64,000 nt of DNA from Clostridia bacterium. GTDB taxonomy: Bacteria; Bacillota; Clostridia; TANB77; CAG-508. The stretch lies in NCBI GenBank assembly GCA_022794055.1, contig JAAWEA010000044.1:19006-83005 (forward strand). The letters are read 5' to 3'. Under the pieces are notes generated by a model that made no database searches, had not been told where the DNA came from, and saw only the letters and a program-made list of their open reading frames with translations. This document shows, one piece after another, positions 1-64,000 of this stretch (the stretch's first letter is position 1; each line of letters begins with the position of its first letter). A program made the translations under genes and the position numbers.

Positions 1-1635
1 GGAATAAATCTTGCTGAAGGATTAGTTGGTAGCATAGACAAATACTTATCACAAAATGTTGAAAGAATAAAATCCTTCATAGTTAATATGTTTAATATAT
101 CAAGTAAAGATTTACAACTAACAGGGAATTTATGGCAAGCATTAGGAGAAATATCAGATGTATTTAAAAGTGATACTGCAAAACAAATAGGAGCGGATAT
201 TATTGCTATGTTTACAAATCCTTTAATGAGCGTTATTGAACTATGTGGAAAATTTGTTCTTGATTTGAAAGGCATATTGTTTCAACCTATTATAGATAAT
301 GCAGAAAAAATAAAAAATACTATTAAAAATGTAATGAAACCAATACAAACATTTACTGGAACTTTAGCAGAAGCGATGACTTATGTTGGAGATAAATGGA
401 ACGAAGTTTATGATGGACATATACATCCTTTAATGGAAAGTTTAAAGGCAGGTTTAAGTGATACTTTTGGAAAATTTCTTGATGTTTATAATACTTATGT
501 CGTACCAATGTTACAAAGAATGGCTGATGGATTTAATGAATTATGGAATACTCATTTAAAACCATTTGTTGATAAGGTTGGAGAACTTATAGGAAGTATT
601 GCAGATGCAATTACGGCTCTTTGGAATAATATTTTAAAACCAGTTGTTGATTGGATAGTACAAAATATTATTCCAGTTTTAGTTCCTATTTTTGAAGGAA
701 TTTGGAATACAATAAGTGCTGTTTTTGGAGCTATAACAGATGTAATAGGTGGAATTATACAAACTTTTCAAGGTTTGATAGACTTTGTTGTAGGAATATT
801 TACTGGAGATTGGAACAAAGCTTGGCAAGGAATATGTGATTTCTTTACTGGAATTTGGAATGCAATTAAAGGAATTTTTTCTGCTATATGGAGTGTAATC
901 ACAGGAATTGTAACAACGGCAGTAAATATTATAAAAGGTATAATAACAACTGTATTTAATGTCATAAAAACCGTTATTACAACAATTTTTAATGCTATAA
1001 AAACAGTTGTAATGACAGTCTGGAATGCTATATCTACTGTAATATCAAATGTAGTAAATGGAATCAAAAATACAATATCGAATGTTTTTAATGGAATAAA
1101 AAATACTATTACTAATATTTTTAATGCTGTAAAAAACACTATTACTAATATTTGGAATGGAATATGGGGAACAATTAAAGGCGTAATAAATAATATTCTA
1201 GGTGGAATCGAAGGTTTTGTTAATGGAATTGTAAAGGGTATTAATATTGTTCTAGGTGGAATAAGTGATGTCGCAAATGCAGTTGGCTCTTTAATAGGAT
1301 TAGATCCTGTTAATTTAAGATTAAATCCAGTGTCATTACCACGCCTTGCACAAGGTGGTTATGTAAAAGCAAACACACCTCAATTAGCAGTTATTGGTGA
1401 TAATAAACATCAAGGAGAGGTTGTTGCACCTGAAGATAAAATGCTAGATATGATTTTGACAGCTTTAAAAATGTTTCAGGATCAAAATTCAACTCAAAAT
1501 AACAAATCTCAAGGACAAAATATTACACTTAACTTTAATGGAACAATGTCACAATTGATTAGAGTATTAAAACCTGAACTAGACAGAGAAAGTAAAAGAA
1601 AAGGTAATAAATTAATTATAGGAGGTACAACATAA
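1..1635 (+). CDS. phage tail tape-measure protein (5'-partial, continues upstream of window)
   Basis: Frame 1 is open from nt 1, so the gene starts upstream of the window. The protein carries long runs of degenerate ~11-aa repeats (GIWNAIKGIFSAIWSVITGIVTTAVNIIKGIITTVFNVIKTVITTIFNAIKT...) typical of tape-measure proteins. It is followed by tail genes and a lysis cassette. Confidence 0.75.
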   Translation, partial: GINLAEGLVGSIDKYLSQNVERIKSFIVNMFNISSKDLQLTGNLWQALGEISDVFKSDTAKQIGADIIAMFTNPLMSVIELCGKFVLDLKGILFQPIIDNAEKIKNTIKNVMKPIQTFTGTLAEAMTYVGDKWNEVYDGHIHPLMESLKAGLSDTFGKFLDVYNTYVVPMLQRMADGFNELWNTHLKPFVDKVGELIGSIADAITALWNNILKPVVDWIVQNIIPVLVPIFEGIWNTISAVFGAITDVIGGIIQTFQGLIDFVVGIFTGDWNKAWQGICDFFTGIWNAIKGIFSAIWSVITGIVTTAVNIIKGIITTVFNVIKTVITTIFNAIKTVVMTVWNAISTVISNVVNGIKNTISNVFNGIKNTITNIFNAVKNTITNIWNGIWGTIKGVINNILGGIEGFVNGIVKGINIVLGGISDVANAVGSLIGLDPVNLRLNPVSLPRLAQGGYVKANTPQLAVIGDNKHQGEVVAPEDKMLDMILTALKMFQDQNSTQNNKSQGQNITLNFNGTMSQLIRVLKPELDRESKRKGNKLIIGGTT

Positions 1636-2021
1636 TGGCGGAAAAATTTGACTTTATAATACTTGATGGACAACAATATAACATTGGTGTATATGCAAAC
1701 ATAAAAGAAAAAGCTGATTTTTTAGATAAATATGCAAATAGAACAGATGATGGAGATTTAAAAAGAGAATTAATTGGTGTATACTTCAATTTTACTGACA
1801 TTAAGTTTGAACCTCAAGTTGATAGTAATTATGATGAATTTGAAAGATTATGGAATAAACTAACAGAACCAGAGGAATTTCATAATGTCAAAATTGCTAA
1901 TTTTGAATTTATGGCTTATTTCAATAATGTTTCAAGAGAAATCTATGATTTTAAAAATGGAAAAGCATACAGAAAAGATATGACTGTAAACTTTACAGCT
2001 AAAAGACCAGCAAGGAGTTGA
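1635..2021 (+). CDS. phage tail component protein (distal tail/baseplate-like, unassigned)
   Basis: 128-aa ORF whose start overlaps the tape-measure stop (ATGA). Its position directly downstream of the tape-measure gene is the only basis for the call. Confidence 0.4.
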   Translation: MAEKFDFIILDGQQYNIGVYANIKEKADFLDKYANRTDDGDLKRELIGVYFNFTDIKFEPQVDSNYDEFERLWNKLTEPEEFHNVKIANFEFMAYFNNVSREIYDFKNGKAYRKDMTVNFTAKRPARS

Positions 2022-3826
2022 TGATTATGAAAACAAAAACACAGATAGAATTTGGATTTGTTGATGTTACAGCAAAGTCTGATAGTCAATTAAGTATTAC
2101 AGATAAACAAACTTTTGTTAATTTGGAAGATTTAAAACGAAACGATATTGAAGAAGTAAAATATGCAACTTTAGAAAGAAATCAATTTGTATTAGATGGA
2201 ACATTTGAATTAATGCCTGATGTATTAAATGATATGTGCTTATGGTCAAGCAGTATGAGTGATGAGTTAGGAATATTTGAAAAATCTCCTATATTAGTAA
2301 TTAACTTTAGTGAACCACATAGCAGTTTAGGTTTAACATTGTTATTTAGCAAAGCTGGAGATTATTGTAATCATTTAAATATAACATATTATGATAAAGA
2401 TAATCAATTAATAAATGATACAGATTTCTATCCTGATAATTATCAATATGTATGTAATAATGTTGTAGAAAACTATCAAAAAATAATTATTATTTTTTAT
2501 GGTACAAATAATCCATATAGATACTTGAAATTATATAAAATATTATATGGAGCAAATAAAGTTTTTGAAGGCGATAATTTAATAAGTGCTAATATACTTG
2601 AGGAAATTGATTTATTAGGTTCAGAGGTTAGTATAAACACTCTAGGTTTTAAAGTTTATTCTGTAGATGATGAATTTAATATTATAAATCCCACTGGTTT
2701 TTATAGTTTATTGCAAGAAAGACAAGCCTTTAAAGTAAAAGAAATATTTACAAAAGAAAATAAAATAATTGATATGGGGGCTTTTTATCTTGATTCTTGG
2801 AAAAATGAAAAAGATAAAATTATGCAATTTGAAGCTATTGATCTAATTGGAATCATTAATAAAACTAACTTTTATGGTGGGATGTATATAAAAGTTAAAT
2901 TTGAAGATTTAATAAAAGAAATTATGTTATCAGCAAATGTAGATGAAAATAACTTTGAAATTCAAGAAGATTTAAAAGATATTGAAATAACAGGTTATAT
3001 TCCAGTTTGTACACATAGAGAAGCTTTACAGCAAGCAGTATTTGCTATTGGAGCAATAGCAGATTGCAGTAGAAGTGATAAAATCAAAATATATACAGTT
3101 GTTTATAAAGAAGATAATAATACTATTAAACAAACTAATGTATTTCAAGGGACAAAAACTATTGAACAAAACGATATAGTAACAGGAGTTTCAATAACAG
3201 CTCATAACTACATCAAAGGTTCTGAAATAACAGAAGTTTACAAAGGAATATTAGAAGCGGGAGATAATATAGTTTTATTTAATGATCCTGTTTCTGATAT
3301 TTCTTGTACAGGTGGAACTATTAAAGAATATAATTGTAATTATGCAATTATACATTGTGTAGCTGATAATACAGAAATTATAGTAAATGGATATAAATAT
3401 GAAGATAATACAAGAATTGTGTTAGTAGAAGTTGAAGAGTTAACTTCTTCAGAAAAGTTAAATACTTTGAAAGTAGAAACTGCATATCTTATAAATAATG
3501 ATAATGCTCAAGCTATTGCTAAAAATGTATTAGATTATTACCAAAAAACATATACTACAAAATTTGATTTTATTCTAAACGAAGAAAAACTAACAGAAGA
3601 TAGTGCGATTGAAAGTAATAGTTTTAATAGGCAATTAGTAGGCCCTATTAAAAAATTAGATATAGATTTAACTGGTGGTTTTTTAGCAAGTGCTGAAATA
3701 AATGCAAGAGTAAGATTACTAACTGTTACAAGAGAAGCTAATTTATCATATAAATTAGCTTCAATTTTAGTAAGAACTACTTATGAACAATTGCCAGTTA
3801 TGGGAGGAGAGGAAAGCAATGGATAA
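2018..3826 (+). CDS. phage tail protein (tail-associated / minor structural protein, about 600 aa)
   Basis: 602-aa ORF translationally coupled to the previous gene (ATGA overlap). Its size and its position after the tape-measure gene are typical of a Tal-like or tail endopeptidase-like protein. Confidence 0.45.
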   Translation: MMIMKTKTQIEFGFVDVTAKSDSQLSITDKQTFVNLEDLKRNDIEEVKYATLERNQFVLDGTFELMPDVLNDMCLWSSSMSDELGIFEKSPILVINFSEPHSSLGLTLLFSKAGDYCNHLNITYYDKDNQLINDTDFYPDNYQYVCNNVVENYQKIIIIFYGTNNPYRYLKLYKILYGANKVFEGDNLISANILEEIDLLGSEVSINTLGFKVYSVDDEFNIINPTGFYSLLQERQAFKVKEIFTKENKIIDMGAFYLDSWKNEKDKIMQFEAIDLIGIINKTNFYGGMYIKVKFEDLIKEIMLSANVDENNFEIQEDLKDIEITGYIPVCTHREALQQAVFAIGAIADCSRSDKIKIYTVVYKEDNNTIKQTNVFQGTKTIEQNDIVTGVSITAHNYIKGSEITEVYKGILEAGDNIVLFNDPVSDISCTGGTIKEYNCNYAIIHCVADNTEIIVNGYKYEDNTRIVLVEVEELTSSEKLNTLKVETAYLINNDNAQAIAKNVLDYYQKTYTTKFDFILNEEKLTEDSAIESNSFNRQLVGPIKKLDIDLTGGFLASAEINARVRLLTVTREANLSYKLASILVRTTYEQLPVMGGEESNG

Positions 3827-4373
3827 TTTAATATATGATAGAACTTTAGACGATGTTGAAACAGCTTTAATTAATGCTGGTAGTAGAATCAACTTAAAAG
3901 GAAGTTACAATTATACTGATTTGAATAGAGTAGAAAATTGGTGCAAGTACATAGAAGAAATATTAAAAAAATATGGCTTTTCTCAAAATTTAGAAATTAA
4001 AACAAATTGGTTTTTAACTGACTATCCTACTAGAAAAGAAATTGACAGAATAAGAAGCAATATAGATACATTAAAAGAATTTTGCTATGCATTAAAAACA
4101 GAAACAATAAGTTATGATAATACTTTAAATTATGAACAAGCAAATATACTAGAAAGAATATTATATGATATAGATGAATACATAAGAAGTCAAAGTAGAA
4201 AATTAGATATACCATATAATTTTGGATTTACTTTAATTCGTAAAAAATTTATTGATTTAATAATAAATACAGATATAATTGATTATTCTTATAAGAAACA
4301 ATTAACAACAGAAAATAATATTTTTGTAATAACAGAAGATGAAAAAATTTTAAGAACAGAATGGGGGGATTAA
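3819..4373 (+). CDS. phage structural/hypothetical protein
   Basis: In-frame ATG at 3819 preceded by GGAGGAGAGG. Lies inside the prophage tail module. Confidence 0.4.
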   Translation: MDNLIYDRTLDDVETALINAGSRINLKGSYNYTDLNRVENWCKYIEEILKKYGFSQNLEIKTNWFLTDYPTRKEIDRIRSNIDTLKEFCYALKTETISYDNTLNYEQANILERILYDIDEYIRSQSRKLDIPYNFGFTLIRKKFIDLIINTDIIDYSYKKQLTTENNIFVITEDEKILRTEWGD

Positions 4374-4376
4374 TAT

Positions 4377-5363
4377 ATGGCTTATGGTGTAACTTACATA
4401 ACTACACAAGGAGCAATTTTAGCAGCTAAAACATTACAAGCAAAAACATTAACATTTTCAAAATTTCAAATAGGTGATGGAACTATTGAAAATTCTAGTA
4501 TGGAAAATATAAAAGCTTTAGATGATTTAGTAAATAAAGTTGTAGAATTTGATATAACAAAAATTTCAAGAGAAACAGATACACAAATAACTGTTAGAGG
4601 ACTATTTAAAAATACAGATGCTGAAGATTCATTTTATTTAAGAGAATTAGGTTTATATGCAATTGATCCTGACACAAATGAAGAAATATTATTCGCATAT
4701 ATAAATTATGGAGATGAAGCAGAGTATATAAATAACTCTATATCAGAGAAAAAAGAGAATTATTATAATATGATTATAGCAGTAGGTAATGCAGATAATG
4801 TAACAATATCGACAGATGAATCTACAGTATATGTAACAGAAAGAGATTTAGAAGAAATTAAACAAAAATTAGCAAATGCAGGAAATAAAAGTGAATATTT
4901 ATTAAAAAATGATATAAAAACTTTTTATATAAAATTAAAAGTTGGAAATCAAAATATTGAATATCCTGAAGGATTTAATAAAAATAATACTATTGTATTG
5001 AAGTGTATGAAAAAAAGTGGAGGTAATTGGATTACTTCAGAAATGGATAATGCAGGGGATATGCACAATGTTGCTAATATATGGTTGCAAGACAATAACA
5101 TTTTTATACAAGGAGAATTTGAAAAAGAATATAAGATAGTATTAATGAAATCAGTTGAATTTGATATAAGTGATTATGAATTAGGTGATATTAACAAGGA
5201 TGGTTCAATAACACAAGAAGATATAAATATAGTTAGCAATTATTTAACTGGATTAGGAACATTGACAGAAGAACAATTCAAATTAGCAGATATGAATGAA
5301 GATGGAATGGTTGATACTGCTGATTTACTTGCACTATCAAAGAAAGTAAATGGAATAACATAG
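4377..5363 (+). CDS. phage tail-collar fibre protein with C-terminal type-I dockerin module
   Basis: The N-terminus (YITTQGAILAAKTLQAKTLTFSKFQIGDGT) matches the phage tail-collar fibre N-domain pattern. The last ~60 aa contain two 22-aa dockerin-type Ca-binding segments, DINKDGSITQEDINIVSNYL and DMNEDGMVDTADLLALSKKV. Confidence 0.65.
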   Translation: MAYGVTYITTQGAILAAKTLQAKTLTFSKFQIGDGTIENSSMENIKALDDLVNKVVEFDITKISRETDTQITVRGLFKNTDAEDSFYLRELGLYAIDPDTNEEILFAYINYGDEAEYINNSISEKKENYYNMIIAVGNADNVTISTDESTVYVTERDLEEIKQKLANAGNKSEYLLKNDIKTFYIKLKVGNQNIEYPEGFNKNNTIVLKCMKKSGGNWITSEMDNAGDMHNVANIWLQDNNIFIQGEFEKEYKIVLMKSVEFDISDYELGDINKDGSITQEDINIVSNYLTGLGTLTEEQFKLADMNEDGMVDTADLLALSKKVNGIT

Positions 5364-5377
5364 AAGGAGGAATATAA

Positions 5378-5956
5378 ATGGCAGATACAATTAAATTAAG
5401 CGAAATGTCAGAAGCAGAAGAAATAAACGAAGATGATTTATTAATGATAGTTCAAAATGGAATTAACAAAAAGATAAAAGCAAAAAAAATGGGAAAAAGT
5501 TCAACAGTAATAGAAGATACTTTAGAAAGTGATAGTACAACAAATGCACTATCAGCTAATCAAGGTAAGTTGTTAAATGAGAAGATAAATAATCAAGAAG
5601 AAGTATTGAATAATATAAATATTTATTCAACAGATGAAATAAATACAGGGAAAAAATGGATAAATGGAAAACCGATGTATAGAAAGATAATTCAATTTAC
5701 ATTATCTAATAATAGTTCAGTAGATTTATCTAGTTTGAATTTTGAAGATGGAATCATTGAATGGGGTAGAATAATATTAACTTCTGGTGGTTTAAAATAT
5801 ATAGATATATTACCATATTCAAGTGGTAGTAGCACATATTGTTGGATGCAAATAGTTCATAATGGTTCAAAATGGCTATTTGCAACTCCTCATACAGCTG
5901 ATGCAAATGGAGCTACTGTTGAAGCTTGTTTATTATACACAAAAACAACAGATTAG
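5378..5956 (+). CDS. phage protein (putative tail fibre-associated / hypothetical)
   Basis: 192-aa ORF with GGAGGA RBS, between the fibre gene and the holin. Confidence 0.35.
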   Translation: MADTIKLSEMSEAEEINEDDLLMIVQNGINKKIKAKKMGKSSTVIEDTLESDSTTNALSANQGKLLNEKINNQEEVLNNINIYSTDEINTGKKWINGKPMYRKIIQFTLSNNSSVDLSSLNFEDGIIEWGRIILTSGGLKYIDILPYSSGSSTYCWMQIVHNGSKWLFATPHTADANGATVEACLLYTKTTD

Positions 5957-5973
5957 AAAGAGAGGGAAAAATT

Positions 5974-6324
5974 ATGGAAGAAATAATGCAAAATATACAT
6001 TTTACAAATATTTGGTGGGCGATAGCAGTTCCACTGATTTTAATGATATTAGATATATTAACAGGATTAGTAATAGCGTGGAGAAATGGAGACTTTAAAA
6101 GTTCAGTAATGAGAACAGGCTTGTCAAAGAAATTTGGCGAGCTTGTTTACGTTTTAATAGGAATATTAACAAAGTTTGCATTAGGAACTGAACTAATTCT
6201 ATATTTTACAGTAGGATATATATGTTTAATGGAAATATCAAGTTTAGCAGAAAACTGCGATAAATTAGGAGTTAAAATGCCAGATAAATTAAAAGAAAAA
6301 TTAAATAATGATAAGGAGGAATAA
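5974..6324 (+). CDS. phage holin
   Basis: ATG at 5974 after GAGAGGGA. Small protein (MEEIMQNIHFTNIWWAIAVPLILMILDILTGLVIAWRNGDF...) with two or three TM helices and a charged C-terminus, immediately upstream of the amidase gene. Confidence 0.7.
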   Translation: MEEIMQNIHFTNIWWAIAVPLILMILDILTGLVIAWRNGDFKSSVMRTGLSKKFGELVYVLIGILTKFALGTELILYFTVGYICLMEISSLAENCDKLGVKMPDKLKEKLNNDKEE

Positions 6325-6326
6325 TT

Positions 6327-7241
6327 ATGAAAATATTATTAATAAGTGGACATGGAGCAGGAGATGTAGGTGCTTGTGGAAATGGTTATAAAGAAGCAGA
6401 TTTGACAAGAGAAGTAGTAAATATATTAGCTCCAAAATTAAGACAATATGCACAAGTAGATATTTATAATCAAAGTAGAAATGCTTATACGGACGTTTGT
6501 AAAGGTAATACTGTTGTAAACTTTGCAAACTATAATTATGTATTTGAAGTACACTTTAATGCTGGAGGTGGAAAAGGAACAGAAATATATGTAACAAGAG
6601 AAGAAAAAGCAACAAATGTAGAACAAAAAGTAATGAACAAATTATCTAAATTTTTCACTGTTAGAGGAGTAAAAAGGCAAAACTTTGCTGTTATAAATTC
6701 TGTTAAGAAAAAAGGTATAAGTTCAGCTTTATTGGAAACATGTTTCATAGATAATGCAAATGATATTAATACATATCAAAACAATAAGGAAGCTATTTGT
6801 AGTGCAATTTGTGAAGGAATTATAGAAGGATTTGGATTAAAACAAAATACATCTAATACATTAGATCTACAATACAAAGCACATATTCAAGATATAGGTT
6901 GGACAGATTGGAAAAATGCAGGAGAAGTAGCTGGAACAACAGGACAAGACAAAAGAGTTGAAGCTATAATCTTACAAGGAAACAATGGATTAGATTTAAA
7001 ATATAGAGTACACATGGAAAATTTAGGCTGGAGTAATTGGATAAGTAATGGAGAAATTGCAGGTACTACTGGTCAAAGTAGAAGAATAGAAGCAATCGAA
7101 ATCCAATCAAATAAAATGTTAGAAGTACAAGAACATATACAGAATGTAGGCTGGATGCCTTCTTCAAAAGGAAATTCAATAAGAGTAGGAACAGAAGGTA
7201 AAGCGTTAAGATTAGAAGCTTTTAAAATTAGAGTTATATAA
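6327..7241 (+). CDS. N-acetylmuramoyl-L-alanine amidase endolysin (amidase_3 type) with three C-terminal cell-wall-binding repeats
   Basis: The N-terminus (MKILLISGHGAGDVGACGNGYKEADLTREV) is the MurNAc-LAA (CwlD-like) signature. The C-terminus has three ~36-aa repeats (HIQDIGWTDWKNAGEVAGTTGQDKRVEAI / HMENLGWSNWISNGEIAGTTGQSRRIEAI / HIQNVGWMPSSKGNSIRVGTEGKALRLEAF). Confidence 0.85.
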   Translation: MKILLISGHGAGDVGACGNGYKEADLTREVVNILAPKLRQYAQVDIYNQSRNAYTDVCKGNTVVNFANYNYVFEVHFNAGGGKGTEIYVTREEKATNVEQKVMNKLSKFFTVRGVKRQNFAVINSVKKKGISSALLETCFIDNANDINTYQNNKEAICSAICEGIIEGFGLKQNTSNTLDLQYKAHIQDIGWTDWKNAGEVAGTTGQDKRVEAIILQGNNGLDLKYRVHMENLGWSNWISNGEIAGTTGQSRRIEAIEIQSNKMLEVQEHIQNVGWMPSSKGNSIRVGTEGKALRLEAFKIRVI

Positions 7242-7245
7242 TGAT

Positions 7246-7284
7246 AGGGCTAGATTGATTAATTTTCAGTCTAGCTCTTTTTTG
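7246..7284 (+). terminator. rho-independent terminator after lysis cassette
   Basis: Hairpin GGCTAGA...TCTAGCT followed by TTTTTTG. Confidence 0.5.
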
Positions 7285-7378
7285 TATTCTTTATTAGATT
7301 ATAAAATTTATTGCATAAAAAAAATACTTAAAATGGATTGTAAGGGTTCGAATTTAAACCACATTTTAAAGTAAATAG

Positions 7379-7627
7379 TTATATTGTTTTATTAATATTT
7401 TTATTTATTTTTACTTTTTTTCTAATTATTTTTTTTCTTATAATAATATCTCCTGGTTCACATTCTAAAATTTTACACATTTTTTCTAATGTTTCAAATT
7501 TAATTCCAGTAGTAGAATTATCCATTAAATGAGATAATGACTGATATCCTCCTTCCATATTTTTAATAAACCAATATTTTGTCTTCTTTTTTTCCTTTAG
7601 TATTTCATTTACTCGTACATATATCAT
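7379..7627 (-). CDS. XRE-family helix-turn-helix transcriptional regulator
   Basis: 82 aa. Contains YQSLSHLMDNSTTGIKFETLEKMCKILECEPGDII, which is Cro/CI-type HTH architecture. Confidence 0.6.
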   Translation of the reverse strand: MIYVRVNEILKEKKKTKYWFIKNMEGGYQSLSHLMDNSTTGIKFETLEKMCKILECEPGDIIIRKKIIRKKVKINKNINKTI

Positions 7628-8298
7628 ATTTTCACCTCACTTTCATTATAGATATTGTAAAACAAAGTATAGTTTATTTTAACTACAATACATTTAAGTT
7701 AAATGTATAATACCTAATTTACAAAATAGGTATAAAAATGATATAATAACACTAGCAATAAAAACAAAAAGAGGTGCTATTGTATGAGCAAAAATATTAT
7801 TGATTCATTAGATAATATAAAGAAACTTATAGAAGAAGAAAACTATCAAGAAGCTATAAATTATATAGAGAAAACAAAAACAGAAATAAAAACAGGAAGA
7901 GATGTATCTAATTATATGGATAGTTTAATAAATGATTTAAAGTAGAAAAAAGTAGAAAAATGTCGAACCTTAAAATGTAATTGTGATAAGGAATATCTAT
8001 GTTAATACCTAACACACAGTATAGTTATTTTTATTTACATAATTTGGTATAATATATAAAGAGATATCTTAAATCTAAATTCATAAGGAGGTTCAATATG
8101 AAATTAAATATATTAGATAAAATGTTATTATATATATTAAAAAAATATTCATATAAAATATATAGGCGTGGGGTACAAGATGGATTTAATTGGAACAATA
8201 AAATAAATTCACAAGGCTGTAACAAGGCTGTACCAATATTAAAAATTAAAAGAAAAGATATAAAGTGAAAAATACTAAATATAAACGGAGAGTAATGA

Positions 8299-9040
8299 AT
8301 GAGAAATATAAAATTAACAATAGAATATGATGGAAAAGACTTTAATGGATGGCAAAAACAGCCCGATAAATTGAATATACAAGGGACAATAGAGCAAGCA
8401 ATTAATAAAGTTACAGGAGAGGAAGTAGAATTAAATGCTTCTGGGAGAACAGATGCTGGTGTACATGCGTTACGGTCAAGTTGCAAATTTTAAAACAAAT
8501 ATGAATATACCAATTGATAAAATATCTATTGCATTAAATTCAAATCTAAAAAAATCAATTAGAATTATAAAGGCAGAAGAAGTAGAGGAAAGATTTCATA
8601 GTAGGTTAAGTTGCAAAAGAAAAACATATAGATATATTATTAATAATTCAGAATATTCATCAGCAATTTATAGAACATTAGAAACACATATTCCTCAAAG
8701 ATTAGATGTTGAAAAAATGAAGATAGCAGCTAAGTTTTTTGAAGGAGAGCATGACTTCAAGGCATTTAAATCAAGTGGAACAAGCAGTAAAAGTAGTATA
8801 AGGACTATTTACAAGGCAGATGTTAGGGAAATTGCTAATAATAGAATCTATATAGAACTCACAGGAAATGGATTTTTATATAATATGGTAAGAATTATTA
8901 GTGGTACATTAGTAGAAGTTGGCATGAATAAAATACAACCAGAGGATATAAAAGATATTATTGAAAAAAAAGATAGAAGCTTAGCAGGAAAAACATTACC
9001 ACCTCATGGATTATATCTGGTAAGTGTAGAATACCAATAA
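8299..9040 (+). pseudogene. truA: tRNA pseudouridine(38-40) synthase TruA, disrupted by +1 frameshift (single C insertion near 8472)
   Basis: ORF 8299..8493 (MRNIKLTIEYDGKDFNGWQKQ...GRTDAGVHAL) and ORF 8435..9040 (...GQVANFKTNMNIPIDK...) are the N and C parts of TruA. Removing the C in TTA-C-GGT restores GRTDAGVHALGQVANF. Confidence 0.75.
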
Positions 9041-9131
9041 TTATGTTTCAGTCTTTATTGAATTAAGAAATGTAACAAAAAGCTATTATAGGCATAAAAT
9101 ATAGAAAAGAGGAAAAAAGGAGAAAAAAATT

Positions 9132-9701
9132 ATGAATACTTTATTACTAATATTTTTTGCCTTACCTTTAGCAGTAATAATAATATCAATTGCATTACAA
9201 AAAATATTAAAATGTCCTTTTTTAGTAGCTGCAATAATATTTGCAATATTTTTAGTGGTAACTTTTATAATTGGTAATTTGATATTTTTAGTTGCTACAA
9301 TTGCTTATGCAATACTTGCATTCATAACATCAATTATAACTAATATAATCTGTAAAATAATAAGAAAATTAGATGAAAGTGGATGTAAAAGGGAAAGAGA
9401 ATGTTGCTCAAATAGAAGAAATAATGATATTTCTACAGAATTATTATCAATAAATGGAAGTTGTTGTAATAATAATTGTAAGGATAATAACAATTTATTA
9501 ACTATAAGCAGTAATGGATGTAATGGTGTTGAGAATGAATTATTGACTATAAATACAAATTGTAATAGAAATAATCATGGTTCTTGTTCTTGTAGTTGTA
9601 ATACATCAAATGATTCTATAGCAGTTAGGGCAAATGTATTTCCAAATAATAATGCAAATGGAAGAAGCGGAAGTTTTTGTGGATGCTTTAGAAGAAGATA
9701 A
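9132..9701 (+). CDS. membrane protein with Cys/Asn-rich repetitive C-terminal tail (unknown function)
   Basis: About 3 N-terminal TM helices, then ELLSINGSCCNNNCKDNNNLLTISSNGCNGVENELLTINTNCNRNNHGSCSCSCN with an 'LLxI(N/S)' repeat periodicity. RBS AAAAGGAG is present. Confidence 0.45.
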   Translation: MNTLLLIFFALPLAVIIISIALQKILKCPFLVAAIIFAIFLVVTFIIGNLIFLVATIAYAILAFITSIITNIICKIIRKLDESGCKRERECCSNRRNNDISTELLSINGSCCNNNCKDNNNLLTISSNGCNGVENELLTINTNCNRNNHGSCSCSCNTSNDSIAVRANVFPNNNANGRSGSFCGCFRRR

Positions 9702-9925
9702 AACAATTTAAGTTGAGTTTGAAAATCTTTTATATTTGCAATAAGTAGAATTTTAATAGCTTATTTAAAAAGGAAAAGTCCTTTTTAAGTAGGCTGTTTG
9801 AATAAGAATGGGAGTATAGTTATAGTAGTATTGTTTAGGGACTTGCAAATTCATGGATTTTATGCTAAACTAAAAAACAAGGCACTAATTAACGATATTA
9901 AAGTGTTTTAAAAGGAAGAAAAAAT

Positions 9926-10786
9926 ATGTTAGAAATTGTACAAGATACTCTAATAGATGCTATAAAATTATTACCATTTTTATTTATTACATATTTAATT
10001 ATGGAATATATAGAGCATAAAATGGGGAAAAAGTCCAAAAAAGCAATAAAAAAGGCTGGAAAGTTAGGACCAGTTATAGGAAGTATTTTAGGAATATTTC
10101 CACAATGTGGTTTTTCAGTTTCTGCAACAAATCTTTATGCTGGACGAGTTATAACATTAGGAACACTAATTGCAGTATATTTATCAACTTCTGATGAAAT
10201 GTTACCAATTTTTATATCAGAGTCAATTTCAGCTATAGTTATTTTAAAGATTTTAGGAATAAAATTATTAATAGGTATTTTTATTGGTCTCCTAATAGAT
10301 GTAATTTTAAATATTATTAATAAAAATAAAGAAATACAAGAAAATCAAATAGAATTTATGTGTGAGGAAGAACATTGTCATTGCAATCAAAATGGAATTT
10401 TTAAATCAGCTTTGATACATACTTTAAGCATATTTTTATATATAATAATTATTACATTCATAATAAATATAGTAGTACATTTTGTAGGAGAAGACAGAAT
10501 AGCAAGTTTTGTATTGAATAGAAAAATATTAGGACCAATAATTGCAGGAGCTGTAGGATTAATTCCTAATTGTGCATCATCTGTTATTATTACAAATTTA
10601 TATTTAGGAAATGTTATATCATTAGGAAGTATGATGTCAGGACTATTAACAGGAGCAGGGGTTGGACTGGCAGTATTATTTAAGTCAAATAACAAGATAA
10701 AAGAAAATATGTTGATTATTATATTATTGTATGGAATTGGAGTTATTTCTGGAATATTAATGGAATTAATAGGTTTTGCAATATAA
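9926..10786 (+). CDS. two-repeat polytopic permease with conserved Cys motifs (ArsP_2/DUF2899-like putative exporter)
   Basis: Internal duplication: each half carries a '(F)PQCGFS' / 'PNCASS' motif. There are 8 to 10 TM segments. Confidence 0.5.
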   Translation: MLEIVQDTLIDAIKLLPFLFITYLIMEYIEHKMGKKSKKAIKKAGKLGPVIGSILGIFPQCGFSVSATNLYAGRVITLGTLIAVYLSTSDEMLPIFISESISAIVILKILGIKLLIGIFIGLLIDVILNIINKNKEIQENQIEFMCEEEHCHCNQNGIFKSALIHTLSIFLYIIIITFIINIVVHFVGEDRIASFVLNRKILGPIIAGAVGLIPNCASSVIITNLYLGNVISLGSMMSGLLTGAGVGLAVLFKSNNKIKENMLIIILLYGIGVISGILMELIGFAI

Positions 10787-10833
10787 AAAATGGTGATAGA
10801 TTTTAATAACTATCACCATTTATATTTTGTTAA

Positions 10834-10872
10834 AAAAGAGGGAATTTTTGTCCTGGACCCCAAATCCCTTTT
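10834..10872. repeat. solo/mini copy of the GGGTCCAGGAC palindromic repeat family
   Basis: AAAGAGGGAATTTTTGTCCTGGACCCCAAATCCCTTTT matches one arm of the larger elements. It lies between the convergent permease and ATPase genes. Confidence 0.6.
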
Positions 10873-10875
10873 GAT

Positions 10876-13197
10876 TTATTTTTTCTTTTTAAAGTTTACA
10901 ACTATTGCATCTTCATTATCAAATAAATAATTTGAATCTGTTATGTCGGTTTGAATTGGGTTAATTTCATCTTTTTCATCTTTAAAATCAATATTTTTTA
11001 AATTGAATTTTTTCTTTTGCTGCATATCATTATTGGATTTAGTTGATGTTATTACACCATCTGAATATTTTCCAAAATCATAAGATTTTATTTTTTGTGG
11101 TTCTTTATACTTTGATTCTAGATAGTTAAGTCTACCTAATCCAACCATAGGCTTACCATTTTCACCTCTTACTTTATATCCACAGTCTTTAGTAGAAAGT
11201 GTTTGCAATTTTCCAGGTTTAAAATAAGGAACAAATGCCCATTTAATACCATTATATTTAGGTTCCATTTCAAGAGTATCTGTTTTAATATTTTCAGTAT
11301 ATGTCCATTCCCTTTTTTGTCCAAATTCATTACTCCACCACTCTAGTTCATCTATACTACCATGACCTGTAAAGATTTTACTAGCACAATTTGATAGAAT
11401 TGTCTGTTTTAGTTTTTCTTTTTCTTTTGAATTTCCTAATTGCTCTAAGTTTTGAGCTGAAATTGTAGTACCTATTTTATATTTACGATACATAGTAAAT
11501 ATTGGTTCAGTAGCACTGCATATAAAATCTGGAAACTCATCAATATATAAAAAGTTTGGGACTCTAGATTTTTCAGTTCCAGGTCTTCTAAGAACTGCAT
11601 TTTGCATTGAAATTAAGAAGAATAATCCAAATGCTCTATGACTAGATTGTCCTAAATCACCACGTCTAGTACAAACAAATATAATATCTCCATTTTCAAG
11701 CATTTTATCAAAGTCTATATTTTGATGACGATTACATAAAATAGTTTTTACACCAGGTATTCTTAATAATTTATCTAATTGACTTATAATGATATCAATA
11801 TATCTTTCTGTATTTGCTCTTCCAGAACCAGTTTTATAAAAGTTTTTTCTAAAATAAGAAATTTGTGTAGAATATTTTTCTTTTAAATCTTCATCATGAG
11901 CTAGAATTTCACACATTTTTTCTACTAAATCAAAATTCGTAAACATTTTTAACATATCTTCTAAATTTGGTAAAAGTCCATCATTCATTTTTGGATACAT
12001 TTCTTTTAATAAAAGTGAAATGTTCTCAATTGCTTGCATTACAACAGATTCACGGTAAGACTCTTCTGTTTCATCATTAGAGATTGCAAACATTGTTTTT
12101 AGAATTGATGAAATGTTAATTGCAATTTTATTAGCATCATCATAAACAAAAGGATTTAAACCAATAGAACTTTTATCAGCTGGATCTATGATTTTATAGT
12201 CTAATCCAAAATTTTTACAAACAGATATCATGTCTGTTGAAATTTCTTTATCTGGAGACATAACTGTAATACCACAATTTTTATAAGTAATGTCAGAAGA
12301 GCTGTCTAAAATCATTTTTTTCATATATCCTTTGTAGACTTCTTCTTTACCAGTTGTTGGAATTAACATGTTTAAATTAAAATTTTTGTTTAAATAGTCA
12401 TTATCATAAGGGGCATTTAAACTTGCAATTCTAGTTTTTAAAGCAGTATATCCCATTTCTTTTGCAATCTCACGAAAGAAAAATTTTTTTTCTAAATCTC
12501 TCGCAATTAAAGGTTCAAAAACTAAAGATGTTTTTCCAGAACCAGATCCTCCACATACAAACATTGATTGGTATCTAGATGCTTCAGGTATAGTAATCAT
12601 TTTTGCAGTTTCAAAATCTTGACATAAGAATACTTCACAAGTATATGGACCATGACCAGATTTTTTATCAGATAAATCAATTCCACCATAATCCCAAATA
12701 GAACGAACTCTAAGATCATTGTCTTGAACATCATAATATAAGTAATCAAATACTTTAGGAAATAAAATTAGAGGAAATATAAGTGTTAATGAAGTAAGAG
12801 CAGGTCTAATTAAATTTGAGAAATCAGTTATTAGTTCTACATATCCTGGATTTGAAATTAGTAATAACCAAGCTCCCATATTAATCCACTGAGTAAACAT
12901 AGAGACAACTATAGAAGCTAATGCAATCATATACACATAGAAAAATGTTACTTTTTGTTTTTTATTTTTTGAAAATTCAGATGATGGAGAAAATGCAAAA
13001 GCAAATGCTGGACATGCTATTGCAAGTGTATATTGTATTGGTCCCCAATAAGAGTATGATACACCAGTAAATAACATTAATAACATCTCAACAATACGAT
13101 CAACTGCTAAATAAATAGTAATTAATGTTAAGATGTATGTAACAAATGTATTTCTACTAACTCCTAATTTTTTTAAAAATTTATCTATTATTTTCAT
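10876..13197 (-). CDS. membrane-anchored P-loop ATPase, TraG/TraD/VirD4-type (type IV coupling protein-like)
   Basis: About 4 N-terminal TM helices. Walker A is VCGGSGSGKTS. The motif ITVMSPDKE...IIDPADKSSIGLNPF matches the T4CP 'DPKGE...DP...NPL' pattern. Walker B-like is LYIDEFPDF. Confidence 0.6.
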   Translation of the reverse strand: MKIIDKFLKKLGVSRNTFVTYILTLITIYLAVDRIVEMLLMLFTGVSYSYWGPIQYTLAIACPAFAFAFSPSSEFSKNKKQKVTFFYVYMIALASIVVSMFTQWINMGAWLLLISNPGYVELITDFSNLIRPALTSLTLIFPLILFPKVFDYLYYDVQDNDLRVRSIWDYGGIDLSDKKSGHGPYTCEVFLCQDFETAKMITIPEASRYQSMFVCGGSGSGKTSLVFEPLIARDLEKKFFFREIAKEMGYTALKTRIASLNAPYDNDYLNKNFNLNMLIPTTGKEEVYKGYMKKMILDSSSDITYKNCGITVMSPDKEISTDMISVCKNFGLDYKIIDPADKSSIGLNPFVYDDANKIAINISSILKTMFAISNDETEESYRESVVMQAIENISLLLKEMYPKMNDGLLPNLEDMLKMFTNFDLVEKMCEILAHDEDLKEKYSTQISYFRKNFYKTGSGRANTERYIDIIISQLDKLLRIPGVKTILCNRHQNIDFDKMLENGDIIFVCTRRGDLGQSSHRAFGLFFLISMQNAVLRRPGTEKSRVPNFLYIDEFPDFICSATEPIFTMYRKYKIGTTISAQNLEQLGNSKEKEKLKQTILSNCASKIFTGHGSIDELEWWSNEFGQKREWTYTENIKTDTLEMEPKYNGIKWAFVPYFKPGKLQTLSTKDCGYKVRGENGKPMVGLGRLNYLESKYKEPQKIKSYDFGKYSDGVITSTKSNNDMQQKKKFNLKNIDFKDEKDEINPIQTDITDSNYLFDNEDAIVVNFKKKK

Positions 13198-13365
13198 TAT
13201 TTAATATCCCTTCTATTCAATATATTTTTATAAAAGTATACATATATATTATCTTACAAAATGGCGAAAAAAACAAGTATTTTTACAAAAAAAGTTACAT
13301 AAATAGGCATAAAAATAAAATTAGAGCATATAATATTTAAAATTATAAGAAATGGAAGTGTTTTC

Positions 13366-13647
13366 ATGGAAGAAGGATATCAAAAAGAGAGTTTAATTAA
13401 AAATATAACAGAGCTTGAAAAGGAAGAACAATTAGTAAAAAATATAATAAAAACAAGAGAAGAATTGAAAAATAATAATAAAAATTTTGACTCTGCTGAT
13501 TCAGAATTAGTAGATTATTATATTTATCAAATAAAGGCAAATCAAGCAAAATTGGATTATTTAATTAAGCTTGCAAAAGTAAAGGGAATTTCTATAGATA
13601 ATATAAATCAATTAAAATATTCAAATTATGAAGAAGAAATAAGCTAG
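13366..13647 (+). CDS. YaaL-like (DUF2508) small protein
   Basis: 93 aa with the ...ELVDYYIYQIKANQAKLDYLIKLAKVKGI motif. It is followed by bofA, as in the B. subtilis recR-yaaL-bofA arrangement. Confidence 0.45.
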   Translation: MEEGYQKESLIKNITELEKEEQLVKNIIKTREELKNNNKNFDSADSELVDYYIYQIKANQAKLDYLIKLAKVKGISIDNINQLKYSNYEEEIS

Positions 13648-13700
13648 AAGAATATTTGTCCAAAGTCATTCATAAAAATGTAAAAAGATGAAAATGAGGG

Positions 13701-13970
13701 ATGATGATGGATACTAATATAATTACTTATTTAGCTTGTATAAGTTTTTTGTTTTTGTTTGGAAAAATATTTATTCTTCCAATTAAAAAAGTGTTAAAGT
13801 TAGTTTTAAACTCTGTATTGGGAGGAATTACTATATTTTTAATAAACTTAGTAGGAGCAATATGGGGATTCCATATTGGACTAAATTTTTATACAAGTAT
13901 TTTAATTGGGCTGTTAGGATTACCTGGTGCAGTATGTTTGGTTATTATAAAGTTGTTAATGTTTTTTTAA
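13701..13970 (+). CDS. bofA: sigma-K processing regulator BofA
   Basis: 89-aa membrane protein. GGITIFLINLVGAIWGFHIGLNFYTSILIGLLGLPGAVCLVIIKLLMF matches the BofA pattern GG..L..VN..GG..G.H.P.N......GILGIPG. Confidence 0.6.
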   Translation: MMMDTNIITYLACISFLFLFGKIFILPIKKVLKLVLNSVLGGITIFLINLVGAIWGFHIGLNFYTSILIGLLGLPGAVCLVIIKLLMFF

Positions 13971-14119
13971 AAGAGAAAATGGAGAGAAAGAGGGAAAAAG
14001 GGTCCAGGACAAAAAATCCCTCTTTTCTATTTCATTATCTTAAATCTTAAAAAAAGATAAAAATTAAGAGGGATTTTTTGTCCTGGACCCTTTTTCCCTC
14101 TTTCTCTTCATTTTCTCTT
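13971..14119. repeat. palindromic intergenic repeat element, copy 1 (about 150 bp, near-perfect ~50-nt arms)
   Basis: Arms AAGAGAAAATGGAGAGAAAGAGGGAAAAAGGGTCCAGGACAAAAAATCCCTCTT / AAGAGGGATTTTTTGTCCTGGACCCTTTTTCCCTCTTTCTCTTCATTTTCTCTT around a loop TTCTATTTCATTATCTTAAATCTTAAAAAAAGATAAAAATT. Confidence 0.85.
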
Positions 14120-14181
14120 TTAAGATATTGCAATAAATTTTTTTTAGTAGTAAAATACTTAAAAAAGGAGAAAATTTAATT

Positions 14182-14910
14182 ATGAAATTAAAATTTATTG
14201 GAACAGGATCTATCTCTGACATACCTAATAGTGCTAGTGTACTAGTAAATGAACATATATTATTTGATATTCCAAATGGAAATTTAAAAGCAATGGTAAG
14301 ACAAAAAGTGAATATATTAAAAATAGATACTTTAATAATTTCACATACACATGCTGATCATTGCTTTGATATACCTTTTCTTTTATGGTACAAGAAAAAC
14401 TACAAAAAGGATAAAGAAGAATTATCAACAAGAATTATTACAGATAAAATTACACAAAATACAGTAGAAATTTTAATGAATTTATCACATTTTAATTCTG
14501 CAAGAAATGCTAAAAAGGAATACATAGATGTAGAAGAAGTAAATAGTATAGGAAGGATATGTGATGATGTACAAATATTAAATGTGCCAGTAAAACATAA
14601 ATCAATCAAATATGCTAATGGATATATTATAAAAGATGAAAAAATAAGCATTGGATTAACAGGAGATTCAGCCTTCTGTGAAGGTGTAAAAGAATTAGCA
14701 AGTAAAGTTGATTATTTAATTTCTGATATGACATTAGAAGTAGGAGATAATTCACATATGGGAATAGATAATATATTAGAATTGTTAAAAGATTATCCAA
14801 AATTGAAAATTATCCCTATACATATGCATGATGAAACGAGAGAAAAAGCACTAAATCTAAATATAGATAATTTGATTTTATTAAAGGATGGAGATATTTT
14901 AGAATTATAA
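14182..14910 (+). CDS. MBL-fold metallo-hydrolase
   Basis: HxHxDH motif (ISHTHADHCFD) and a later conserved His (IPIHMHDE). 242 aa. Confidence 0.65.
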   Translation: MKLKFIGTGSISDIPNSASVLVNEHILFDIPNGNLKAMVRQKVNILKIDTLIISHTHADHCFDIPFLLWYKKNYKKDKEELSTRIITDKITQNTVEILMNLSHFNSARNAKKEYIDVEEVNSIGRICDDVQILNVPVKHKSIKYANGYIIKDEKISIGLTGDSAFCEGVKELASKVDYLISDMTLEVGDNSHMGIDNILELLKDYPKLKIIPIHMHDETREKALNLNIDNLILLKDGDILEL

Positions 14911-14919
14911 TTAAAATTA

Positions 14920-14946
14920 GCAGATGAAGTTTATCATCTGCTTTAT
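14920..14946 (+). terminator. rho-independent terminator
   Basis: GCAGATGA-AGTT-TATCATCTGC hairpin followed by TTTAT. Confidence 0.45.
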
Positions 14947-15195
14947 AGTTTATTTTAGTTGTTTATAGTGTACCATATATGTTTTTATTACATTAGTATC
15001 ATTTCATTAAAGTAAAACTATATAGATTTGGAACATTTATAGAATCAATATATATTTTTATAATTATGATATTATGAGAAAAAATTGTTAATTATATTTA
15101 TGTTATAGGAAGTATTTATGGTATTTCAAAAGCAATAACAGGATTTCCATATAATTTGATTGAATCAGAAAGCATTTCAAATAAAGTTAAAATAA

Positions 15196-15336
15196 AAAGA
15201 AAAAAAGAGGGAAAAAGGGTCCAGGACAAAAAATCCCTCTTTTCTATTTCATTATCTTAAATCTTAAAAAAAGATAAAAATTAAGAGGGATTTTTTGTCC
15301 TGGACCCTTTTTCCCTCTTTTTTTCTTCATTTTCTA
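15196..15336. repeat. palindromic intergenic repeat element, copy 2 (loop identical to copy 1)
   Basis: Same arms as copy 1 and an identical central loop. It overlaps the glmS stop codon. Confidence 0.85.
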
Positions 15337-17175
15337 TTCTACTGTAACTGATTTTGCTAGATTTCTAGGTTTATCAACATCTAATCCTTTTTCCTTAGAA
15401 ATATAATAAGAAAGAAGTTGAAGAGGTATTATTGATAAAATAGGAGAAACAAAAGAACTTGTTTTAGGTAGATTAATTACTAAATCAAACATAGTTTTAT
15501 CAATGTTTTGATTTGTAATGACTAAAGTTTTTGCTCCTCGTGTAATAACTTCTTGTATATTACTAATGGTTTTCTTTACTAAATTTTCATCAGTTAAAAT
15601 GCTAATTACAGTAATTCCATTTTCAATTAAAGCAATAGGACCATGTTTTAATTCACCTGCTGCATAACTTTCAGAATGAATGTAAGAAATTTCTTTCATT
15701 TTTAAAGAACCTTCTCTAGCAACGGTTTCATCAATGCCTCTGCCTAAGAAAAACATATCTTTTTCAAGATAGATTTGCTTTGCGAAATCTTTTATTATAT
15801 CTGTACATTTTAAAGCCTCTTCTACCTTTTTTGGGAGTTCCAAAATATTTTGTTTTAAATTTATAATTAAATTTTCATCACATACTTCTAAAATTTCAGC
15901 AAAGTAAATCGCTAATATATTTAATAAAACTACTTGAGATGTATATGCTTTAGTAGATGCTACTGCGATTTCTGGGCCTGCATGAGTATATATTGAATAG
16001 TCAGCTTCTCTAGTTATTGAACTTCCTATAACATTAGAAATTGCAAGCGTTTTAGCACCACTTTCTTTAGATAATTTTAGAGCTGCTATTGTGTCTGCCG
16101 TTTCACCAGATTGTGATATGAAAATGCACAAAGTTTTTTCATCTATAATAGGACTTCTATATCTAAATTCTGAAGCAATATCTACTTCAACTGGAATTTT
16201 GCAAAGTTTTTCAATAGCATTTTTGCAACTTAGACCTGCGTGCATAGCTGTTCCACAAGCTACAATATAAATTTTATTTATACTAGATAAATAGTCTTTA
16301 GTAAATGATAGTTCGTCAAATTGGCATTTTGAATTCAAGCTAATTCTAGCACCAATAGTTTCACGTATAGCTGTTGGTTGCTCATTTATTTCTTTTAACA
16401 TAAAATCGTCAAATCCATCTTTTTCAGCAGATGACATGTTCCACTCTATTGTTTGAGTATCTTTTGTAATTTCTTCTAAATCTTGATTATAAAACTTAGC
16501 AGAATTTCTTGTTAATACAACAAATTCTAAATCATCTAATAAATAGAAGTCTTTTGTATAAGATAAAATGGCTGGAATGTCTGAAGCTAAATATTTTTCA
16601 TCTTCACAGGTTCCTATTACTAAAGGACTGTCTTTTCTTACAACAATCATATTGTTAGGGTATAGTTTTGAAATTGCTTCAATTGCAAAACTTCCTTTTA
16701 AATCAGCACAAGTATTTTTTACTGCTCTTAAAAATTTTAAATCATCATTTTGACTATCTTTTGAATAATAATAATGAATTAAATTTGGTATAACTTCTGT
16801 ATCTGTTTCTGAATAGAAGGTATAGCCTTTTTCAGTTAAAAATGTTCTTAATTCATTGTAATTTTCTATAATTCCATTATGAACTATACTAAATGTTTTT
16901 GAGTTGTCTTGATGTGGGTGGGAGTTTTCTTTACATGGTTTTCCATGAGTAGCCCATCTTGTATGAGCAATACCAATAGTTCCCTCTAAATTATCAATTC
17001 CTTCTAAGTTGCTTAAGTTTTTAACTCTTCCTTTATCCTTCATAATAGATAAATCGTTTTTTTCAATTGTTGAAATACCTGCAGAGTCATATCCTCTGTA
17101 TTCCAATCTACTTAAGCCTGCAATTAAAATAGGGCAAGCTTTCTTATTTCCTATGTAACCTACAATTCCACACAT
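15334..17175 (-). CDS. glmS: glutamine--fructose-6-phosphate aminotransferase
   Basis: N-terminus MCGIVGYIG is the class-II glutamine amidotransferase nucleophile. Two SIS domains. The 613 aa end in ...KSVTVE. RBS GGAGGA is present. Confidence 0.95.
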   Translation of the reverse strand: MCGIVGYIGNKKACPILIAGLSRLEYRGYDSAGISTIEKNDLSIMKDKGRVKNLSNLEGIDNLEGTIGIAHTRWATHGKPCKENSHPHQDNSKTFSIVHNGIIENYNELRTFLTEKGYTFYSETDTEVIPNLIHYYYSKDSQNDDLKFLRAVKNTCADLKGSFAIEAISKLYPNNMIVVRKDSPLVIGTCEDEKYLASDIPAILSYTKDFYLLDDLEFVVLTRNSAKFYNQDLEEITKDTQTIEWNMSSAEKDGFDDFMLKEINEQPTAIRETIGARISLNSKCQFDELSFTKDYLSSINKIYIVACGTAMHAGLSCKNAIEKLCKIPVEVDIASEFRYRSPIIDEKTLCIFISQSGETADTIAALKLSKESGAKTLAISNVIGSSITREADYSIYTHAGPEIAVASTKAYTSQVVLLNILAIYFAEILEVCDENLIINLKQNILELPKKVEEALKCTDIIKDFAKQIYLEKDMFFLGRGIDETVAREGSLKMKEISYIHSESYAAGELKHGPIALIENGITVISILTDENLVKKTISNIQEVITRGAKTLVITNQNIDKTMFDLVINLPKTSSFVSPILSIIPLQLLSYYISKEKGLDVDKPRNLAKSVTVE

Positions 17176-17219
17176 AGTAATCCTCCTTATAAATTAAAAA
17201 TATTGGAATTGAAGTATGC

Positions 17220-17366
17220 AATACTTAATTTTATTGATTTCTGTTTTAGTATTTTTACTAATTTTTGTATCAATAATTTGACCTTAAGTAAAAGCCACTA
17301 GAGCATCCGCCGAATATTTCGATAACCCTAGACCTCGTCAACCTAAATGGTTCTGGCGCTTAGAAA
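17220..17366 (-). ncRNA. glmS ribozyme: glmS ribozyme (GlcN6P-responsive self-cleaving riboswitch) in glmS 5' leader
   Basis: The minus strand reads ...A|GCGCCAGAACCAUUUAGGUUGACGAGGUCUAGGGUUAUCGAAAUAUUCGGCGGAUGCUCUAGUGGC... The AGCGCCAGAAC cleavage-site/P1 core, GACGAGG and UUAUCGAA...UUCGGCGGAUGC are canonical glmS ribozyme elements. A P4-like stem UUAUUGAU/AUCAAUAA lies downstream. Confidence 0.85.
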
Positions 17367-17632
17367 TTAACTCCTTTCTTATAAATTTTTTGCATATTTC
17401 AATTTGTATATTATATTACTATAAATGATAAAAATGTGCAAGTACAATAACTGATATTACAAGAAAAATTTCGATTTTTTTCTATACAAGTACAAAAGGG
17501 GAATGATTGAAATTTTTAGACATTTTAGATAACTTACATGCCCTGTTTTTGTTCGCCTGTCAATTTTATGTAAGTAAAATTATATAGAATTATCTATGTT
17601 ATAGGAAAATCTTTTATTTTTTTTATAACACG

Positions 17633-17664
17633 AAAAAAAGGGCTTAAACTTCAAGCCCTTTTGA
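17633..17664 (-). terminator. bidirectional rho-independent terminator
   Basis: AAAAAAAGGGCTTAAACTTCAAGCCCTTTTG, a GC stem flanked by an A-run and a T-run. Confidence 0.5.
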
Positions 17665-17672
17665 ATGCAGGT

Positions 17673-18047
17673 TTAAGAGAAAATGTCATATTGTATTAGC
17701 CTTTGACGTACAAGACTAAGGTTATTTTGCAGAATTCCGCATACAGACATCTCGTAGCTGTATTTGTTAAGGTAATGGTTGACTATCACCATTTGCAGAA
17801 ATCTTATCATTCTTGAAAACATATTTGATGTTTCATATAAGAATACTTCTACAGAAACATTACACCAACTCTGAAACAAATTTGTAGTATCTTCAAGATA
17901 AGCATTAATAAGTTTTGCTAACATATCTAAATCAGCAAGATACTCTTTGTGATTTTTTTTTAGGTCTTCTGCATTATCTGGTGATAGTAGTACAATATAC
18001 ATATTTACTAACTTGCACATTCTCCGTAATTCCCTATTCATTGTCAT
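17673..18047 (-). CDS. hypothetical protein (locally higher GC than surroundings)
   Basis: 124-aa ORF with a GGAGGG RBS and its own terminator. No recognisable motifs. Confidence 0.35.
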   Translation of the reverse strand: MTMNRELRRMCKLVNMYIVLLSPDNAEDLKKNHKEYLADLDMLAKLINAYLEDTTNLFQSWCNVSVEVFLYETSNMFSRMIRFLQMVIVNHYLNKYSYEMSVCGILQNNLSLVRQRLIQYDIFS

Positions 18048-18174
18048 CCCTCCATTTTGTATTTGGAAAATTTAATGCTAATTTTTGCTATTATATCATA
18101 GTTTTACATAAATGTCTATTGCCTATATATTGATTTTAAAGATAAATATATTATATAATACTAAAGGGGATATA

Positions 18175-18687
18175 ATGAAAGAATTAAATGTACTAATAAA
18201 TAATGCAAGACTAGAAAAAAGATTAGACGAAATGGCAAAAGAAATTGAAAAAGATTATAAAGGGAAAGAAATTGTTTTTATAGGAATTTTAAAAGGTTCT
18301 GTTCCATTTATGTGGGAATTAGCAAAAAGAATAAAAAACAATATAATTTTTGAATTCATTGAAGTATCAAGTTATATAAACAACGAAAGTTCAGGAAAAG
18401 TAATATTACATAAAGATATAAAAAGCAGCATAGAGGGGAAAGATGTTATTATAGTAGAAGATATTGTTGATACAGGAAAGACATTAGATTTTTTACTAAA
18501 ACATTTAGAAGAGAAAAATGCGAAAAGTGTAAAAATAGCAACATTATTAAGTAAACCATCAAGAAGAGTAATAGAACTAAATGTAGATTATATAGGCTTC
18601 AAAATTGATGATAAATATGTTGTAGGATTTGGATTAGATGATAACCAGAACTTAAGGAACTTGCCTTATATTGGATATTATGAATAG
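18175..18687 (+). CDS. hpt: hypoxanthine-guanine phosphoribosyltransferase
   Basis: MKELNVLI...VFIGILKGSVPFMWELAKRI...VIIVEDIVDTGKTL is a PRTase type I PRPP-binding motif. RBS AAAGGGGA is present. Confidence 0.9.
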   Translation: MKELNVLINNARLEKRLDEMAKEIEKDYKGKEIVFIGILKGSVPFMWELAKRIKNNIIFEFIEVSSYINNESSGKVILHKDIKSSIEGKDVIIVEDIVDTGKTLDFLLKHLEEKNAKSVKIATLLSKPSRRVIELNVDYIGFKIDDKYVVGFGLDDNQNLRNLPYIGYYE

Positions 18688-18695
18688 AGGGAAAA

Positions 18696-20477
18696 ATGTT
18701 TAATATTGAAGAGGAACTAAAAAAATTACCAGGAGAGCCTGGTGTATATATAATGAAAGACAAAAATGACACTATAATTTATGTTGGAAAAGCAGTGTCA
18801 TTAAAAAATAGAGTGAGGTCTTATTTTAGAAAAACAAATAAGACTGAAAGAATTAAGAAAATGGTAAGTTTGATTGACCATTTTGAGTATATTGTTGTTG
18901 ATAATGAAGCAGAAGCATTGATTTTAGAGTGTAACTTAATTAAGAAAAATCGTCCTAAATTTAATGTTTTATTAAAAGATGATAAAACATATCCTTATAT
19001 AAAAATTGATGTAAAATCAGAATATCCAAATGTAATAATAACAAGAAAATTGATTAATGATGGTGCAAGATATTTCGGTCCTTATGCTAATCCTGGTGCA
19101 GCAAAGGAAATGTTAAATTTTATAAAGCAAAGATATAAAATACGTCAATGTAGAAATTTTAAGTCTACAACAAGACCTTGTTTAAATTATCATATTAAAA
19201 GGTGTTTAGCACCTTGTGTGGGATATGTAACACCAGAAAATTATAGGAAGCAAATAGATGAAATTATTGATTTACTAGAAGGAAAGACAGATAAAATTAT
19301 TAAAGAATTAGACAAGCAAATGGAAGAGGCATCAAAAAAATTGGAATTTGAAAAAGCAGCAGAATTGCGTGATAGAAAAGTAGCAATTGAAAGAGCTTCT
19401 TCTAAGCAAAAAGTTTCTAATATTTCAGAAAATAATATTGATGTAATTGGTTTATATAAATCAAAGATTGATGTATGTGTAGAGATTTTCTTTGTTAGAG
19501 GAAGCAAAATGATAGGAAGAGAGCATTACTTTTTTCCAGAGTTAAAAGATATGGATAGCATGGAGATATTAACAGGTTTTATCAAACAGTATTATTTAGA
19601 AAATCCTAATATTCCAAATAGAATAATGCTAAGGGAAGAATTAGCTGATAAACAAGTAATTGAACAATGGTTATCCACAGAATTAGGAAAAAAAGTGGAA
19701 TTAAAGAGTCCTAAAAAAGGTGAAAAGTTGAAATTTGTGGAAATGGCAGAGAATAATGCTAAAATAACACTACAAAATAAAGAAAAAGATAAATCAGAAA
19801 TAATGATGGAATTAAAACAAGTATTAAAATTAGATAAGCTTCCAAGAAAAATTGAAACATTTGATATTTCAAACATTTCAGGTGAATTTATGGTTGCAGG
19901 AATGTGTGTAATGATAGATGGGGTTATTAAGAAAAATCTTTCAAGAAGGTTTAAAATAAAAACGGTTTTTTCTCAAGATGATCCTAAATGTATGGAAGAA
20001 GTTGTAACTAGAAGATTAGCACATTCTATTGAAAAAGAGGATAGTGGATTTGGAAAGTTACCAGATGTATTTTTTGCTGATGGTGGAATTACACAGATTA
20101 GAGCAATTAAGCAAGCCGTTGAAAAATATAATTTAGATATACCAGTGTTTGGTATGGTTAAAAATGATAAACATCAAACAAGAGCCTTGATGGATGAAAA
20201 TAGAAATGAACTTCCAATTTCAGAAAATTTGATGAATTTAATTACTAGATTTCAAGATACTGTACATGATACAGCAATTACTTACCATAGGAAATTAAGA
20301 GAAAAGTCAGTTACAAAATCAGAGCTTGATGATATAAAAGGAATAGGTGAGGCAAAGAAGAAATCATTATTAAAGCATTTTGGTAGTGTTGAGAAAATAA
20401 AACATGCTTCCAAAGAAGATTTGATGGAAGTTAAGGGAATTACAGAAAAAATTGTAGAACAGATTAAAAAAGAGTAG
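18696..20477 (+). CDS. uvrC: excinuclease ABC subunit C
   Basis: N-terminal GIY-YIG domain (LPGEPGVYIMKDKNDTIIYVGKAVSLKNRVRSYF), UvrBC motif, and C-terminal RNaseH-like plus HhH (IKGIGEAKKKSLLKHFGSVEKI). 593 aa. Confidence 0.95.
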   Translation: MFNIEEELKKLPGEPGVYIMKDKNDTIIYVGKAVSLKNRVRSYFRKTNKTERIKKMVSLIDHFEYIVVDNEAEALILECNLIKKNRPKFNVLLKDDKTYPYIKIDVKSEYPNVIITRKLINDGARYFGPYANPGAAKEMLNFIKQRYKIRQCRNFKSTTRPCLNYHIKRCLAPCVGYVTPENYRKQIDEIIDLLEGKTDKIIKELDKQMEEASKKLEFEKAAELRDRKVAIERASSKQKVSNISENNIDVIGLYKSKIDVCVEIFFVRGSKMIGREHYFFPELKDMDSMEILTGFIKQYYLENPNIPNRIMLREELADKQVIEQWLSTELGKKVELKSPKKGEKLKFVEMAENNAKITLQNKEKDKSEIMMELKQVLKLDKLPRKIETFDISNISGEFMVAGMCVMIDGVIKKNLSRRFKIKTVFSQDDPKCMEEVVTRRLAHSIEKEDSGFGKLPDVFFADGGITQIRAIKQAVEKYNLDIPVFGMVKNDKHQTRALMDENRNELPISENLMNLITRFQDTVHDTAITYHRKLREKSVTKSELDDIKGIGEAKKKSLLKHFGSVEKIKHASKEDLMEVKGITEKIVEQIKKE

Positions 20478-20486
20478 GAAATTGAA

Positions 20487-20645
20487 AGAATGGAAGAGGG
20501 AAAAAGGGTCCAGGACAAAAAATCCCTCTTTTTTGTGTTATATTATTTTAAACAAAAAAAAAGAGGGATTTTTTGTGTTATATTATTTTAAACAAAAAAA
20601 AGAGGGATTTTTTGTCCTGGACCCTTTTTCCCTCTTCCCTTCTTT
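20487..20645. repeat. palindromic intergenic repeat element, copy 3 (variant loop with internal ~39-bp tandem duplication)
   Basis: Arms GAAGAGGGAAAAAGGGTCCAGGACAAAAAATCCCTCTT / AAGAGGGATTTTTTGTCCTGGACCCTTTTTCCCTCTTC. The loop contains GTGTTATATTATTTTAAACAAAAAAAAGAGGGATTTTTT twice. Confidence 0.85.
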
Positions 20646-20647
20646 TT

Positions 20648-22204
20648 TTATTTTGAAATTAGATAATAATTATTACCTACAACTTCTGAATTATTCTCAA
20701 TTTTATAAATAGTTTCAATATTTTTAAAATCAGATTTATCTTTTAATTCATTTAAAATAGTTTCATTATCCATATAAGATTTAATTGATAAAACAAAAGA
20801 ATCTTCACTTTTTAAACTTTCATCATTAATAACAAAATCAAGTTCATTGTTCTTATAATTAATAATCAATGTTTTATTATAAATCATCATTTCTGGAATA
20901 CTTTGCATGTGATTAAAGAAATTATCATAAACATAAACAAAAGATTTTTCACTATTATTATTTGCAATATCTAAAATTTCTTGATAGTTCTCATATAAAA
21001 ATTTCGGTTTAGAAGATATAAAACCAATAGAAACTATAACAATAGCTATAATAGTACAAATAATATCTTTATATTTAATTTTAATTAGATCATCTAACAT
21101 AAAGAACAGTGTAAGTACAACAAATGGTATAACTGCCATAATGTATCTTAACTCTTGGAAAGATGTCATTTTTACAGAAATTAAAAAGTAAAAAACACTT
21201 GGTATTATTAGTAGACTTGGTATAAATTTATCTTTACTTTTTATAAAATAATATGTAGTACTTATTGCGAATAAAGTGAATATCAATCCAATTAGTAAAG
21301 CAGAGTTTTGGTTAATATTAAAAGCATAAGCTAAATGTTTTACATAAGTCCAAGTATGCTCTAAATAGCCAGCATTTCCTAAATTTGATAATCCTCTATC
21401 TGAAAATAGCAAATGTTTAACACAAGGGACAAATAACACAACACCAATTATTGCATATAAAGCATGATAACCTAAATATTTTGGTATTTTATCTTGTTTG
21501 TTATTTCTAATCATTTCTGCTATCATAATTGCAAAAATAAAGAAGGCATATATTGCAAAAAAGTATTGAGTTAAGAAACCAAGTACAGTTGTTATGCCAA
21601 GTTGTATTTTTAACTTTTTATCAAATTCAAAGTCATTTTTATATATTTTTAAACTTAAATAAAAATATAACATTATAAAAGTAGTTAGTAACATGTACAT
21701 TCTTTGGAAAATAACCATTGAAATTGTTCCCATACATAATCCATAAAGAATTAAACTAGGAATAATTAAATTTTCTTTTCCTAATAGAGCTAATATTTTC
21801 TTTAATATAATACAACTAAAGATAAATGCAATTATATTTACAATAAATACAGTATAAATATTAAATTGACCACCAAATAAAATACTAGAAAAATGAACAC
21901 AAGTATAAAAAATAGGTGGATGATTATCATAAGCTTGATTCATGTATAAAGCTTTGAAATTTAAAAAGTTATTAGGTGTTAGTGTCATAAAGTTTTTTAC
22001 ATATTCTTTTGTTCTCCATACAGGCTTATCATTTTCATGAGCTGTCATTAAACCATTATAAGGATTAACAGAAGAACATAAAGTATAGCCCTCGTCTTCA
22101 TGAAGTCCTATTTTTTTGGTTTGATAAAAAAGTGTAATTCCACACATAATTAAAATTATAATTTCAATTAATATTTTTCTTATTATTTCCTTATCTTTTA
22201 ACAT
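20648..22204 (-). CDS. polytopic membrane protein, GT-C-type glycosyltransferase-like (family 39/ArnT-like)
   Basis: 518 aa with about 10 TM helices in the N-terminal two-thirds. A DEGY motif lies in the first extracytoplasmic loop (HEDEGYTL). The C-terminal domain is soluble. Confidence 0.4.
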   Translation of the reverse strand: MLKDKEIIRKILIEIIILIMCGITLFYQTKKIGLHEDEGYTLCSSVNPYNGLMTAHENDKPVWRTKEYVKNFMTLTPNNFLNFKALYMNQAYDNHPPIFYTCVHFSSILFGGQFNIYTVFIVNIIAFIFSCIILKKILALLGKENLIIPSLILYGLCMGTISMVIFQRMYMLLTTFIMLYFYLSLKIYKNDFEFDKKLKIQLGITTVLGFLTQYFFAIYAFFIFAIMIAEMIRNNKQDKIPKYLGYHALYAIIGVVLFVPCVKHLLFSDRGLSNLGNAGYLEHTWTYVKHLAYAFNINQNSALLIGLIFTLFAISTTYYFIKSKDKFIPSLLIIPSVFYFLISVKMTSFQELRYIMAVIPFVVLTLFFMLDDLIKIKYKDIICTIIAIVIVSIGFISSKPKFLYENYQEILDIANNNSEKSFVYVYDNFFNHMQSIPEMMIYNKTLIINYKNNELDFVINDESLKSEDSFVLSIKSYMDNETILNELKDKSDFKNIETIYKIENNSEVVGNNYYLISK

Positions 22205-22336
22205 TTAAATTTTCCCCTTTCTTATGTTTAAACGATATTGCAATTTAAAAAAAATTATATCATTAAAAATTTATTTTAACAATAGGAATATTTTAAAAAG
22301 TTGTGCATATATATAATACAAATGGAGGAATTTAAA

Positions 22337-22534
22337 ATGGAAGATGTTTTTAAAATAAGGTATAATGACAAATTGGACAAGTTAGAAATAGCACCAAAGA
22401 GTAAGAGAGAAAAAGTAATAAAATTTACAACTAATCATAAGCTTATGACAGCTGTTTTTACAAGTTTTGTGATTTTTTCAGGAATAAATATTTATTTGAT
22501 TTGTACATTTTTTAAGATTTTAGGAAATGTTTAA
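22337..22534 (+). CDS. small membrane protein (hypothetical)
   Basis: ATG at 22337 after AATGGAGGAA. 66 aa with one C-terminal TM segment. Confidence 0.3.
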   Translation: MEDVFKIRYNDKLDKLEIAPKSKREKVIKFTTNHKLMTAVFTSFVIFSGINIYLICTFFKILGNV

Positions 22535-22696
22535 AAAATTCAAAACTTAAAAATAGCTAATATATACAAAATAAATAAAGTATGCTAAAATATAACTATT
22601 CAAAAAAGGATAGTTATATTTTTTATGGAAAAGAAAAATTATTAAAAACATTAGAAGAAACTATTAAAAAGATATCTATAAAGGAGAAATTGATAA

Positions 22697-23560
22697 ATGA
22701 AATTAGCAAGTGAGTGGGAAAATTATAAGTTGTTAGATATGGCGAATGGACAAAAATTAGAAAGATGGGGAGATGTTGTACTTTCTAGGCCTGATCCACA
22801 AATTATATGGAAAGAAAAAAGTTTTCCTAAAAAATGGAAAGAAATTAATGCGACATATCATAGAAGTAATTCAGGTGGAGGCTCATGGGAATTTAATAAA
22901 AAAATGCCAAAGCAATGGAAAATTAAATATAAAAGTTTAACATTTAATATTAAACCAATGGGATTTAAGCATACAGGACTATTTCCAGAGCAAGCGATAA
23001 ATTGGGATTGGATGATAAATAAAATAAGATTAGAAAGAAGAGAAATAAAAGTATTAAATTTATTTGCATATACAGGTGGAGCAACAGTTGCTTGTAGCTA
23101 TGCAGGTGCAGCAGTATGCCATGTAGATAGTTCAAAAGGAATGACTACATGGGCAAAAGAAAATTTAGAAGCATCGGGATTGAAAGATAGACCTGTTAGA
23201 TTTATTGTTGATGATGTTGTAAAGTTTGTAAATAGGGAGATTAGAAGAGGAAATAAATATGATGCTATTATAATGGATCCGCCATCTTATGGAAGAGGAG
23301 CAAATGGAGAAGTATGGCAATTTGAAAATAATATATATGATTTAGTAGAACTATGCACAAATGTATTATCAGATAATCCATTATTTTTCTTAATTAATTC
23401 ATATACTACAGGAATATCTAGTAAGGTTTTGGAAAACATTTTAGATCTAACAGTAAATAGAAAGAAAAAAGGTAAATTGGAATCAGGAGAAATAGGAATT
23501 CCAATGGAAAATTCCAAATTAGTGTTGCCTGCTGGAATTTATGGAAGATGGGAGAAATAG
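22697..23560 (+). CDS. class I SAM-dependent methyltransferase (RlmI/YccW-like RNA methyltransferase family)
   Basis: AYTGGATVACSYAGA is the motif I Gly-rich loop. IMDPPSYGR is a DPPxF/Y-type motif IV. Confidence 0.55.
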   Translation: MKLASEWENYKLLDMANGQKLERWGDVVLSRPDPQIIWKEKSFPKKWKEINATYHRSNSGGGSWEFNKKMPKQWKIKYKSLTFNIKPMGFKHTGLFPEQAINWDWMINKIRLERREIKVLNLFAYTGGATVACSYAGAAVCHVDSSKGMTTWAKENLEASGLKDRPVRFIVDDVVKFVNREIRRGNKYDAIIMDPPSYGRGANGEVWQFENNIYDLVELCTNVLSDNPLFFLINSYTTGISSKVLENILDLTVNRKKKGKLESGEIGIPMENSKLVLPAGIYGRWEK

Positions 23561-24280
23561 ATATTTATACTATTTTAAAAGGAGAAAAAATGAAAAATTT
23601 GAAAGTAATATATGAAGATAATCATATTATTGTAGTAGAGAAATTACCTAATATTCCGTCTCAAGCTGATAAGACAGAAGACATAGATATGATAACTATA
23701 GTAAAAGAATATATTAAAGAAAAATATAATAAACCTAGAAATGTATATTTAGGATTGGTGCATAGGCTAGATAGACCTGTTGGAGGTGTTATGATATTTG
23801 CTAAAACTTCTAAGGCAGCAGGAAGATTAAGTGATCAGGTAAGAAATAAAGTTTTTAAGAAAAAATATTTAGCAGTAGTTGATGGAAAAGTAAATCCAAA
23901 TAAGCGGAGATTTAGAAGATTATTTATATAAAGATGAAAGAAATAATATGAGTAAAGTAGTTAGTAAAGACAAGAAGAATGCAAAGTTAGCAAAGTTAGA
24001 TTATGAATTAATAACTTATAATGAAGTAAAAAAATTAAGTTTAATAAAAGTAAATTTACATACAGGGAGACATCATCAAATTAGAGTGCAATTATCACAT
24101 TTTGGGCATAGCATTTTTGGAGATCAAAAATATGGACTTAGAGGAAAAGGTAAGCAAATAGCATTATGGGCTTATGAATTAACTATAGAACATCCAATTA
24201 CTAAAGAAGAAATAACATTTAAAGATTTACCACAAAGTTTAGGAACATGGTGCATTTTAAAAAATATTAGTAATTTATAG
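23548..24280 (+). pseudogene. RluA-family pseudouridine synthase disrupted by +1 frameshift (single C insertion near 23905)
   Basis: ORF1 carries HRLDRPVGGVMIFAKT, the RluA catalytic Asp motif. ORF2 carries LHTGRHHQIRVQLSH. Deleting C in AAG-C-GGA gives a continuous ...DGKVNPNKGDLEDYLYKDERNNMSKVV... reading frame. Confidence 0.7.
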
Positions 24281-24498
24281 AAGATAGTAAAAACTATCTT
24301 CTTTATTTTTTTGTAGATATAAAAATAGTATTCATTATTTTAGTTTAGCGAGAAATTTACAAAAACACCAAAATATTTTATGAAACAGAAAATATTAAAA
24401 GATGCAAAAGAAAAGCGAGGTTTAATAAAATAAATAAAAACATTCCTCTATAAGGTGATAAACTACGTTTAACAAAAGAGGAAACGTGGTGAGAAAAA

Positions 24499-25110
24499 AT
24501 GATAGATAAAATCACTCAATCTCTAACCAATAAAATAAGAAAAAAAATGCCAGATGTAGATGATGAAAGAGCAGAAATAATAAATTATGGGCTTCAAGTT
24601 CTTTTAGGTGAAGTTCCTAAAATATTTATAATGTTATTAATATCATATATATTAGGAGTGTTTAAATTAACTTTAATTACATTTTTAATATTGATTCCAT
24701 ATAGAGGAGCTTCTGGAGGATTTCATCTAAAGACACATATAGGATGTATAATATCAACATGTGCATTTTATTGTGGGGTTGCATTTTTATCAAAAAGCAT
24801 TATTTTAGGTAATATTGAAAAATATTTATTAGTAGTTGCAGTAGGAATATTTGCAATGATTATGATAAAACTATATGCACCTGCTGATACAGAAGAAGCA
24901 CCAATTGTAAGTAAAAGATTAAGAAAGAAAAAACAAATTGCATCTTATATTTTTCTTATAATAGGTTTAGTGATAGCTATTTTTATAAAAAATAATATAA
25001 TTTCTAATATGATTATATTTGGATATTTTATACAAACATGTATGATTACAAGAATTGCTTATAAAATTACAAATAATAAATATGGATATGAATTATATGA
25101 AAATGCTTAA
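24499..25110 (+). CDS. agrB: accessory gene regulator B (AgrD-processing membrane endopeptidase)
   Basis: 203-aa polytopic protein with the AgrB hallmarks R-x-x-GG-x-H...C (PYRGASGGFHLKTHIGCIISTC). Confidence 0.75.
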   Translation: MIDKITQSLTNKIRKKMPDVDDERAEIINYGLQVLLGEVPKIFIMLLISYILGVFKLTLITFLILIPYRGASGGFHLKTHIGCIISTCAFYCGVAFLSKSIILGNIEKYLLVVAVGIFAMIMIKLYAPADTEEAPIVSKRLRKKKQIASYIFLIIGLVIAIFIKNNIISNMIIFGYFIQTCMITRIAYKITNNKYGYELYENA

Positions 25111-25187
25111 AATTATTTAGTTAATATTAAAAATACAAGCCGGCAGTATTTTTATATTATATATAAAAAACAAAGGAGGAAATCTTT

Positions 25188-25307
25188 ATGTTAAAATTTT
25201 TAGCTAAAGTTGCAGAAAAATATGCTAAATCTACAAATACAGCTTGTGGAATTATGTGGATAATGCATCAACCAAAAATGCCAGCAAGCTTAGTAAAAAA
25301 AGATTAA
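25188..25307 (+). CDS. agrD: autoinducing-peptide precursor AgrD (39 aa, absent from supplied ORF track)
   Basis: RBS AAAGGAGGA sits 7 nt before the ATG. The peptide is MLKFLAKVAEKYAKSTNTACGIMWIMHQPKMPASLVKKD: an amphipathic leader, a Cys-containing core and an HQP-charged tail as in clostridial AgrD (..SACLWFTHQPEEPKSL). It lies directly downstream of agrB. Confidence 0.65.
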   Translation: MLKFLAKVAEKYAKSTNTACGIMWIMHQPKMPASLVKKD

Positions 25308-25473
25308 TTTTCAATATGTTTTTAAATTTAAGTATAGTGTTTAATTATACTGTACTTAAAATAATATACTTTAATGTTATTATAAACAATCCAACCAAAA
25401 AAGAACAGTTTAAACTGTTCTTTTTTGGTTGGATAAAATAAAGAAGGAATTTTTATTCTAAAATCCTTTTTAT

Positions 25474-26823
25474 TTAATAGTAAATTTCTAATTGTTGAGA
25501 GAAATATTCATCATCTTTTGTTGTAGTTAAATTGACATTATTGTTCTTTTTTAATATTTGTGTAATTTCCCATAGTCCAAGTCCAGTATGATTTTCTTTT
25601 TCACTATAACCTTTATTAAATATTGTGTTTATATCAATATCTTTATTTTTATAAGTATTTTCTATTAAAACTATATTTCTATTATTTTTAGTATCATTTC
25701 TAAAAACAATATTTAATACTTTTTTATCACATTCTGATGTGGCTTCAATACTATTATCTAACAATATTCCTAGTATTCTTGTGAATTCATATATTTTCAT
25801 ATTTATATCATTTAAATCAAGTAAAAATGTTAAGTTTACTTTTATTCCTTTTTCTTCAGCTTGATTATATTTTGTTGTAAGTAAATTATATATACCTGGA
25901 TTGTTAACAATATCTGGATTTAGAATATATAAATTATTTACTTTTTCACAGTCTTCTTGTAATTGTGAATAATATTTTTCTAGACCTTTCATATCATTTG
26001 TTTTTATATAGCCACCAATTGTTGTTACAATATTATCAAAGTCATGTTTAAAACCTCTAACATTATCATGTAGAATATGTAATGTTTTGTTATATTCTTC
26101 TGAACTCTCTAATTTCTGTTTAGTTGTAGCCAATGACATAATTTTTGCTAAACTAAAGAAACTTAAACCAAAATAAATAATTAAACTGATAAAATTAAAA
26201 AAAGTAAATTGGATAGGTAGTATATCAGTATAATTATATGTTAATATAACTTGCATTACTATATTAAAAAATCCAAATATAAAATTTAAAGTAACAATAG
26301 ATTTATTAGTTTTATCAAAATTTTCTATTATGTTTATAGCAATTTTTCTATATTTTAATATAAAAGCAAAAATATATACTATTAAATACATTAAAATCGA
26401 AAAAGGTATTCTAAAAATTGGAATTGTAGTAGCCTGTTCAGTAGAAATGTCAAAAATATTTAGATAGGGTGTAAAAATTAAACCACCAACTAAACTAAAA
26501 ATAATGCCAGGATAGACAGCAGCAATTAATGTCTTTAATATATTCATTTTAAAGATAAAATGTACAAGTACAAATGCTGAAATATAATTAAAAATAACAT
26601 TATATGGTGATTTTATAAGAAACATTGCTAGTAATGCTATACTTGCAGTTGTAATTATATAAGTATATTTTTGTCTTTTGGAACAATCAACTTTAAAGGC
26701 ATTTCTTATAAGTAAGAACATTAATGGTGCTTCTATAAAAATATTTAGGAATATATAACATATATTTATTAAAAGTTGATTTGGAGTAGTAATAGCATTC
26801 CAAAAACTATTAAAAATGTCCAT
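25474..26823 (-). CDS. AgrC-like sensor histidine kinase (GHKL/HATPase_c_5 with polytopic sensor domain)
   Basis: Six or seven N-terminal TM helices. The C-terminus (GYSEKENHTGLGLWEITQILKK) is the AgrC/LytS-type ATPase G-box. Its start overlaps the upstream LytTR regulator gene. Confidence 0.7.
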   Translation of the reverse strand: MDIFNSFWNAITTPNQLLINICYIFLNIFIEAPLMFLLIRNAFKVDCSKRQKYTYIITTASIALLAMFLIKSPYNVIFNYISAFVLVHFIFKMNILKTLIAAVYPGIIFSLVGGLIFTPYLNIFDISTEQATTIPIFRIPFSILMYLIVYIFAFILKYRKIAINIIENFDKTNKSIVTLNFIFGFFNIVMQVILTYNYTDILPIQFTFFNFISLIIYFGLSFFSLAKIMSLATTKQKLESSEEYNKTLHILHDNVRGFKHDFDNIVTTIGGYIKTNDMKGLEKYYSQLQEDCEKVNNLYILNPDIVNNPGIYNLLTTKYNQAEEKGIKVNLTFLLDLNDINMKIYEFTRILGILLDNSIEATSECDKKVLNIVFRNDTKNNRNIVLIENTYKNKDIDINTIFNKGYSEKENHTGLGLWEITQILKKNNNVNLTTTKDDEYFSQQLEIYY

Positions 26824-27520
26824 ATTTTTTAACCTCCTCGATTAAAGTCTTTTTATATTTAGGACCAATATCACAAGTGGAGCCATTATCAAAATATATT
26901 AAATCTTCTACAGGATCTAAATTAATAAGATTATTAACATTTACTATAAATGATTTATGAGACCTAATAAAATTAGAAGGTAAAGAATCTTGAATTTTGA
27001 CAAATGAACTATAAGTTTCATAATCTCTATTTTTAGTATGAAATATTAATTTCATAGCATCACGTTTAATATATAAAATTTCATCTTCAGCAATAATGGT
27101 TTTCTTATTATCAATCTTTATATATTTTTTAGGACACCCATTAACATCATCAAATAATCGAATAATAGTTTCTTCTAATCTTTCATAAGTAATAGGTTTA
27201 GCTAAATAATCAAATGTTTTAAATCTATAAGCCATCATTGCATATTCTAAATGAGCAGTTGTAAATATAAAATAAGTGTCTTTATATTTTTTTCTTACAA
27301 GAGATGCTATTTCTAAACCAGATTTATCAGATTTTAAATTAATATCTAAAATTAATACATCAGTTTTATTATCATCTACATAATCTAATAGTTCATCAAC
27401 ATTATCTGTTTTAAAACCAATTTGTGCATCATAGTTATGTTTAATAAAAATACTTTCTAGTATTTTAGAAAATTTATCTAAAATATTCAGGTTATCATCA
27501 CATATTACAAAGTTTAACAT
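26810..27520 (-). CDS. LytTR-family response regulator (AgrA/VirR-like)
   Basis: Receiver domain (VICDDN...DVLILDINL...) plus a C-terminal LytTR DNA-binding domain (IRSHKSFIVNVNNLINLD). Confidence 0.85.
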   Translation of the reverse strand: MLNFVICDDNLNILDKFSKILESIFIKHNYDAQIGFKTDNVDELLDYVDDNKTDVLILDINLKSDKSGLEIASLVRKKYKDTYFIFTTAHLEYAMMAYRFKTFDYLAKPITYERLEETIIRLFDDVNGCPKKYIKIDNKKTIIAEDEILYIKRDAMKLIFHTKNRDYETYSSFVKIQDSLPSNFIRSHKSFIVNVNNLINLDPVEDLIYFDNGSTCDIGPKYKKTLIEEVKKYGHF

Positions 27521-27843
27521 TTGTATCCTCCTAAAATTTAAAAAATTAACTTAAAAATTTAATAAAATAAAGGAATCGACAAAATGATATAAATTTCCTT
27601 TATTTTCCAATTTATATTACAATATAATCTAAAATTTTTTCATTGTCAATAGAAACTTTAGAAAATTATCCAAACGGAAATATAATTGATATTAATAGTG
27701 TTTGCTAATAAAACTGTTAGTATTATTTCTTGAATAGTAAATGGAAAATATTGGAAAAATATAAATAAGACAAAATAGTAATAATTAAAAAAACAAAAAC
27801 ATAAAATTTATAAAAGAAAAATACTAGCTTAGGAGGCAAAAAA

Positions 27844-28650
27844 ATGAAAAGAAGTTTGATATTAAAAATTTTTGTATTATTATTGTTAATTTTTTCAGTA
27901 ACATTAATAGTGAATAAAGGAGAAAAAGAAGAGTCAATACTAACAAATTCACAAACATTAAATAATAAAAAAATAGGATGGGGTATAAAAAGAAATGATA
28001 ACCATGAACAACCAGACTTAGGAAAATCAAATTTAGAAATTTTAGAAAAGAACAATGGAATAGCTATGGGAAATAAAAATGCTAAATTTGTTTATCTAAC
28101 ATTTGATGAAGGGTATGAAGCAGGATATACACCTAAAATTTTACAAACATTAAAGGAAAATAATGTAACAGCAACATTTTTTATTACAGCTCATTACTTA
28201 AATACACAAGAAGAGCTAGTAAAACAAATGATAGATGAAGGACATATTGTAGGAAATCATACTTGTAATCATCCTTCAATGCCAGATATAACAGATGAAA
28301 AGATAAATTCAGAAGTTATGGACTTACATAAAGCTATATATGAAAAATTTCAATATGAAATGAAATATATTAGACCACCAAAGGGAGAATATAGTGAAAG
28401 AACTATAAATATAACAAATTCATTAGGATATAAAACAGTTATGTGGTCTTTTGCGTATGAGGACTGGAATGAAGATAAACAGCCAGAAGAAGCAGTTGCA
28501 AAGCAAAAGATATTAGATAATGTTCATAATGGAGAAATAATTTTGTTACATGGAAATTCAAAAACAAATACAAATATTTTAGGAGATATAATTAAAGAAA
28601 TAAAAGCAATGGGATATGAATTTAGATCTTTAGATGAATTTAAAAGTTAA
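27844..28650 (+). CDS. polysaccharide deacetylase (NodB domain; PdaA-like sporulation cortex deacetylase)
   Basis: Signal/TM N-terminus and NodB motifs: LTFDEGY (TFDDG-like), HTCNHPS, LLHG. Confidence 0.75.
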   Translation: MKRSLILKIFVLLLLIFSVTLIVNKGEKEESILTNSQTLNNKKIGWGIKRNDNHEQPDLGKSNLEILEKNNGIAMGNKNAKFVYLTFDEGYEAGYTPKILQTLKENNVTATFFITAHYLNTQEELVKQMIDEGHIVGNHTCNHPSMPDITDEKINSEVMDLHKAIYEKFQYEMKYIRPPKGEYSERTINITNSLGYKTVMWSFAYEDWNEDKQPEEAVAKQKILDNVHNGEIILLHGNSKTNTNILGDIIKEIKAMGYEFRSLDEFKS

Positions 28651-28748
28651 TATAAGTTTGATCGGTTAATTTGGTATAGCTTTTTAACCGAAAAATAAAT
28701 ATTTGGTCAAAAAGGTAAGTCTTCAATGACCTATTTTAAGGAGAAATA

Positions 28749-29033
28749 ATGAAAAAAAAGAAAAATACATTATCAAAAATCGATAGACTTTTAGAAATGC
28801 CACAAGAGGTATATTCAGATACTCCTAAATTGACAATTACAGGGTTTAATGAAATGGTGATAGAAAATTTTAAAGGAATATTAGAATATGAAGACTATTA
28901 TATTAGAATAAATACTTCTTTGGGCTTGGTAAATATAAATGGATATGAATTAAAATTAGAAAATATGACAAATGATGATATAAGAGTAACTGGAAAGATA
29001 GAGAGTATTGATATTGAAAGAAAGTTTGATTGA
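28749..29033 (+). CDS. yqfC: sporulation protein YqfC (YabP/YqfC family)
   Basis: 94 aa, ...LTITGFNEMVIENFKGILEYEDYYIRINTSLGLVNINGYELKLENM... Synteny with yqfD. Confidence 0.7.
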   Translation: MKKKKNTLSKIDRLLEMPQEVYSDTPKLTITGFNEMVIENFKGILEYEDYYIRINTSLGLVNINGYELKLENMTNDDIRVTGKIESIDIERKFD

Positions 29034-29092
29034 AAATAATTAATTTTTTACATTGCCAAAATTCTAATTTGATGAAAGGAGTGAAATTAAAT

Positions 29093-30277
29093 ATGATAAT
29101 TAAGATTCTTTTAAATTATATAATTGGATATATAAGAATATCGATAGAAGGATATTATATAGAAAGATTTATCAATATAAGTAGAAACAATAAAATAACA
29201 ATATGGAATTTAAGAAGAGATAAGAATGTAAAACTAGAATTAAATGTTGGAATAAAAGATTTAAAAAAGGTTGCAAAAATTGCTAAACAAACACAATGTA
29301 AACTTAAAATTATAAAGAAAAGAGGAATACCTTTTATTTTTAATAAATACAAAAAAAGGAAGATTTTCTTAGCATTTTTAATTTTACTTATGCTGTTACT
29401 CGGAATTTCATCAAACTTTATATGGAATATAGAAATTATAGAAGAAAATGAAGAGATAGTTCAAGAGTTAGAAAAAGATATTCAAGAAGCAGGATTGACT
29501 ATTGGAAAGTTGAAATCAAAAGTAAATACAAAAGAAATTATAAATAAGGTAAGGTTACAAAGAGAAGATATAGCGTGGATGGGAATTGAACTTAAAGGAA
29601 CAAATGTAATAGTAAAAGTAGTAAAATCTACTTCAAAACCAGAAATTATAGATGAAGAAGATTACTGTAGTATTGTTTCAGATAAACAAGGGATTATAAC
29701 AAAAATTAACGCACAAAATGGAACAATAGTAGCAAAAGTAGGAGACACAGTAAATGTTGGAACAACATTAATAAATGGATGGATGGAAGGAAAATACACA
29801 GGAATTAGATATGTACATGCAAAAGGTGAAATTCAAGCAAAAGTATGGTATTCTGAAAGTATGACTATTCCTTATGAAGCTACGGAAAGAAGTGAAACAG
29901 GAAAGATTGAAAATAAATATAAGATAAAATTTAACAATTTTGAAATAAATTTTTCAAAAAGACTTTCAAAATTTGAAATTTATGATACAATATATTCAGA
30001 AAATAAATTTAAAATATTTCAAGACTTTTATTTACCTATTTCCCTAGTAAAAACAACTAATAAGGAAATTATAGAAGAAACAAAAAAATATACACCAGAA
30101 GAAGCGATGAATATAGGGATACAAAAATTACAGGAAAAATTGGATGACCAAATAGAAGATAAAGAAAAAATAGTAAATAAAATTATCAATAAAGAGGAAA
30201 AAGAAGAAGGAATAGAAATTAATGTGATTTATGAAGTACTTGAAAACATTGGCACAAATGAGAAGATTGTATTTTAA
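29093..30277 (+). CDS. yqfD: stage IV sporulation protein YqfD
   Basis: ATG at 29093 after AAAGGAGTG. About 395 aa with a central TM segment. Its position is that of yqfD in the yqfC-yqfD-ybeY cluster. Confidence 0.65.
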   Translation: MIIKILLNYIIGYIRISIEGYYIERFINISRNNKITIWNLRRDKNVKLELNVGIKDLKKVAKIAKQTQCKLKIIKKRGIPFIFNKYKKRKIFLAFLILLMLLLGISSNFIWNIEIIEENEEIVQELEKDIQEAGLTIGKLKSKVNTKEIINKVRLQREDIAWMGIELKGTNVIVKVVKSTSKPEIIDEEDYCSIVSDKQGIITKINAQNGTIVAKVGDTVNVGTTLINGWMEGKYTGIRYVHAKGEIQAKVWYSESMTIPYEATERSETGKIENKYKIKFNNFEINFSKRLSKFEIYDTIYSENKFKIFQDFYLPISLVKTTNKEIIEETKKYTPEEAMNIGIQKLQEKLDDQIEDKEKIVNKIINKEEKEEGIEINVIYEVLENIGTNEKIVF

Positions 30278-30302
30278 TTATTTATAAAGAACAAATGAAA
30301 GG

Positions 30303-31532
30303 ATGAATTTAATGGAAGAAAAAAGTTTAAGAATAACAGGAGCAAATACAAATTTTTTTAATAAAATAACAAAGACAATAACAAAAATATTGATTCCTAC
30401 AAAAATAGGAATCAATGGAATGAAAATTACAATAAAAAGAAATAGCCTATTAAAAGCTTATGAAAATTATCAAAATGATACAGAAAATTATAATAGTGAA
30501 GAACTAGAAAAAAAATATGATGAAGCATATACAGTTTATTTAGAAACGTTAGATAAATATGTTATGGACTCTATATATAACAAAGTAAAAAACAATACTG
30601 CATCTGAATTTGAAAGAGATGCTTTATCAAGATATTATGAAGTAACAAGCTTAAAAGAAAAAGAATATATGGACTATAAATATAGAAAGCAAAAATATCT
30701 AATAGAATTAGACAAAGAAAATATAGAAAATATAGCAAAAGAAAAAGTACAAGAAAGATATAACAAGTTTTATATAGACAAAATGGACTCACTATATAAA
30801 TCAATATTAAAGAATTATTCAATTAAGTTAGCTGATACAACAAATATATATGATTCAACAAAAGAATGGGTATATGTTAAAATTTTCTATACATTAGAAG
30901 AATATATACAAAATATATTATCATTAAAAATAAGAATAGGAAATAATGAAGAATTTAAAGAAATTCTAAATGATTACAATAAATTTGAAACATTCACTGT
31001 TGGAAAATTAGATACAAGGGATAATATAGAAAAAAATATGATTTTATTAGGAATTAGTAGAAAATTATTTACACATAGTATACCTTTAATTGTTGCAGAG
31101 CAATGTTATGAAAAACTATTAAAAGATGCTAGAACTTTAGTACAAGATACTAAAATGGCTACAAAAAGAGAAAAAGCTTATAGTATGCTAATGAATCTAA
31201 TAGAAGATTACCATGTAAGACTATTATCAACTAAAGTATATTGGGAAAGCATGAATGAAAGAGATTATTATAAAAAAATTTGGGACAAGTATAAAGAAAT
31301 TTCAAAATTAAAAGAAGTAAATTTTGAAGAATACATTAAACAAAAGGAAATTTTATTTATAAGAAATGATATTAGAAAAATAAAAAATGATAAAATGGAT
31401 TATTCTAAAATAATTACTTATTATAGAAGAAAGCTAATAGACTATGGAGTAATACGTGAATTAAAAGATAATTATAAATCGTTAGGAAAATATAGAGGAA
31501 ATATAAAAAAAGAAGATAAGGTGGTAGCATAA
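30303..31532 (+). CDS. hypothetical Lys/Glu-rich protein (occupies the slot usually held by phoH)
   Basis: 409-aa ORF with no P-loop and no recognisable motif. Confidence 0.35.
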   Translation: MNLMEEKSLRITGANTNFFNKITKTITKILIPTKIGINGMKITIKRNSLLKAYENYQNDTENYNSEELEKKYDEAYTVYLETLDKYVMDSIYNKVKNNTASEFERDALSRYYEVTSLKEKEYMDYKYRKQKYLIELDKENIENIAKEKVQERYNKFYIDKMDSLYKSILKNYSIKLADTTNIYDSTKEWVYVKIFYTLEEYIQNILSLKIRIGNNEEFKEILNDYNKFETFTVGKLDTRDNIEKNMILLGISRKLFTHSIPLIVAEQCYEKLLKDARTLVQDTKMATKREKAYSMLMNLIEDYHVRLLSTKVYWESMNERDYYKKIWDKYKEISKLKEVNFEEYIKQKEILFIRNDIRKIKNDKMDYSKIITYYRRKLIDYGVIRELKDNYKSLGKYRGNIKKEDKVVA

Positions 31533-32005
31533 TGTATGAGATTACATATCTAAATATAGAAGAAAACAAGAAGTTTGAAGATACCATCGAAAAAGTAGTT
31601 AAAAAATGTTTTGAAGAAGAAGGCTTAACTAATTCAAATCTCATTATGACTATTACATTAACAACACCAGAAGAAATAAGAAGAATTAATTTTAAATATA
31701 GAAATATAGATAAAGAAACAGATGTATTATCTTTTCCAATGTTTGAAAAGGAAGAATTAAATAAAAAGATAAAAAATAAAGATTTTACTTATGAAGATGT
31801 ATTAGGGGATATAATTATTTCAATAGAAAGAGTAAAAAAACAGGCAGAAGAATATCAACATAGCTTTGAGAGAGAATTAAGTTATATGGTAGTACATGGC
31901 TTTTATCACCTAATGGGATATGATCATATAAAAGAAGAAGACAAAAAGTTAATGAGACCTAAGGAAGAAAAAATTTTAGATGATTTAAAAATTACTAGAG
32001 ATTAG
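31532..32005 (+). CDS. ybeY: rRNA maturation RNase YbeY
   Basis: HGFYHLMGYDH is the zinc-binding H3xH5xH motif. 157 aa. Confidence 0.9.
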   Translation: MYEITYLNIEENKKFEDTIEKVVKKCFEEEGLTNSNLIMTITLTTPEEIRRINFKYRNIDKETDVLSFPMFEKEELNKKIKNKDFTYEDVLGDIIISIERVKKQAEEYQHSFERELSYMVVHGFYHLMGYDHIKEEDKKLMRPKEEKILDDLKITRD

Positions 32006-32108
32006 GGAAAGTTGGTTGAAAAATAATTGACATTTGTAACAGTAGCAATTTTAATTTAATTATTTTAAACCATATATGAGTATGTGCTAAATAGGAAAGA
32101 GGTTAAAA

Positions 32109-33167
32109 ATGAAGGGAAAACAAACCAGAATTTTAATTATAATTCTAATTATTATTATATTAGTAGCAGGTGTGGTTATGGCATATAAAATAATAAAAGA
32201 TAAGAATAGCAAAACTCAAGAAGTTTCAGAAAATCAAAATGAAGAAATATCAACAGCAGTGCAAGAGGAAAAAACTATACAAATATTTAAAGGCGAAGAT
32301 AGACCAATTGCAGTTATGATAGATAATCATAGTGGAGCATGGCCACAAGCAGCTTTAAATGATACTTATGTAGTATATGAAATAGTAGTTGAAGGTGGAG
32401 AAACTAGACTAATGGCTTTATTTAAAGGCGCTAATGTAGATAAGATAGGACCTATTAGAAGCTCAAGACACTATTTCCTAGATTATGCAATGGAAAATGA
32501 TGCTATATATACACATTTTGGTTGGAGTCCACAAGCACAAAAAGACATAAGAGAATTCAAGATAAATAATATAAATGGGATAACAGAAAGTGAAGAGACA
32601 TTTTGGAGAGTAAAAGATAAGAGTTCTCCACATAATGCAGTATCAAGTACAGAAGAATTACTAAAAGTTGCAAAAGAAAGAGGATATAAAACAACGTCAA
32701 CTAAAAAAAGTGTATTAAATTATGTTGTAGATGATGTTAATTTAGAAGCTGGGCAAGAAGCACAAAAAGTTACAATACCATTTTCAACACTTCAAAAAGT
32801 CAGCTATGAATATGATAAAGAAAATCAAGTATATAAGAGATATGCAAGAAATAAAGCTCAAACAGATTGGGATACAGGAGAACCAATTACAACAAAGAAT
32901 ATAATTATAACATTTTGTAATAATTATACTTTAAAAGATGCAGAAAATAAAGGGAGACAAGGGTTAACTAATATTGGAACATTTAATGGATATTATATAA
33001 CAAATGGAAAAGCAATAAAAATTAAATGTATAAAACAGGCAAGAAATTTACAAACAAAATATGTTGACTTAGAAGGAAATGAAATAAATGTAAATGATGG
33101 AAATACTTGGATTAGTATATGTCCAATAAATGCTAAGGTGCAGATAGAAGGAATCGAAGAACAATAA
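32109..33167 (+). CDS. DUF3048-domain protein (YerB-like, N-terminal membrane anchor)
   Basis: N-terminal TM segment, then ...DRPIAVMIDNHSGAWPQAALNDTYVVYEIVVEGGETRLMALF..., the DUF3048 conserved core. Confidence 0.55.
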   Translation: MKGKQTRILIIILIIIILVAGVVMAYKIIKDKNSKTQEVSENQNEEISTAVQEEKTIQIFKGEDRPIAVMIDNHSGAWPQAALNDTYVVYEIVVEGGETRLMALFKGANVDKIGPIRSSRHYFLDYAMENDAIYTHFGWSPQAQKDIREFKINNINGITESEETFWRVKDKSSPHNAVSSTEELLKVAKERGYKTTSTKKSVLNYVVDDVNLEAGQEAQKVTIPFSTLQKVSYEYDKENQVYKRYARNKAQTDWDTGEPITTKNIIITFCNNYTLKDAENKGRQGLTNIGTFNGYYITNGKAIKIKCIKQARNLQTKYVDLEGNEINVNDGNTWISICPINAKVQIEGIEEQ

Positions 33168-33245
33168 AATATGTAATTTACTGAGACTTTAAGCTTTAAT
33201 TGTTACAGTCTTAGTATGCCTATTTTATATTTAGGAGGAAAATAG

Positions 33246-33581
33246 ATGAATGTATATGATACAGCAAATAAATTAGCACAAGAAATAAAAGCTTCAGAAG
33301 AATATGTTAATTATAAAATGGCAAAAGAAACATTAAGTTTAAAACCTGAATTGAAAAAGAAAATACAAGAGTTTGAACAAGCAAGATATGAAGCGCAATT
33401 AATAGCTATGCAAACAGGTAAAAGCGATGAAGAAAAAACAAAGAAGATGCAACAACTTTATATTGAGCTAATAGAAAATGATGAAGCAAAAAAATTTTTT
33501 GAAACAGAAACAAAATTTAATATTGTTTTAGCAGATGTAAATAAGATAATTGGTGATGCAGTAAAAGATGTTTTACAATAA
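33246..33581 (+). CDS. YlbF/YmcA/YheA-family (UPF0342) regulatory protein
   Basis: 111-aa helical protein: ...YDTANKLAQEIKASEEYVNYKMAKETL...KKIQEFEQ... Confidence 0.5.
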   Translation: MNVYDTANKLAQEIKASEEYVNYKMAKETLSLKPELKKKIQEFEQARYEAQLIAMQTGKSDEEKTKKMQQLYIELIENDEAKKFFETETKFNIVLADVNKIIGDAVKDVLQ

Positions 33582-33611
33582 AAAAAGAAAACTCTTTACA
33601 TAGGAGAAAGT

Positions 33612-34301
33612 ATGGAATTTATAGCTTTAATATTTTTTTTGATAATAATATGTTTAATTACAAGATGTGTTTTTGATGTTAATTTAAAAAAATTAAAACA
33701 ATTAGCAGAAAATAAAGAATTAGATGAAATAGTAGAAAAATATCCTAAAAACATAGAGATTTGCAAAGAATATCTTAAAAAGTTAAAAAATGAAGATGTA
33801 AAAATTGAAGAAGATAAAAATTCAAATAGTACACTATATTTAGTAATGAGTAATAAAATATTTATTGCGAATTTAAAAAATAATTACACAAGAATACAGA
33901 CAATAGCACATGAATGCCTACATTCAATACAAAGTAAAAAAATGTTATGGTTTAATTTTATATTTTCTAATGTATATATTTTATATTTTTTAGTTATTTG
34001 TATTTTTGCGATTTTTAAGATGTTACCATTTAAAATGCTATTTTTATCCATATTTTTGATTTTAGGAATGGTATATTATGCAGTTAGAATTTATCTTGAA
34101 AATGATGCAATGATAAAAGCAAGATTTTTAGCTAAAGAATATATGAATGAAAAAAATATTTCTTCACAAGAGGAAATAGATAAAGTCATACAAAAATATG
34201 ATGAGGTAAATGATGTTGGAATAAAGGCAACTAATTATCAGATTTTTCAAAATATAGTAATGAAAACAATAATTTTGCTGATTGTATTTATAATTAGATA
34301 A
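33612..34301 (+). CDS. membrane protein with HExxH motif (putative zinc metallopeptidase-like)
   Basis: IAHECLHSIQ plus 3 or 4 TM segments. Confidence 0.35.
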   Translation: MEFIALIFFLIIICLITRCVFDVNLKKLKQLAENKELDEIVEKYPKNIEICKEYLKKLKNEDVKIEEDKNSNSTLYLVMSNKIFIANLKNNYTRIQTIAHECLHSIQSKKMLWFNFIFSNVYILYFLVICIFAIFKMLPFKMLFLSIFLILGMVYYAVRIYLENDAMIKARFLAKEYMNEKNISSQEEIDKVIQKYDEVNDVGIKATNYQIFQNIVMKTIILLIVFIIR

Positions 34302-34373
34302 AAAACGAAACAAGCCTATTGCAATCATAAAATAAATATGGTAAAATAGGCAAGTAAAGTAGGAGGAATAAAA

Positions 34374-34622
34374 ATGGAAATAGTAAGAACAATTATAACA
34401 ATTATATATTTTTTAATAGCTTTTGCAGTTATCATAATAGCTTTAACAACTTCTAAAGATGATGCTGCTTTATCTTCAACAATAACAGGATCTTCAACTA
34501 ATAATTTTTATGAGAAAAATAAAGGCAAAACAAGAGAAGGAAAACAAAAAAGATTGATGATAACATTATCTATTATTTTTGCCATATTAACAGTAGCTTT
34601 AGGAATTTTATATTTAGCATAA
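34374..34622 (+). CDS. secG: preprotein translocase subunit SecG
   Basis: 82 aa: TM helix, then SKDDAALSSTITGSSTNNFYEKNKGKTREGKQKRLMITLSIIFAILTVALGILYL, then a second TM helix. This is the SecG pattern (GKSAGLSGAISGG...LFGK.K.RG.D..L.R.T). rnr lies downstream as in B. subtilis. Confidence 0.6.
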   Translation: MEIVRTIITIIYFLIAFAVIIIALTTSKDDAALSSTITGSSTNNFYEKNKGKTREGKQKRLMITLSIIFAILTVALGILYLA

Positions 34623-34626
34623 TAAA

Positions 34627-34653
34627 AAAGAAAGTAGAACTACTTTCTTTTTT
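34627..34653. terminator. bidirectional rho-independent terminator
   Basis: AAAAAAGAAAGTAGAACTACTTTCTTTTTTAT. Confidence 0.5.
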
Positions 34654-34690
34654 ATATTATAGATTTTATTTATCAACTAATTATGAGTTT

Positions 34691-35791
34691 TTAATTATTT
34701 ATAACTTTTTTTGTTGCTTCAATTTTTATATTAGTATATTTAACTACGTCTTTTATTACTAATTTTTGAATTGCTGATATTAGTAATTCAATTGTAGTAT
34801 AATCAATTTCATTATCTATCACAGGAACAGCTAATAATTGATTATTTATGACATTTTCGTTAAAGCTCGATGCTCCCCAGCTAAATGTTTTAAATGATTT
34901 TGCCATACTTGTAATAAAATATAATGCTCTTTTTTTATTAAAATTATCATTTTTACTACATAAAACTTTTATTTTATCACCTGTAAAATAAGAGTTTTCT
35001 TGATAGAACATTGTTGCAGTATCTTGTCCAAATGAAATTGTATTACCAGGATTTAAAAATTGTTCATCTTGGTTAATATATCCCTTTATACCATTATTTA
35101 ATGCTGTTCTAACAACATATGGATGTCCTATATTTTCAGTTATATTTACTTTATTAGCATCAAATCTTTTTTTGGAAGAATTGACATAAAATAAATCATT
35201 GATTTTAAATTCATCTAAATACATAGTTTCAAAATTATTTAAAATATTATTTTCTTCTTCTGTTAATTCATAGTTTTTTAAACCAGTAACATTCAAATAT
35301 TTTTCTAGTTCAGTGACACGCTGAATTTCTAACTCGGCGACATGTTGAGTTTCTAACTTGGCAACAAAGTTCTCTATAAATTCAAAATCAATTTTTCCTT
35401 TTTTCATTGGAATTTTAACTTCATAATTTTTTATATCTTCTAATTTATATCCTCCCTGTTGTCCATCATATAATGACACAAATTTTTTAATTAAAGTTAC
35501 AAAATAATAAGCAATTTGTTTATTCCATTTTTCTATTGTGGACTTTGGTGTTAGTTTATTTATATTTTGTGAGCAATAATATTCTTCTTCCTGATATTTA
35601 ACATACTTATAATTACCAATTACTGTTGCTGTAATTGTATTGGGTTCATTTGGTGGAAAGTTTCTTCTATCAATTTTTCCTTGTATTCCATTATTTGAAA
35701 AAGTTCGCCCAACAAAATTAATTCCATTTTTCACAAATGTTATTGCATTACTATCTAGTGATTTCGTTCCAACAATTTCAAATAAATCCAT
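34691..35791 (-). CDS. restriction-modification specificity (S/HsdS-like, BcgIB-like) subunit
   Basis: 366 aa with two target-recognition-like halves separated by a conserved coiled-coil spacer (LEIQRVTELEKYLNVTGLKNYELTEEEN). It lies immediately downstream of the nuclease-methyltransferase gene. Confidence 0.65.
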   Translation of the reverse strand: MDLFEIVGTKSLDSNAITFVKNGINFVGRTFSNNGIQGKIDRRNFPPNEPNTITATVIGNYKYVKYQEEEYYCSQNINKLTPKSTIEKWNKQIAYYFVTLIKKFVSLYDGQQGGYKLEDIKNYEVKIPMKKGKIDFEFIENFVAKLETQHVAELEIQRVTELEKYLNVTGLKNYELTEEENNILNNFETMYLDEFKINDLFYVNSSKKRFDANKVNITENIGHPYVVRTALNNGIKGYINQDEQFLNPGNTISFGQDTATMFYQENSYFTGDKIKVLCSKNDNFNKKRALYFITSMAKSFKTFSWGASSFNENVINNQLLAVPVIDNEIDYTTIELLISAIQKLVIKDVVKYTNIKIEATKKVINN

Positions 35792-35844
35792 CAGTCTATA
35801 TTCGCCCCACTCAACATTATTTAACTTTTCGTTAAGTGAGGCAT

Positions 35845-37893
35845 CTATTTTCCCAAGCGATTATCCTCATTACTCGAATTTTTTAATACATTAGTTACTT
35901 CCCAATCTAAATATTCACGTACAGTTTTTTTAAAATCTTCTAATGTAGGTTTTGTATCAACTGGGGCAGTCTGATTCCAATCTGCTCCATTTTCTGGATC
36001 AATAGTACCTTCATAATATTCTTGTTCAGTCAAATAATTTAATTTTGATTTTCCAAATCTTACTAAATCAACTACTTCTTCATATCTTTCTTTAGCATTA
36101 TTTGTATCTTTCAAGTTGTTACTTGCTTTCTTTCTATTTGTACGTGTATATCCATCATTTGAAAAATCTATAAATTTAACAGGATCATCCTTTTGATGTG
36201 CTTCTCCAACTCTAAAAACATATATACTTGTCTGAACACTTGATTTTCCAACAAATAAGTCTATTGGCATTTTTATACTTGCTAAAAGAGAACTATGTTT
36301 TAATATTTTTTTATTGTATTCTGTTGCTTTTCCAGAACCTGCTGAATTTTGAATAATTATTGCAGCATAACCTTTATCCATCATTGATAAAGCTTTTTCA
36401 ACAAATATCATTCCATTTCCTTGTGCAGAATATGGGGGATTTAATACAAATGCTGTTGCTGGAAACTTTTCATTAGTATTGCCAAAACCATAGTTTCCAT
36501 TAAAGTCGATTAAGGAGTCTTTATTGATAATGTTAGAACTACCATCTCCCATTAAAATCATATTTAATATAGCTAACATATACACACTTGGTAAAATTTC
36601 AATCCCTAAAATTTGAGTTGCTTTTATTTTTGCTACTTTAAGTGATAATTCATCTGGAGACTTTATTTTATCTTTTGCATCTATTAACATTTCATTCATT
36701 GCTGCTACTAGTAAGCCTGCTGAACCAGTTGCAAAATCCCATACAAAAGAATCTTTATCTACTCTTGCAAGTTTTACAAGTAATGTTGCTATATAAGATG
36801 GAGTTAAAACAACATCATTTAATTTATCTTGAGTAAATCCAAGCCAATTATACATTTCATTAAATAATTTTCCTGTAAAATCTGTTGTTAAGCCAATTTT
36901 ATAATATATTCCCAAATCATCTATAATTTTAGAGAATACTCTTTTTAATTGACTTTCTCCATTTGTTACTTTGTTAATATTATCTGTTGTTAATGTATTT
37001 TTTAATGTTCTTATAATAAGTTCTTTTTTATCAATTGGTAATTGTTTTTTATTTAAAAAACTTTCTATCTTTCTTATAACAATATCACCATCTCTATAAC
37101 CTTCTTCTGTTGATGAGATTAAATCAGATTTTTCAAGAGGTTGTACTTCTCCTGGTATACCAATTGTAGCAATAATTGAAGCTGCTACTAGATAAACTCT
37201 GTCATTTTCTCCAAGTCCTTTTTCGTTTTGATAAATGTCATTATTAAGTTTTACTAAACTAGCATCAATTTCTTTTTCTCTTTTTTCCTTTAATTGTTCA
37301 AGTTCTTCTTGTGTTAAGTGCAAATTTCTAACTTTTTGTATAAATTCATCAAAGTTACTTTCTTTCAAGAAAGATAAATCTGTGTAGTCATCTACTTTTT
37401 GACCAATTCCCAAGTTGTCTTTTGAAACATAATATACTCCTATTTCAGGTATTACATTGTTATTATCATCTTTGTATCCAGTTACTCCAATAGATATAAT
37501 ATCAGTATAACTTGTATAATGAAGTAAAGCATTAGCATAGTGTACAGCACCATTTACAGCATAAGAATTAATATTTTTTAATATTGGCTCATTTTTATCT
37601 GTTCTATTATCAACTTGTCCATTACTATTTAGTTTTACTAATTTATCTTTATATCCTTTATATTCAATCAATATTGGATATTGTTTTAAAGTTGTTTTAT
37701 CTTGTAATAACAGTTTTACATCTGGACGATTTCCACCTTTTCCACCACTTTTTGAATAATATTCATTAAGGGCTGTATCTATTTCACTATTTAATGTTTC
37801 TTGTTCTAATTTATAATCTAACTTATATGACTTTAACCAACCATTTACTAAATCTGCGACCATTGGTTCTATTGATTGTACATGCTTTACCAT
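35845..37893 (-). CDS. Type IIB (BcgI-like) restriction-modification enzyme A subunit: N-terminal PD-(D/E)xK nuclease fused to gamma-class N6-adenine DNA methyltransferase
   Basis: Methyltransferase motif I is VWDFATGSAGLL and motif IV is VLNPPYS. The N-terminal region has a candidate PD...ExK (GGNRPDVKLLLQD...YPILIEYKGY). 682 aa. No HsdR is nearby. Confidence 0.7.
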   Translation of the reverse strand: MVKHVQSIEPMVADLVNGWLKSYKLDYKLEQETLNSEIDTALNEYYSKSGGKGGNRPDVKLLLQDKTTLKQYPILIEYKGYKDKLVKLNSNGQVDNRTDKNEPILKNINSYAVNGAVHYANALLHYTSYTDIISIGVTGYKDDNNNVIPEIGVYYVSKDNLGIGQKVDDYTDLSFLKESNFDEFIQKVRNLHLTQEELEQLKEKREKEIDASLVKLNNDIYQNEKGLGENDRVYLVAASIIATIGIPGEVQPLEKSDLISSTEEGYRDGDIVIRKIESFLNKKQLPIDKKELIIRTLKNTLTTDNINKVTNGESQLKRVFSKIIDDLGIYYKIGLTTDFTGKLFNEMYNWLGFTQDKLNDVVLTPSYIATLLVKLARVDKDSFVWDFATGSAGLLVAAMNEMLIDAKDKIKSPDELSLKVAKIKATQILGIEILPSVYMLAILNMILMGDGSSNIINKDSLIDFNGNYGFGNTNEKFPATAFVLNPPYSAQGNGMIFVEKALSMMDKGYAAIIIQNSAGSGKATEYNKKILKHSSLLASIKMPIDLFVGKSSVQTSIYVFRVGEAHQKDDPVKFIDFSNDGYTRTNRKKASNNLKDTNNAKERYEEVVDLVRFGKSKLNYLTEQEYYEGTIDPENGADWNQTAPVDTKPTLEDFKKTVREYLDWEVTNVLKNSSNEDNRLGK

Positions 37894-38093
37894 TTTTTAC
37901 CTCCATTATTTTATTTCTTTTCTTACATTATTATGATAATAACATAAATACTAATAATTTTCAATTTAAATAATATTTAAGTTCGGTTTGTATTTGCAAT
38001 TTTATGTAAAATTAGGTATACTTATATTTTGAAACATTGAAAAACCTTTTTTGTGGGCATAAGCCTAAAAAACTAATTAGGAGGAAGAAAGGT

Positions 38094-38366
38094 ATGAAAA
38101 GACGGATTTTACAGGCAATAACGACAATGAGTTTGTTGGTAGTTTTGGCAGTAGGTGCAAAAGCAGGTGAGATTAAAACACTTGAAAAAAGTAGAATTAA
38201 CTATACACTCTTCATGGGAAACTTGAAGCTGTATGATGAAGATGCAAAACATGTAATTTGGCGTATGAAATATGTAAAAGATATTGGAGAAACGCCACAA
38301 GGAGAGTTATTGATTCTCAAGGAAGATGGTAAATGCTATAAATTTTTAGGAAAATTCTATAATTAA
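38094..38366 (+). CDS. small secreted protein (signal peptide; hypothetical)
   Basis: ATG at 38094 after AGGAGGAAGAAAGG. Signal-peptide-like N-terminus MKRRILQAITTMSLLVVLAVGAKAGE. Confidence 0.35.
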   Translation: MKRRILQAITTMSLLVVLAVGAKAGEIKTLEKSRINYTLFMGNLKLYDEDAKHVIWRMKYVKDIGETPQGELLILKEDGKCYKFLGKFYN

Positions 38367-38382
38367 CAAGTAAACAACAGCT

Positions 38383-38412
38383 AAAAGTGCTCCCAGTGGG
38401 AGCGCTTTTGTT
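38383..38412 (+). terminator. rho-independent terminator (GC-rich)
   Basis: AAAGTGCTCCCAGTGGGAGCGCTTTTGTT. Confidence 0.5.
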
Positions 38413-38530
38413 ATGTTATAGGAAATATCAAAGATTTTTAATTATTCTCCTTTTGTTTTAGCATAAATAAAAATAATATTGTAGAATATAACTTTAAGTG
38501 GTATAATAAGAAAAACGAAAGGAAGAAAAA

Positions 38531-40651
38531 ATGTTAAACAAAGAAGACATCATATTAGAATTTATGAAAGACGAAGATTACACTCCAATGAAAGCAAAAG
38601 AAATAGCAATCATATTAGGAGTACCAAAAAAGGAATATAGCAAATTCACAGAAGCAATAAAAAAACTAGAAGAAAACTATAAAATAGCAAAAAATAAGAA
38701 AAATAGATATAGAATAATTGAAGAAAAATATATAGAAGGAATATACCGTAAAAACCAAAAGGGATTCGGCTTTGTAAAAGTAGAAGGTAGAGAAGGAGAA
38801 ATATATATATCAAAAGATAATTCATTAAGAGCATTAAATGGTGATAGAGTAATAGTAGAAATTTTAGAAGAAGAGAATAAATTAAAAAATGCAGAAGGAA
38901 AAATAAAAAAAATAATAAAACATGAAAAAGATACAGTAGTTGGAACTTTTCAAAATAGGCAAAACTTTGGATTTGTAGTGCCAGATGATAAAGCATTAGG
39001 AACTGATATTTTTATATCAAAATCAAACTTTGGAAAGGCAAGAGATGGGCATAAGGTATTAGTCAAAATAACAAAATATCCTGAAAAGGGAAAAAATGCA
39101 GAAGGAAAGATTATAGAGGTATTAGGCAGTCCAAATCAAGCTGGAGTAGATATGTTATCACTAATAAAGGAATATAATTTGCCATCAACTTTTCCAGAGC
39201 CTGTTGTAGAAGAAGCAAAAAAATATGGAAATAAAATTGACCCAAAGGATATAAAAAATAGAATAGATTGTAGAAGGCATACTATTTTTACAATCGATGG
39301 TGAGGACGCAAAAGACCTAGATGATGCAGTAAGAGTTATTAAATTAGACAATGGCAATTATAGATTAGATGTTCATATAGCAGATGTTAGTTATTATGTA
39401 AGAGAAGGCAGTTTGTTAGATAAAGAAGCACAAATAAGAGGAACAAGTATATATATGCTAAGTAGAGTAATTCCAATGCTTCCAAGAGAACTTTCAAACG
39501 GAATATGTAGTTTAAACCAAGGAGAAGAAAGATTTACACTTTCTTGCTCTATGGAAATTACGCCACAAGGAAAAACAATTTCAGTAGAAGTATATAAAGG
39601 AATTATAAATGTAGCTGAAAGAATGAATTATCATGATGTACAAAAAATATTAGATAAATCAGATGAGCAAGTATTAAAAAAATATGAAAAGTATATTAAG
39701 GATTTTGAATTGATGGCAGAACTTGCAAATATTTTAAAAACTAGAAGACTAGAACAAGGATATTTGAATTTAGACATACCAGAAAGTAAAATTGAGTTAG
39801 ATAAAGAGGGAAGGGCAATTGGTGTAGGAAAATATGAAACAAGTTTTAGCAATGAAATTATAGAACAATTTATGCTAAGTGCCAATGAAGCAATTGCAGA
39901 AAAGTTCTTTTGGCTAGAAGCACCATTTATCTATAGAGTACATGAAGATCCAGATTTAGATAAAGTAAAAGATTTAAATAAATTTTTATTTGATTTTGGT
40001 TTAAAAATAAAAATAGTAAACGAAAAAATTTATCCAACTGAAGTATCAAAAATATTAGAAGAAATTAAAGGAAAAGAAGAAGAAAGAGTAATATCTACTT
40101 TAATATTAAGAACATTGAAATTAGCTAGATATGAAGCACAAAATAAAGGACATTTTGGAATTGCAAGTAAATACTACTGTCATTTTACTTCACCAATTAG
40201 AAGATACCCTGATTTATTTATTCATAGAGTTATATCAAAATATTTAGAAGATAATTATGTAGTAGATGAAGAATGGGTAACAGATTTTAGGGAAAAGGCG
40301 GAGCAAAGGGCAAGCTCATCATCTGAAAGGGAAAAAGTTGCAACAAAGGTTGAAAGAGATAGTGAAGATTTGAAAAAGGCTGAATATATGCAAAACAAAA
40401 TTGGAGAAGAGTATGAAGGTATTGTTTCTTCTGTTACTCAATTTGGAATATTTGTTGAATTAGAAAATACAGTAGAAGGCTTAATAAGATTTGAAAATTT
40501 GGGTGATGAATATTTTATTTATGATGAAGAAAGAAAGAGATTGATTGGTGAAAGAACTAATATTACCTATAAAATTGGAGATAAGGTTAAAATCAGAGTG
40601 ATTTCTGCTAATAAGATATTAAGACAAATTGATTTTGAGATTATAGATTAG
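38531..40651 (+). CDS. rnr: ribonuclease R
   Basis: 706 aa. N-terminal HTH/cold-shock domains, RNB catalytic domain (DCRRHTIFTIDGEDAKDLDDAV) and C-terminal S1 domain (GIVSSVTQFGIFVEL). Confidence 0.95.
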   Translation: MLNKEDIILEFMKDEDYTPMKAKEIAIILGVPKKEYSKFTEAIKKLEENYKIAKNKKNRYRIIEEKYIEGIYRKNQKGFGFVKVEGREGEIYISKDNSLRALNGDRVIVEILEEENKLKNAEGKIKKIIKHEKDTVVGTFQNRQNFGFVVPDDKALGTDIFISKSNFGKARDGHKVLVKITKYPEKGKNAEGKIIEVLGSPNQAGVDMLSLIKEYNLPSTFPEPVVEEAKKYGNKIDPKDIKNRIDCRRHTIFTIDGEDAKDLDDAVRVIKLDNGNYRLDVHIADVSYYVREGSLLDKEAQIRGTSIYMLSRVIPMLPRELSNGICSLNQGEERFTLSCSMEITPQGKTISVEVYKGIINVAERMNYHDVQKILDKSDEQVLKKYEKYIKDFELMAELANILKTRRLEQGYLNLDIPESKIELDKEGRAIGVGKYETSFSNEIIEQFMLSANEAIAEKFFWLEAPFIYRVHEDPDLDKVKDLNKFLFDFGLKIKIVNEKIYPTEVSKILEEIKGKEEERVISTLILRTLKLARYEAQNKGHFGIASKYYCHFTSPIRRYPDLFIHRVISKYLEDNYVVDEEWVTDFREKAEQRASSSSEREKVATKVERDSEDLKKAEYMQNKIGEEYEGIVSSVTQFGIFVELENTVEGLIRFENLGDEYFIYDEERKRLIGERTNITYKIGDKVKIRVISANKILRQIDFEIID

Positions 40652-40807
40652 TCATATAAATTATTTTATGTATAATAACTTTAAATATAAATAAGCAGAG
40701 GCTACATAAAATTTGACTTTGAACTGAAAATTTGTTATAATTATAGATATGTAAAATTTGAAATCTCATATTAAAAACAAAATAAAAGAGCAAAAGGAGG
40801 TATAAAT

Positions 40808-41020
40808 ATGAGAGAAGATGAATATTTGGTAATTTTGGCTATTCGGTGTTTCGGAATTATTTTTGCTATATTAGGAATTCCCAGTACAATTTATTGTTTT
40901 CAAAATTATGAAGCAGTTACAATAACTAACTGGATAGCTTCCATAATTTTATCAATTGGGGGAGTGGCATGTATAGTATTTAGTGTTGTGCGCTTGCTTG
41001 GAGATAATGAAGAAGAGTAG
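40808..41020 (+). CDS. small two-TM membrane protein (hypothetical)
   Basis: 70-aa ORF with RBS AAAGGAGG. Confidence 0.3.
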   Translation: MREDEYLVILAIRCFGIIFAILGIPSTIYCFQNYEAVTITNWIASIILSIGGVACIVFSVVRLLGDNEEE

Positions 41021-41025
41021 TTAGG

Positions 41026-41085
41026 TCGAATAAGGTTTCTCAAACTGAGAAACCTTATTCGATTTTTGACCCATTAGGTCAAAAA
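41026..41085. terminator. tandem perfect hairpins (bidirectional terminator)
   Basis: A 17-bp perfect stem TCGAATAAGGTTTCTCA-AAC-TGAGAAACCTTATTCGA followed by TTTTTGACC-CATTA-GGTCAAAAA. Confidence 0.5.
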
Positions 41086-41315
41086 TGGATGTGTCCTTTG
41101 GCAACTTTGGCACAATTTACCTAAAAAACATAATAATATTAGCTAAAATAGTAGTAAAAATTGAGAATAGTATAACAGCTATACCACCTGTTTTATTTTT
41201 TTCAGTATTTATTTCATAAACACCATAAAAAATAGTCTTAATTAAAATAAAAATAGTAATAATTATAAAAGCAAAATGAAAAAATAATTTCACTACACAT
41301 CACCTCTTCTAAAAA

Positions 41316-42536
41316 TTAAGTTTGATTTAATAAAAATCCAGAATCTATAATAGTTTCTATATCAATATCAAAAGTAGAATTTTTATAATTATTTTGCCAA
41401 TCATAATTTTCAAATTCACTAGTAGTAGTAAATTCAGAAAGTGCATAAGAACCAAATTGATTTATATCACTTTTGAAAACATTAGAAGTTTTATATAAAT
41501 AATTAGAAAATTGACTTTCTAAATAAGTATTACAGGAATTTGAAATCTTATCTAAAATTTTATTGTCAAGATATTGTGCATCTCGGGTCATTGAATATAT
41601 TTTTCCAGAAAATCTTAGTTTTATCTTAACATAAGGTGCACCATTAACAATAGATACATCAATTTTATGAGTAGTATTTGGAGTTAAGTATATATCTATT
41701 TTATTATCTACAATTTCAGGATTTGGAATAGAAATAAGAAAGGTGTCAATTTTCTTTTCTATATTTAAAAAACAAGCTGTTTCAATAGCATTTAGTTCAC
41801 CCACTAATTTATCATTATCAAATACTGCAAGACCAATATTTTGAGTTTTTCTAGTACCAGTAATTGGAGTCTCATTTGATTTTATAGTAGAATCATTTAC
41901 TGTTTCTGAATTACTAGAATTATCAGAATTATTAATTCCACCTAGAATAGCATAAGGGTCAGAATAATTAGATGAGATATTATTAAAGAAATCACCTATT
42001 GTTGCATTACAGGTATATCCTGTATACTCACTAGTATTAGGGAAGATTTGGTAATATTTAGTTACTAGACTTTCCAAAGTAGGAGTGGAATTTTCAATAT
42101 AATATTTACTGTTACATTTACTAACAACAATATTTGAAGAAGGTCTAACTTGAGTTTCGTTTATTAAAGAATATATTTCATCTGCTATTCCATCTTTTGC
42201 TATTTCTTCAGAGAAAACAATTAACTTACAATGTGAAAGATTAACTTTTCTATCTAAATAAGCATTCATCATATTTATACCATTTGTTATAGAAGAACAT
42301 TGAACTGTATTAAACACAGGCTTTGTAGATAAAGTACCTTCACTGCTTGGATCAACTGCTGAAAATTCAAATGTTACTTCTAATTCATTAGTGTCAGATT
42401 TGTCAATTCCAAGTGCTATAACAAAAGCTAGGTTATCTATGTTAAGAGAATTGTAGGAAGCAGAAAAACTAGTAACAAATACAATAACTAATATAATAAT
42501 AAATAGTTTTGTTAATAAATTACTAATTGTTATCAC
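41316..42536 (-). CDS. spore germination protein, GerAC/GerKC-family
   Basis: 406 aa. ...ALGIDKSDTNELEVTFEF... is the Ger(x)C pattern. Third gene of an A-B-C operon. Confidence 0.7.
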   Translation of the reverse strand: MITISNLLTKLFIIILVIVFVTSFSASYNSLNIDNLAFVIALGIDKSDTNELEVTFEFSAVDPSSEGTLSTKPVFNTVQCSSITNGINMMNAYLDRKVNLSHCKLIVFSEEIAKDGIADEIYSLINETQVRPSSNIVVSKCNSKYYIENSTPTLESLVTKYYQIFPNTSEYTGYTCNATIGDFFNNISSNYSDPYAILGGINNSDNSSNSETVNDSTIKSNETPITGTRKTQNIGLAVFDNDKLVGELNAIETACFLNIEKKIDTFLISIPNPEIVDNKIDIYLTPNTTHKIDVSIVNGAPYVKIKLRFSGKIYSMTRDAQYLDNKILDKISNSCNTYLESQFSNYLYKTSNVFKSDINQFGSYALSEFTTTSEFENYDWQNNYKNSTFDIDIETIIDSGFLLNQT

Positions 42537-43620
42537 CTACCTTTCTTTTCTTCAAATTTGCCAATAATAAGACCATCATACCTAAAATAAAACCAATAGC
42601 AATTCTAAGGTATCTATAAACACCTGTTTCAAAGAAGATAGAACTAGCATAATTTTTAGGCAATAAGCTAATTGCAAAAATTAAAATTGCAAAGATATTA
42701 AGAACTGGTTTCATACTTGATAAATTAAGCATTTTTGCAAATATATGTGTAGAAAATTTACAAGTTATACTTAAATAACAGCAAAAAGATATTATCCAAA
42801 TTAGTAGAAATATAGATTCAAATCTTTGGAAGAATGCACCAAATTCTATATATCTAGCAGCAGAGAAAAGTGGCATTATTTCATCTGCAGTTATAAAAAA
42901 TGAGAACATAAAAAGTAATGTAGCAACACAGATAGCTATAAATATTCCAGTTGTAATAACAGATATTACAGCAATTTTCTTTAATTTTTCAGGTTGTTTT
43001 AACATTGGTGGTAAAAAATATAAATAGCAAATTCCACCAAATGCCCCTATATTTTTTAGACCTAAAACAAATGTATTATACCAGCCATCTCCTAATATAG
43101 GGTACATTCTTCTAAAAGAAAAATTATGAAGGTTTCCAAAAAATAGTAATATTATACTAATTATTACTATGGGAAATATAATAGCTGAAGTATTTATAGT
43201 TGAATTAAAGCTTAATCTATTTACTAATACCAAAGAGATTATAAACATAGCAATAATAACAATATAACTGGTTAAAGGATAATAAATAACTACTAAACCT
43301 TCGCAAAAATTTCTTAACATTATACTAGAACTAGAAATAAAGTAAAATATAAAAAGACCACCAACAATGTTTTTAAAAAAATTCCCACCTAAATATTCAG
43401 AAATATCCAAAAGATCTAATCCAGGAAATTTTTTAATTAACTTACAAAATAGTAGAATAATAAATAAAACTATTGCTGTAGTATATATAATATTTAATAA
43501 TGTAGAGGATTTTGTTTCATTTATTAATGTTCTAGGTATAGAGCTAGTAATATATGATACAACTATTGAAAGTGTAAGCATAATAGCACTTATTGTATTG
43601 ATTTTTCTATTTTTTTCCAA
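42523..43620 (-). CDS. spore germination protein, GerAB-family (APC-type permease)
   Basis: 365 aa with about 10 TM helices, between the A and C genes. Confidence 0.8.
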   Translation of the reverse strand: MEKNRKINTISAIMLTLSIVVSYITSSIPRTLINETKSSTLLNIIYTTAIVLFIILLFCKLIKKFPGLDLLDISEYLGGNFFKNIVGGLFIFYFISSSSIMLRNFCEGLVVIYYPLTSYIVIIAMFIISLVLVNRLSFNSTINTSAIIFPIVIISIILLFFGNLHNFSFRRMYPILGDGWYNTFVLGLKNIGAFGGICYLYFLPPMLKQPEKLKKIAVISVITTGIFIAICVATLLFMFSFFITADEIMPLFSAARYIEFGAFFQRFESIFLLIWIISFCCYLSITCKFSTHIFAKMLNLSSMKPVLNIFAILIFAISLLPKNYASSIFFETGVYRYLRIAIGFILGMMVLLLANLKKRKVGDNN

Positions 43621-43634
43621 AATGATTCACCTCT

Positions 43635-45341
43635 TTATTTTAATTTCCATTTCATAGAGTACTTTTCTTGTTTTTTATTATTTTTTGTAGCAAGATATGG
43701 AGCTCTAATTTCATTCTGCCATATAGGAGGCAGTATAATTCCAGAAGTTTTTAAGTTTTCCATATTAGAATATGGAAGAGAATAAGAAACACCAAAAGAA
43801 TCCATATCACAAATAAGTGAAAGATAAACAAAAAGTCCAATACCAATTCCTAAAAATCCAGACATATATCCTAGTAAAATAAATAAGAATCTAAAAACTC
43901 TTAAATGGAAACTGAAAGAATAATCTGGAATTGCAAAAGAACTTAAAGCTGTTATTGCAACTATAATTACTAATATTGGGCTTACAACTCCAGCACTTAC
44001 AGCAGCTTGACCAACAACTAAACCTCCTACAATACCTATTGTAGTTCCTATTGCAGAAGGAACTCTAAGACTAGCTTCTCTTATAATCTCAAATGATATT
44101 TCCATTATTAATATTTCGAATATAATGGGAAAAGGTACACCTTCTCTGGCAGACAGGATGGAGTATAGTAATTCAGTAGGAAGAATTTCTATATGAAAAC
44201 TTGTAACAGAAACATATAGACCAGGCAAAAGAAGTGCAAAGAAACTCGCAAGAATTCTTAAACTTCTTAGAAAGTTGGAAAATATTGTTTTCAAATTTCT
44301 ATCTTCTGGAGATGTCAAAAAGTCAATTAAAATAGCTGGTAAAATTAAGGCATTTGGAGAGCCATTAACTAAAATAACAATTCTACCATCTAGTAAATGA
44401 TATGCAGCATTATCTGGTCTTTCAGTAGATAAAACTTTTGGTAATCCTAAGGAATTATTATCACTGATAAGTTGTTCTAACTGACCAGAAGAAAGTAAAG
44501 TTTCAATATCTAGATTATTTATCCTGTACTTAGTTTCAGCTACTAGGTCATTGTTAGCAATATTTTTCATATAACATACAGCACATTTAGTCTTAGTTAA
44601 TTTTCCAACATCTATATTCTCAATAACTAAATTTTCATTATTTGTAAAACGTCTTAATAAAGATGTATTTGTACGAATATTTTCAGCAAATGCTTCGTGT
44701 GGACCTTTTATTACTATTTCATTTTCGGGTTTTTCAACTCCTCTTTGCTTAAAACCTTTAATATCAATATCGAATGCTATATCAAGAGTATCAACAAAAA
44801 GTGCACAGTTTCCAGAATTGACACCTGAAAATAAATCTTCAAAAGAATTTGACTGTTTTATGTTATTTTGAGGGATTAGACAACTTTCTAAATAATCAGC
44901 TAAGTTAAATTTTTTGACTTTTCTTACAGTAATGTTATTGCTTATAGCTTCTGAAATTACTCTGTTTTGTTCGCCATCATAAAGATTATTTTTATTACGC
45001 ATCATCAAGGGTTGTAAAACAAAGTCATTTAATAATTGTGAATCTACCATACCATCTATATATAATAGAAATGCTTTATATTGCTTTCCTTTTACATTTA
45101 AAATAAATTCACGAGTAATAATATCACTATTTATAAGTAAGTTATATTTTGATTTAATATAGTCTAAATTAACACTTAAACTTGTATATAGAGTTTGTGA
45201 TTTTTGATTTGTTTCAGTATTTTCAGCTTTTGAGCTTACATCAGCATTTGTTTGGTTTGTATTATTGTCTGGAAGTGAAAAGTCATAAGTGGGTTGTGGT
45301 GTATAAGTAAAAATATTTTTTAAAAAATTTTTAATTTCCAT
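43635..45341 (-). CDS. spore germination protein, GerAA/GerKA-family
   Basis: 568 aa. Soluble N-terminal domain (...YKAFLLYIDGMVDSQLLNDFVLQPL...) plus a C-terminal membrane domain typical of GerAA. Confidence 0.85.
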   Translation of the reverse strand: MEIKNFLKNIFTYTPQPTYDFSLPDNNTNQTNADVSSKAENTETNQKSQTLYTSLSVNLDYIKSKYNLLINSDIITREFILNVKGKQYKAFLLYIDGMVDSQLLNDFVLQPLMMRNKNNLYDGEQNRVISEAISNNITVRKVKKFNLADYLESCLIPQNNIKQSNSFEDLFSGVNSGNCALFVDTLDIAFDIDIKGFKQRGVEKPENEIVIKGPHEAFAENIRTNTSLLRRFTNNENLVIENIDVGKLTKTKCAVCYMKNIANNDLVAETKYRINNLDIETLLSSGQLEQLISDNNSLGLPKVLSTERPDNAAYHLLDGRIVILVNGSPNALILPAILIDFLTSPEDRNLKTIFSNFLRSLRILASFFALLLPGLYVSVTSFHIEILPTELLYSILSAREGVPFPIIFEILIMEISFEIIREASLRVPSAIGTTIGIVGGLVVGQAAVSAGVVSPILVIIVAITALSSFAIPDYSFSFHLRVFRFLFILLGYMSGFLGIGIGLFVYLSLICDMDSFGVSYSLPYSNMENLKTSGIILPPIWQNEIRAPYLATKNNKKQEKYSMKWKLK

Positions 45342-45469
45342 ATTATCTCCATAATTGGTCTAATTAGGATGTTCCTTTTTGACCAAGATTTATTTTTATT
45401 ATTATTGGCAAAAAATATTAAAAATATACTAGTTTTTAACAATCAAAAATGATATAATAAACTTAGATT

Positions 45470-46612
45470 TTGATGTATTTTAGAAAGGATAGAGAAAGTT
45501 TGAAATCAAAAATAATATCATTTATAATTACTCTTTTTATAGTAGTTGTAATAAATATAATTGTGTTTTTAGCAATAAATTTTTATAATGAAATAACGAA
45601 AACTGATATATTAGGTGATGTGCAGAATTTTGTTTCAGACATTACTATTTTAGAAGCGAGTACAACAGATAATTTTGAAATATTAGAAAATGTGGAGATA
45701 AAAGATATACAAAACCAAGAAATAGCACAAGATAAAAAAGTTAATATAAAAAAATATTATTATAATCAGTTAGATACATATTCAAAAAGTATATATATGG
45801 CATTAGAGAAAAATAAGGAAAATATGAAAACAGGTACATTTCAAATAAATATAGATACAGACTTTTCGCCATTGCTTTCGCAAAGTAATGGTGAGGATTT
45901 ATTAGGAGATTATTATCAATCAGCAATAGTTGCTTATAGATATGATAATCCAGATGTGTTTTATATTGAATTTGAAAAATTATACTTAAATATAGAAACT
46001 ACTACTAGGGGAAAGAAAAAAACTTATAAAGTATTTTTGAATTGTGGAAATGAAAATAATTATTTAACAAAAGAGTTTCAATCTAAAGAAGAGATAAATA
46101 TTGCTTTAAATGAAATTGATAAAGTTAAGTTATATTTTGTTCAAAATAAAAAAGAAAGTATATTTGAAAATATAAAATTAGTGCATGATTATTTGGTGGA
46201 AAGTATTGAATATGATGAGTCTTTGTCAATGGATAATATTTATAATTTGTATGGAGCTATTGTTAATAAAAAATGTGTTTGTGAGGGATATTCTAAAGCG
46301 TTTAAATTTTTGATGGATGGTATTGATATTCCAGCTGTTATTATAATAGGAACTGCGACAAATTCTAAAGATGATACAGAGGGACATGCTTGGAATTATG
46401 TGCAAATAAATGATATTTGGTATGGTGTTGACTGTACTTGGGATGATCCAATTTTAATTGGACCAGGGATTATTAGCAATTCTCATAAATATAAATATTT
46501 TTTGAAGGGTGAAATAAATCTTAATAAAACACATAATCCAGTTGGACAGTTTACAGAGAATGGTAAAGTATTTGAACTTCCTAAATTGAGTGAAGATGAT
46601 TTTAAGAATTAA
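45470..46612 (+). CDS. transglutaminase-like (papain-fold cysteine protease superfamily) domain protein, membrane-anchored
   Basis: N-terminal TM segment. KKCVCEGYSKAF...EGHAWNYVQI...WYGVDCTWDD gives the Cys-His-Asp transglutaminase-core triad. Confidence 0.65.
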   Translation: MMYFRKDRESLKSKIISFIITLFIVVVINIIVFLAINFYNEITKTDILGDVQNFVSDITILEASTTDNFEILENVEIKDIQNQEIAQDKKVNIKKYYYNQLDTYSKSIYMALEKNKENMKTGTFQINIDTDFSPLLSQSNGEDLLGDYYQSAIVAYRYDNPDVFYIEFEKLYLNIETTTRGKKKTYKVFLNCGNENNYLTKEFQSKEEINIALNEIDKVKLYFVQNKKESIFENIKLVHDYLVESIEYDESLSMDNIYNLYGAIVNKKCVCEGYSKAFKFLMDGIDIPAVIIIGTATNSKDDTEGHAWNYVQINDIWYGVDCTWDDPILIGPGIISNSHKYKYFLKGEINLNKTHNPVGQFTENGKVFELPKLSEDDFKN

Positions 46613-46712
46613 AAGTTTGCATAAAGTTTAAAAATATGTTATAATTGTATCAGATTTATTTATATAAATTTGGCGCAACTGTATGAAGTCTTTTAAATGA
46701 CAGGAGGAAATT

Positions 46713-46889
46713 ATGATTGATACAAAAATATTTTATTTAATTGATGCAGAAGGGTACCAGAGCCGGGAAATAGCAGATACTAAAGTGAAATTATGCTATA
46801 GCATGATGCCAGGGATTAAAATTCAGTATGATGAAGAAGCAGGACAGCATTACATTGTACAGAAAAGAAAGAGGAGAAGGACAAAATAA
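46713..46889 (+). CDS. small basic protein (58 aa, hypothetical; absent from ORF track)
   Basis: RBS CAGGAGGAAATT precedes the ATG. Followed by a GC-rich terminator. Confidence 0.25.
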   Translation: MIDTKIFYLIDAEGYQSREIADTKVKLCYSMMPGIKIQYDEEAGQHYIVQKRKRRRTK

Positions 46890-46913
46890 ATGCTAACTGC
46901 ATGTGCCAAAAAA

Positions 46914-46950
46914 TGGGGGGCGGGTTGTTATGACCGCCCCTTTAATATTT
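46914..46950 (+). terminator. rho-independent terminator (GC-rich)
   Basis: GGGGGGCGG-GTTGTTATGA-CCGCCCC followed by TTTAATATTT. Confidence 0.45.
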
Positions 46951-47035
46951 GTGAAGAAAATAGATAGCGAGAAAAAATCTTGCTATTTTTCTATTTTTAT
47001 AGTAGAATACTAACTAAAATAAAGGAGAAGAGGAA

Positions 47036-47911
47036 ATGTCATTAAAAGATAAATTACCAAATTTACAAATACCAATAGGAACCAACAAAATAAAAGTATA
47101 TGCATTTGTAGGACCATCTGGAACAGGAAAAAGTTACAGAGCACAAATGGTAGCAAGTGAAAGAAATATAAACTTTATAATAGATGATGGATTATTGATA
47201 AAAGATAATCAAGTAATAGCAGGAGAATCAGCAAAAAAAGCACCTACCAAAATAGAGACTGTTAAACACGCACTATTTTATAAAGATGAAGAAAAGCAAG
47301 AAATTATAAAAGCATTTAAAAAATATAAACCAGAAAGCATATTAATTTTAGGAACATCAGATGGAATGGTAGAAAAAATAGCAACAAATTTAGGATTACC
47401 TAAAATATCAGAAACTACATATATAACAGATGTAGCAACACAAGAAGAAATGCAAACAGCAAGGAGAATACGTGTTACAGAGGGAAAACATGTAATACCT
47501 GTACCAACATTTGAAATAAAAAAGGACTTTTCAGGATATTTATTAGACCCATTACAAATATTTAAAACAAAAGGAAGAGGAAATAAACCATATATATCAG
47601 AAAAATCAATAATTAGACCAACATTTAGTTACATGGGAAATTTTATTATTTCAGATACTGTATTTCGTCAAATAATAGAATATTTAGCAAATAAAGCAGA
47701 TGGAATTCATAAAGTACAAAAAATTAGAGTAGACAACTTTGGAGAAGGTGTGAAAATATATATGGAAGTAACAATTGTATATGGATTTAAATTAATAGAA
47801 GGAATAAATGAATTTAAACAAAAAGCTAAAAAAGAAATAGAAAAATTAACGGCAATGAATGTAGAAGATTTTGAAGTTGTTGCTAAAAATGTTTATGTGC
47901 CAGAGAAGTAG
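47036..47911 (+). CDS. P-loop NTPase-like N-domain fused to Asp23/Gls24-family (alkaline-shock protein-like) C-domain
   Basis: Walker A VGPSGTGKS near the N-terminus. The C-terminal ~110 aa (...ISDTVFRQIIEYLANKADGIHKV...VTIVYGFKLIEGINEFKQKAKKEIEKLTAMNVEDFEV) match the Asp23 family pattern. Confidence 0.5.
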   Translation: MSLKDKLPNLQIPIGTNKIKVYAFVGPSGTGKSYRAQMVASERNINFIIDDGLLIKDNQVIAGESAKKAPTKIETVKHALFYKDEEKQEIIKAFKKYKPESILILGTSDGMVEKIATNLGLPKISETTYITDVATQEEMQTARRIRVTEGKHVIPVPTFEIKKDFSGYLLDPLQIFKTKGRGNKPYISEKSIIRPTFSYMGNFIISDTVFRQIIEYLANKADGIHKVQKIRVDNFGEGVKIYMEVTIVYGFKLIEGINEFKQKAKKEIEKLTAMNVEDFEVVAKNVYVPEK

Positions 47912-47939
47912 TTTGTTTTATAAAAGGAAGTGTGTTTAT

Positions 47940-48536
47940 ATGAAAAATATTTTAAAAGCAGTGTTAAGAAGCATTGTAAAAGGTGTAATATATGGATACT
48001 GCAAAGTAGTATATGGATTTAAAGTTATTGGAAAAGAAAATATTCCAAAGGAAGGACAAATTATTATTTGTGGGAATCACAGAAGTTATTTGGATCCACC
48101 ACTAATTGAAGTTACTTGTGGAAGATATACGAGATTTTTAGCTAAAGAAGAATTAACAAAAAATAAATTTCTAGCTTTACTAGGAATTGTATTTGATGCT
48201 ATTTTAGTAAAAAGAGATTCTAAAGATGTAACTGCTATAAAAGAATCTTTAAAAACTTTAAAAAATGGAAATTGTTTAGTACTGTTTCCAGAGGGAACTA
48301 GAAATGGATTAGCAAAAGGAGAAGAGGTTAAAGATGGTGCAGCATTTTTTGCTATAAGAAGCGGAGCAAAAGTTATACCTTGTGGGATAAAAGGTGGAGA
48401 AAAAGGAAATAAAAAAGTTACTATTACTTATGGTGAACCTTTAGATTTTAGTGAATATAAAAATAGTAAAGATAAAGAAATTGTAGATAAAGTTACAGAG
48501 GAAATTATGAGTAAAATTGTAGAACTTACGAAATAA
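47940..48536 (+). CDS. plsC: 1-acyl-sn-glycerol-3-phosphate acyltransferase
   Basis: HxxxxD motif (CGNHRSYLDP) and LFPEGTR motif. ATG at 47940 after AAAGGAAG. Confidence 0.8.
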   Translation: MKNILKAVLRSIVKGVIYGYCKVVYGFKVIGKENIPKEGQIIICGNHRSYLDPPLIEVTCGRYTRFLAKEELTKNKFLALLGIVFDAILVKRDSKDVTAIKESLKTLKNGNCLVLFPEGTRNGLAKGEEVKDGAAFFAIRSGAKVIPCGIKGGEKGNKKVTITYGEPLDFSEYKNSKDKEIVDKVTEEIMSKIVELTK

Positions 48537-48551
48537 CCAAAAGTTATAATA

Positions 48552-48590
48552 AAGAGGGGAGCCATTTTGAAATAGGCTCCCCTCTCTTTT
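48552..48590. terminator. bidirectional rho-independent terminator
   Basis: AGAGGGGAGCC-ATTTTGAAATA-GGCTCCCCTCT followed by CTTTTG. Confidence 0.5.
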
Positions 48591-48609
48591 GCAAAAAAGT
48601 TACTTAATG

Positions 48610-48822
48610 TTATCCAATCTCGCCATCAAGATATCCCAAACTATAGCCTATTTTCATTGAAACAAATACTATAAAGAATACTATAATAAAAAGGATTAAA
48701 AAGCTTATGGGAGGTATGTCAATAGAATATTCTTGACATATCAAATATACCACAAGAGTAGCGAAAACAGAAATTACAGTGTCGATGAATAAGATAACGA
48801 GTAAAATATTTTTTTTGCGCAT
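48610..48822 (-). CDS. small two-TM membrane protein (hypothetical)
   Basis: 70-aa ORF. Support is weak. Confidence 0.25.
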   Translation of the reverse strand: MRKKNILLVILFIDTVISVFATLVVYLICQEYSIDIPPISFLILFIIVFFIVFVSMKIGYSLGYLDGEIG

Positions 48823-48935
48823 AAAAAAATCCTCCTTAATAAATAAGATTGCTAAATCTTCCTAATGTAAAACTCAAAGATTTTATTAAATAATAGTCTA
48901 ATAAATTATACCAAATTTACATAAAAAATACAAGT

Positions 48936-48964
48936 TTGACAAAAACGTCATTTCGTAGTATAAT
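48936..48964 (+). promoter_or_regulatory. consensus sigma-A promoter upstream of typA
   Basis: TTGACA, a 17-nt spacer, then TATAAT, all exact. Leaves a ~120-nt leader. Confidence 0.45.
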
Positions 48965-49084
48965 TTTAAAGTTAAGTTGGATTTAGGAAACGAAGTTGAC
49001 ATAGAGCTAATTTATGAAACTTAAGCGTAGTGAAGCTGTAAGCAACTATAACTAAAATAGATAAAATAAAAAGGGGAAATAAAA

Positions 49085-50899
49085 ATGAATAACCAAAAAA
49101 TAAGAAACATAGCAATAATAGCACACGTTGATCACGGAAAAACAACATTAGTAGACGCATTACTAAGACAAAGCCATGTATTTAGAGAAAATGAGCAAGT
49201 GCAAGAAAGAGTAATGGACTCAAATGACCAAGAAAAAGAAAGAGGAATAACAATACTTTCAAAAAACACATCAGTAATGCACAATGATATAAAAATAAAT
49301 ATAGTAGACACACCAGGACACGCTGATTTTGGAGGAGAAGTAGAAAGAGTATTAAAAACAGTTGATGGAGTTTTATTACTAGTTGACGCATTTGAAGGAG
49401 CAATGCCACAAACAAGAGAAGTTCTAAAAAAATCACTAGCACTAGGATTAAAACCAATTGTAGTTATAAATAAAATAGACAGACCAGGAGCAACACCTGA
49501 GAAAGTAGTAGATCAAGTAATAGAATTATTTATTGAATTAAATGCAACAGATGAGCAACTAGAATTTCCAGTTGTATATGCTTCAGCCAAAAATGGAATA
49601 GCAAAAATGGACTTAGCAGAAGAAACAACAGATTTATCTTGCCTTTTTGAAACAATTGTAAACACAATAGAAGCACCAAAATGTGATGTAGAAGGTACAG
49701 CACAAATGTTAGTATCAAATATTGATTATGATGATTATGTAGGAAGAATTGCTGTAGGAAGAATTGAAAGAGGAACTTTAAAAGTTGGAATGCCTGTAAG
49801 CATTTGTGGAAAAGAAGATAAAATAACACAAGGAAGAATTGCCAAATTATATACACATGTTGGACTAAAAAAAGTTGAAGTAGAAGAAGCAGGAGCAGGA
49901 GATATAATAGAATTTGCAGGAATTTCAGAGATTAACATTGGAGATACAGTATGTGATTTTGAACATCCAGAAAAAATCCCATTTGTAGATATTGACGAAC
50001 CAACTGTAACTATGACATTTAGTGTAAACAATGGACCATTTGCAGGAAAAGAAGGACAATTTGTAACATCAAGACATATTAGAGATAGACTATTTAAAGA
50101 ACTTGAAAGAAATGTTTCATTAAGAGTAAAAGAAGGAGCAACACCAGATTCATTTGAGGTATCAGGAAGAGGAGAACTTCATTTATCAGTACTAATTGAA
50201 ACAATGAGAAGAGAAGGATTTGAATTATTAGTATCACGTCCTAAAGTTATATTTAAAGAAATTGATGGAGTAAAATGTGAACCAATAGAATTACTAGTAG
50301 TAAATGTGCCAGACGATTGTGTAGGAAATGTAATTGAAAAACTAGGTAGAAGAAAAGCAGAAATGGTTAATATGGAACCAGCAGAGGCAGGACATACAAA
50401 AATAGAATTTAGAATTCCAGCTAGAGGAATAATTGGATATAGAACAGAATTTTTAACAGATACAAAAGGTGAAGGAACAATGAACCATATATTTGACAGC
50501 TATGAACCATATAAAGGTGATATTCAGGCAAGAGTTAGAGGAACAATTGTAGCTTTTGAACCTGGAAAATCTGTAACTTATGGATTATACAATGCACAAG
50601 ATAAAGGTGAATTATTTATTGGTGCTGGTGTAGAAGTATATGAAGGAATGATAGTTGGACTAAATTCAAGAGGAGAAGATTTAGCAATAAATGTTTGTAA
50701 AGAAAAACACTTGACAAATACTAGAGCATCTGGTTCAGATGAGGCTTTAAGATTAGTTCCTCCTATTCAAATGTCATTAGAGAAAGCTATTGAATTTATT
50801 CAAGATGATGAATTAGTTGAAATTACACCTCAAAATATCAGATTAAGAAAGAAAATATTAGATTCAAAGGAAAGAGAAAGAGCAAATAGAAATAAATAA
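49085..50899 (+). CDS. typA: translational GTPase TypA/BipA
   Basis: IRNIAIIAHVDHGKTTLVDALL is the G1 motif, DTPGHADF is G3 and NKID is G4. 604 aa. Confidence 0.95.
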   Translation: MNNQKIRNIAIIAHVDHGKTTLVDALLRQSHVFRENEQVQERVMDSNDQEKERGITILSKNTSVMHNDIKINIVDTPGHADFGGEVERVLKTVDGVLLLVDAFEGAMPQTREVLKKSLALGLKPIVVINKIDRPGATPEKVVDQVIELFIELNATDEQLEFPVVYASAKNGIAKMDLAEETTDLSCLFETIVNTIEAPKCDVEGTAQMLVSNIDYDDYVGRIAVGRIERGTLKVGMPVSICGKEDKITQGRIAKLYTHVGLKKVEVEEAGAGDIIEFAGISEINIGDTVCDFEHPEKIPFVDIDEPTVTMTFSVNNGPFAGKEGQFVTSRHIRDRLFKELERNVSLRVKEGATPDSFEVSGRGELHLSVLIETMRREGFELLVSRPKVIFKEIDGVKCEPIELLVVNVPDDCVGNVIEKLGRRKAEMVNMEPAEAGHTKIEFRIPARGIIGYRTEFLTDTKGEGTMNHIFDSYEPYKGDIQARVRGTIVAFEPGKSVTYGLYNAQDKGELFIGAGVEVYEGMIVGLNSRGEDLAINVCKEKHLTNTRASGSDEALRLVPPIQMSLEKAIEFIQDDELVEITPQNIRLRKKILDSKERERANRNK

Positions 50900-50961
50900 T
50901 TGACATAAAATATAAAAAGGTGTATAATACAAATATAAAAATAAAAGAAGGAGGCATATAT

Positions 50962-51183
50962 ATGGTAAATACTAAAGCTTCCAAATTGCGGGAATGCAAG
51001 TTAAATCCGCAAGAATCATGTGAGGCATGTAAGCATTGTGGAGTTTGTCCATATCCATATTGTCAAAGCATTGACTGTAATGACTGTTGGCAAAAGAAAT
51101 TTTGTCCAATGTGTCAAGGTGATTGTGATGTGTGTCAAAAAGTATTAACTTGTAGGATATATTTTCCAGATGCCAAAGTATAA
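50962..51183 (+). CDS. small Cys-rich protein (14 Cys in 73 aa; unknown function)
   Basis: ATG at 50962 after AAGAAGGAGG. Contains CEACKHCGVCPYPYCQSIDCNDCWQKKFCPMCQGDCDVCQKVLTC, with multiple CxxC pairs. Confidence 0.45.
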   Translation: MVNTKASKLRECKLNPQESCEACKHCGVCPYPYCQSIDCNDCWQKKFCPMCQGDCDVCQKVLTCRIYFPDAKV

Positions 51184-51185
51184 TG

Positions 51186-51230
51186 GGAGGGGGTCTTATT
51201 CGAAAGGATAAGACCTTATTCCTATTTTAT
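51186..51230 (+). terminator. putative terminator
   Basis: GGTCTTAT-TCGAAAGG-ATAAGACC followed by a T-rich stretch. Confidence 0.4.
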
Positions 51231-51646
51231 AGGAATCCAAATATAATACATTCTACAGAAAAATTGCTTTGCAATTTTTTACAGACCAATAAATACAGGG
51301 CATGAAAATAATCTAAAAGATTAAAGTATTTTAATCATTTTTCTTTTGTTCTAGTTGATAAAAAATAAAAAATATTGTATAATAAGAAAAATAATGAACT
51401 TAGTGAAAAAGATAGATTATATGCACAAATAGCAACCTTAGAAAGAAGAGGACGAAACTAGTTTACAATAAATATCTCAAGAGATATATAAAGAAGTTTA
51501 TGAAAAAGAAAAAGAAATATCACAAGATATATTAGGTAAAAATAATAAAAGTGAAATTACTTTATAGTATTTAGCAAAAATTGAAAGAACAGAATGTAAC
51601 TTACAAAAGGAAGAATCTGAACAAGATAGGAGAGAGGTGAAATATA

Positions 51647-51961
51647 ATGTTTAAAGAAAATCCATCAAGAAATGCTTCAATATGCAGAAAATATATAGAT
51701 AAAGCAGTAAGGGGAGCTAACATAGAAACTATTGCTAACTCTTTGAGGAAACGAATAGAAGTTAATCCAGATACTGAGCATAGAATGGATATTCAAAGAT
51801 ATATACATAAATTAGTTTCTGAAGGAAATGAATTTGCAGTAATTTGGGATGAATTAAGCGCCAGATTTCCAAATTCGAAATATAAAGGATATTTTCCACG
51901 TTGGATAATGGATAAAATAGAGAAAAGTAAAAGACAAGATAATAAAGAAAGAGAAATCTAG
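51647..51961 (+). CDS. hypothetical protein
   Basis: 104-aa ORF with RBS GAGAGAGGTG. Its stop abuts the next gene's start. Confidence 0.35.
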   Translation: MFKENPSRNASICRKYIDKAVRGANIETIANSLRKRIEVNPDTEHRMDIQRYIHKLVSEGNEFAVIWDELSARFPNSKYKGYFPRWIMDKIEKSKRQDNKEREI

Positions 51962-51962
51962 T

Positions 51963-52550
51963 ATGAATAAAGAAGAATTAGATAAAATAAAAAATCAAGC
52001 TCTTTTAGAAAATATACCAATTATAATGGATGACACATTAGAAGTAATAGAAAAAAGGCTAAAAGAAAATCTACCACAAAGAATATTAGAAATAGGTACA
52101 GCAGTAGGATATTCTGCTATATGCTTTTCGGAATTTCTAAAAGAAAATGGAAGAATTGACACAATAGAAAGAGATGAAGAAAGAGTTAAACAAGCAATAG
52201 AAAATATTAAAAAAGCAGGAGTAGAAGAAAAAATCAAAATTTATCAAGGTGATGCAGTAGAAATATTGCCTACTTTAAATGAAAAATATGATATGGTATT
52301 TATTGATGCAGCAAAAGGAAAATATCCATTTTTCTTAAAAGAAGCATTAAGAATGTTAAATAAAGATGGAATTATTTTTGCTGATAATATTCTTTACAAA
52401 GGATATGTATTGAGTGATTATAATAAGCATAAACAACGTACAGCAGTAAGAAATTTAAGAGAATATATTAAGCAAGTTTCTGAAAATCCTAATTTAGATA
52501 CAGAAATTTTAGAAGTTGGAGATGGATTAGCAATTAGCAAGATAAAATAA
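51963..52550 (+). CDS. class I SAM-dependent O-methyltransferase (family 3; YrrM/TrmR-like)
   Basis: ILEIGTAVGYSA is the motif I Gly-loop. Acidic residues, FIDAAK, and FADNILYKG, typical of the caffeoyl-CoA-OMT-like family. 195 aa. Confidence 0.7.
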   Translation: MNKEELDKIKNQALLENIPIIMDDTLEVIEKRLKENLPQRILEIGTAVGYSAICFSEFLKENGRIDTIERDEERVKQAIENIKKAGVEEKIKIYQGDAVEILPTLNEKYDMVFIDAAKGKYPFFLKEALRMLNKDGIIFADNILYKGYVLSDYNKHKQRTAVRNLREYIKQVSENPNLDTEILEVGDGLAISKIK

Positions 52551-52561
52551 AAGGAAAAACC

Positions 52562-52606
52562 CCTATCTTGAAATAAAATCAAGATAGGGGAAATTTTGTA
52601 GATACT
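52562..52606. terminator. bidirectional rho-independent terminator
   Basis: CCCCTATCTTGA-AATAAAA-TCAAGATAGGGG flanked by an A-run and a T-run. Confidence 0.5.
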
Positions 52607-52607
52607 T

Positions 52608-53444
52608 TTAACACTCATCAATATGTTTAGCTTTTTTAAGCCCAATTTTGTCAAATATTGAACCATCATGAAAAACCTTGAAGCTTGGTATATGAACTTT
52701 TTCACATTCAAACCAAATATGTTTGTTAATAGCCTTGTACTTATTATCTTTGTAGCTATTGTGTGCTGCTTCCCCTATTTCTGCTTCTTCGTGCATTATA
52801 AGTGTTCTTATTTGCACTTCAAAGGTGTCATTGCCTTCTACAGTTTTGTAAGCGATGTGTATGGATTCATATTTGTCTCTTGGAACTTCAATGTAGTTTT
52901 TGATAAGTGGATCAGACCCTACCTGTTTTGCAGGAGTACATACTGTACATCGAAGTCTTTTTTTAAAGTATTCCATACATATATCTTTTACATCATAGCA
53001 ATATGAAACTGCGGAACCAAGTGAGTCAATTATGACTCGAAAGGCAATTAAATCAGAAAGATCTATACTTTTACCTTCAAAGTAATATAGAACTACCTTT
53101 TTCACAGTACTTTCAAAACTTTTCCTTCGGCATTCAATTGTAATTGAAACTCCTTTTGGAAGTCTTTGTGAAAAAATAGAGAGTAAAGTGGCAATTTGTG
53201 AACGGAGTTTCTTGATAAATCTGCGATTTTGTACGACTTTCTTATAGCGAATAAATTCGCTAACAAGATCTTGGCACATTTCATCATGTTGGCTTGATAA
53301 CAAAGAAATGAATGTGTTAATAACTTCTAAGAAATCGTTGTTCGAATATATTGCTTTCCGATAAAGATTTCCTATAAGTTCTAAGCTTTTTTCCTGCTGA
53401 GGTGTTAATTCAATAGTTTCTTCTTGTTTTTTCTGAGTAGCCAT
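52608..53444 (-). CDS. RelA/SpoT-domain (p)ppGpp synthetase, small alarmone synthetase with N-terminal extension
   Basis: CRRKSFESTVKK is the R-x-K-x-x-S synthetase motif. Also DLIAFRVII and EVQIRTLIMHEEAEIGEAAHNSYK, the canonical EIQIRT..MH.WAE..H..YK. 278 aa. Confidence 0.6.
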   Translation of the reverse strand: MATQKKQEETIELTPQQEKSLELIGNLYRKAIYSNNDFLEVINTFISLLSSQHDEMCQDLVSEFIRYKKVVQNRRFIKKLRSQIATLLSIFSQRLPKGVSITIECRRKSFESTVKKVVLYYFEGKSIDLSDLIAFRVIIDSLGSAVSYCYDVKDICMEYFKKRLRCTVCTPAKQVGSDPLIKNYIEVPRDKYESIHIAYKTVEGNDTFEVQIRTLIMHEEAEIGEAAHNSYKDNKYKAINKHIWFECEKVHIPSFKVFHDGSIFDKIGLKKAKHIDEC

Positions 53445-53596
53445 TTTGATATTCCTCCTAATTTTTTATGCTAACTACATATTGATATTATAACACAAAT
53501 TTACATAAAAAGAAAGTTTTGACTATAAATATTGACTTTAGAGGGGGGCATGTATATAATAATTAAGAGAAAAAGAGAGAAGAGAGTGAAAATAAA

Positions 53597-54829
53597 ATGA
53601 AAAAAATAGAATTATTAGCACCAGCAGGTTCATTTGAAAAAGCAAAAATAGCATTTAAATATGGGGCTGACGCAGTGTATTGTGGAACATCATCATTATC
53701 ATTAAGAACAAGAGCTGATATGGATAATAATGACTTAATAAAAACAATAGAATATGCACATAGCATTGGAAAAAAAGTTCATGTTACAATAAATATTTTT
53801 GCATTTGATGAAAAATATGAAGAAATAATAGAATTAGCAGAAATGTTAAATAAAGTAAAGCCAGATGCAATTATTGCTGCAGATGTAGGAGTAATTGAAA
53901 CTTTAAAACAATATGCACCAGATGTCCCAATTCATGTAAGTACACAAGCAAACATAATAAGCTTAAGAGATGCTAACTTTTGGCATAAAAATGGTGCTCA
54001 AAGAGTTATTATGGCAAGAGAGATGAATAAGGAACAATTAAAATATATTATGGAAAATAAACCTAAAGAGTTGGAAGTAGAAATGTTTGGACATGGTTCA
54101 ATTTGTTTTGCATTTTCTGGAAGATGCTTTTTAAGTGATTTTATGTGTGGAAGAAGTGCAAATTTAGGAGATTGTGCTCAAAGTTGTAGATGGTCATATA
54201 ATTTATATGCAGAAGAAAAAAATAATCCAGGTGAACTTTTGCCAATAGAAGAAAGTGAGTATGGAACAAGTATATTTTCATCAAAAGATCTATGTTTGCT
54301 AAAAGAAATCCCAGAAATTATTGATATGGGTATTGATAGCCTAAAAATAGAAGGTAGGCTAAAAACAGAATATTATATTGCAAGTGTTATAAATGTGTAT
54401 AGAAATGCAATAGATGATTATATTAAAGCACCTGAAAGTTATGATTATACAAAGTACTTAAAAGAAATTGAAAAATCAAAGACTAGAGAATTTACAACAT
54501 TTTATTTTAATGATAGAAATAATAAAGATATACAAGATTTAAGTGGAAGGCAATATAATGATAAATATGAATTTGGTGGAATAATATTAGATTATAAAAA
54601 AGAAAAATCTGTAATAGAAATAAAAAATAAATTGAGTGTTGGAGATATAATGGAACTTATAATGCCTAATAGGCTAGAACCAGAAGTGTTTCAAATTACA
54701 AAATTGTGGGATTATGAAACACAGGAGCAAATTGATAGTATTAGCCCAGGAGTAAAAGGGCAAAAAGTTTTTATGAAATTACCAATTGAATGTGAGAAAG
54801 ATTGGATTTTAAGAAGAAAGAAAATTTAA
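53597..54829 (+). CDS. peptidase U32 family protein (RlhA/YhbU-like)
   Basis: N-terminus MKKIELLAPAGSFEKAKIAFKYGADAVYCG, the conserved E...C...HGS, and a Cys-rich CFAFSGRCFLSDFMCGRSANLGDCAQSC Fe-S-like cluster typical of U32. Confidence 0.8.
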   Translation: MKKIELLAPAGSFEKAKIAFKYGADAVYCGTSSLSLRTRADMDNNDLIKTIEYAHSIGKKVHVTINIFAFDEKYEEIIELAEMLNKVKPDAIIAADVGVIETLKQYAPDVPIHVSTQANIISLRDANFWHKNGAQRVIMAREMNKEQLKYIMENKPKELEVEMFGHGSICFAFSGRCFLSDFMCGRSANLGDCAQSCRWSYNLYAEEKNNPGELLPIEESEYGTSIFSSKDLCLLKEIPEIIDMGIDSLKIEGRLKTEYYIASVINVYRNAIDDYIKAPESYDYTKYLKEIEKSKTREFTTFYFNDRNNKDIQDLSGRQYNDKYEFGGIILDYKKEKSVIEIKNKLSVGDIMELIMPNRLEPEVFQITKLWDYETQEQIDSISPGVKGQKVFMKLPIECEKDWILRRKKI

Positions 54830-54872
54830 TTAAAAAGACCTCAAAAATGAATATTCACTTTTGGAGGTCTTT

Positions 54873-55421
54873 TTAATTTTGAGAATCTTCTAATAAGATA
54901 TCAAGTATTTTTGGATACAATTTGGAAGCATTTTTATTCCAGTTGTCTACAATTTTTTTTGCTCTTTCTCGAGATCCAGCAAAAGTTCTAACTTCAAATA
55001 TTGTATCATTTTTTTCGACAATTTTACATTTAATTGTATAATCATTTTCATTTTTAGGAGTAAACTCAGTTATAATAGAAGTTTCATCTACAATTGAAGA
55101 AAATTCTTCTTTAAATACATTGTCAGCTTTTAATTTTATTATTCCTGGCAAAACATCAATAGTAAGAGAAAGCGCATTTTTCCCTTCACTTGTTATTCTT
55201 AGTATAGATTCTTCTTCGTCGTCTTTAGTAAATATACCCACTAATTTGGAATCTAATAAATCTGTTAAAACTTCCTTAAAGTAAAAATAATTAACATTAT
55301 TTATAGAAGAAATAATTTTATACAAGCCATCTTCTAATAGACCATCTGTAACTCTATTTAAAGTGTATAAAATTAATACTTTATTTTCAGCCAAAGTAGC
55401 AGTATTATCGTGATTAGACAT
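54873..55421 (-). CDS. hypothetical protein (DUF4364-like)
   Basis: 182-aa ORF with RBS. No diagnostic motif. Confidence 0.3.
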   Translation of the reverse strand: MSNHDNTATLAENKVLILYTLNRVTDGLLEDGLYKIISSINNVNYFYFKEVLTDLLDSKLVGIFTKDDEEESILRITSEGKNALSLTIDVLPGIIKLKADNVFKEEFSSIVDETSIITEFTPKNENDYTIKCKIVEKNDTIFEVRTFAGSRERAKKIVDNWNKNASKLYPKILDILLEDSQN

Positions 55422-55598
55422 TTTATAACACTCCTTACTTCGTAATTTTTTGTATTATATCATAAAAAATGGAAAAAGTAAAATATTTTATGATAATACT
55501 TAAAAATTTCAATCATTGTTATAAAAATATTTTAAATAATGTTTATAATATGTATAAAAAGTTATATAATAATAAATAAGACAAAAGGAGGTAGTAAA

Positions 55599-56555
55599 AT
55601 GAAAAAGGGAAAAGTGGTTCTAGTGGGAACAGGCTTTGTAGGAATGAGTATGGCATATTCTATATTGAATAAGGGTGGTGTAAATGAACTTATATTAATA
55701 GATATAGATAAGGATAAAACAATAGGGGAACAAATGGATTTGTCAGATGGATTACCTTTTGCTCCACAAAAGATTGTAATAAAAGCAGGAGATTATAGTG
55801 ATTGTAATGATGCACAAATAGTTGTAATAACAGCAGGAGTTCCTCAAAAACCAGGAGAGACAAGATTAGAATTAGCAGAAACAAATACAAGAATTATTAA
55901 AAATATAACTAAAAGTATAATGGAAAGTGGATTTAATGGTGTAATAGTTGTTGCTAGTAATCCAGTAGATTTGATGACTTATGTTGTATCGGAAGTATCA
56001 GGACTTCCAAAAAATCAAGTAATTGGAACAGGAACAGTTTTAGATACTGCAAGATTGCGCTATATTATTTCAGAATATTTAAAAGTATCGAGTAAAAATG
56101 TTCATACTTATGTTATGGGAGAACATGGTGATTCTTCTTTTGTACCTTGGGAGCAGGCTTATGTAGGATGTAAAAAAATTAAAGACATTATGAAAGAAAA
56201 AAATTATTCAATAAACAAGTTAGAAGAAATACATCAAGAGGTTGTTAATGAAGCTTATAAAATTATAGAGAAAAAGAAAGCAACATATTATGGAATAGGA
56301 ATGGCTCTAAGTAGAATTTTAAAAGCTATATTAGATAATGATAATTCAATTATAACAGTTTCTACTTATTTAAAAGATGGAGAATATGGACAGGATGATA
56401 TTTATATAGGAGTACCTGCAATTGTAAATAGTAATGGAGTAAGAGAAGTATTAAAAATTGAATTAAGTGAAGAAGAACAAACGAAATTAAATGATAGTTG
56501 TAAGATTATTAAGGACATGAGAAAAGAATATATTGATAAGATTATAGAAGAATAA
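55599..56555 (+). CDS. ldh: L-lactate dehydrogenase
   Basis: GKVVLVGTGFVGMSMAY is the Rossmann GxGxxG. ITAGVPQKPGETRLEL has the substrate Arg. MGEHGDSSF has the catalytic His. ATG at 55599 after AAAGGAGG. Confidence 0.9.
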   Translation: MKKGKVVLVGTGFVGMSMAYSILNKGGVNELILIDIDKDKTIGEQMDLSDGLPFAPQKIVIKAGDYSDCNDAQIVVITAGVPQKPGETRLELAETNTRIIKNITKSIMESGFNGVIVVASNPVDLMTYVVSEVSGLPKNQVIGTGTVLDTARLRYIISEYLKVSSKNVHTYVMGEHGDSSFVPWEQAYVGCKKIKDIMKEKNYSINKLEEIHQEVVNEAYKIIEKKKATYYGIGMALSRILKAILDNDNSIITVSTYLKDGEYGQDDIYIGVPAIVNSNGVREVLKIELSEEEQTKLNDSCKIIKDMRKEYIDKIIEE

Positions 56556-56556
56556 T

Positions 56557-56716
56557 GGAAAGAGAAAAAGGGAAAAAGGAAAAGGGAAAAAGGGTCCAGG
56601 ACAAAAAATCCCTCTTAAAAAATAACTATATTGCCAAACAATATAGTTATTTTTTAAGAGGGATTTTTTGTCCTGGACCCTTTTTCCCTTTTCCTTTTTC
56701 CCTTTTTCTCTTTTCT
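56557..56716. repeat. palindromic intergenic repeat element, copy 4 (longer arms, nested palindromic loop)
   Basis: Arms GGAAAGAGAAAAAGGGAAAAAGGAAAAGGGAAAAAGGGTCCAGGACAAAAAATCCCTCTT and its complement. The loop AAAAAATAACTATATTG..CAATATAGTTATTTTTT is itself a palindrome. Confidence 0.85.
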
Positions 56717-59142
56717 TATTTATTTTCGCTAATCTTAGCGTATTTTTTTAATTTTTCATAAACTAAATAGTTAACTGTTCCAGCAGGAAAATGTCCTGCC
56801 TTATCTTTTTTACCAGCAGGAACGCCAGTTAGAACTTCAATTCCTTCTTCAATAGTAGAAATTGCATAAACGTGAAATAAATTATTTTTAACAGCAGTAA
56901 CAATTTCATCAGATAATTGTAAATTATCTACATTTTGAACAGGAATCATAACACCATGCTTACCATTTAAACCACGCATTTTACAAATTTGAAAATATCC
57001 TTCAATTTTTTCGTTTACACCACCAATTGGTTGAATTTGTCCTTTTTGATTAACAGAACCAGTAACAGCAATTGATTGATTAATAGGAATTTCAGATAAA
57101 CTAGATAATAAACCATATAGTTCTGTACTTGAAGCACTATCACCATCTACACCATTATATAGTTGCTCAAAACATATACTAGCTGTTAGAGATAGAGGGA
57201 TGTCTTGAGCGAACATTTCTCCTAAATATCCAGTCAAAATTAAAACACCTTTTGAATGAGAAGAACCAGAAAGTTCAACTTCTCTTTCAATATTAACAAT
57301 ACCAGTTTTTCCAGTATAAGTATTAACCGTTATTTTTGCAGGTTTTCCAAATGAATAATCTCCAATAGTCATAACTGTCAATCCATTCAAAGTCCCTACA
57401 TCGAATCCTTCTGTATCAATCAATATAGAATTATCTTTAATCATTTCCATGTATTTTGAATCGAATTTTTTAATTCTTTCAATTCTTTCAGATAATGCCT
57501 TATCAATAAATTCTCCAGTTACTACTTTTGACTTTGAAATTTTAGCCCAAGTTGCAGCTTCTCCAGTTATTTGGATTAAATTATCAAAACGAGTTGATAA
57601 TTTTTTATGGCTTCCAGCTAATTTTGAAGAATATTCAATTAGCTTTGCCATAGCACTTTTATCTAAGTGAGGCAATTCTTCAGCTTCACAGAAACCATGA
57701 ATAATTGAAGCTAGTTTATTTGCATTTTCTTTATTAAATGGTGCATCATCTTCAAATTCTACTTTGATTTTAAATAATTTTTTAAAATCAGAATCTATTG
57801 CTAATAAAGTTTGATAAATACTACTATTACCAATTAAAATTACTTTCAAATCAAGAGGAATTGGCTCTGGTTTTAAAGAAACCATAACCATAGAAGAACG
57901 TTGATCTGCTGTATTTTCAATACTAAGTTCTTTTACTCTTAATGCTTTTTTTAAAGCTTCATAGCACATATTATTTTGTAATAAATCTTTTGCTTGAAAT
58001 ATTATATATCCACCATTAGCTCGTTGCAAAAGACCAGGCTTTAGCATAGTATGATCAGTTTTTAATGAGCCATAATAATTTTCATATTCCAAGGAACCAA
58101 ATATATTATGATAAGAATAATTTGAATCCATAATTACAGGTGCACCTTCACAATTAGAATTATCTACAAATAAATTAACACGATAATTTAAAGAAGGATC
58201 TTGCTTTCTAGTTGCTGGATTTGTTTGTTGTTGCTTTTCTTTTTCTTTATCTTCTTCTAAAAAGTAAGAAACATTTTTTAATACATCTTGTTTAACATCA
58301 TTTAAAAATTTTGTGATTTTTTTATTTCTTTTAAAATGAGATTTTAAGTAATTAATGTGTACATTTATAGTAAGTAGGGCAATATTAGATTGCCATTCTG
58401 AGATTTTTTTGTCTGACTGTTTTTCAACTATTTTAATTTGTTCAATGGCTTTCATAACTTCTTCTTGAACAATAACAGACTTTGTTTCATATTCTTGTTT
58501 TATTACATCTTCTAATTTATCAAATTCTTCTTCATCAATGGCTTTTCCATTTACTACAGGCATCATATAAATTCCATTTTGAGAAGATTTAACTTGAAAA
58601 TTATGTTTAGAAGCATTTTCATTTAATTTATCTAAAATATTTGCACGTTTTTCTTCAAATTCTTGTTTAATTAAAGCTTTTTCTTTTTCAAAATCATCTG
58701 CATTAAATGTTTTTTTAATGTCTTTTTTTACTTCTAAAATGAAACCATCCATTGCAGCTTTAAAGATTTTTCCTTGACCTGCTTGAAGCGGAATTGCAAC
58801 TGGTTCATTTGGATTGTCAAAATTATATACATAGCACCAGTCAGAAGGAGTTTTTTTCTTTTTTGATATGGTATTTAAATAGTTTTTAGTGTACATAGTT
58901 TTTCCAACGCCACTAGGACCTTCTAAATAAAGGTTATAGCCTTTTACATCTACTTGTAGACCAAATTCCAGAGCTTTAATACCTCTTTCTTGACCAATTC
59001 CTGTTGTTATATCATTTACTTCTTGTGTTGTGTCGAAATTAAAGATTTTAGAGTCGCAAGACATTTTTAAATCTTTAAAACTTAATTCATTCTTATTTTT
59101 CATTAGTTTTCCTCCAAATTTTTTTGTGTTTAGTATTTCCAA
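56716..59142 (-). CDS. Lon-like ATP-dependent protease (AAA ATPase N-domain plus S16 Lon proteolytic C-domain; COG1067-type)
   Basis: Walker A GPSGVGKT near the N-terminus. The C-terminal domain has ...GVDGDSASSTELYGLLSSLSEIPI... (catalytic Ser) and a downstream Lys region (...NEKIEGYFQ...). 808 aa. Confidence 0.7.
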   Translation of the reverse strand: MEILNTKKFGGKLMKNKNELSFKDLKMSCDSKIFNFDTTQEVNDITTGIGQERGIKALEFGLQVDVKGYNLYLEGPSGVGKTMYTKNYLNTISKKKKTPSDWCYVYNFDNPNEPVAIPLQAGQGKIFKAAMDGFILEVKKDIKKTFNADDFEKEKALIKQEFEEKRANILDKLNENASKHNFQVKSSQNGIYMMPVVNGKAIDEEEFDKLEDVIKQEYETKSVIVQEEVMKAIEQIKIVEKQSDKKISEWQSNIALLTINVHINYLKSHFKRNKKITKFLNDVKQDVLKNVSYFLEEDKEKEKQQQTNPATRKQDPSLNYRVNLFVDNSNCEGAPVIMDSNYSYHNIFGSLEYENYYGSLKTDHTMLKPGLLQRANGGYIIFQAKDLLQNNMCYEALKKALRVKELSIENTADQRSSMVMVSLKPEPIPLDLKVILIGNSSIYQTLLAIDSDFKKLFKIKVEFEDDAPFNKENANKLASIIHGFCEAEELPHLDKSAMAKLIEYSSKLAGSHKKLSTRFDNLIQITGEAATWAKISKSKVVTGEFIDKALSERIERIKKFDSKYMEMIKDNSILIDTEGFDVGTLNGLTVMTIGDYSFGKPAKITVNTYTGKTGIVNIEREVELSGSSHSKGVLILTGYLGEMFAQDIPLSLTASICFEQLYNGVDGDSASSTELYGLLSSLSEIPINQSIAVTGSVNQKGQIQPIGGVNEKIEGYFQICKMRGLNGKHGVMIPVQNVDNLQLSDEIVTAVKNNLFHVYAISTIEEGIEVLTGVPAGKKDKAGHFPAGTVNYLVYEKLKKYAKISENK

Positions 59143-59366
59143 ATTTTTTATATTTATTATATAATGATATTTTATATTAGTTATTTAAATTTGTAAAGAT
59201 TTGTAAGATAAAATTTTATAGTGATGTATTTTATTTATTTTTAGTAGTTAATCAGATAAAATTTTTACTATAAAAATTGTACTAAGCGTTCAAATTTTTA
59301 AATAATATTGTAAATAAAGTTAGAAAAATATATAATAAAATAAAAAAATGAAAGGATTATTAGTAT

Positions 59367-59936
59367 ATGAATAAAACAAAAAGGAAAATATTTGAAATTT
59401 CTATGAAATTATTTGCGGAAAAGGGATATGATGCAACAAGTATTGAAGATATTACGGCAACTGTAGGAGTGGCAAAAGGAACTTTGTATTATCACTTTTC
59501 TAGTAAAGAAGAAATTTTTAATTTTTTAATAGAAGAAGGAATTAAATTACTACAAAATAGTGTTGATATAAAAACAGCAAAATTGGAAAATTATATTGAT
59601 AAGTTAAAAGCAATTGTATTAATACAAATTAAAATTGTGGTAAAATACCAAGACTTTATTACTATTTTGTTAAGTCAATTTTATGGAAAAGAAGCTAGAA
59701 ATAAAATGTGCCAAAAATATGTATATAGATATATTCACACAATAGAAGAAATTGTGGAAGAAGGGATGAAACAATCACAAATAAAATCTGGAGATTCTAA
59801 AGCAATAGCTTCAGAAATTTATGCCTTAATTGCATCGACATTAGTATATAAAATGAAAAATGAAGAGATTGATGTAAGAAAATTATATAGAGAATTTGAG
59901 AGTACAATTATTGAAGGATTAAGAGTGAAATCGTAA
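59367..59936 (+). CDS. TetR/AcrR-family transcriptional regulator
   Basis: N-terminal HTH RKIFEISMKLFAEKGYDATSIEDITATVGVAKGTLYYHFSSKEEIF. Confidence 0.8.
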   Translation: MNKTKRKIFEISMKLFAEKGYDATSIEDITATVGVAKGTLYYHFSSKEEIFNFLIEEGIKLLQNSVDIKTAKLENYIDKLKAIVLIQIKIVVKYQDFITILLSQFYGKEARNKMCQKYVYRYIHTIEEIVEEGMKQSQIKSGDSKAIASEIYALIASTLVYKMKNEEIDVRKLYREFESTIIEGLRVKS

Positions 59937-60091
59937 GGAAAAATGTCCTTTGTAATATTATTGTAATATTTCTGTAATAAAAACGTAAAGATAAAAAAAT
60001 GTAATTCTATTGTAGTTTTTTGTTTGTTATTGTATAATAATAAAAGAAAGAGTAAAAACAATAAAGCGTAAGATGAAGGAGGTTGTTTACA

Positions 60092-60949
60092 ATGTCTAAA
60101 TCTGGCATAGTAAACGTGAGAATGGTAATCACGGAAGAAAAAATCTTATTAAATATAGAAAAAGTGCAAAAAATGATAAATCCTAACAGTAAGAAACAAA
60201 TTGTTAAATTAGAGGAAGATACTTTTTTTAAGGATTTAATAGAATCAATAAAAACATATTTAATTGAATATCCTAAAAAGAAGAATTTCCCTAGCGATGT
60301 GTACAAAGCAGCTTATGGATTAGTTGAATTTGCAACAAACCAATTCGAAGAGAACACAAAGAAAATAGAAGATTTAATCAGACAAAGAGAAGAAAATATA
60401 GTTTTGGCTGGTCTATTAAAAGATACAATTGAAGCAATAGAAAATAAAGATGAAGATTGGAAAGCTAAAGTAAGAGAAGTGCAAGGAAAATTGCCAGAAG
60501 ATGCTATTGACACTTTAAGTATATTAATAAAATGCAAAAATAAAGATTCACAAACTTATATGGATTCAATAAAAATATTAAATGCAAAAGTTAATAATTT
60601 GGAATCTAATTTACATATAGAAATAGATATGGAAAGAATTGAAGATAGATCAAAAGCATTGAGTTATATTGGAATTGAAGTTGCAGATGCGTTAAAAACA
60701 ATACCAGCACCAGTTGAAAATACTGTAAAAGTAGAAAAAGTAGAAGAAATAAAAGAAGTTAAAGAACAAAAAGCAATAGAACAACAAACACAACAACAAT
60801 ATATTGAGGAAACAACATTTGAAGCAAAACCATCATTATGGCAAAGAGTTAAAAACTGTAAACTTATTAGAGCAATTCGTTATGTAACAAAAATTAGAAT
60901 TGTTGTTAAATATCCAGATGCTTTACCAGAAGGAAGAGGAGAAAATTAA
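60092..60949 (+). CDS. hypothetical protein (coiled-coil rich)
   Basis: ATG at 60092 after GAAGGAGG. 285 aa with no recognisable motif. Confidence 0.35.
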   Translation: MSKSGIVNVRMVITEEKILLNIEKVQKMINPNSKKQIVKLEEDTFFKDLIESIKTYLIEYPKKKNFPSDVYKAAYGLVEFATNQFEENTKKIEDLIRQREENIVLAGLLKDTIEAIENKDEDWKAKVREVQGKLPEDAIDTLSILIKCKNKDSQTYMDSIKILNAKVNNLESNLHIEIDMERIEDRSKALSYIGIEVADALKTIPAPVENTVKVEKVEEIKEVKEQKAIEQQTQQQYIEETTFEAKPSLWQRVKNCKLIRAIRYVTKIRIVVKYPDALPEGRGEN

Positions 60950-61097
60950 TAATGTTTCTGAATAGAATTTCTATATTTAAGATAGCTATTTATTAAAAAA
61001 TTAACAAATAGCTATCTTAAGCTTTTGTTAAAATATTAAATTTTGGAATAAATGTAATAATTGAAAAGTTTATTTAATTATTTAAATTAAATATTTG

Positions 61098-61165
61098 TTG
61101 ACATTTTGTAAAAAAAATTGTAATAATATATTGACATTGTATAAAAAATAGTTTATACTGTATCT
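61098..61165 (+). promoter_or_regulatory. tandem sigma-A-like promoters upstream of tRNA
   Basis: TTGACAT...16-17 nt...TAATAAT is followed immediately by TTGACAT...17 nt...TATACTG. Confidence 0.4.
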
Positions 61166-61186
61166 TGCATTAAGAAAAATACTTAT

Positions 61187-61263
61187 GCTCCCTTAGCTCA
61201 GTTGGTCAGAGCAACCGGCTCATAACCGGTGGGTCCAAGGTTCGAATCCTTGAGGGAGCACCA
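61187..61263 (+). tRNA. tRNA-Ile2 (anticodon CAU, lysidine type), elongator, with encoded CCA
   Basis: Cloverleaf: acceptor GCTCCCT/AGGGAGC, D-arm GCTCAGTTGGTCAGAGC, anticodon arm ACCGG-CTCATAA-CCGGT (CAT), T-arm CAAGG-TTCGAAT-CCTTG, then A-CCA. G1-C72 paired, so not initiator. Closely matches the B. subtilis tRNA-Ile(LAU) sequence pattern. Confidence 0.85.
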
Positions 61264-61275
61264 AAAAAAATTGCA

Positions 61276-61318
61276 ATATTCCTTGAAATCGTTAGCGATT
61301 AAAGGAATATTTTTTTAT
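61276..61318 (+). terminator. rho-independent terminator after tRNA
   Basis: AATATTCCTT...AAGGAATATT stem followed by TTTTTTT. Confidence 0.45.
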
Positions 61319-61344
61319 TATACTATAAATTTAAGGAGTAAAAA

Positions 61345-62472
61345 ATGAGAATAATTTTGTGGTTTCTTATTGGATTTATATGTTTGGCTCTTCCATTAAT
61401 ATTAACAGTTTTTAATATAATAAACTTATTTAAAAAGAAAAAAATAAAGGAAAATGTAATAGATATTATAACATTTATATTAGGCATTATTCTTACAATA
61501 ACATTATATAAGTTTATAGGGTTTAAAGATTATAATAAACCAATAATATTGGATGGATTAGCTGTAACTGCACATGCACCAATTTCATCATGGAGTATGC
61601 CAACAGTTGTATCAATTTTAATAGTAGGCATAGTTTCATATTTTTTAATAAGAATTAAAAAACTAGATTTATCACCATTAATTATCGTTAGTTGTATGTC
61701 AGGAATTTTAATATGTTCAATATATATAGTGGTATTTATAATTCAGATTTTTAACATTAGTATGATAGAAAATTTATTTTATGGAATTCCATTTTTGGCA
61801 CTATTTCCTATAAACTATATTTTGTGTAGCATTAGAGCAGAAATTGAAATAGTAAATTACTATAGACAAAAAAATGTAAGACCAAAAGAATATGAAAATA
61901 AATTCTTAAATAAATGCAATAAAATTTTATATGATACAAATAAATGGCATATACTATCAATAATTTTAGCATTACCACTACTTATAATATTGATTTGTAT
62001 TTTAACTTTATTTGGTCAAAGACCAGATGAAGCTATAAAGGCATTTTTAGAAACAAGTGATTGGACTTTATCAAGAGAAATTTCACCACCACCAATTACT
62101 TATGATGGTCATTATTTGTGTACAGTTTCGTTAAAAGGACATGAAAGATTAGTAAAGCCGATAAGAATGGGAATAAGGCATGGAGAAAAAATTGTTGTGA
62201 ATAGACAATTATGTGTAGCAAATGCTTTTGAAAATTTAATTGAAGAAAAAGCACCAAAATTTCATAAATTTGTAAGGTATATTTATGATAAATATGGATT
62301 TCCATTATCTAAACATATACATACATCTTGGCAAGCAGATATTACATATATTTTAATGAAACCTTTGGAATGGTTATTTTTGTTAGTGCTATATATATTT
62401 GATAAAAAACCAGAAAATAGAATTACAACTCAATATATAGGAAAAAAAGATATAATGGAGGAAATAAAATGA
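61345..62472 (+). CDS. polytopic membrane protein with C-terminal soluble domain (hypothetical)
   Basis: 375 aa with about 6 TM segments. The stop overlaps the next gene's start (ATGA). Confidence 0.35.
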   Translation: MRIILWFLIGFICLALPLILTVFNIINLFKKKKIKENVIDIITFILGIILTITLYKFIGFKDYNKPIILDGLAVTAHAPISSWSMPTVVSILIVGIVSYFLIRIKKLDLSPLIIVSCMSGILICSIYIVVFIIQIFNISMIENLFYGIPFLALFPINYILCSIRAEIEIVNYYRQKNVRPKEYENKFLNKCNKILYDTNKWHILSIILALPLLIILICILTLFGQRPDEAIKAFLETSDWTLSREISPPPITYDGHYLCTVSLKGHERLVKPIRMGIRHGEKIVVNRQLCVANAFENLIEEKAPKFHKFVRYIYDKYGFPLSKHIHTSWQADITYILMKPLEWLFLLVLYIFDKKPENRITTQYIGKKDIMEEIK

Positions 62473-62924
62473 TAAATGTTTTATTTGTATGTTATGGAAA
62501 TATATGCAGATCTCCAATGGGAGAATTTATATTAAAAGATTTGGTAAAAAAGAATAAAATTGAAGATAAATTTAAAATTGAATCAGCTGGGACAAGTGAT
62601 GAGGAGGAAGGTAATTCTATTTATTATTTAGCAAAACAAAAGTTACAAGAACATAATATTTCTTGTAATGGTAAAATTGCAAAAAGACTTAATAAAAAAG
62701 ATTATGAAAAATATGATTATATTTTAGCAATGGAACAATCAAATATTATAGATATAAATAGAATATTTTGTAAAGATTTAAAAGGAAAAGTGTATAGGCT
62801 TTTAGATTTTACAAAAAATCCTAGAGATATAGAAGACCCTTGGTATTCAAGAAATTTTGATAAAACATATAATGAGATTTTAGAAGGATGTACAGCATTT
62901 ATAGAATATATAAGCAAATTATAA
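62469..62924 (+). CDS. low-molecular-weight protein-tyrosine phosphatase
   Basis: VLFVCYGNICRSPMGE is the C-x5-R P-loop. DPWY near the C-terminus contains the catalytic Asp. Confidence 0.85.
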   Translation: MINVLFVCYGNICRSPMGEFILKDLVKKNKIEDKFKIESAGTSDEEEGNSIYYLAKQKLQEHNISCNGKIAKRLNKKDYEKYDYILAMEQSNIIDINRIFCKDLKGKVYRLLDFTKNPRDIEDPWYSRNFDKTYNEILEGCTAFIEYISKL

Positions 62925-63047
62925 CAATAATAAATTAACTAGCTTGATAATATTTCCAATAGTGTAAAAAAGTAAAAAGAATTGAGATATAAAATGTATA
63001 TTATTTTAAAAATAATATAGAATAAAGTAAAAAGGAGGTTTCAGAGT

Positions 63048-64000
63048 ATGGAACAGAAAATTAAAGCGATACAATATGGTGTAGGAAAGATGAGTATATA
63101 TACAATGAGATATATGCTAGAAAAGGGAATTGAAATAGTAGGAGCAGTTGATGTTAATCCAGATTTAATAGGAAAAGATATTGGAGAAATACTAGGGAAA
63201 GAAAAACTAGGTGTAGTAGTAACATCAGTAGAAAATGCAAAGGAAATGATGCAAGTAACTAAACCAAATATATGTGTTATAACTACAAGAAGTTTAATAT
63301 CAGAATTAGAAGAACCTTATATGTTATGTGCAGAACTTGGAATAAATGCAATATCAACTTGCGAAGAAGCATTTTATCCTCAAAATTCAAATCCAACATT
63401 AACAAATAAAATTGATGAATTAGCAAAAAAGAATAATTGTACAATAACAGGAACAGGATATCAAGATATTTATTGGGGACAATTAATAACATCAATTGCA
63501 GGTTCTACACAGAAAATAACAAAAATAAAAGGAAGTTCAAGCTATAATGTAGAAGAATATGGAATAGCATTAGCAGAAGCACATGGAGCAGGTTTAACAC
63601 TTTCGGAATTTGAAGAAAAAATTGCATCTGCAGATAATATTTCAGCAGAAGAAAGAAATAAAATAATAGAACAGGGAGATTTTATACCATCTTATATGTG
63701 GAACGTAAATGGATGGCTATGTTCAAAACTAGGGTTGACAGTTATTAGTCAAACTCAAAAATGTGTGCCTCAAATTTATAAGGAAGATATTTATTCATCA
63801 ACATTAGGAATGACAGTAAAAGCAGGAGATGCAACTGGAATGAGCGCAGTTGTAACAACTGAGACAAAAGAAGGAATTACAATTGAATCAGAATGTATTG
63901 GAAAAGTATATGCACCAGATGAGTTTGATAAAAATATTTGGACTGTTGAAGGAGAACCTACAACAACTATAACAGTAGAAAAACCTTCAACTGTAGAACT
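63048..64000 (+). CDS. DapB-like NAD(P)-dependent dehydrogenase (2,4-diaminopentanoate dehydrogenase-like), 3'-partial at window end
   Basis: ATG at 63048 after AAAGGAGG. IKAIQYGVGKMSIYTMRYMLEKGIEIVGAVD is a Rossmann fold N-terminus of DapB-like amine dehydrogenases. The ORF is open to nt 64000 and is absent from the ORF track because it has no stop. Confidence 0.5.
   Translation, partial: MEQKIKAIQYGVGKMSIYTMRYMLEKGIEIVGAVDVNPDLIGKDIGEILGKEKLGVVVTSVENAKEMMQVTKPNICVITTRSLISELEEPYMLCAELGINAISTCEEAFYPQNSNPTLTNKIDELAKKNNCTITGTGYQDIYWGQLITSIAGSTQKITKIKGSSSYNVEEYGIALAEAHGAGLTLSEFEEKIASADNISAEERNKIIEQGDFIPSYMWNVNGWLCSKLGLTVISQTQKCVPQIYKEDIYSSTLGMTVKAGDATGMSAVVTTETKEGITIESECIGKVYAPDEFDKNIWTVEGEPTTTITVEKPSTVE

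Follow-up and report, generated by a model that had tools for sequence, protein, structure and literature searches.

Two genes lying between secG and rnr in a clostridial genome look like a restriction-modification (RM) pair. They raise the question of which kind of enzyme they encode, and of how the second gene (S) is expressed when its frame begins on a codon overlapping the stop of the first (A). We have analyzed the whole 64-kb stretch of DNA that contains them (hereafter the window). The best overall explanation, to which we assign a probability of roughly 0.6, is an inserted BcgI-type RM system with S made through a ribosomal frameshift. The features on which the analysis is based are collected in Table 1.

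Insertion between secG and rnr

The original prediction held that the pair interrupts a conserved secG-rnr neighbourhood and suggested comparing this interval among relatives. The comparison bears this out, since close relatives of the host (L106-L111) have empty sites in which secG and rnr are direct neighbours, 105-150 nt apart and with no RM pair between them. In the empty-site relatives RNase R was 96% and 88% identical and the synteny was otherwise identical. Against L106, blastn homology ends at position 34636 of the window and restarts at 38469. As the two genes are directly adjacent in these near relatives, the ~3.8 kb in between (34637-38468) is an insertion. We regard as practically certain its acquisition by insertion at this point in a low-GC, spore-forming, Clostridium-like lineage. 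The RM system is real and was acquired horizontally.

Among 478 matching stretches found in species-representative genomes, the best 80 were 76-90% identical, and in none of these 80 were secG or rnr found beside the A-S module. At this level of identity the module appears in many phyla, with copies on plasmids and in phages (the homologue of A in an E. coli phage is annotated as 'BcgI alpha chain-like'). The module is highly mobile, and its recurrence makes the system an unexceptional case of a known kind.

The edges of the segment were less clear-cut than predicted. Of the "strong terminators" said to bound it, the terminator scan found one, after the small secreted-protein gene; the hairpin after secG was recognized by eye only and was not flagged in the scan. 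It is AT-rich, with a 2-nt loop and the composition A6-GAAAGTAG-AA-CTACTTTC-T6. A promoter-like site precedes A, in a region where matches to the promoter consensus were no more numerous than in shuffles. The small secreted-protein gene also exists, as an ORF with a signal peptide, without a family match in Pfam, TIGRFAM-type and PADLOC profile searches. It sits in a separable indel missing from same-species contigs L001 and L014, and is thus outside the RM module.

Table 1. Features of the secG-rnr interval, in window coordinates
Feature	Position	Strand	Basis or remark
secG	34374..34622		flank of RM pair; convergent with S
secG terminator-like hairpin	34624..34653	.	between convergent secG and S; by eye
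Inserted segment, ~3.83 kb, secG-rnr intergenic region	34637..38468	.	blastn against empty-site relative L106
S (specificity) frame, 385 codons, from ATA overlapping A stop	34691..35848	-	TRD1-CR1-TRD2-CR2
S as called by gene caller, 366 aa, from ATG 35791	34691..35791	-	ORF
Variable TRD1 region of S	35411..35773	-	comparison among same-species contigs
Conserved RNA hairpin, starts 5 nt after heptamer	35804..35842	-	fold and covariation
A stop TAG	35847-35845	-	directly 3' of heptamer; last heptamer A opens ATA codon 0
Slippery heptamer G_GGA_AAA (A frame)	35848..35854	-	GGGAAAA in 74/80 loci
Shine-Dalgarno-like TGAGGA	35864..35869	-	9-10 nt 5' of heptamer; weak
A subunit (RM fusion), 682 aa, 76.8 kDa	35845..37893	-	ORF, Pfam, PADLOC, alignment, model
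Motif IV NPPY, A residues 485-488	36441-36430	-
Methyltransferase catalytic core, motif I to motif IV	36430..36738	-	Pfam, alignment, model
SAM-binding motif I DFATGSAGLL, A residues 386-395	36738-36709	-
Candidate PD-(D/E)xK nuclease domain, residues 1 to ~175	37369..37893	-	invariant columns, model, VRR_NUC
K79	37659-37657	-	invariant, candidate nuclease triad
E77	37665-37663	-	invariant, candidate nuclease triad
D58	37722-37720	-	invariant, candidate nuclease triad
Promoter-like site 5' of A	37936..37964	-	TTGAAA, 17-nt spacer, TATTAT, TG extension; consensus match only
Separable indel, 493 bp	37976..38468	+	absent from same-species contigs L001, L014
90-aa signal-peptide ORF	38094-38366	+	inside 493-bp indel
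Strong terminator	38382-38410		3' of 90-aa ORF; terminator scan
rnr	38531..40651		flank of RM pair; TIGR02063, 811 bits

A BcgI-type enzyme

The A protein is ordered as an N-terminal nuclease, a helical connector, a gamma-class N6-adenine methyltransferase and a long C-terminal helix. The motifs first noticed in it (RPD...IEYK for the nuclease, FATGSAGLL and NPPY for the methyltransferase) could all be located by coordinate, within GGNRPD (P57, D58), IEYK (E77, K79), DFATGSAGLL and NPPY. D58, E77, K79, D386, G390, N485 and P487 were invariant in an alignment of 21 homologues, the most distant at 29% identity. Pfam identified N6_Mtase (E 3e-20), and the PADLOC model PDLC03616 REase_MTase_IIG matched A end to end (residues 3-673, 810 bits, E 5e-244). 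Structural alignments of the full-length model (pLDDT 83) with RM chains extended over 670-745 columns for BsaXI, a Type IIB enzyme, and for BpuSI and DrdV, both Type IIG. For S, Pfam found two Methylase_S stretches (E 3e-33) and PADLOC 'Type II specificity subunit' models (Specificity_II). The predicted architecture, with nuclease and methyltransferase in A and specificity in B, is thus supported by PADLOC, Pfam and structural alignment. Enzymes like BcgI are variously named Type IIB, 'Type IIG with separate S' or 'RM + S', and cleavage on both sides of the site is the defining feature of Type IIB. Reading the class from the genes, we consider the locus very probably a two-gene, ATP-independent RM module of BcgI type.

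The methyltransferase half is clearly Type I-like, as is S. Type I HsdM proteins were the structures closest to this half of the model, as has been reported of BcgI-type 'RM + S' enzymes (PMC11997821), and the A family profile matched HsdM structures at E 1.7e-20 and RM.BsaXI at E 1.4e-6. The pair could then belong, as M and S, to a dispersed Type I system with its HsdR elsewhere in the genome, of which the window gives a 64-kb view. We consider this extremely improbable. A has an extra conserved N-domain of 175 residues with an invariant PD...ExK that HsdM proteins do not have, and it scored only 79 bits with the PADLOC Type I methyltransferase model, against 810 bits with that for IIG RM fusions. 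As predicted, no HsdR accompanies the pair. The nine largest ORFs of the window included no HsdR or helicase; just two of them are longer than 750 aa, a TraG-like and a Lon-like one. S was the only conserved neighbour of A in over 100 loci of other organisms, none of which had HsdR beside the pair. The two-gene module moves alone among phyla, plasmids and phages.

The nuclease domain is the part with the most indirect evidence. Modelled in isolation, it had a pLDDT of 94.4 and an alpha-beta-beta-alpha-beta order, but no significant match in Foldseek, so that the test of the PD-ExK fold was passed only suggestively; VRR_NUC was matched by 9 of 16 N-domains from family members. If the nuclease were inactive or functionally absent, the pair would be no more than a site-specific methyltransferase, whose role would be epigenetic or anti-restriction. 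The missing structural match agrees with that, and characterized relatives such as HpyUM032XIII have been assayed for methylation only (PMC4450513). However, homologues as distant as ~25-30% identity all keep E9, D58, E77 and K79, which indicates selection on catalysis, and BcgI cannot cleave without the equivalent Glu (E53, in its PD...ExK motif; PMC3592470). We therefore find methylation alone very unlikely.

BcgI itself, the Type IIB archetype (A 637 aa and B 341 aa, forming A2B), shares the adjacent gene pair, the PD...ExK nuclease and NPPY N6-adenine methyltransferase in one chain, the two-TRD B/S, the lack of a translocase and the Type I-like methyltransferase ending in a helical tail (PMC3592470, PMC11997821). 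Here A exceeds its counterpart by 45 residues, and S has 385 (or 366) aa instead of 341. The relation is at family level only, given that the 637-position PADLOC model, of the length of BcgI.RM, matched A at E 1e-38 against 5e-244 for its own family model. Closer in size are the 'BcgI-like Type IIG' enzymes HpyUM032XIII and Hso63250II (RM of 679 and 680 aa, plus S), likened here by the description of their 'RM, Type I-like, C-terminal tail' layout (PMC11997821 supplement). For HpyUM032XIII, S-dependent methylation of a bipartite site was established by methylome and cloning (PMC4450513); in H. pylori, in contrast, a poly-G tract interrupts S (phase variation), another way of modulating it. BsaXI (Type IIB; cryo-EM of (RM)2S, PDB 8w0p and 8w2p) has the same R-H-M order, a separate S and a PD-(D/E)xK nuclease site (PMC11997821), with full-length structural alignment over 670-680 columns at E ~1e-13. 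Its RM is larger (916 aa) and contains 'knob' and 'paddle' inserts missing from A, whose methyltransferase resembles Type I HsdM more closely than BsaXI. If the complex is built like those of BcgI and BsaXI, two A chains would dock on one S, and with SAM this A2S would methylate one adenine per half-site in the host DNA.

An unusual junction between A and S

The unexpected part of the locus, missed in the original prediction, is the A/S junction. The S frame is open for 19 codons 5' of ATG 35791, up to the codon overlapping the stop of A, and these codons encode a conserved TRD1 start, NNVEWGEYRL. This indicates that the true S-coding stretch is 34691..35848; the ORF coordinates and the two TRDs of the predicted 366-aa protein stand, but its length is a gene-caller artefact. 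The added stretch contains no ATG, GTG or TTG, and the overlapping codon is ATA (35848-35846), no start codon. RefSeq/PGAP places the start of S at ATA in one record and at CTG in another.

It is very unlikely that S starts at ATG 35791 with the open frame before it as an evolutionary leftover. This is the first canonical start of the frame and the choice of gene callers in all same-species contigs, but relatives do not keep it: their first canonical start is codon 7, 8, 21, 48, 62, 105 or 118, often deep within TRD1. Moreover, the 19 upstream codons are under protein-level selection (invariant Trp, Leu by six codons), and without them the protein lacks positions 1-10 of the Pfam Methylase_S profile.

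Over the 80 loci, the codon overlapping the stop was ATA in 61, ATG in 15, GTA in 3 and ATT in 1, and 41 had no canonical start before the invariant Trp of the S frame. The slippery heptamer at the end of A is strongly conserved, its synonymous sites in the A frame having an entropy of 0.10-0.23 bits, against 0.7-1.9 upstream. GGAGG, GAGGA or AGGAG preceded it in 64 of the 80 loci, nearly always 9-10 nt away; this motif is weak evidence because it also encodes a conserved Glu-Asp. Downstream, the arms 35842-35831 (GCCUCACUUAAC) and 35815-35804 (GUUGAGUGGGGC) form a hairpin of 12 bp with a loop of 15 nt, and folding 91 nt at the junction gave a 13-bp stem (-22.8 kcal/mol, z = -4.1). Across the 80 loci 99.3% of the hairpin cells were paired, against 33-47% with the partner slid. 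Four pairs showed double changes (pair 45-67 was UA in 36, CG in 29, UG in 14 and GC in 1), 0 of 500 shuffles reached the observed score, and RNAalifold recovered the same stem. Most of these compensatory changes could trace to a few ancestral events. No Rfam family matched the cassette. The five codons of the loop all vary most at the third position and codon 8 is a Leu written by all six Leu codons, indicating that the S frame is translated through the loop. In relatives at 44-47% identity (L118, L116) the heptamer and the 5-nt spacer are kept with a hairpin of unrelated sequence, and those at 36-41% start S at an ordinary ATG and lack the hairpin.

Frameshifting or reinitiation

From this pattern we infer that S is probably made by programmed -1 frameshifting. 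Some ribosomes would slip on G_GGA_AAA at the end of A and continue in the S frame, yielding an A-S fusion of 1067 aa (121 kDa) in addition to free A (77 kDa). One fusion and one free A would then add up to (RM)2S, both translated from the same mRNA; the shift itself, its efficiency and the assembly of its products are all deduced from sequence comparison. The arrangement is like the -1 frameshifts of dnaX and lambda G-T, with an X_XXY_YYZ heptamer (here G_GGA_AAA or G_GGA_AAG), an SD-like motif ~10 nt 5' and a stem-loop 5-6 nt 3'. There, too, the shift gives the longer product, and products with a common N-terminus are needed in a fixed ratio; a zero-frame stop right after the slip site has been proposed for some dnaX genes (PMC5009743). 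Unlike those cases, the A-S cassette is known from sequence comparison and its A-site codon is AAA in most loci. In E. coli AAA is much less shifty than AAG at this position, and G_GGA_AAG is 'highly shift-prone' (PMC5009743). The heptamer doubles as the code for a conserved C-terminal Leu-Gly-Lys of A. In the literature searched, no RM system was described as recoded in this way.

Fused forms do exist. The single-chain RMS Type IIB enzymes AloI, CspCI and TstI (PMC4027205) have the domain order and size of the predicted trans-frame product. Within the family P0122 and P0152 are natural in-frame A-S fusions, near 1067 aa and ordered R-H-M-TRD1-CR1-TRD2-CR2, the linker of P0122 being 24 residues, exactly as long as that of the predicted product. 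All of these are one-frame genes, whereas the fusion here would be a minority beside free A. An engineered EcoKI M-S fusion was active once extra M was supplied (PMC3510504).

A possible, though doubtful, alternative is that S is a separate chain of 385 aa, produced by termination at the TAG of A and reinitiation on the overlapping ATA (ATG in some relatives). The hairpin would then, just as tentatively, exclude free 30S, and S synthesis would be strictly coupled to that of A, and lower. Its model is EcoKI, in which hsdS lies in another frame, overlaps the end of hsdM and is translationally coupled, and in whose M2S an HsdM-like methyltransferase packs a C-terminal helix on the conserved regions of S (PMC3510504). 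The A-S pair differs in having neither HsdR nor ATP-dependent translocation, with the nuclease fused N-terminal to M; it also has a slippery heptamer and hairpin, and most relatives have no start at the overlap codon. A 4-nt ATGA overlap, the classic coupling arrangement and that of EcoKI hsdM/hsdS, was found in 15 of the 80 loci. Since these keep the heptamer and hairpin, loss of the start is no requirement for either, and the cassette could be a coupling device. The hairpin also begins 3-4 nt past the start position, in L116 it buries a GTG start, and PGAP annotated an Arsenophonus S from ATA. Nevertheless, translation starts very poorly at ATA, and still loci of the ATA type are four times as common as those of the ATG type; the near-identical L083 and L084 differ only in ATAA versus ATGA. 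Reinitiation is impossible at the GTA codon 0 of L097, L102, L105, L115 and L123, three of which (L102, L115, L123) have no canonical start ahead of the conserved Trp. The nearest SD-like motif is ~15 nt from ATA, beyond the normal initiation distance. Coupling also leaves unexplained why the heptamer stays exactly 5 nt from the hairpin, including synonymous sites and the relatives at 44-47%, and why the E. coli phage copy, with GTA as codon 0 and its hairpin intact, carries G_GGA_AAG, the optimal version for E. coli.

Variation of specificity among strains

Whichever way it is made, the S protein is predicted to read a bipartite DNA site. Strains of the same species differ here by wholesale replacement of TRD1: in contigs L002, L003 and L011 an unrelated TRD1 takes the place of the variable region (352-aa allele). 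Such a swap between strains should change one half-site.

Identity of the restriction-modification pair

The two genes lie exactly where the original prediction placed them, and the motifs quoted for A, the 682-aa RM subunit, were found at defined residues: GGNRPD (P57, D58), IEYK (E77, K79), DFATGSAGLL (386-395) and NPPY (485-488). The interpretation as a BcgI-like RM + S pair was also upheld, with nuclease and N6-adenine methyltransferase motifs in one chain and an adjacent specificity subunit (S) with two target-recognition domains (TRDs). In Pfam, A matched N6_Mtase over residues 344-605 and, below threshold, VRR_NUC over residues 28-86, while S gave two Methylase_S stretches. The PADLOC model PDLC03616 'Type IIG restriction enzyme-methyltransferase' (REase_MTase_IIG) covered residues 3-673 of A with an E value of 5e-244 (810 bits). 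A 637-position IIG model gave 1e-38, and the Type I MTase models only 1e-22 (79 bits). This comparison is decisive and settles the family of A as Type IIG. Three PADLOC 'Type II specificity subunit' models (Specificity_II) matched S. The NCBIfam MADS MAD2 methyltransferase was discarded for A, scoring 38 bits against a cut-off of 720 as common similarity of the MTase core. For reference, BcgI.RM has 637 aa (PMC11997821), and the RM subunits of the BcgI-like HpyUM032XIII and Hso63250II have 679 and 680 aa (PMC11997821; PMC4450513). The G+C content of the A/S region (~21-30%) does not stand out from the surrounding DNA; the signs of both skews, GC and AT, reverse there because the pair sits on the opposite strand.

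We aligned 21 homologues of A, the most distant 29% identical. Among the columns without any change are those of the nuclease-motif residues D58, E77 and K79, of D386 and G390 in motif I, and of N485 and P487 in NPPY. Searched against known structures, the profile of this alignment matched Type I HsdM proteins (StySJI M, 1.7e-20; EcoKI, EcoR124) and also RM.BsaXI (1.4e-6). Searches of the PDB with the single sequences of A and S (phmmer) gave no match, so that the profile was needed to reach structural relatives of A. The AlphaFold model of A (pLDDT 83.4, pTM 0.74) was nearest to HsdM proteins and aligned over 670-745 columns to the complete RM chains of BsaXI, BpuSI and DrdV. Enzymes of the BcgI 'RM + S' type have been described as R-H-M proteins whose methylase resembles that of EcoKI and whose C-terminal helix stands alone (PMC11997821). 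The model fits this description, its C-terminal helix being residues 651-676, which would dock on S. By extension from BcgI and BsaXI (PMC3592470, PMC11997821), an (RM)2S, or A2B, stoichiometry would be expected here. Modelled alone, residues 1-185 reached a pLDDT of 94.4 and a pTM of 0.91, with a helix at 9-22 (carrying the invariant E9), strands at 59-64 and 71-78, a helix at 105-126 and three further strands. P57-D58 falls just before strand 59-64 and E77-x-K79 on strand 71-78. Foldseek with this isolated domain found nothing significant in PDB and BFVD, and the match of its profile to VtrA in the PDB, at E 0.11 only, was judged spurious.

The claim that no HsdR accompanies the pair holds in the window, where just two ORFs, a TraG-like and a Lon-like one, are longer than 750 aa. 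Helicase/ResIII domains were absent from the nine largest ORFs of these 64 kb; the largest include the former two, GlmS, BipA, UvrC and GerA, plus unknowns. In every related locus whose gene table was examined, over several genomic contexts, S was the sole conserved partner of A and no HsdR or translocase lay beside them. Membership of a Type I HsdR/M/S system was rejected on the lack of HsdR in the 64-kb window, the extra conserved N-terminal domain bearing the PD...ExK triad and the 79 versus 810 bits. The locus is very probably a BcgI-like RM + S module; it extends by one new member a family of restriction systems that is very common and already modelled.

Insertion between secG and rnr

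Coordinates of the features in the window
Feature	Position	Strand	Remarks
Block resembling a mobile element or prophage	88-13197
TraG/T4SS coupling-protein-like ORF	10876-13197	-	within the previous block
glmS	15334-17175	-
glmS ribozyme/riboswitch	17221-17371	-	Rfam RF00234, 77.6 bits; directly upstream of glmS
secG	34374..34622		Pfam SecG, TIGR00810
Break points of the insert (blastn)	34636 and 38469		length ~3.83 kb
S as called	34691..35791	-	366 aa
S frame from the codon overlapping the A stop	34691..35848	-	385 codons
Variable TRD1 region	35411-35773	-	unrelated in the 352-aa allele
A	35845..37893	-	682 aa
Separable indel	37976-38468		small signal-peptide ORF and terminator
90-aa ORF	38094-38366	+	N-terminal signal peptide (MKRRILQAITTMSLLVVLAVGAKAGE...), good RBS
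Strong terminator	38382-38410		after the 90-aa ORF
rnr (RNase R)	38531..40651		TIGR02063, 811 bits

When the secG-rnr interval was compared, close relatives were found to have an empty site, which bears out the proposed acquisition by insertion. In contigs with an RNase R 96% identical (20 contigs; L106-L109) or 88% identical (L110-L111), secG is followed by rnr after a gap of 105-150 nt. The neighbourhood is kept, with YabP, YqfD, YbeY, DUF3048, YlbF, a 229-aa protein and SecG, and then RNase R, a 58-aa protein, GerAC, GerAB, GerA and a transglutaminase. The A/S module has almost certainly been acquired by insertion into this interval. All the contigs read that have an identical SecG or RNase R and reach the interval show RM genes there, and those of enough length the complete A/S pair between secG and rnr. 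Since each of these contigs carries RM genes, the insert appears to be fixed within the species of the window. In three more distant contigs (L112-L114, RNase R 86% identical) a 553-555-aa Laminin_G_3 gene lies between secG (~3805-4053) and rnr (6001-8118). With a different gene at the same spot, the interval appears to be a recurrent integration hotspot.

The small secreted-protein gene reported next to the pair is indeed present, but it does not belong to the module. The 90-aa ORF is found in most same-species contigs, and two of them, L001 and L014, lack the ORF and the whole stretch of the indel; its absence from L001 marks it as a separate indel. It had no match in Pfam, NCBIfam or PADLOC.

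Other differences and elements were seen along these contigs. Downstream of rnr, L001 (13872-15368) carries two FGase fragments and a HepT-like/nucleotidyltransferase (MNT) toxin-antitoxin pair, where the window has a 70-aa ORF instead. The mobile element- or prophage-like block of the window also encodes a coiled-coil protein of 515 aa, and several of its ORFs follow one another on the same strand with no match to a family. The glmS riboswitch is ordinary.

Distribution of the module and alleles of S

Relatives of A are encoded in 478 stretches of a one-genome-per-species collection, the best 80 being 76-90% identical. The labels among these 80 include Clostridia, Lachnospiraceae, Oscillospiraceae, Streptococcus sp., Clostridium hydrogeniformans and a complete Microcystis ichthyoblabe chromosome, together with MAGs labelled Saccharibacteria, Spirochaetota and Gastranaerophilales, which may include binning errors. 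In none of the best 80 was secG or rnr near the module. It was also found on Clostridium perfringens MOBP plasmids (80%), on an Arsenophonus plasmid (76.5%), where it adjoins a serine recombinase and a Tn3 transposase, on an Acinetobacter plasmid (75%), on a human faecal phage contig (74%) and on E. coli phage PhiR12_3 (69.5%), annotated there as 'BcgI alpha chain-like'. In Lachnospiraceae and other hosts a HTH_3/HTH_26 gene precedes the module and overlaps the A start (L020-L025, 5772-6008; L016-L018, 4927-5987), and it is possible that this small gene encodes a controller protein. DUF4357, RhuM and TnpV genes accompany these HTH-preceded modules. The copy in the window has no HTH regulator.

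Two S alleles occur in the species of the window, of 366/385 aa and 352 aa (L002:7557-8615, L003 and L011), essentially identical from the first conserved region (CR1) on and with unrelated TRD1 regions. Replacement of TRD1 is the usual route by which such systems change one half-site. The differences in A between strains cluster in the last ~80 residues, a distribution suggestive of recombination with a break point close to the A/S junction. A role of site-specific recombination was rejected, there being neither inverted hsdS copies nor a recombinase in the window; the serine recombinase found upstream of the module on plasmids is outside the chromosomal insert.

The start of S

The Pfam alignment of S begins only at profile position 11. 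The open S frame extends 19 codons beyond the called ATG on its upstream side; these codons read IDASLNEKLNNVEWGEYRL, a normal TRD beginning, and hold no ATG, GTG or TTG. The frame begins at the codon overlapping the A stop (A frame ...TTG GGA AAA TAG; S frame ATA GAT GCC...). We have surveyed this junction in the best 80 of the 478 relatives of A, all from species-representative genomes and belonging by label to several phyla. The stop-overlapping codon was ATA in 61 of these 80 loci, ATG (AAAATGA) in 15, GTA in three and ATT in one. No canonical start preceded the invariant Trp in 41 of the 80, and where starts were present they were scattered (codons 7, 8, 21, 48, 105 and 118). S frames were intact, with 360-410 codons, in nearly all of them. 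Read in the S frame, each of the five loop codons varied most at its third position, and of the 61 ATA-type loci 60 had Leu at codon 8, with all six Leu codons in use, which indicates that the stretch before the called ATG is translated in the S frame. The -1 frame is open and, judged by these substitution patterns, under protein-level selection from the putative shift site.

Translation of S from the annotated downstream ATG, the start favoured by the gene calls, is very improbable beside this variability pattern. The E. coli phage record annotates the S start 180 nt downstream, and this record and the metagenome gene callers shorten S by 19 to more than 60 codons. PGAP started the Arsenophonus S on ATA and the C. 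perfringens S on CTG. Public annotation of S is inconsistent among these records (L121:4549, L122:4528, L123:4702). A 7-codon mini-ORF right after the A stop (ATGCCTCACTTAACGAAAAGTTAA) was considered as a coupling relay and rejected, its ATG not being conserved and its positions +4 and +5 being variable.

A heptamer and a hairpin at the junction

Among the best 80 of the 478 loci, the seven bases before the A stop were GGGAAAA (G_GGA_AAA) in 74, A_AAA_AAA in two and G_GGA_AAG in two. G_GGA_AAA fits the slippery pattern X_XXY_YYZ in the A frame, and the entropy at its synonymous sites was 0.10-0.23 bits, against 0.7-1.9 at upstream A-frame third positions of the same 80 loci. A 12-bp hairpin starts 5 nt after the heptamer, with arms GCCUCACUUAAC / GUUGAGUGGGGC and a 15-nt loop. 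The 91-nt junction region of the window folded into a 13-bp stem of -22.8 kcal/mol (z = -4.1), and none of 200 shuffles folded as well. Over the best 80 loci, where the mean stability was -19 kcal/mol, 99.3% of the cells were paired, compared with 33-47% when the 3' partner was slid. Double changes affected four stem pairs (for pair 45-67, U-A 36, C-G 29, U-G 14 and G-C 1), the covariation score was reached by none of 500 shuffles, and RNAalifold recovered the same stem unaided. In 64 of the 80, an SD-like GGAGG/GAGGA precedes the heptamer by 9-10 nt, which is weak evidence because the motif also encodes Glu-Asp.

Several other origins of these signals were rejected. The A run has only 4 nt for transcriptional slippage, and the hairpin is not followed by the U tract of a terminator or attenuator. 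Conservation of the right arm is not due to Trp-Gly coding alone: in L115 (A 44% identical) the arm lies two codons upstream of the Trp, and in L118 (also 44%) it encodes other residues. Rfam has no family at the A/S junction. In a Roseburia MAG (L038:6157-6240) the stop TAA after the heptamer is replaced by TTA, possibly a sequencing error, and A runs 8 codons further to end in the hairpin loop, with heptamer, hairpin and open S frame intact.

More distant relatives show how far this arrangement extends. In L118, A ends in TTG GGA AAA TAG, followed at the same 5-nt spacing by a 10-bp hairpin of unrelated sequence (CCCCGCAGG / CCUGCGGGG), and the S frame opens on ATA with no canonical start. 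L116 (47%) has A_AAA_AAA in frame one codon before the stop, a 12-bp hairpin with a 5-nt spacer and a GTG, opening the S frame, inside the stem. L115 has no heptamer and carries GCCCCCG / CGGGGGC directly after the stop, with GTA and no canonical start. Neither heptamer nor comparable hairpin was found in L119 (41%) and L120 (36%), where S has an ordinary ATG (TAATG and TAG TT ATG, respectively). From this comparison the hairpin is limited to relatives at least 44% identical. Its arm sequences differ in L115, L116, L118 and L123. Beyond the 80 surveyed loci, six with a hairpin were examined, and in four of them (L118, L115, L121 and L122) the S frame opens without a canonical start. In the copy of the E. 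coli phage the sequence is GCG GGA AAG TAA, that is G_GGA_AAG, with GTA as the overlapping codon and a 13-bp hairpin at the same spacing; this heptamer is listed as highly shift-prone in E. coli (PMC5009743). In L119 (2198-3831) two consecutive S genes of 168 and 376 aa follow A and recall the split S1/S2 of HpyUM032XIII.

Expression of the specificity subunit

The heptamer-hairpin cassette and the missing S start are both well established in the sequences, and together they point to a mode of specificity-subunit expression not described so far. Our preferred reading, to which we give a probability of about 0.55, is that programmed -1 frameshifting on G_GGA_AAA/G makes an A-S fusion. The hairpin, perhaps together with the SD-like motif, would promote the slip, yielding a fusion of 1067 aa (121.4 kDa) beside free A (76.8 kDa). 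One fusion and one free A would make (RM)2S. The heptamer is kept at synonymous sites and at a fixed 5 nt from the hairpin even at 44-47% identity, and the E. coli phage copy has the E. coli-optimal version. The SD-like motif is ~15 nt from the ATA, too far for initiation, and at a dnaX-like distance from the heptamer. With the dnaX and lambda G-T cassettes the junction shares the heptamer, a covarying downstream structure (5 nt away, within the expected 5-9 nt) and an open -1 frame without its own start, although the last feature is not universal, as 15 of the best 80 loci have ATG. Some dnaX genes are described as making the longer product by the shift, with a stop in the zero frame right behind the site, and dnaX as giving its products in a 1:1 ratio (PMC5009743).

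Those 15 loci, with a normal ATGA overlap and the same cassette, favour termination-reinitiation on the stop-overlapping codon, in which the hairpin would enforce the coupling. It would also agree with AAA being weaker than AAG as A-site slip codon in E. coli and with the heptamer encoding a conserved Leu-Gly-Lys, both of which speak against frameshifting. Reinitiation is nevertheless the less probable mechanism, and we consider it rather unlikely: ATA outnumbers ATG four to one in the best 80 loci, the two codons toggle between the near-identical L083 and L084, and the GTA variants cannot initiate. In EcoKI, hsdM and hsdS overlap and are translationally coupled, and an engineered M-S fusion is active if extra M is present (PMC3510504). 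In-frame A-S fusions occur among the related proteins (P0122, 983 aa and 75% identical; P0152, 1098 aa), as do fusions with half an S (P0126, P0131). The linker of P0122, from the C-terminal 'LK' to the TRD Trp, has 24 residues, equal to that of the product predicted from frameshifting. Taken more broadly, there is a roughly even chance that a broad, mobile BcgI-like RM family has given up independent initiation of S and uses a dnaX-like -1 cassette to yield RM-S beside free RM. The literature searched yielded the EcoKI fusion paper and general reviews alone, and no recoding in an RM system was found in it.

Implications

A further BcgI-like module in a gut Clostridium is, as restriction systems go, nothing unusual; the importance lies in the junction, which is conserved across the 80 surveyed loci and also in plasmid and phage copies. 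If frameshifting is confirmed, it would be the first programmed frameshift reported in a restriction-modification system, and defence systems would join the short list of cellular genes with -1 recoding. The efficiency of recoding, and not two promoters or ribosome-binding sites, would then determine the (RM)2S ratio of a potentially lethal enzyme, a simple explanation of how the subunits of a toxic two-gene enzyme stay at a fixed 2:1 when it moves into unrelated hosts. The 'RM + S' and single-chain 'RMS' Type IIB enzymes would be linked via an intermediate that makes both, and the start codons given for hundreds of 'restriction endonuclease subunit S' genes would be wrong or invented. An unusual expression mechanism would be at work as well if S were made by strict termination-reinitiation at a codon that is not a start.
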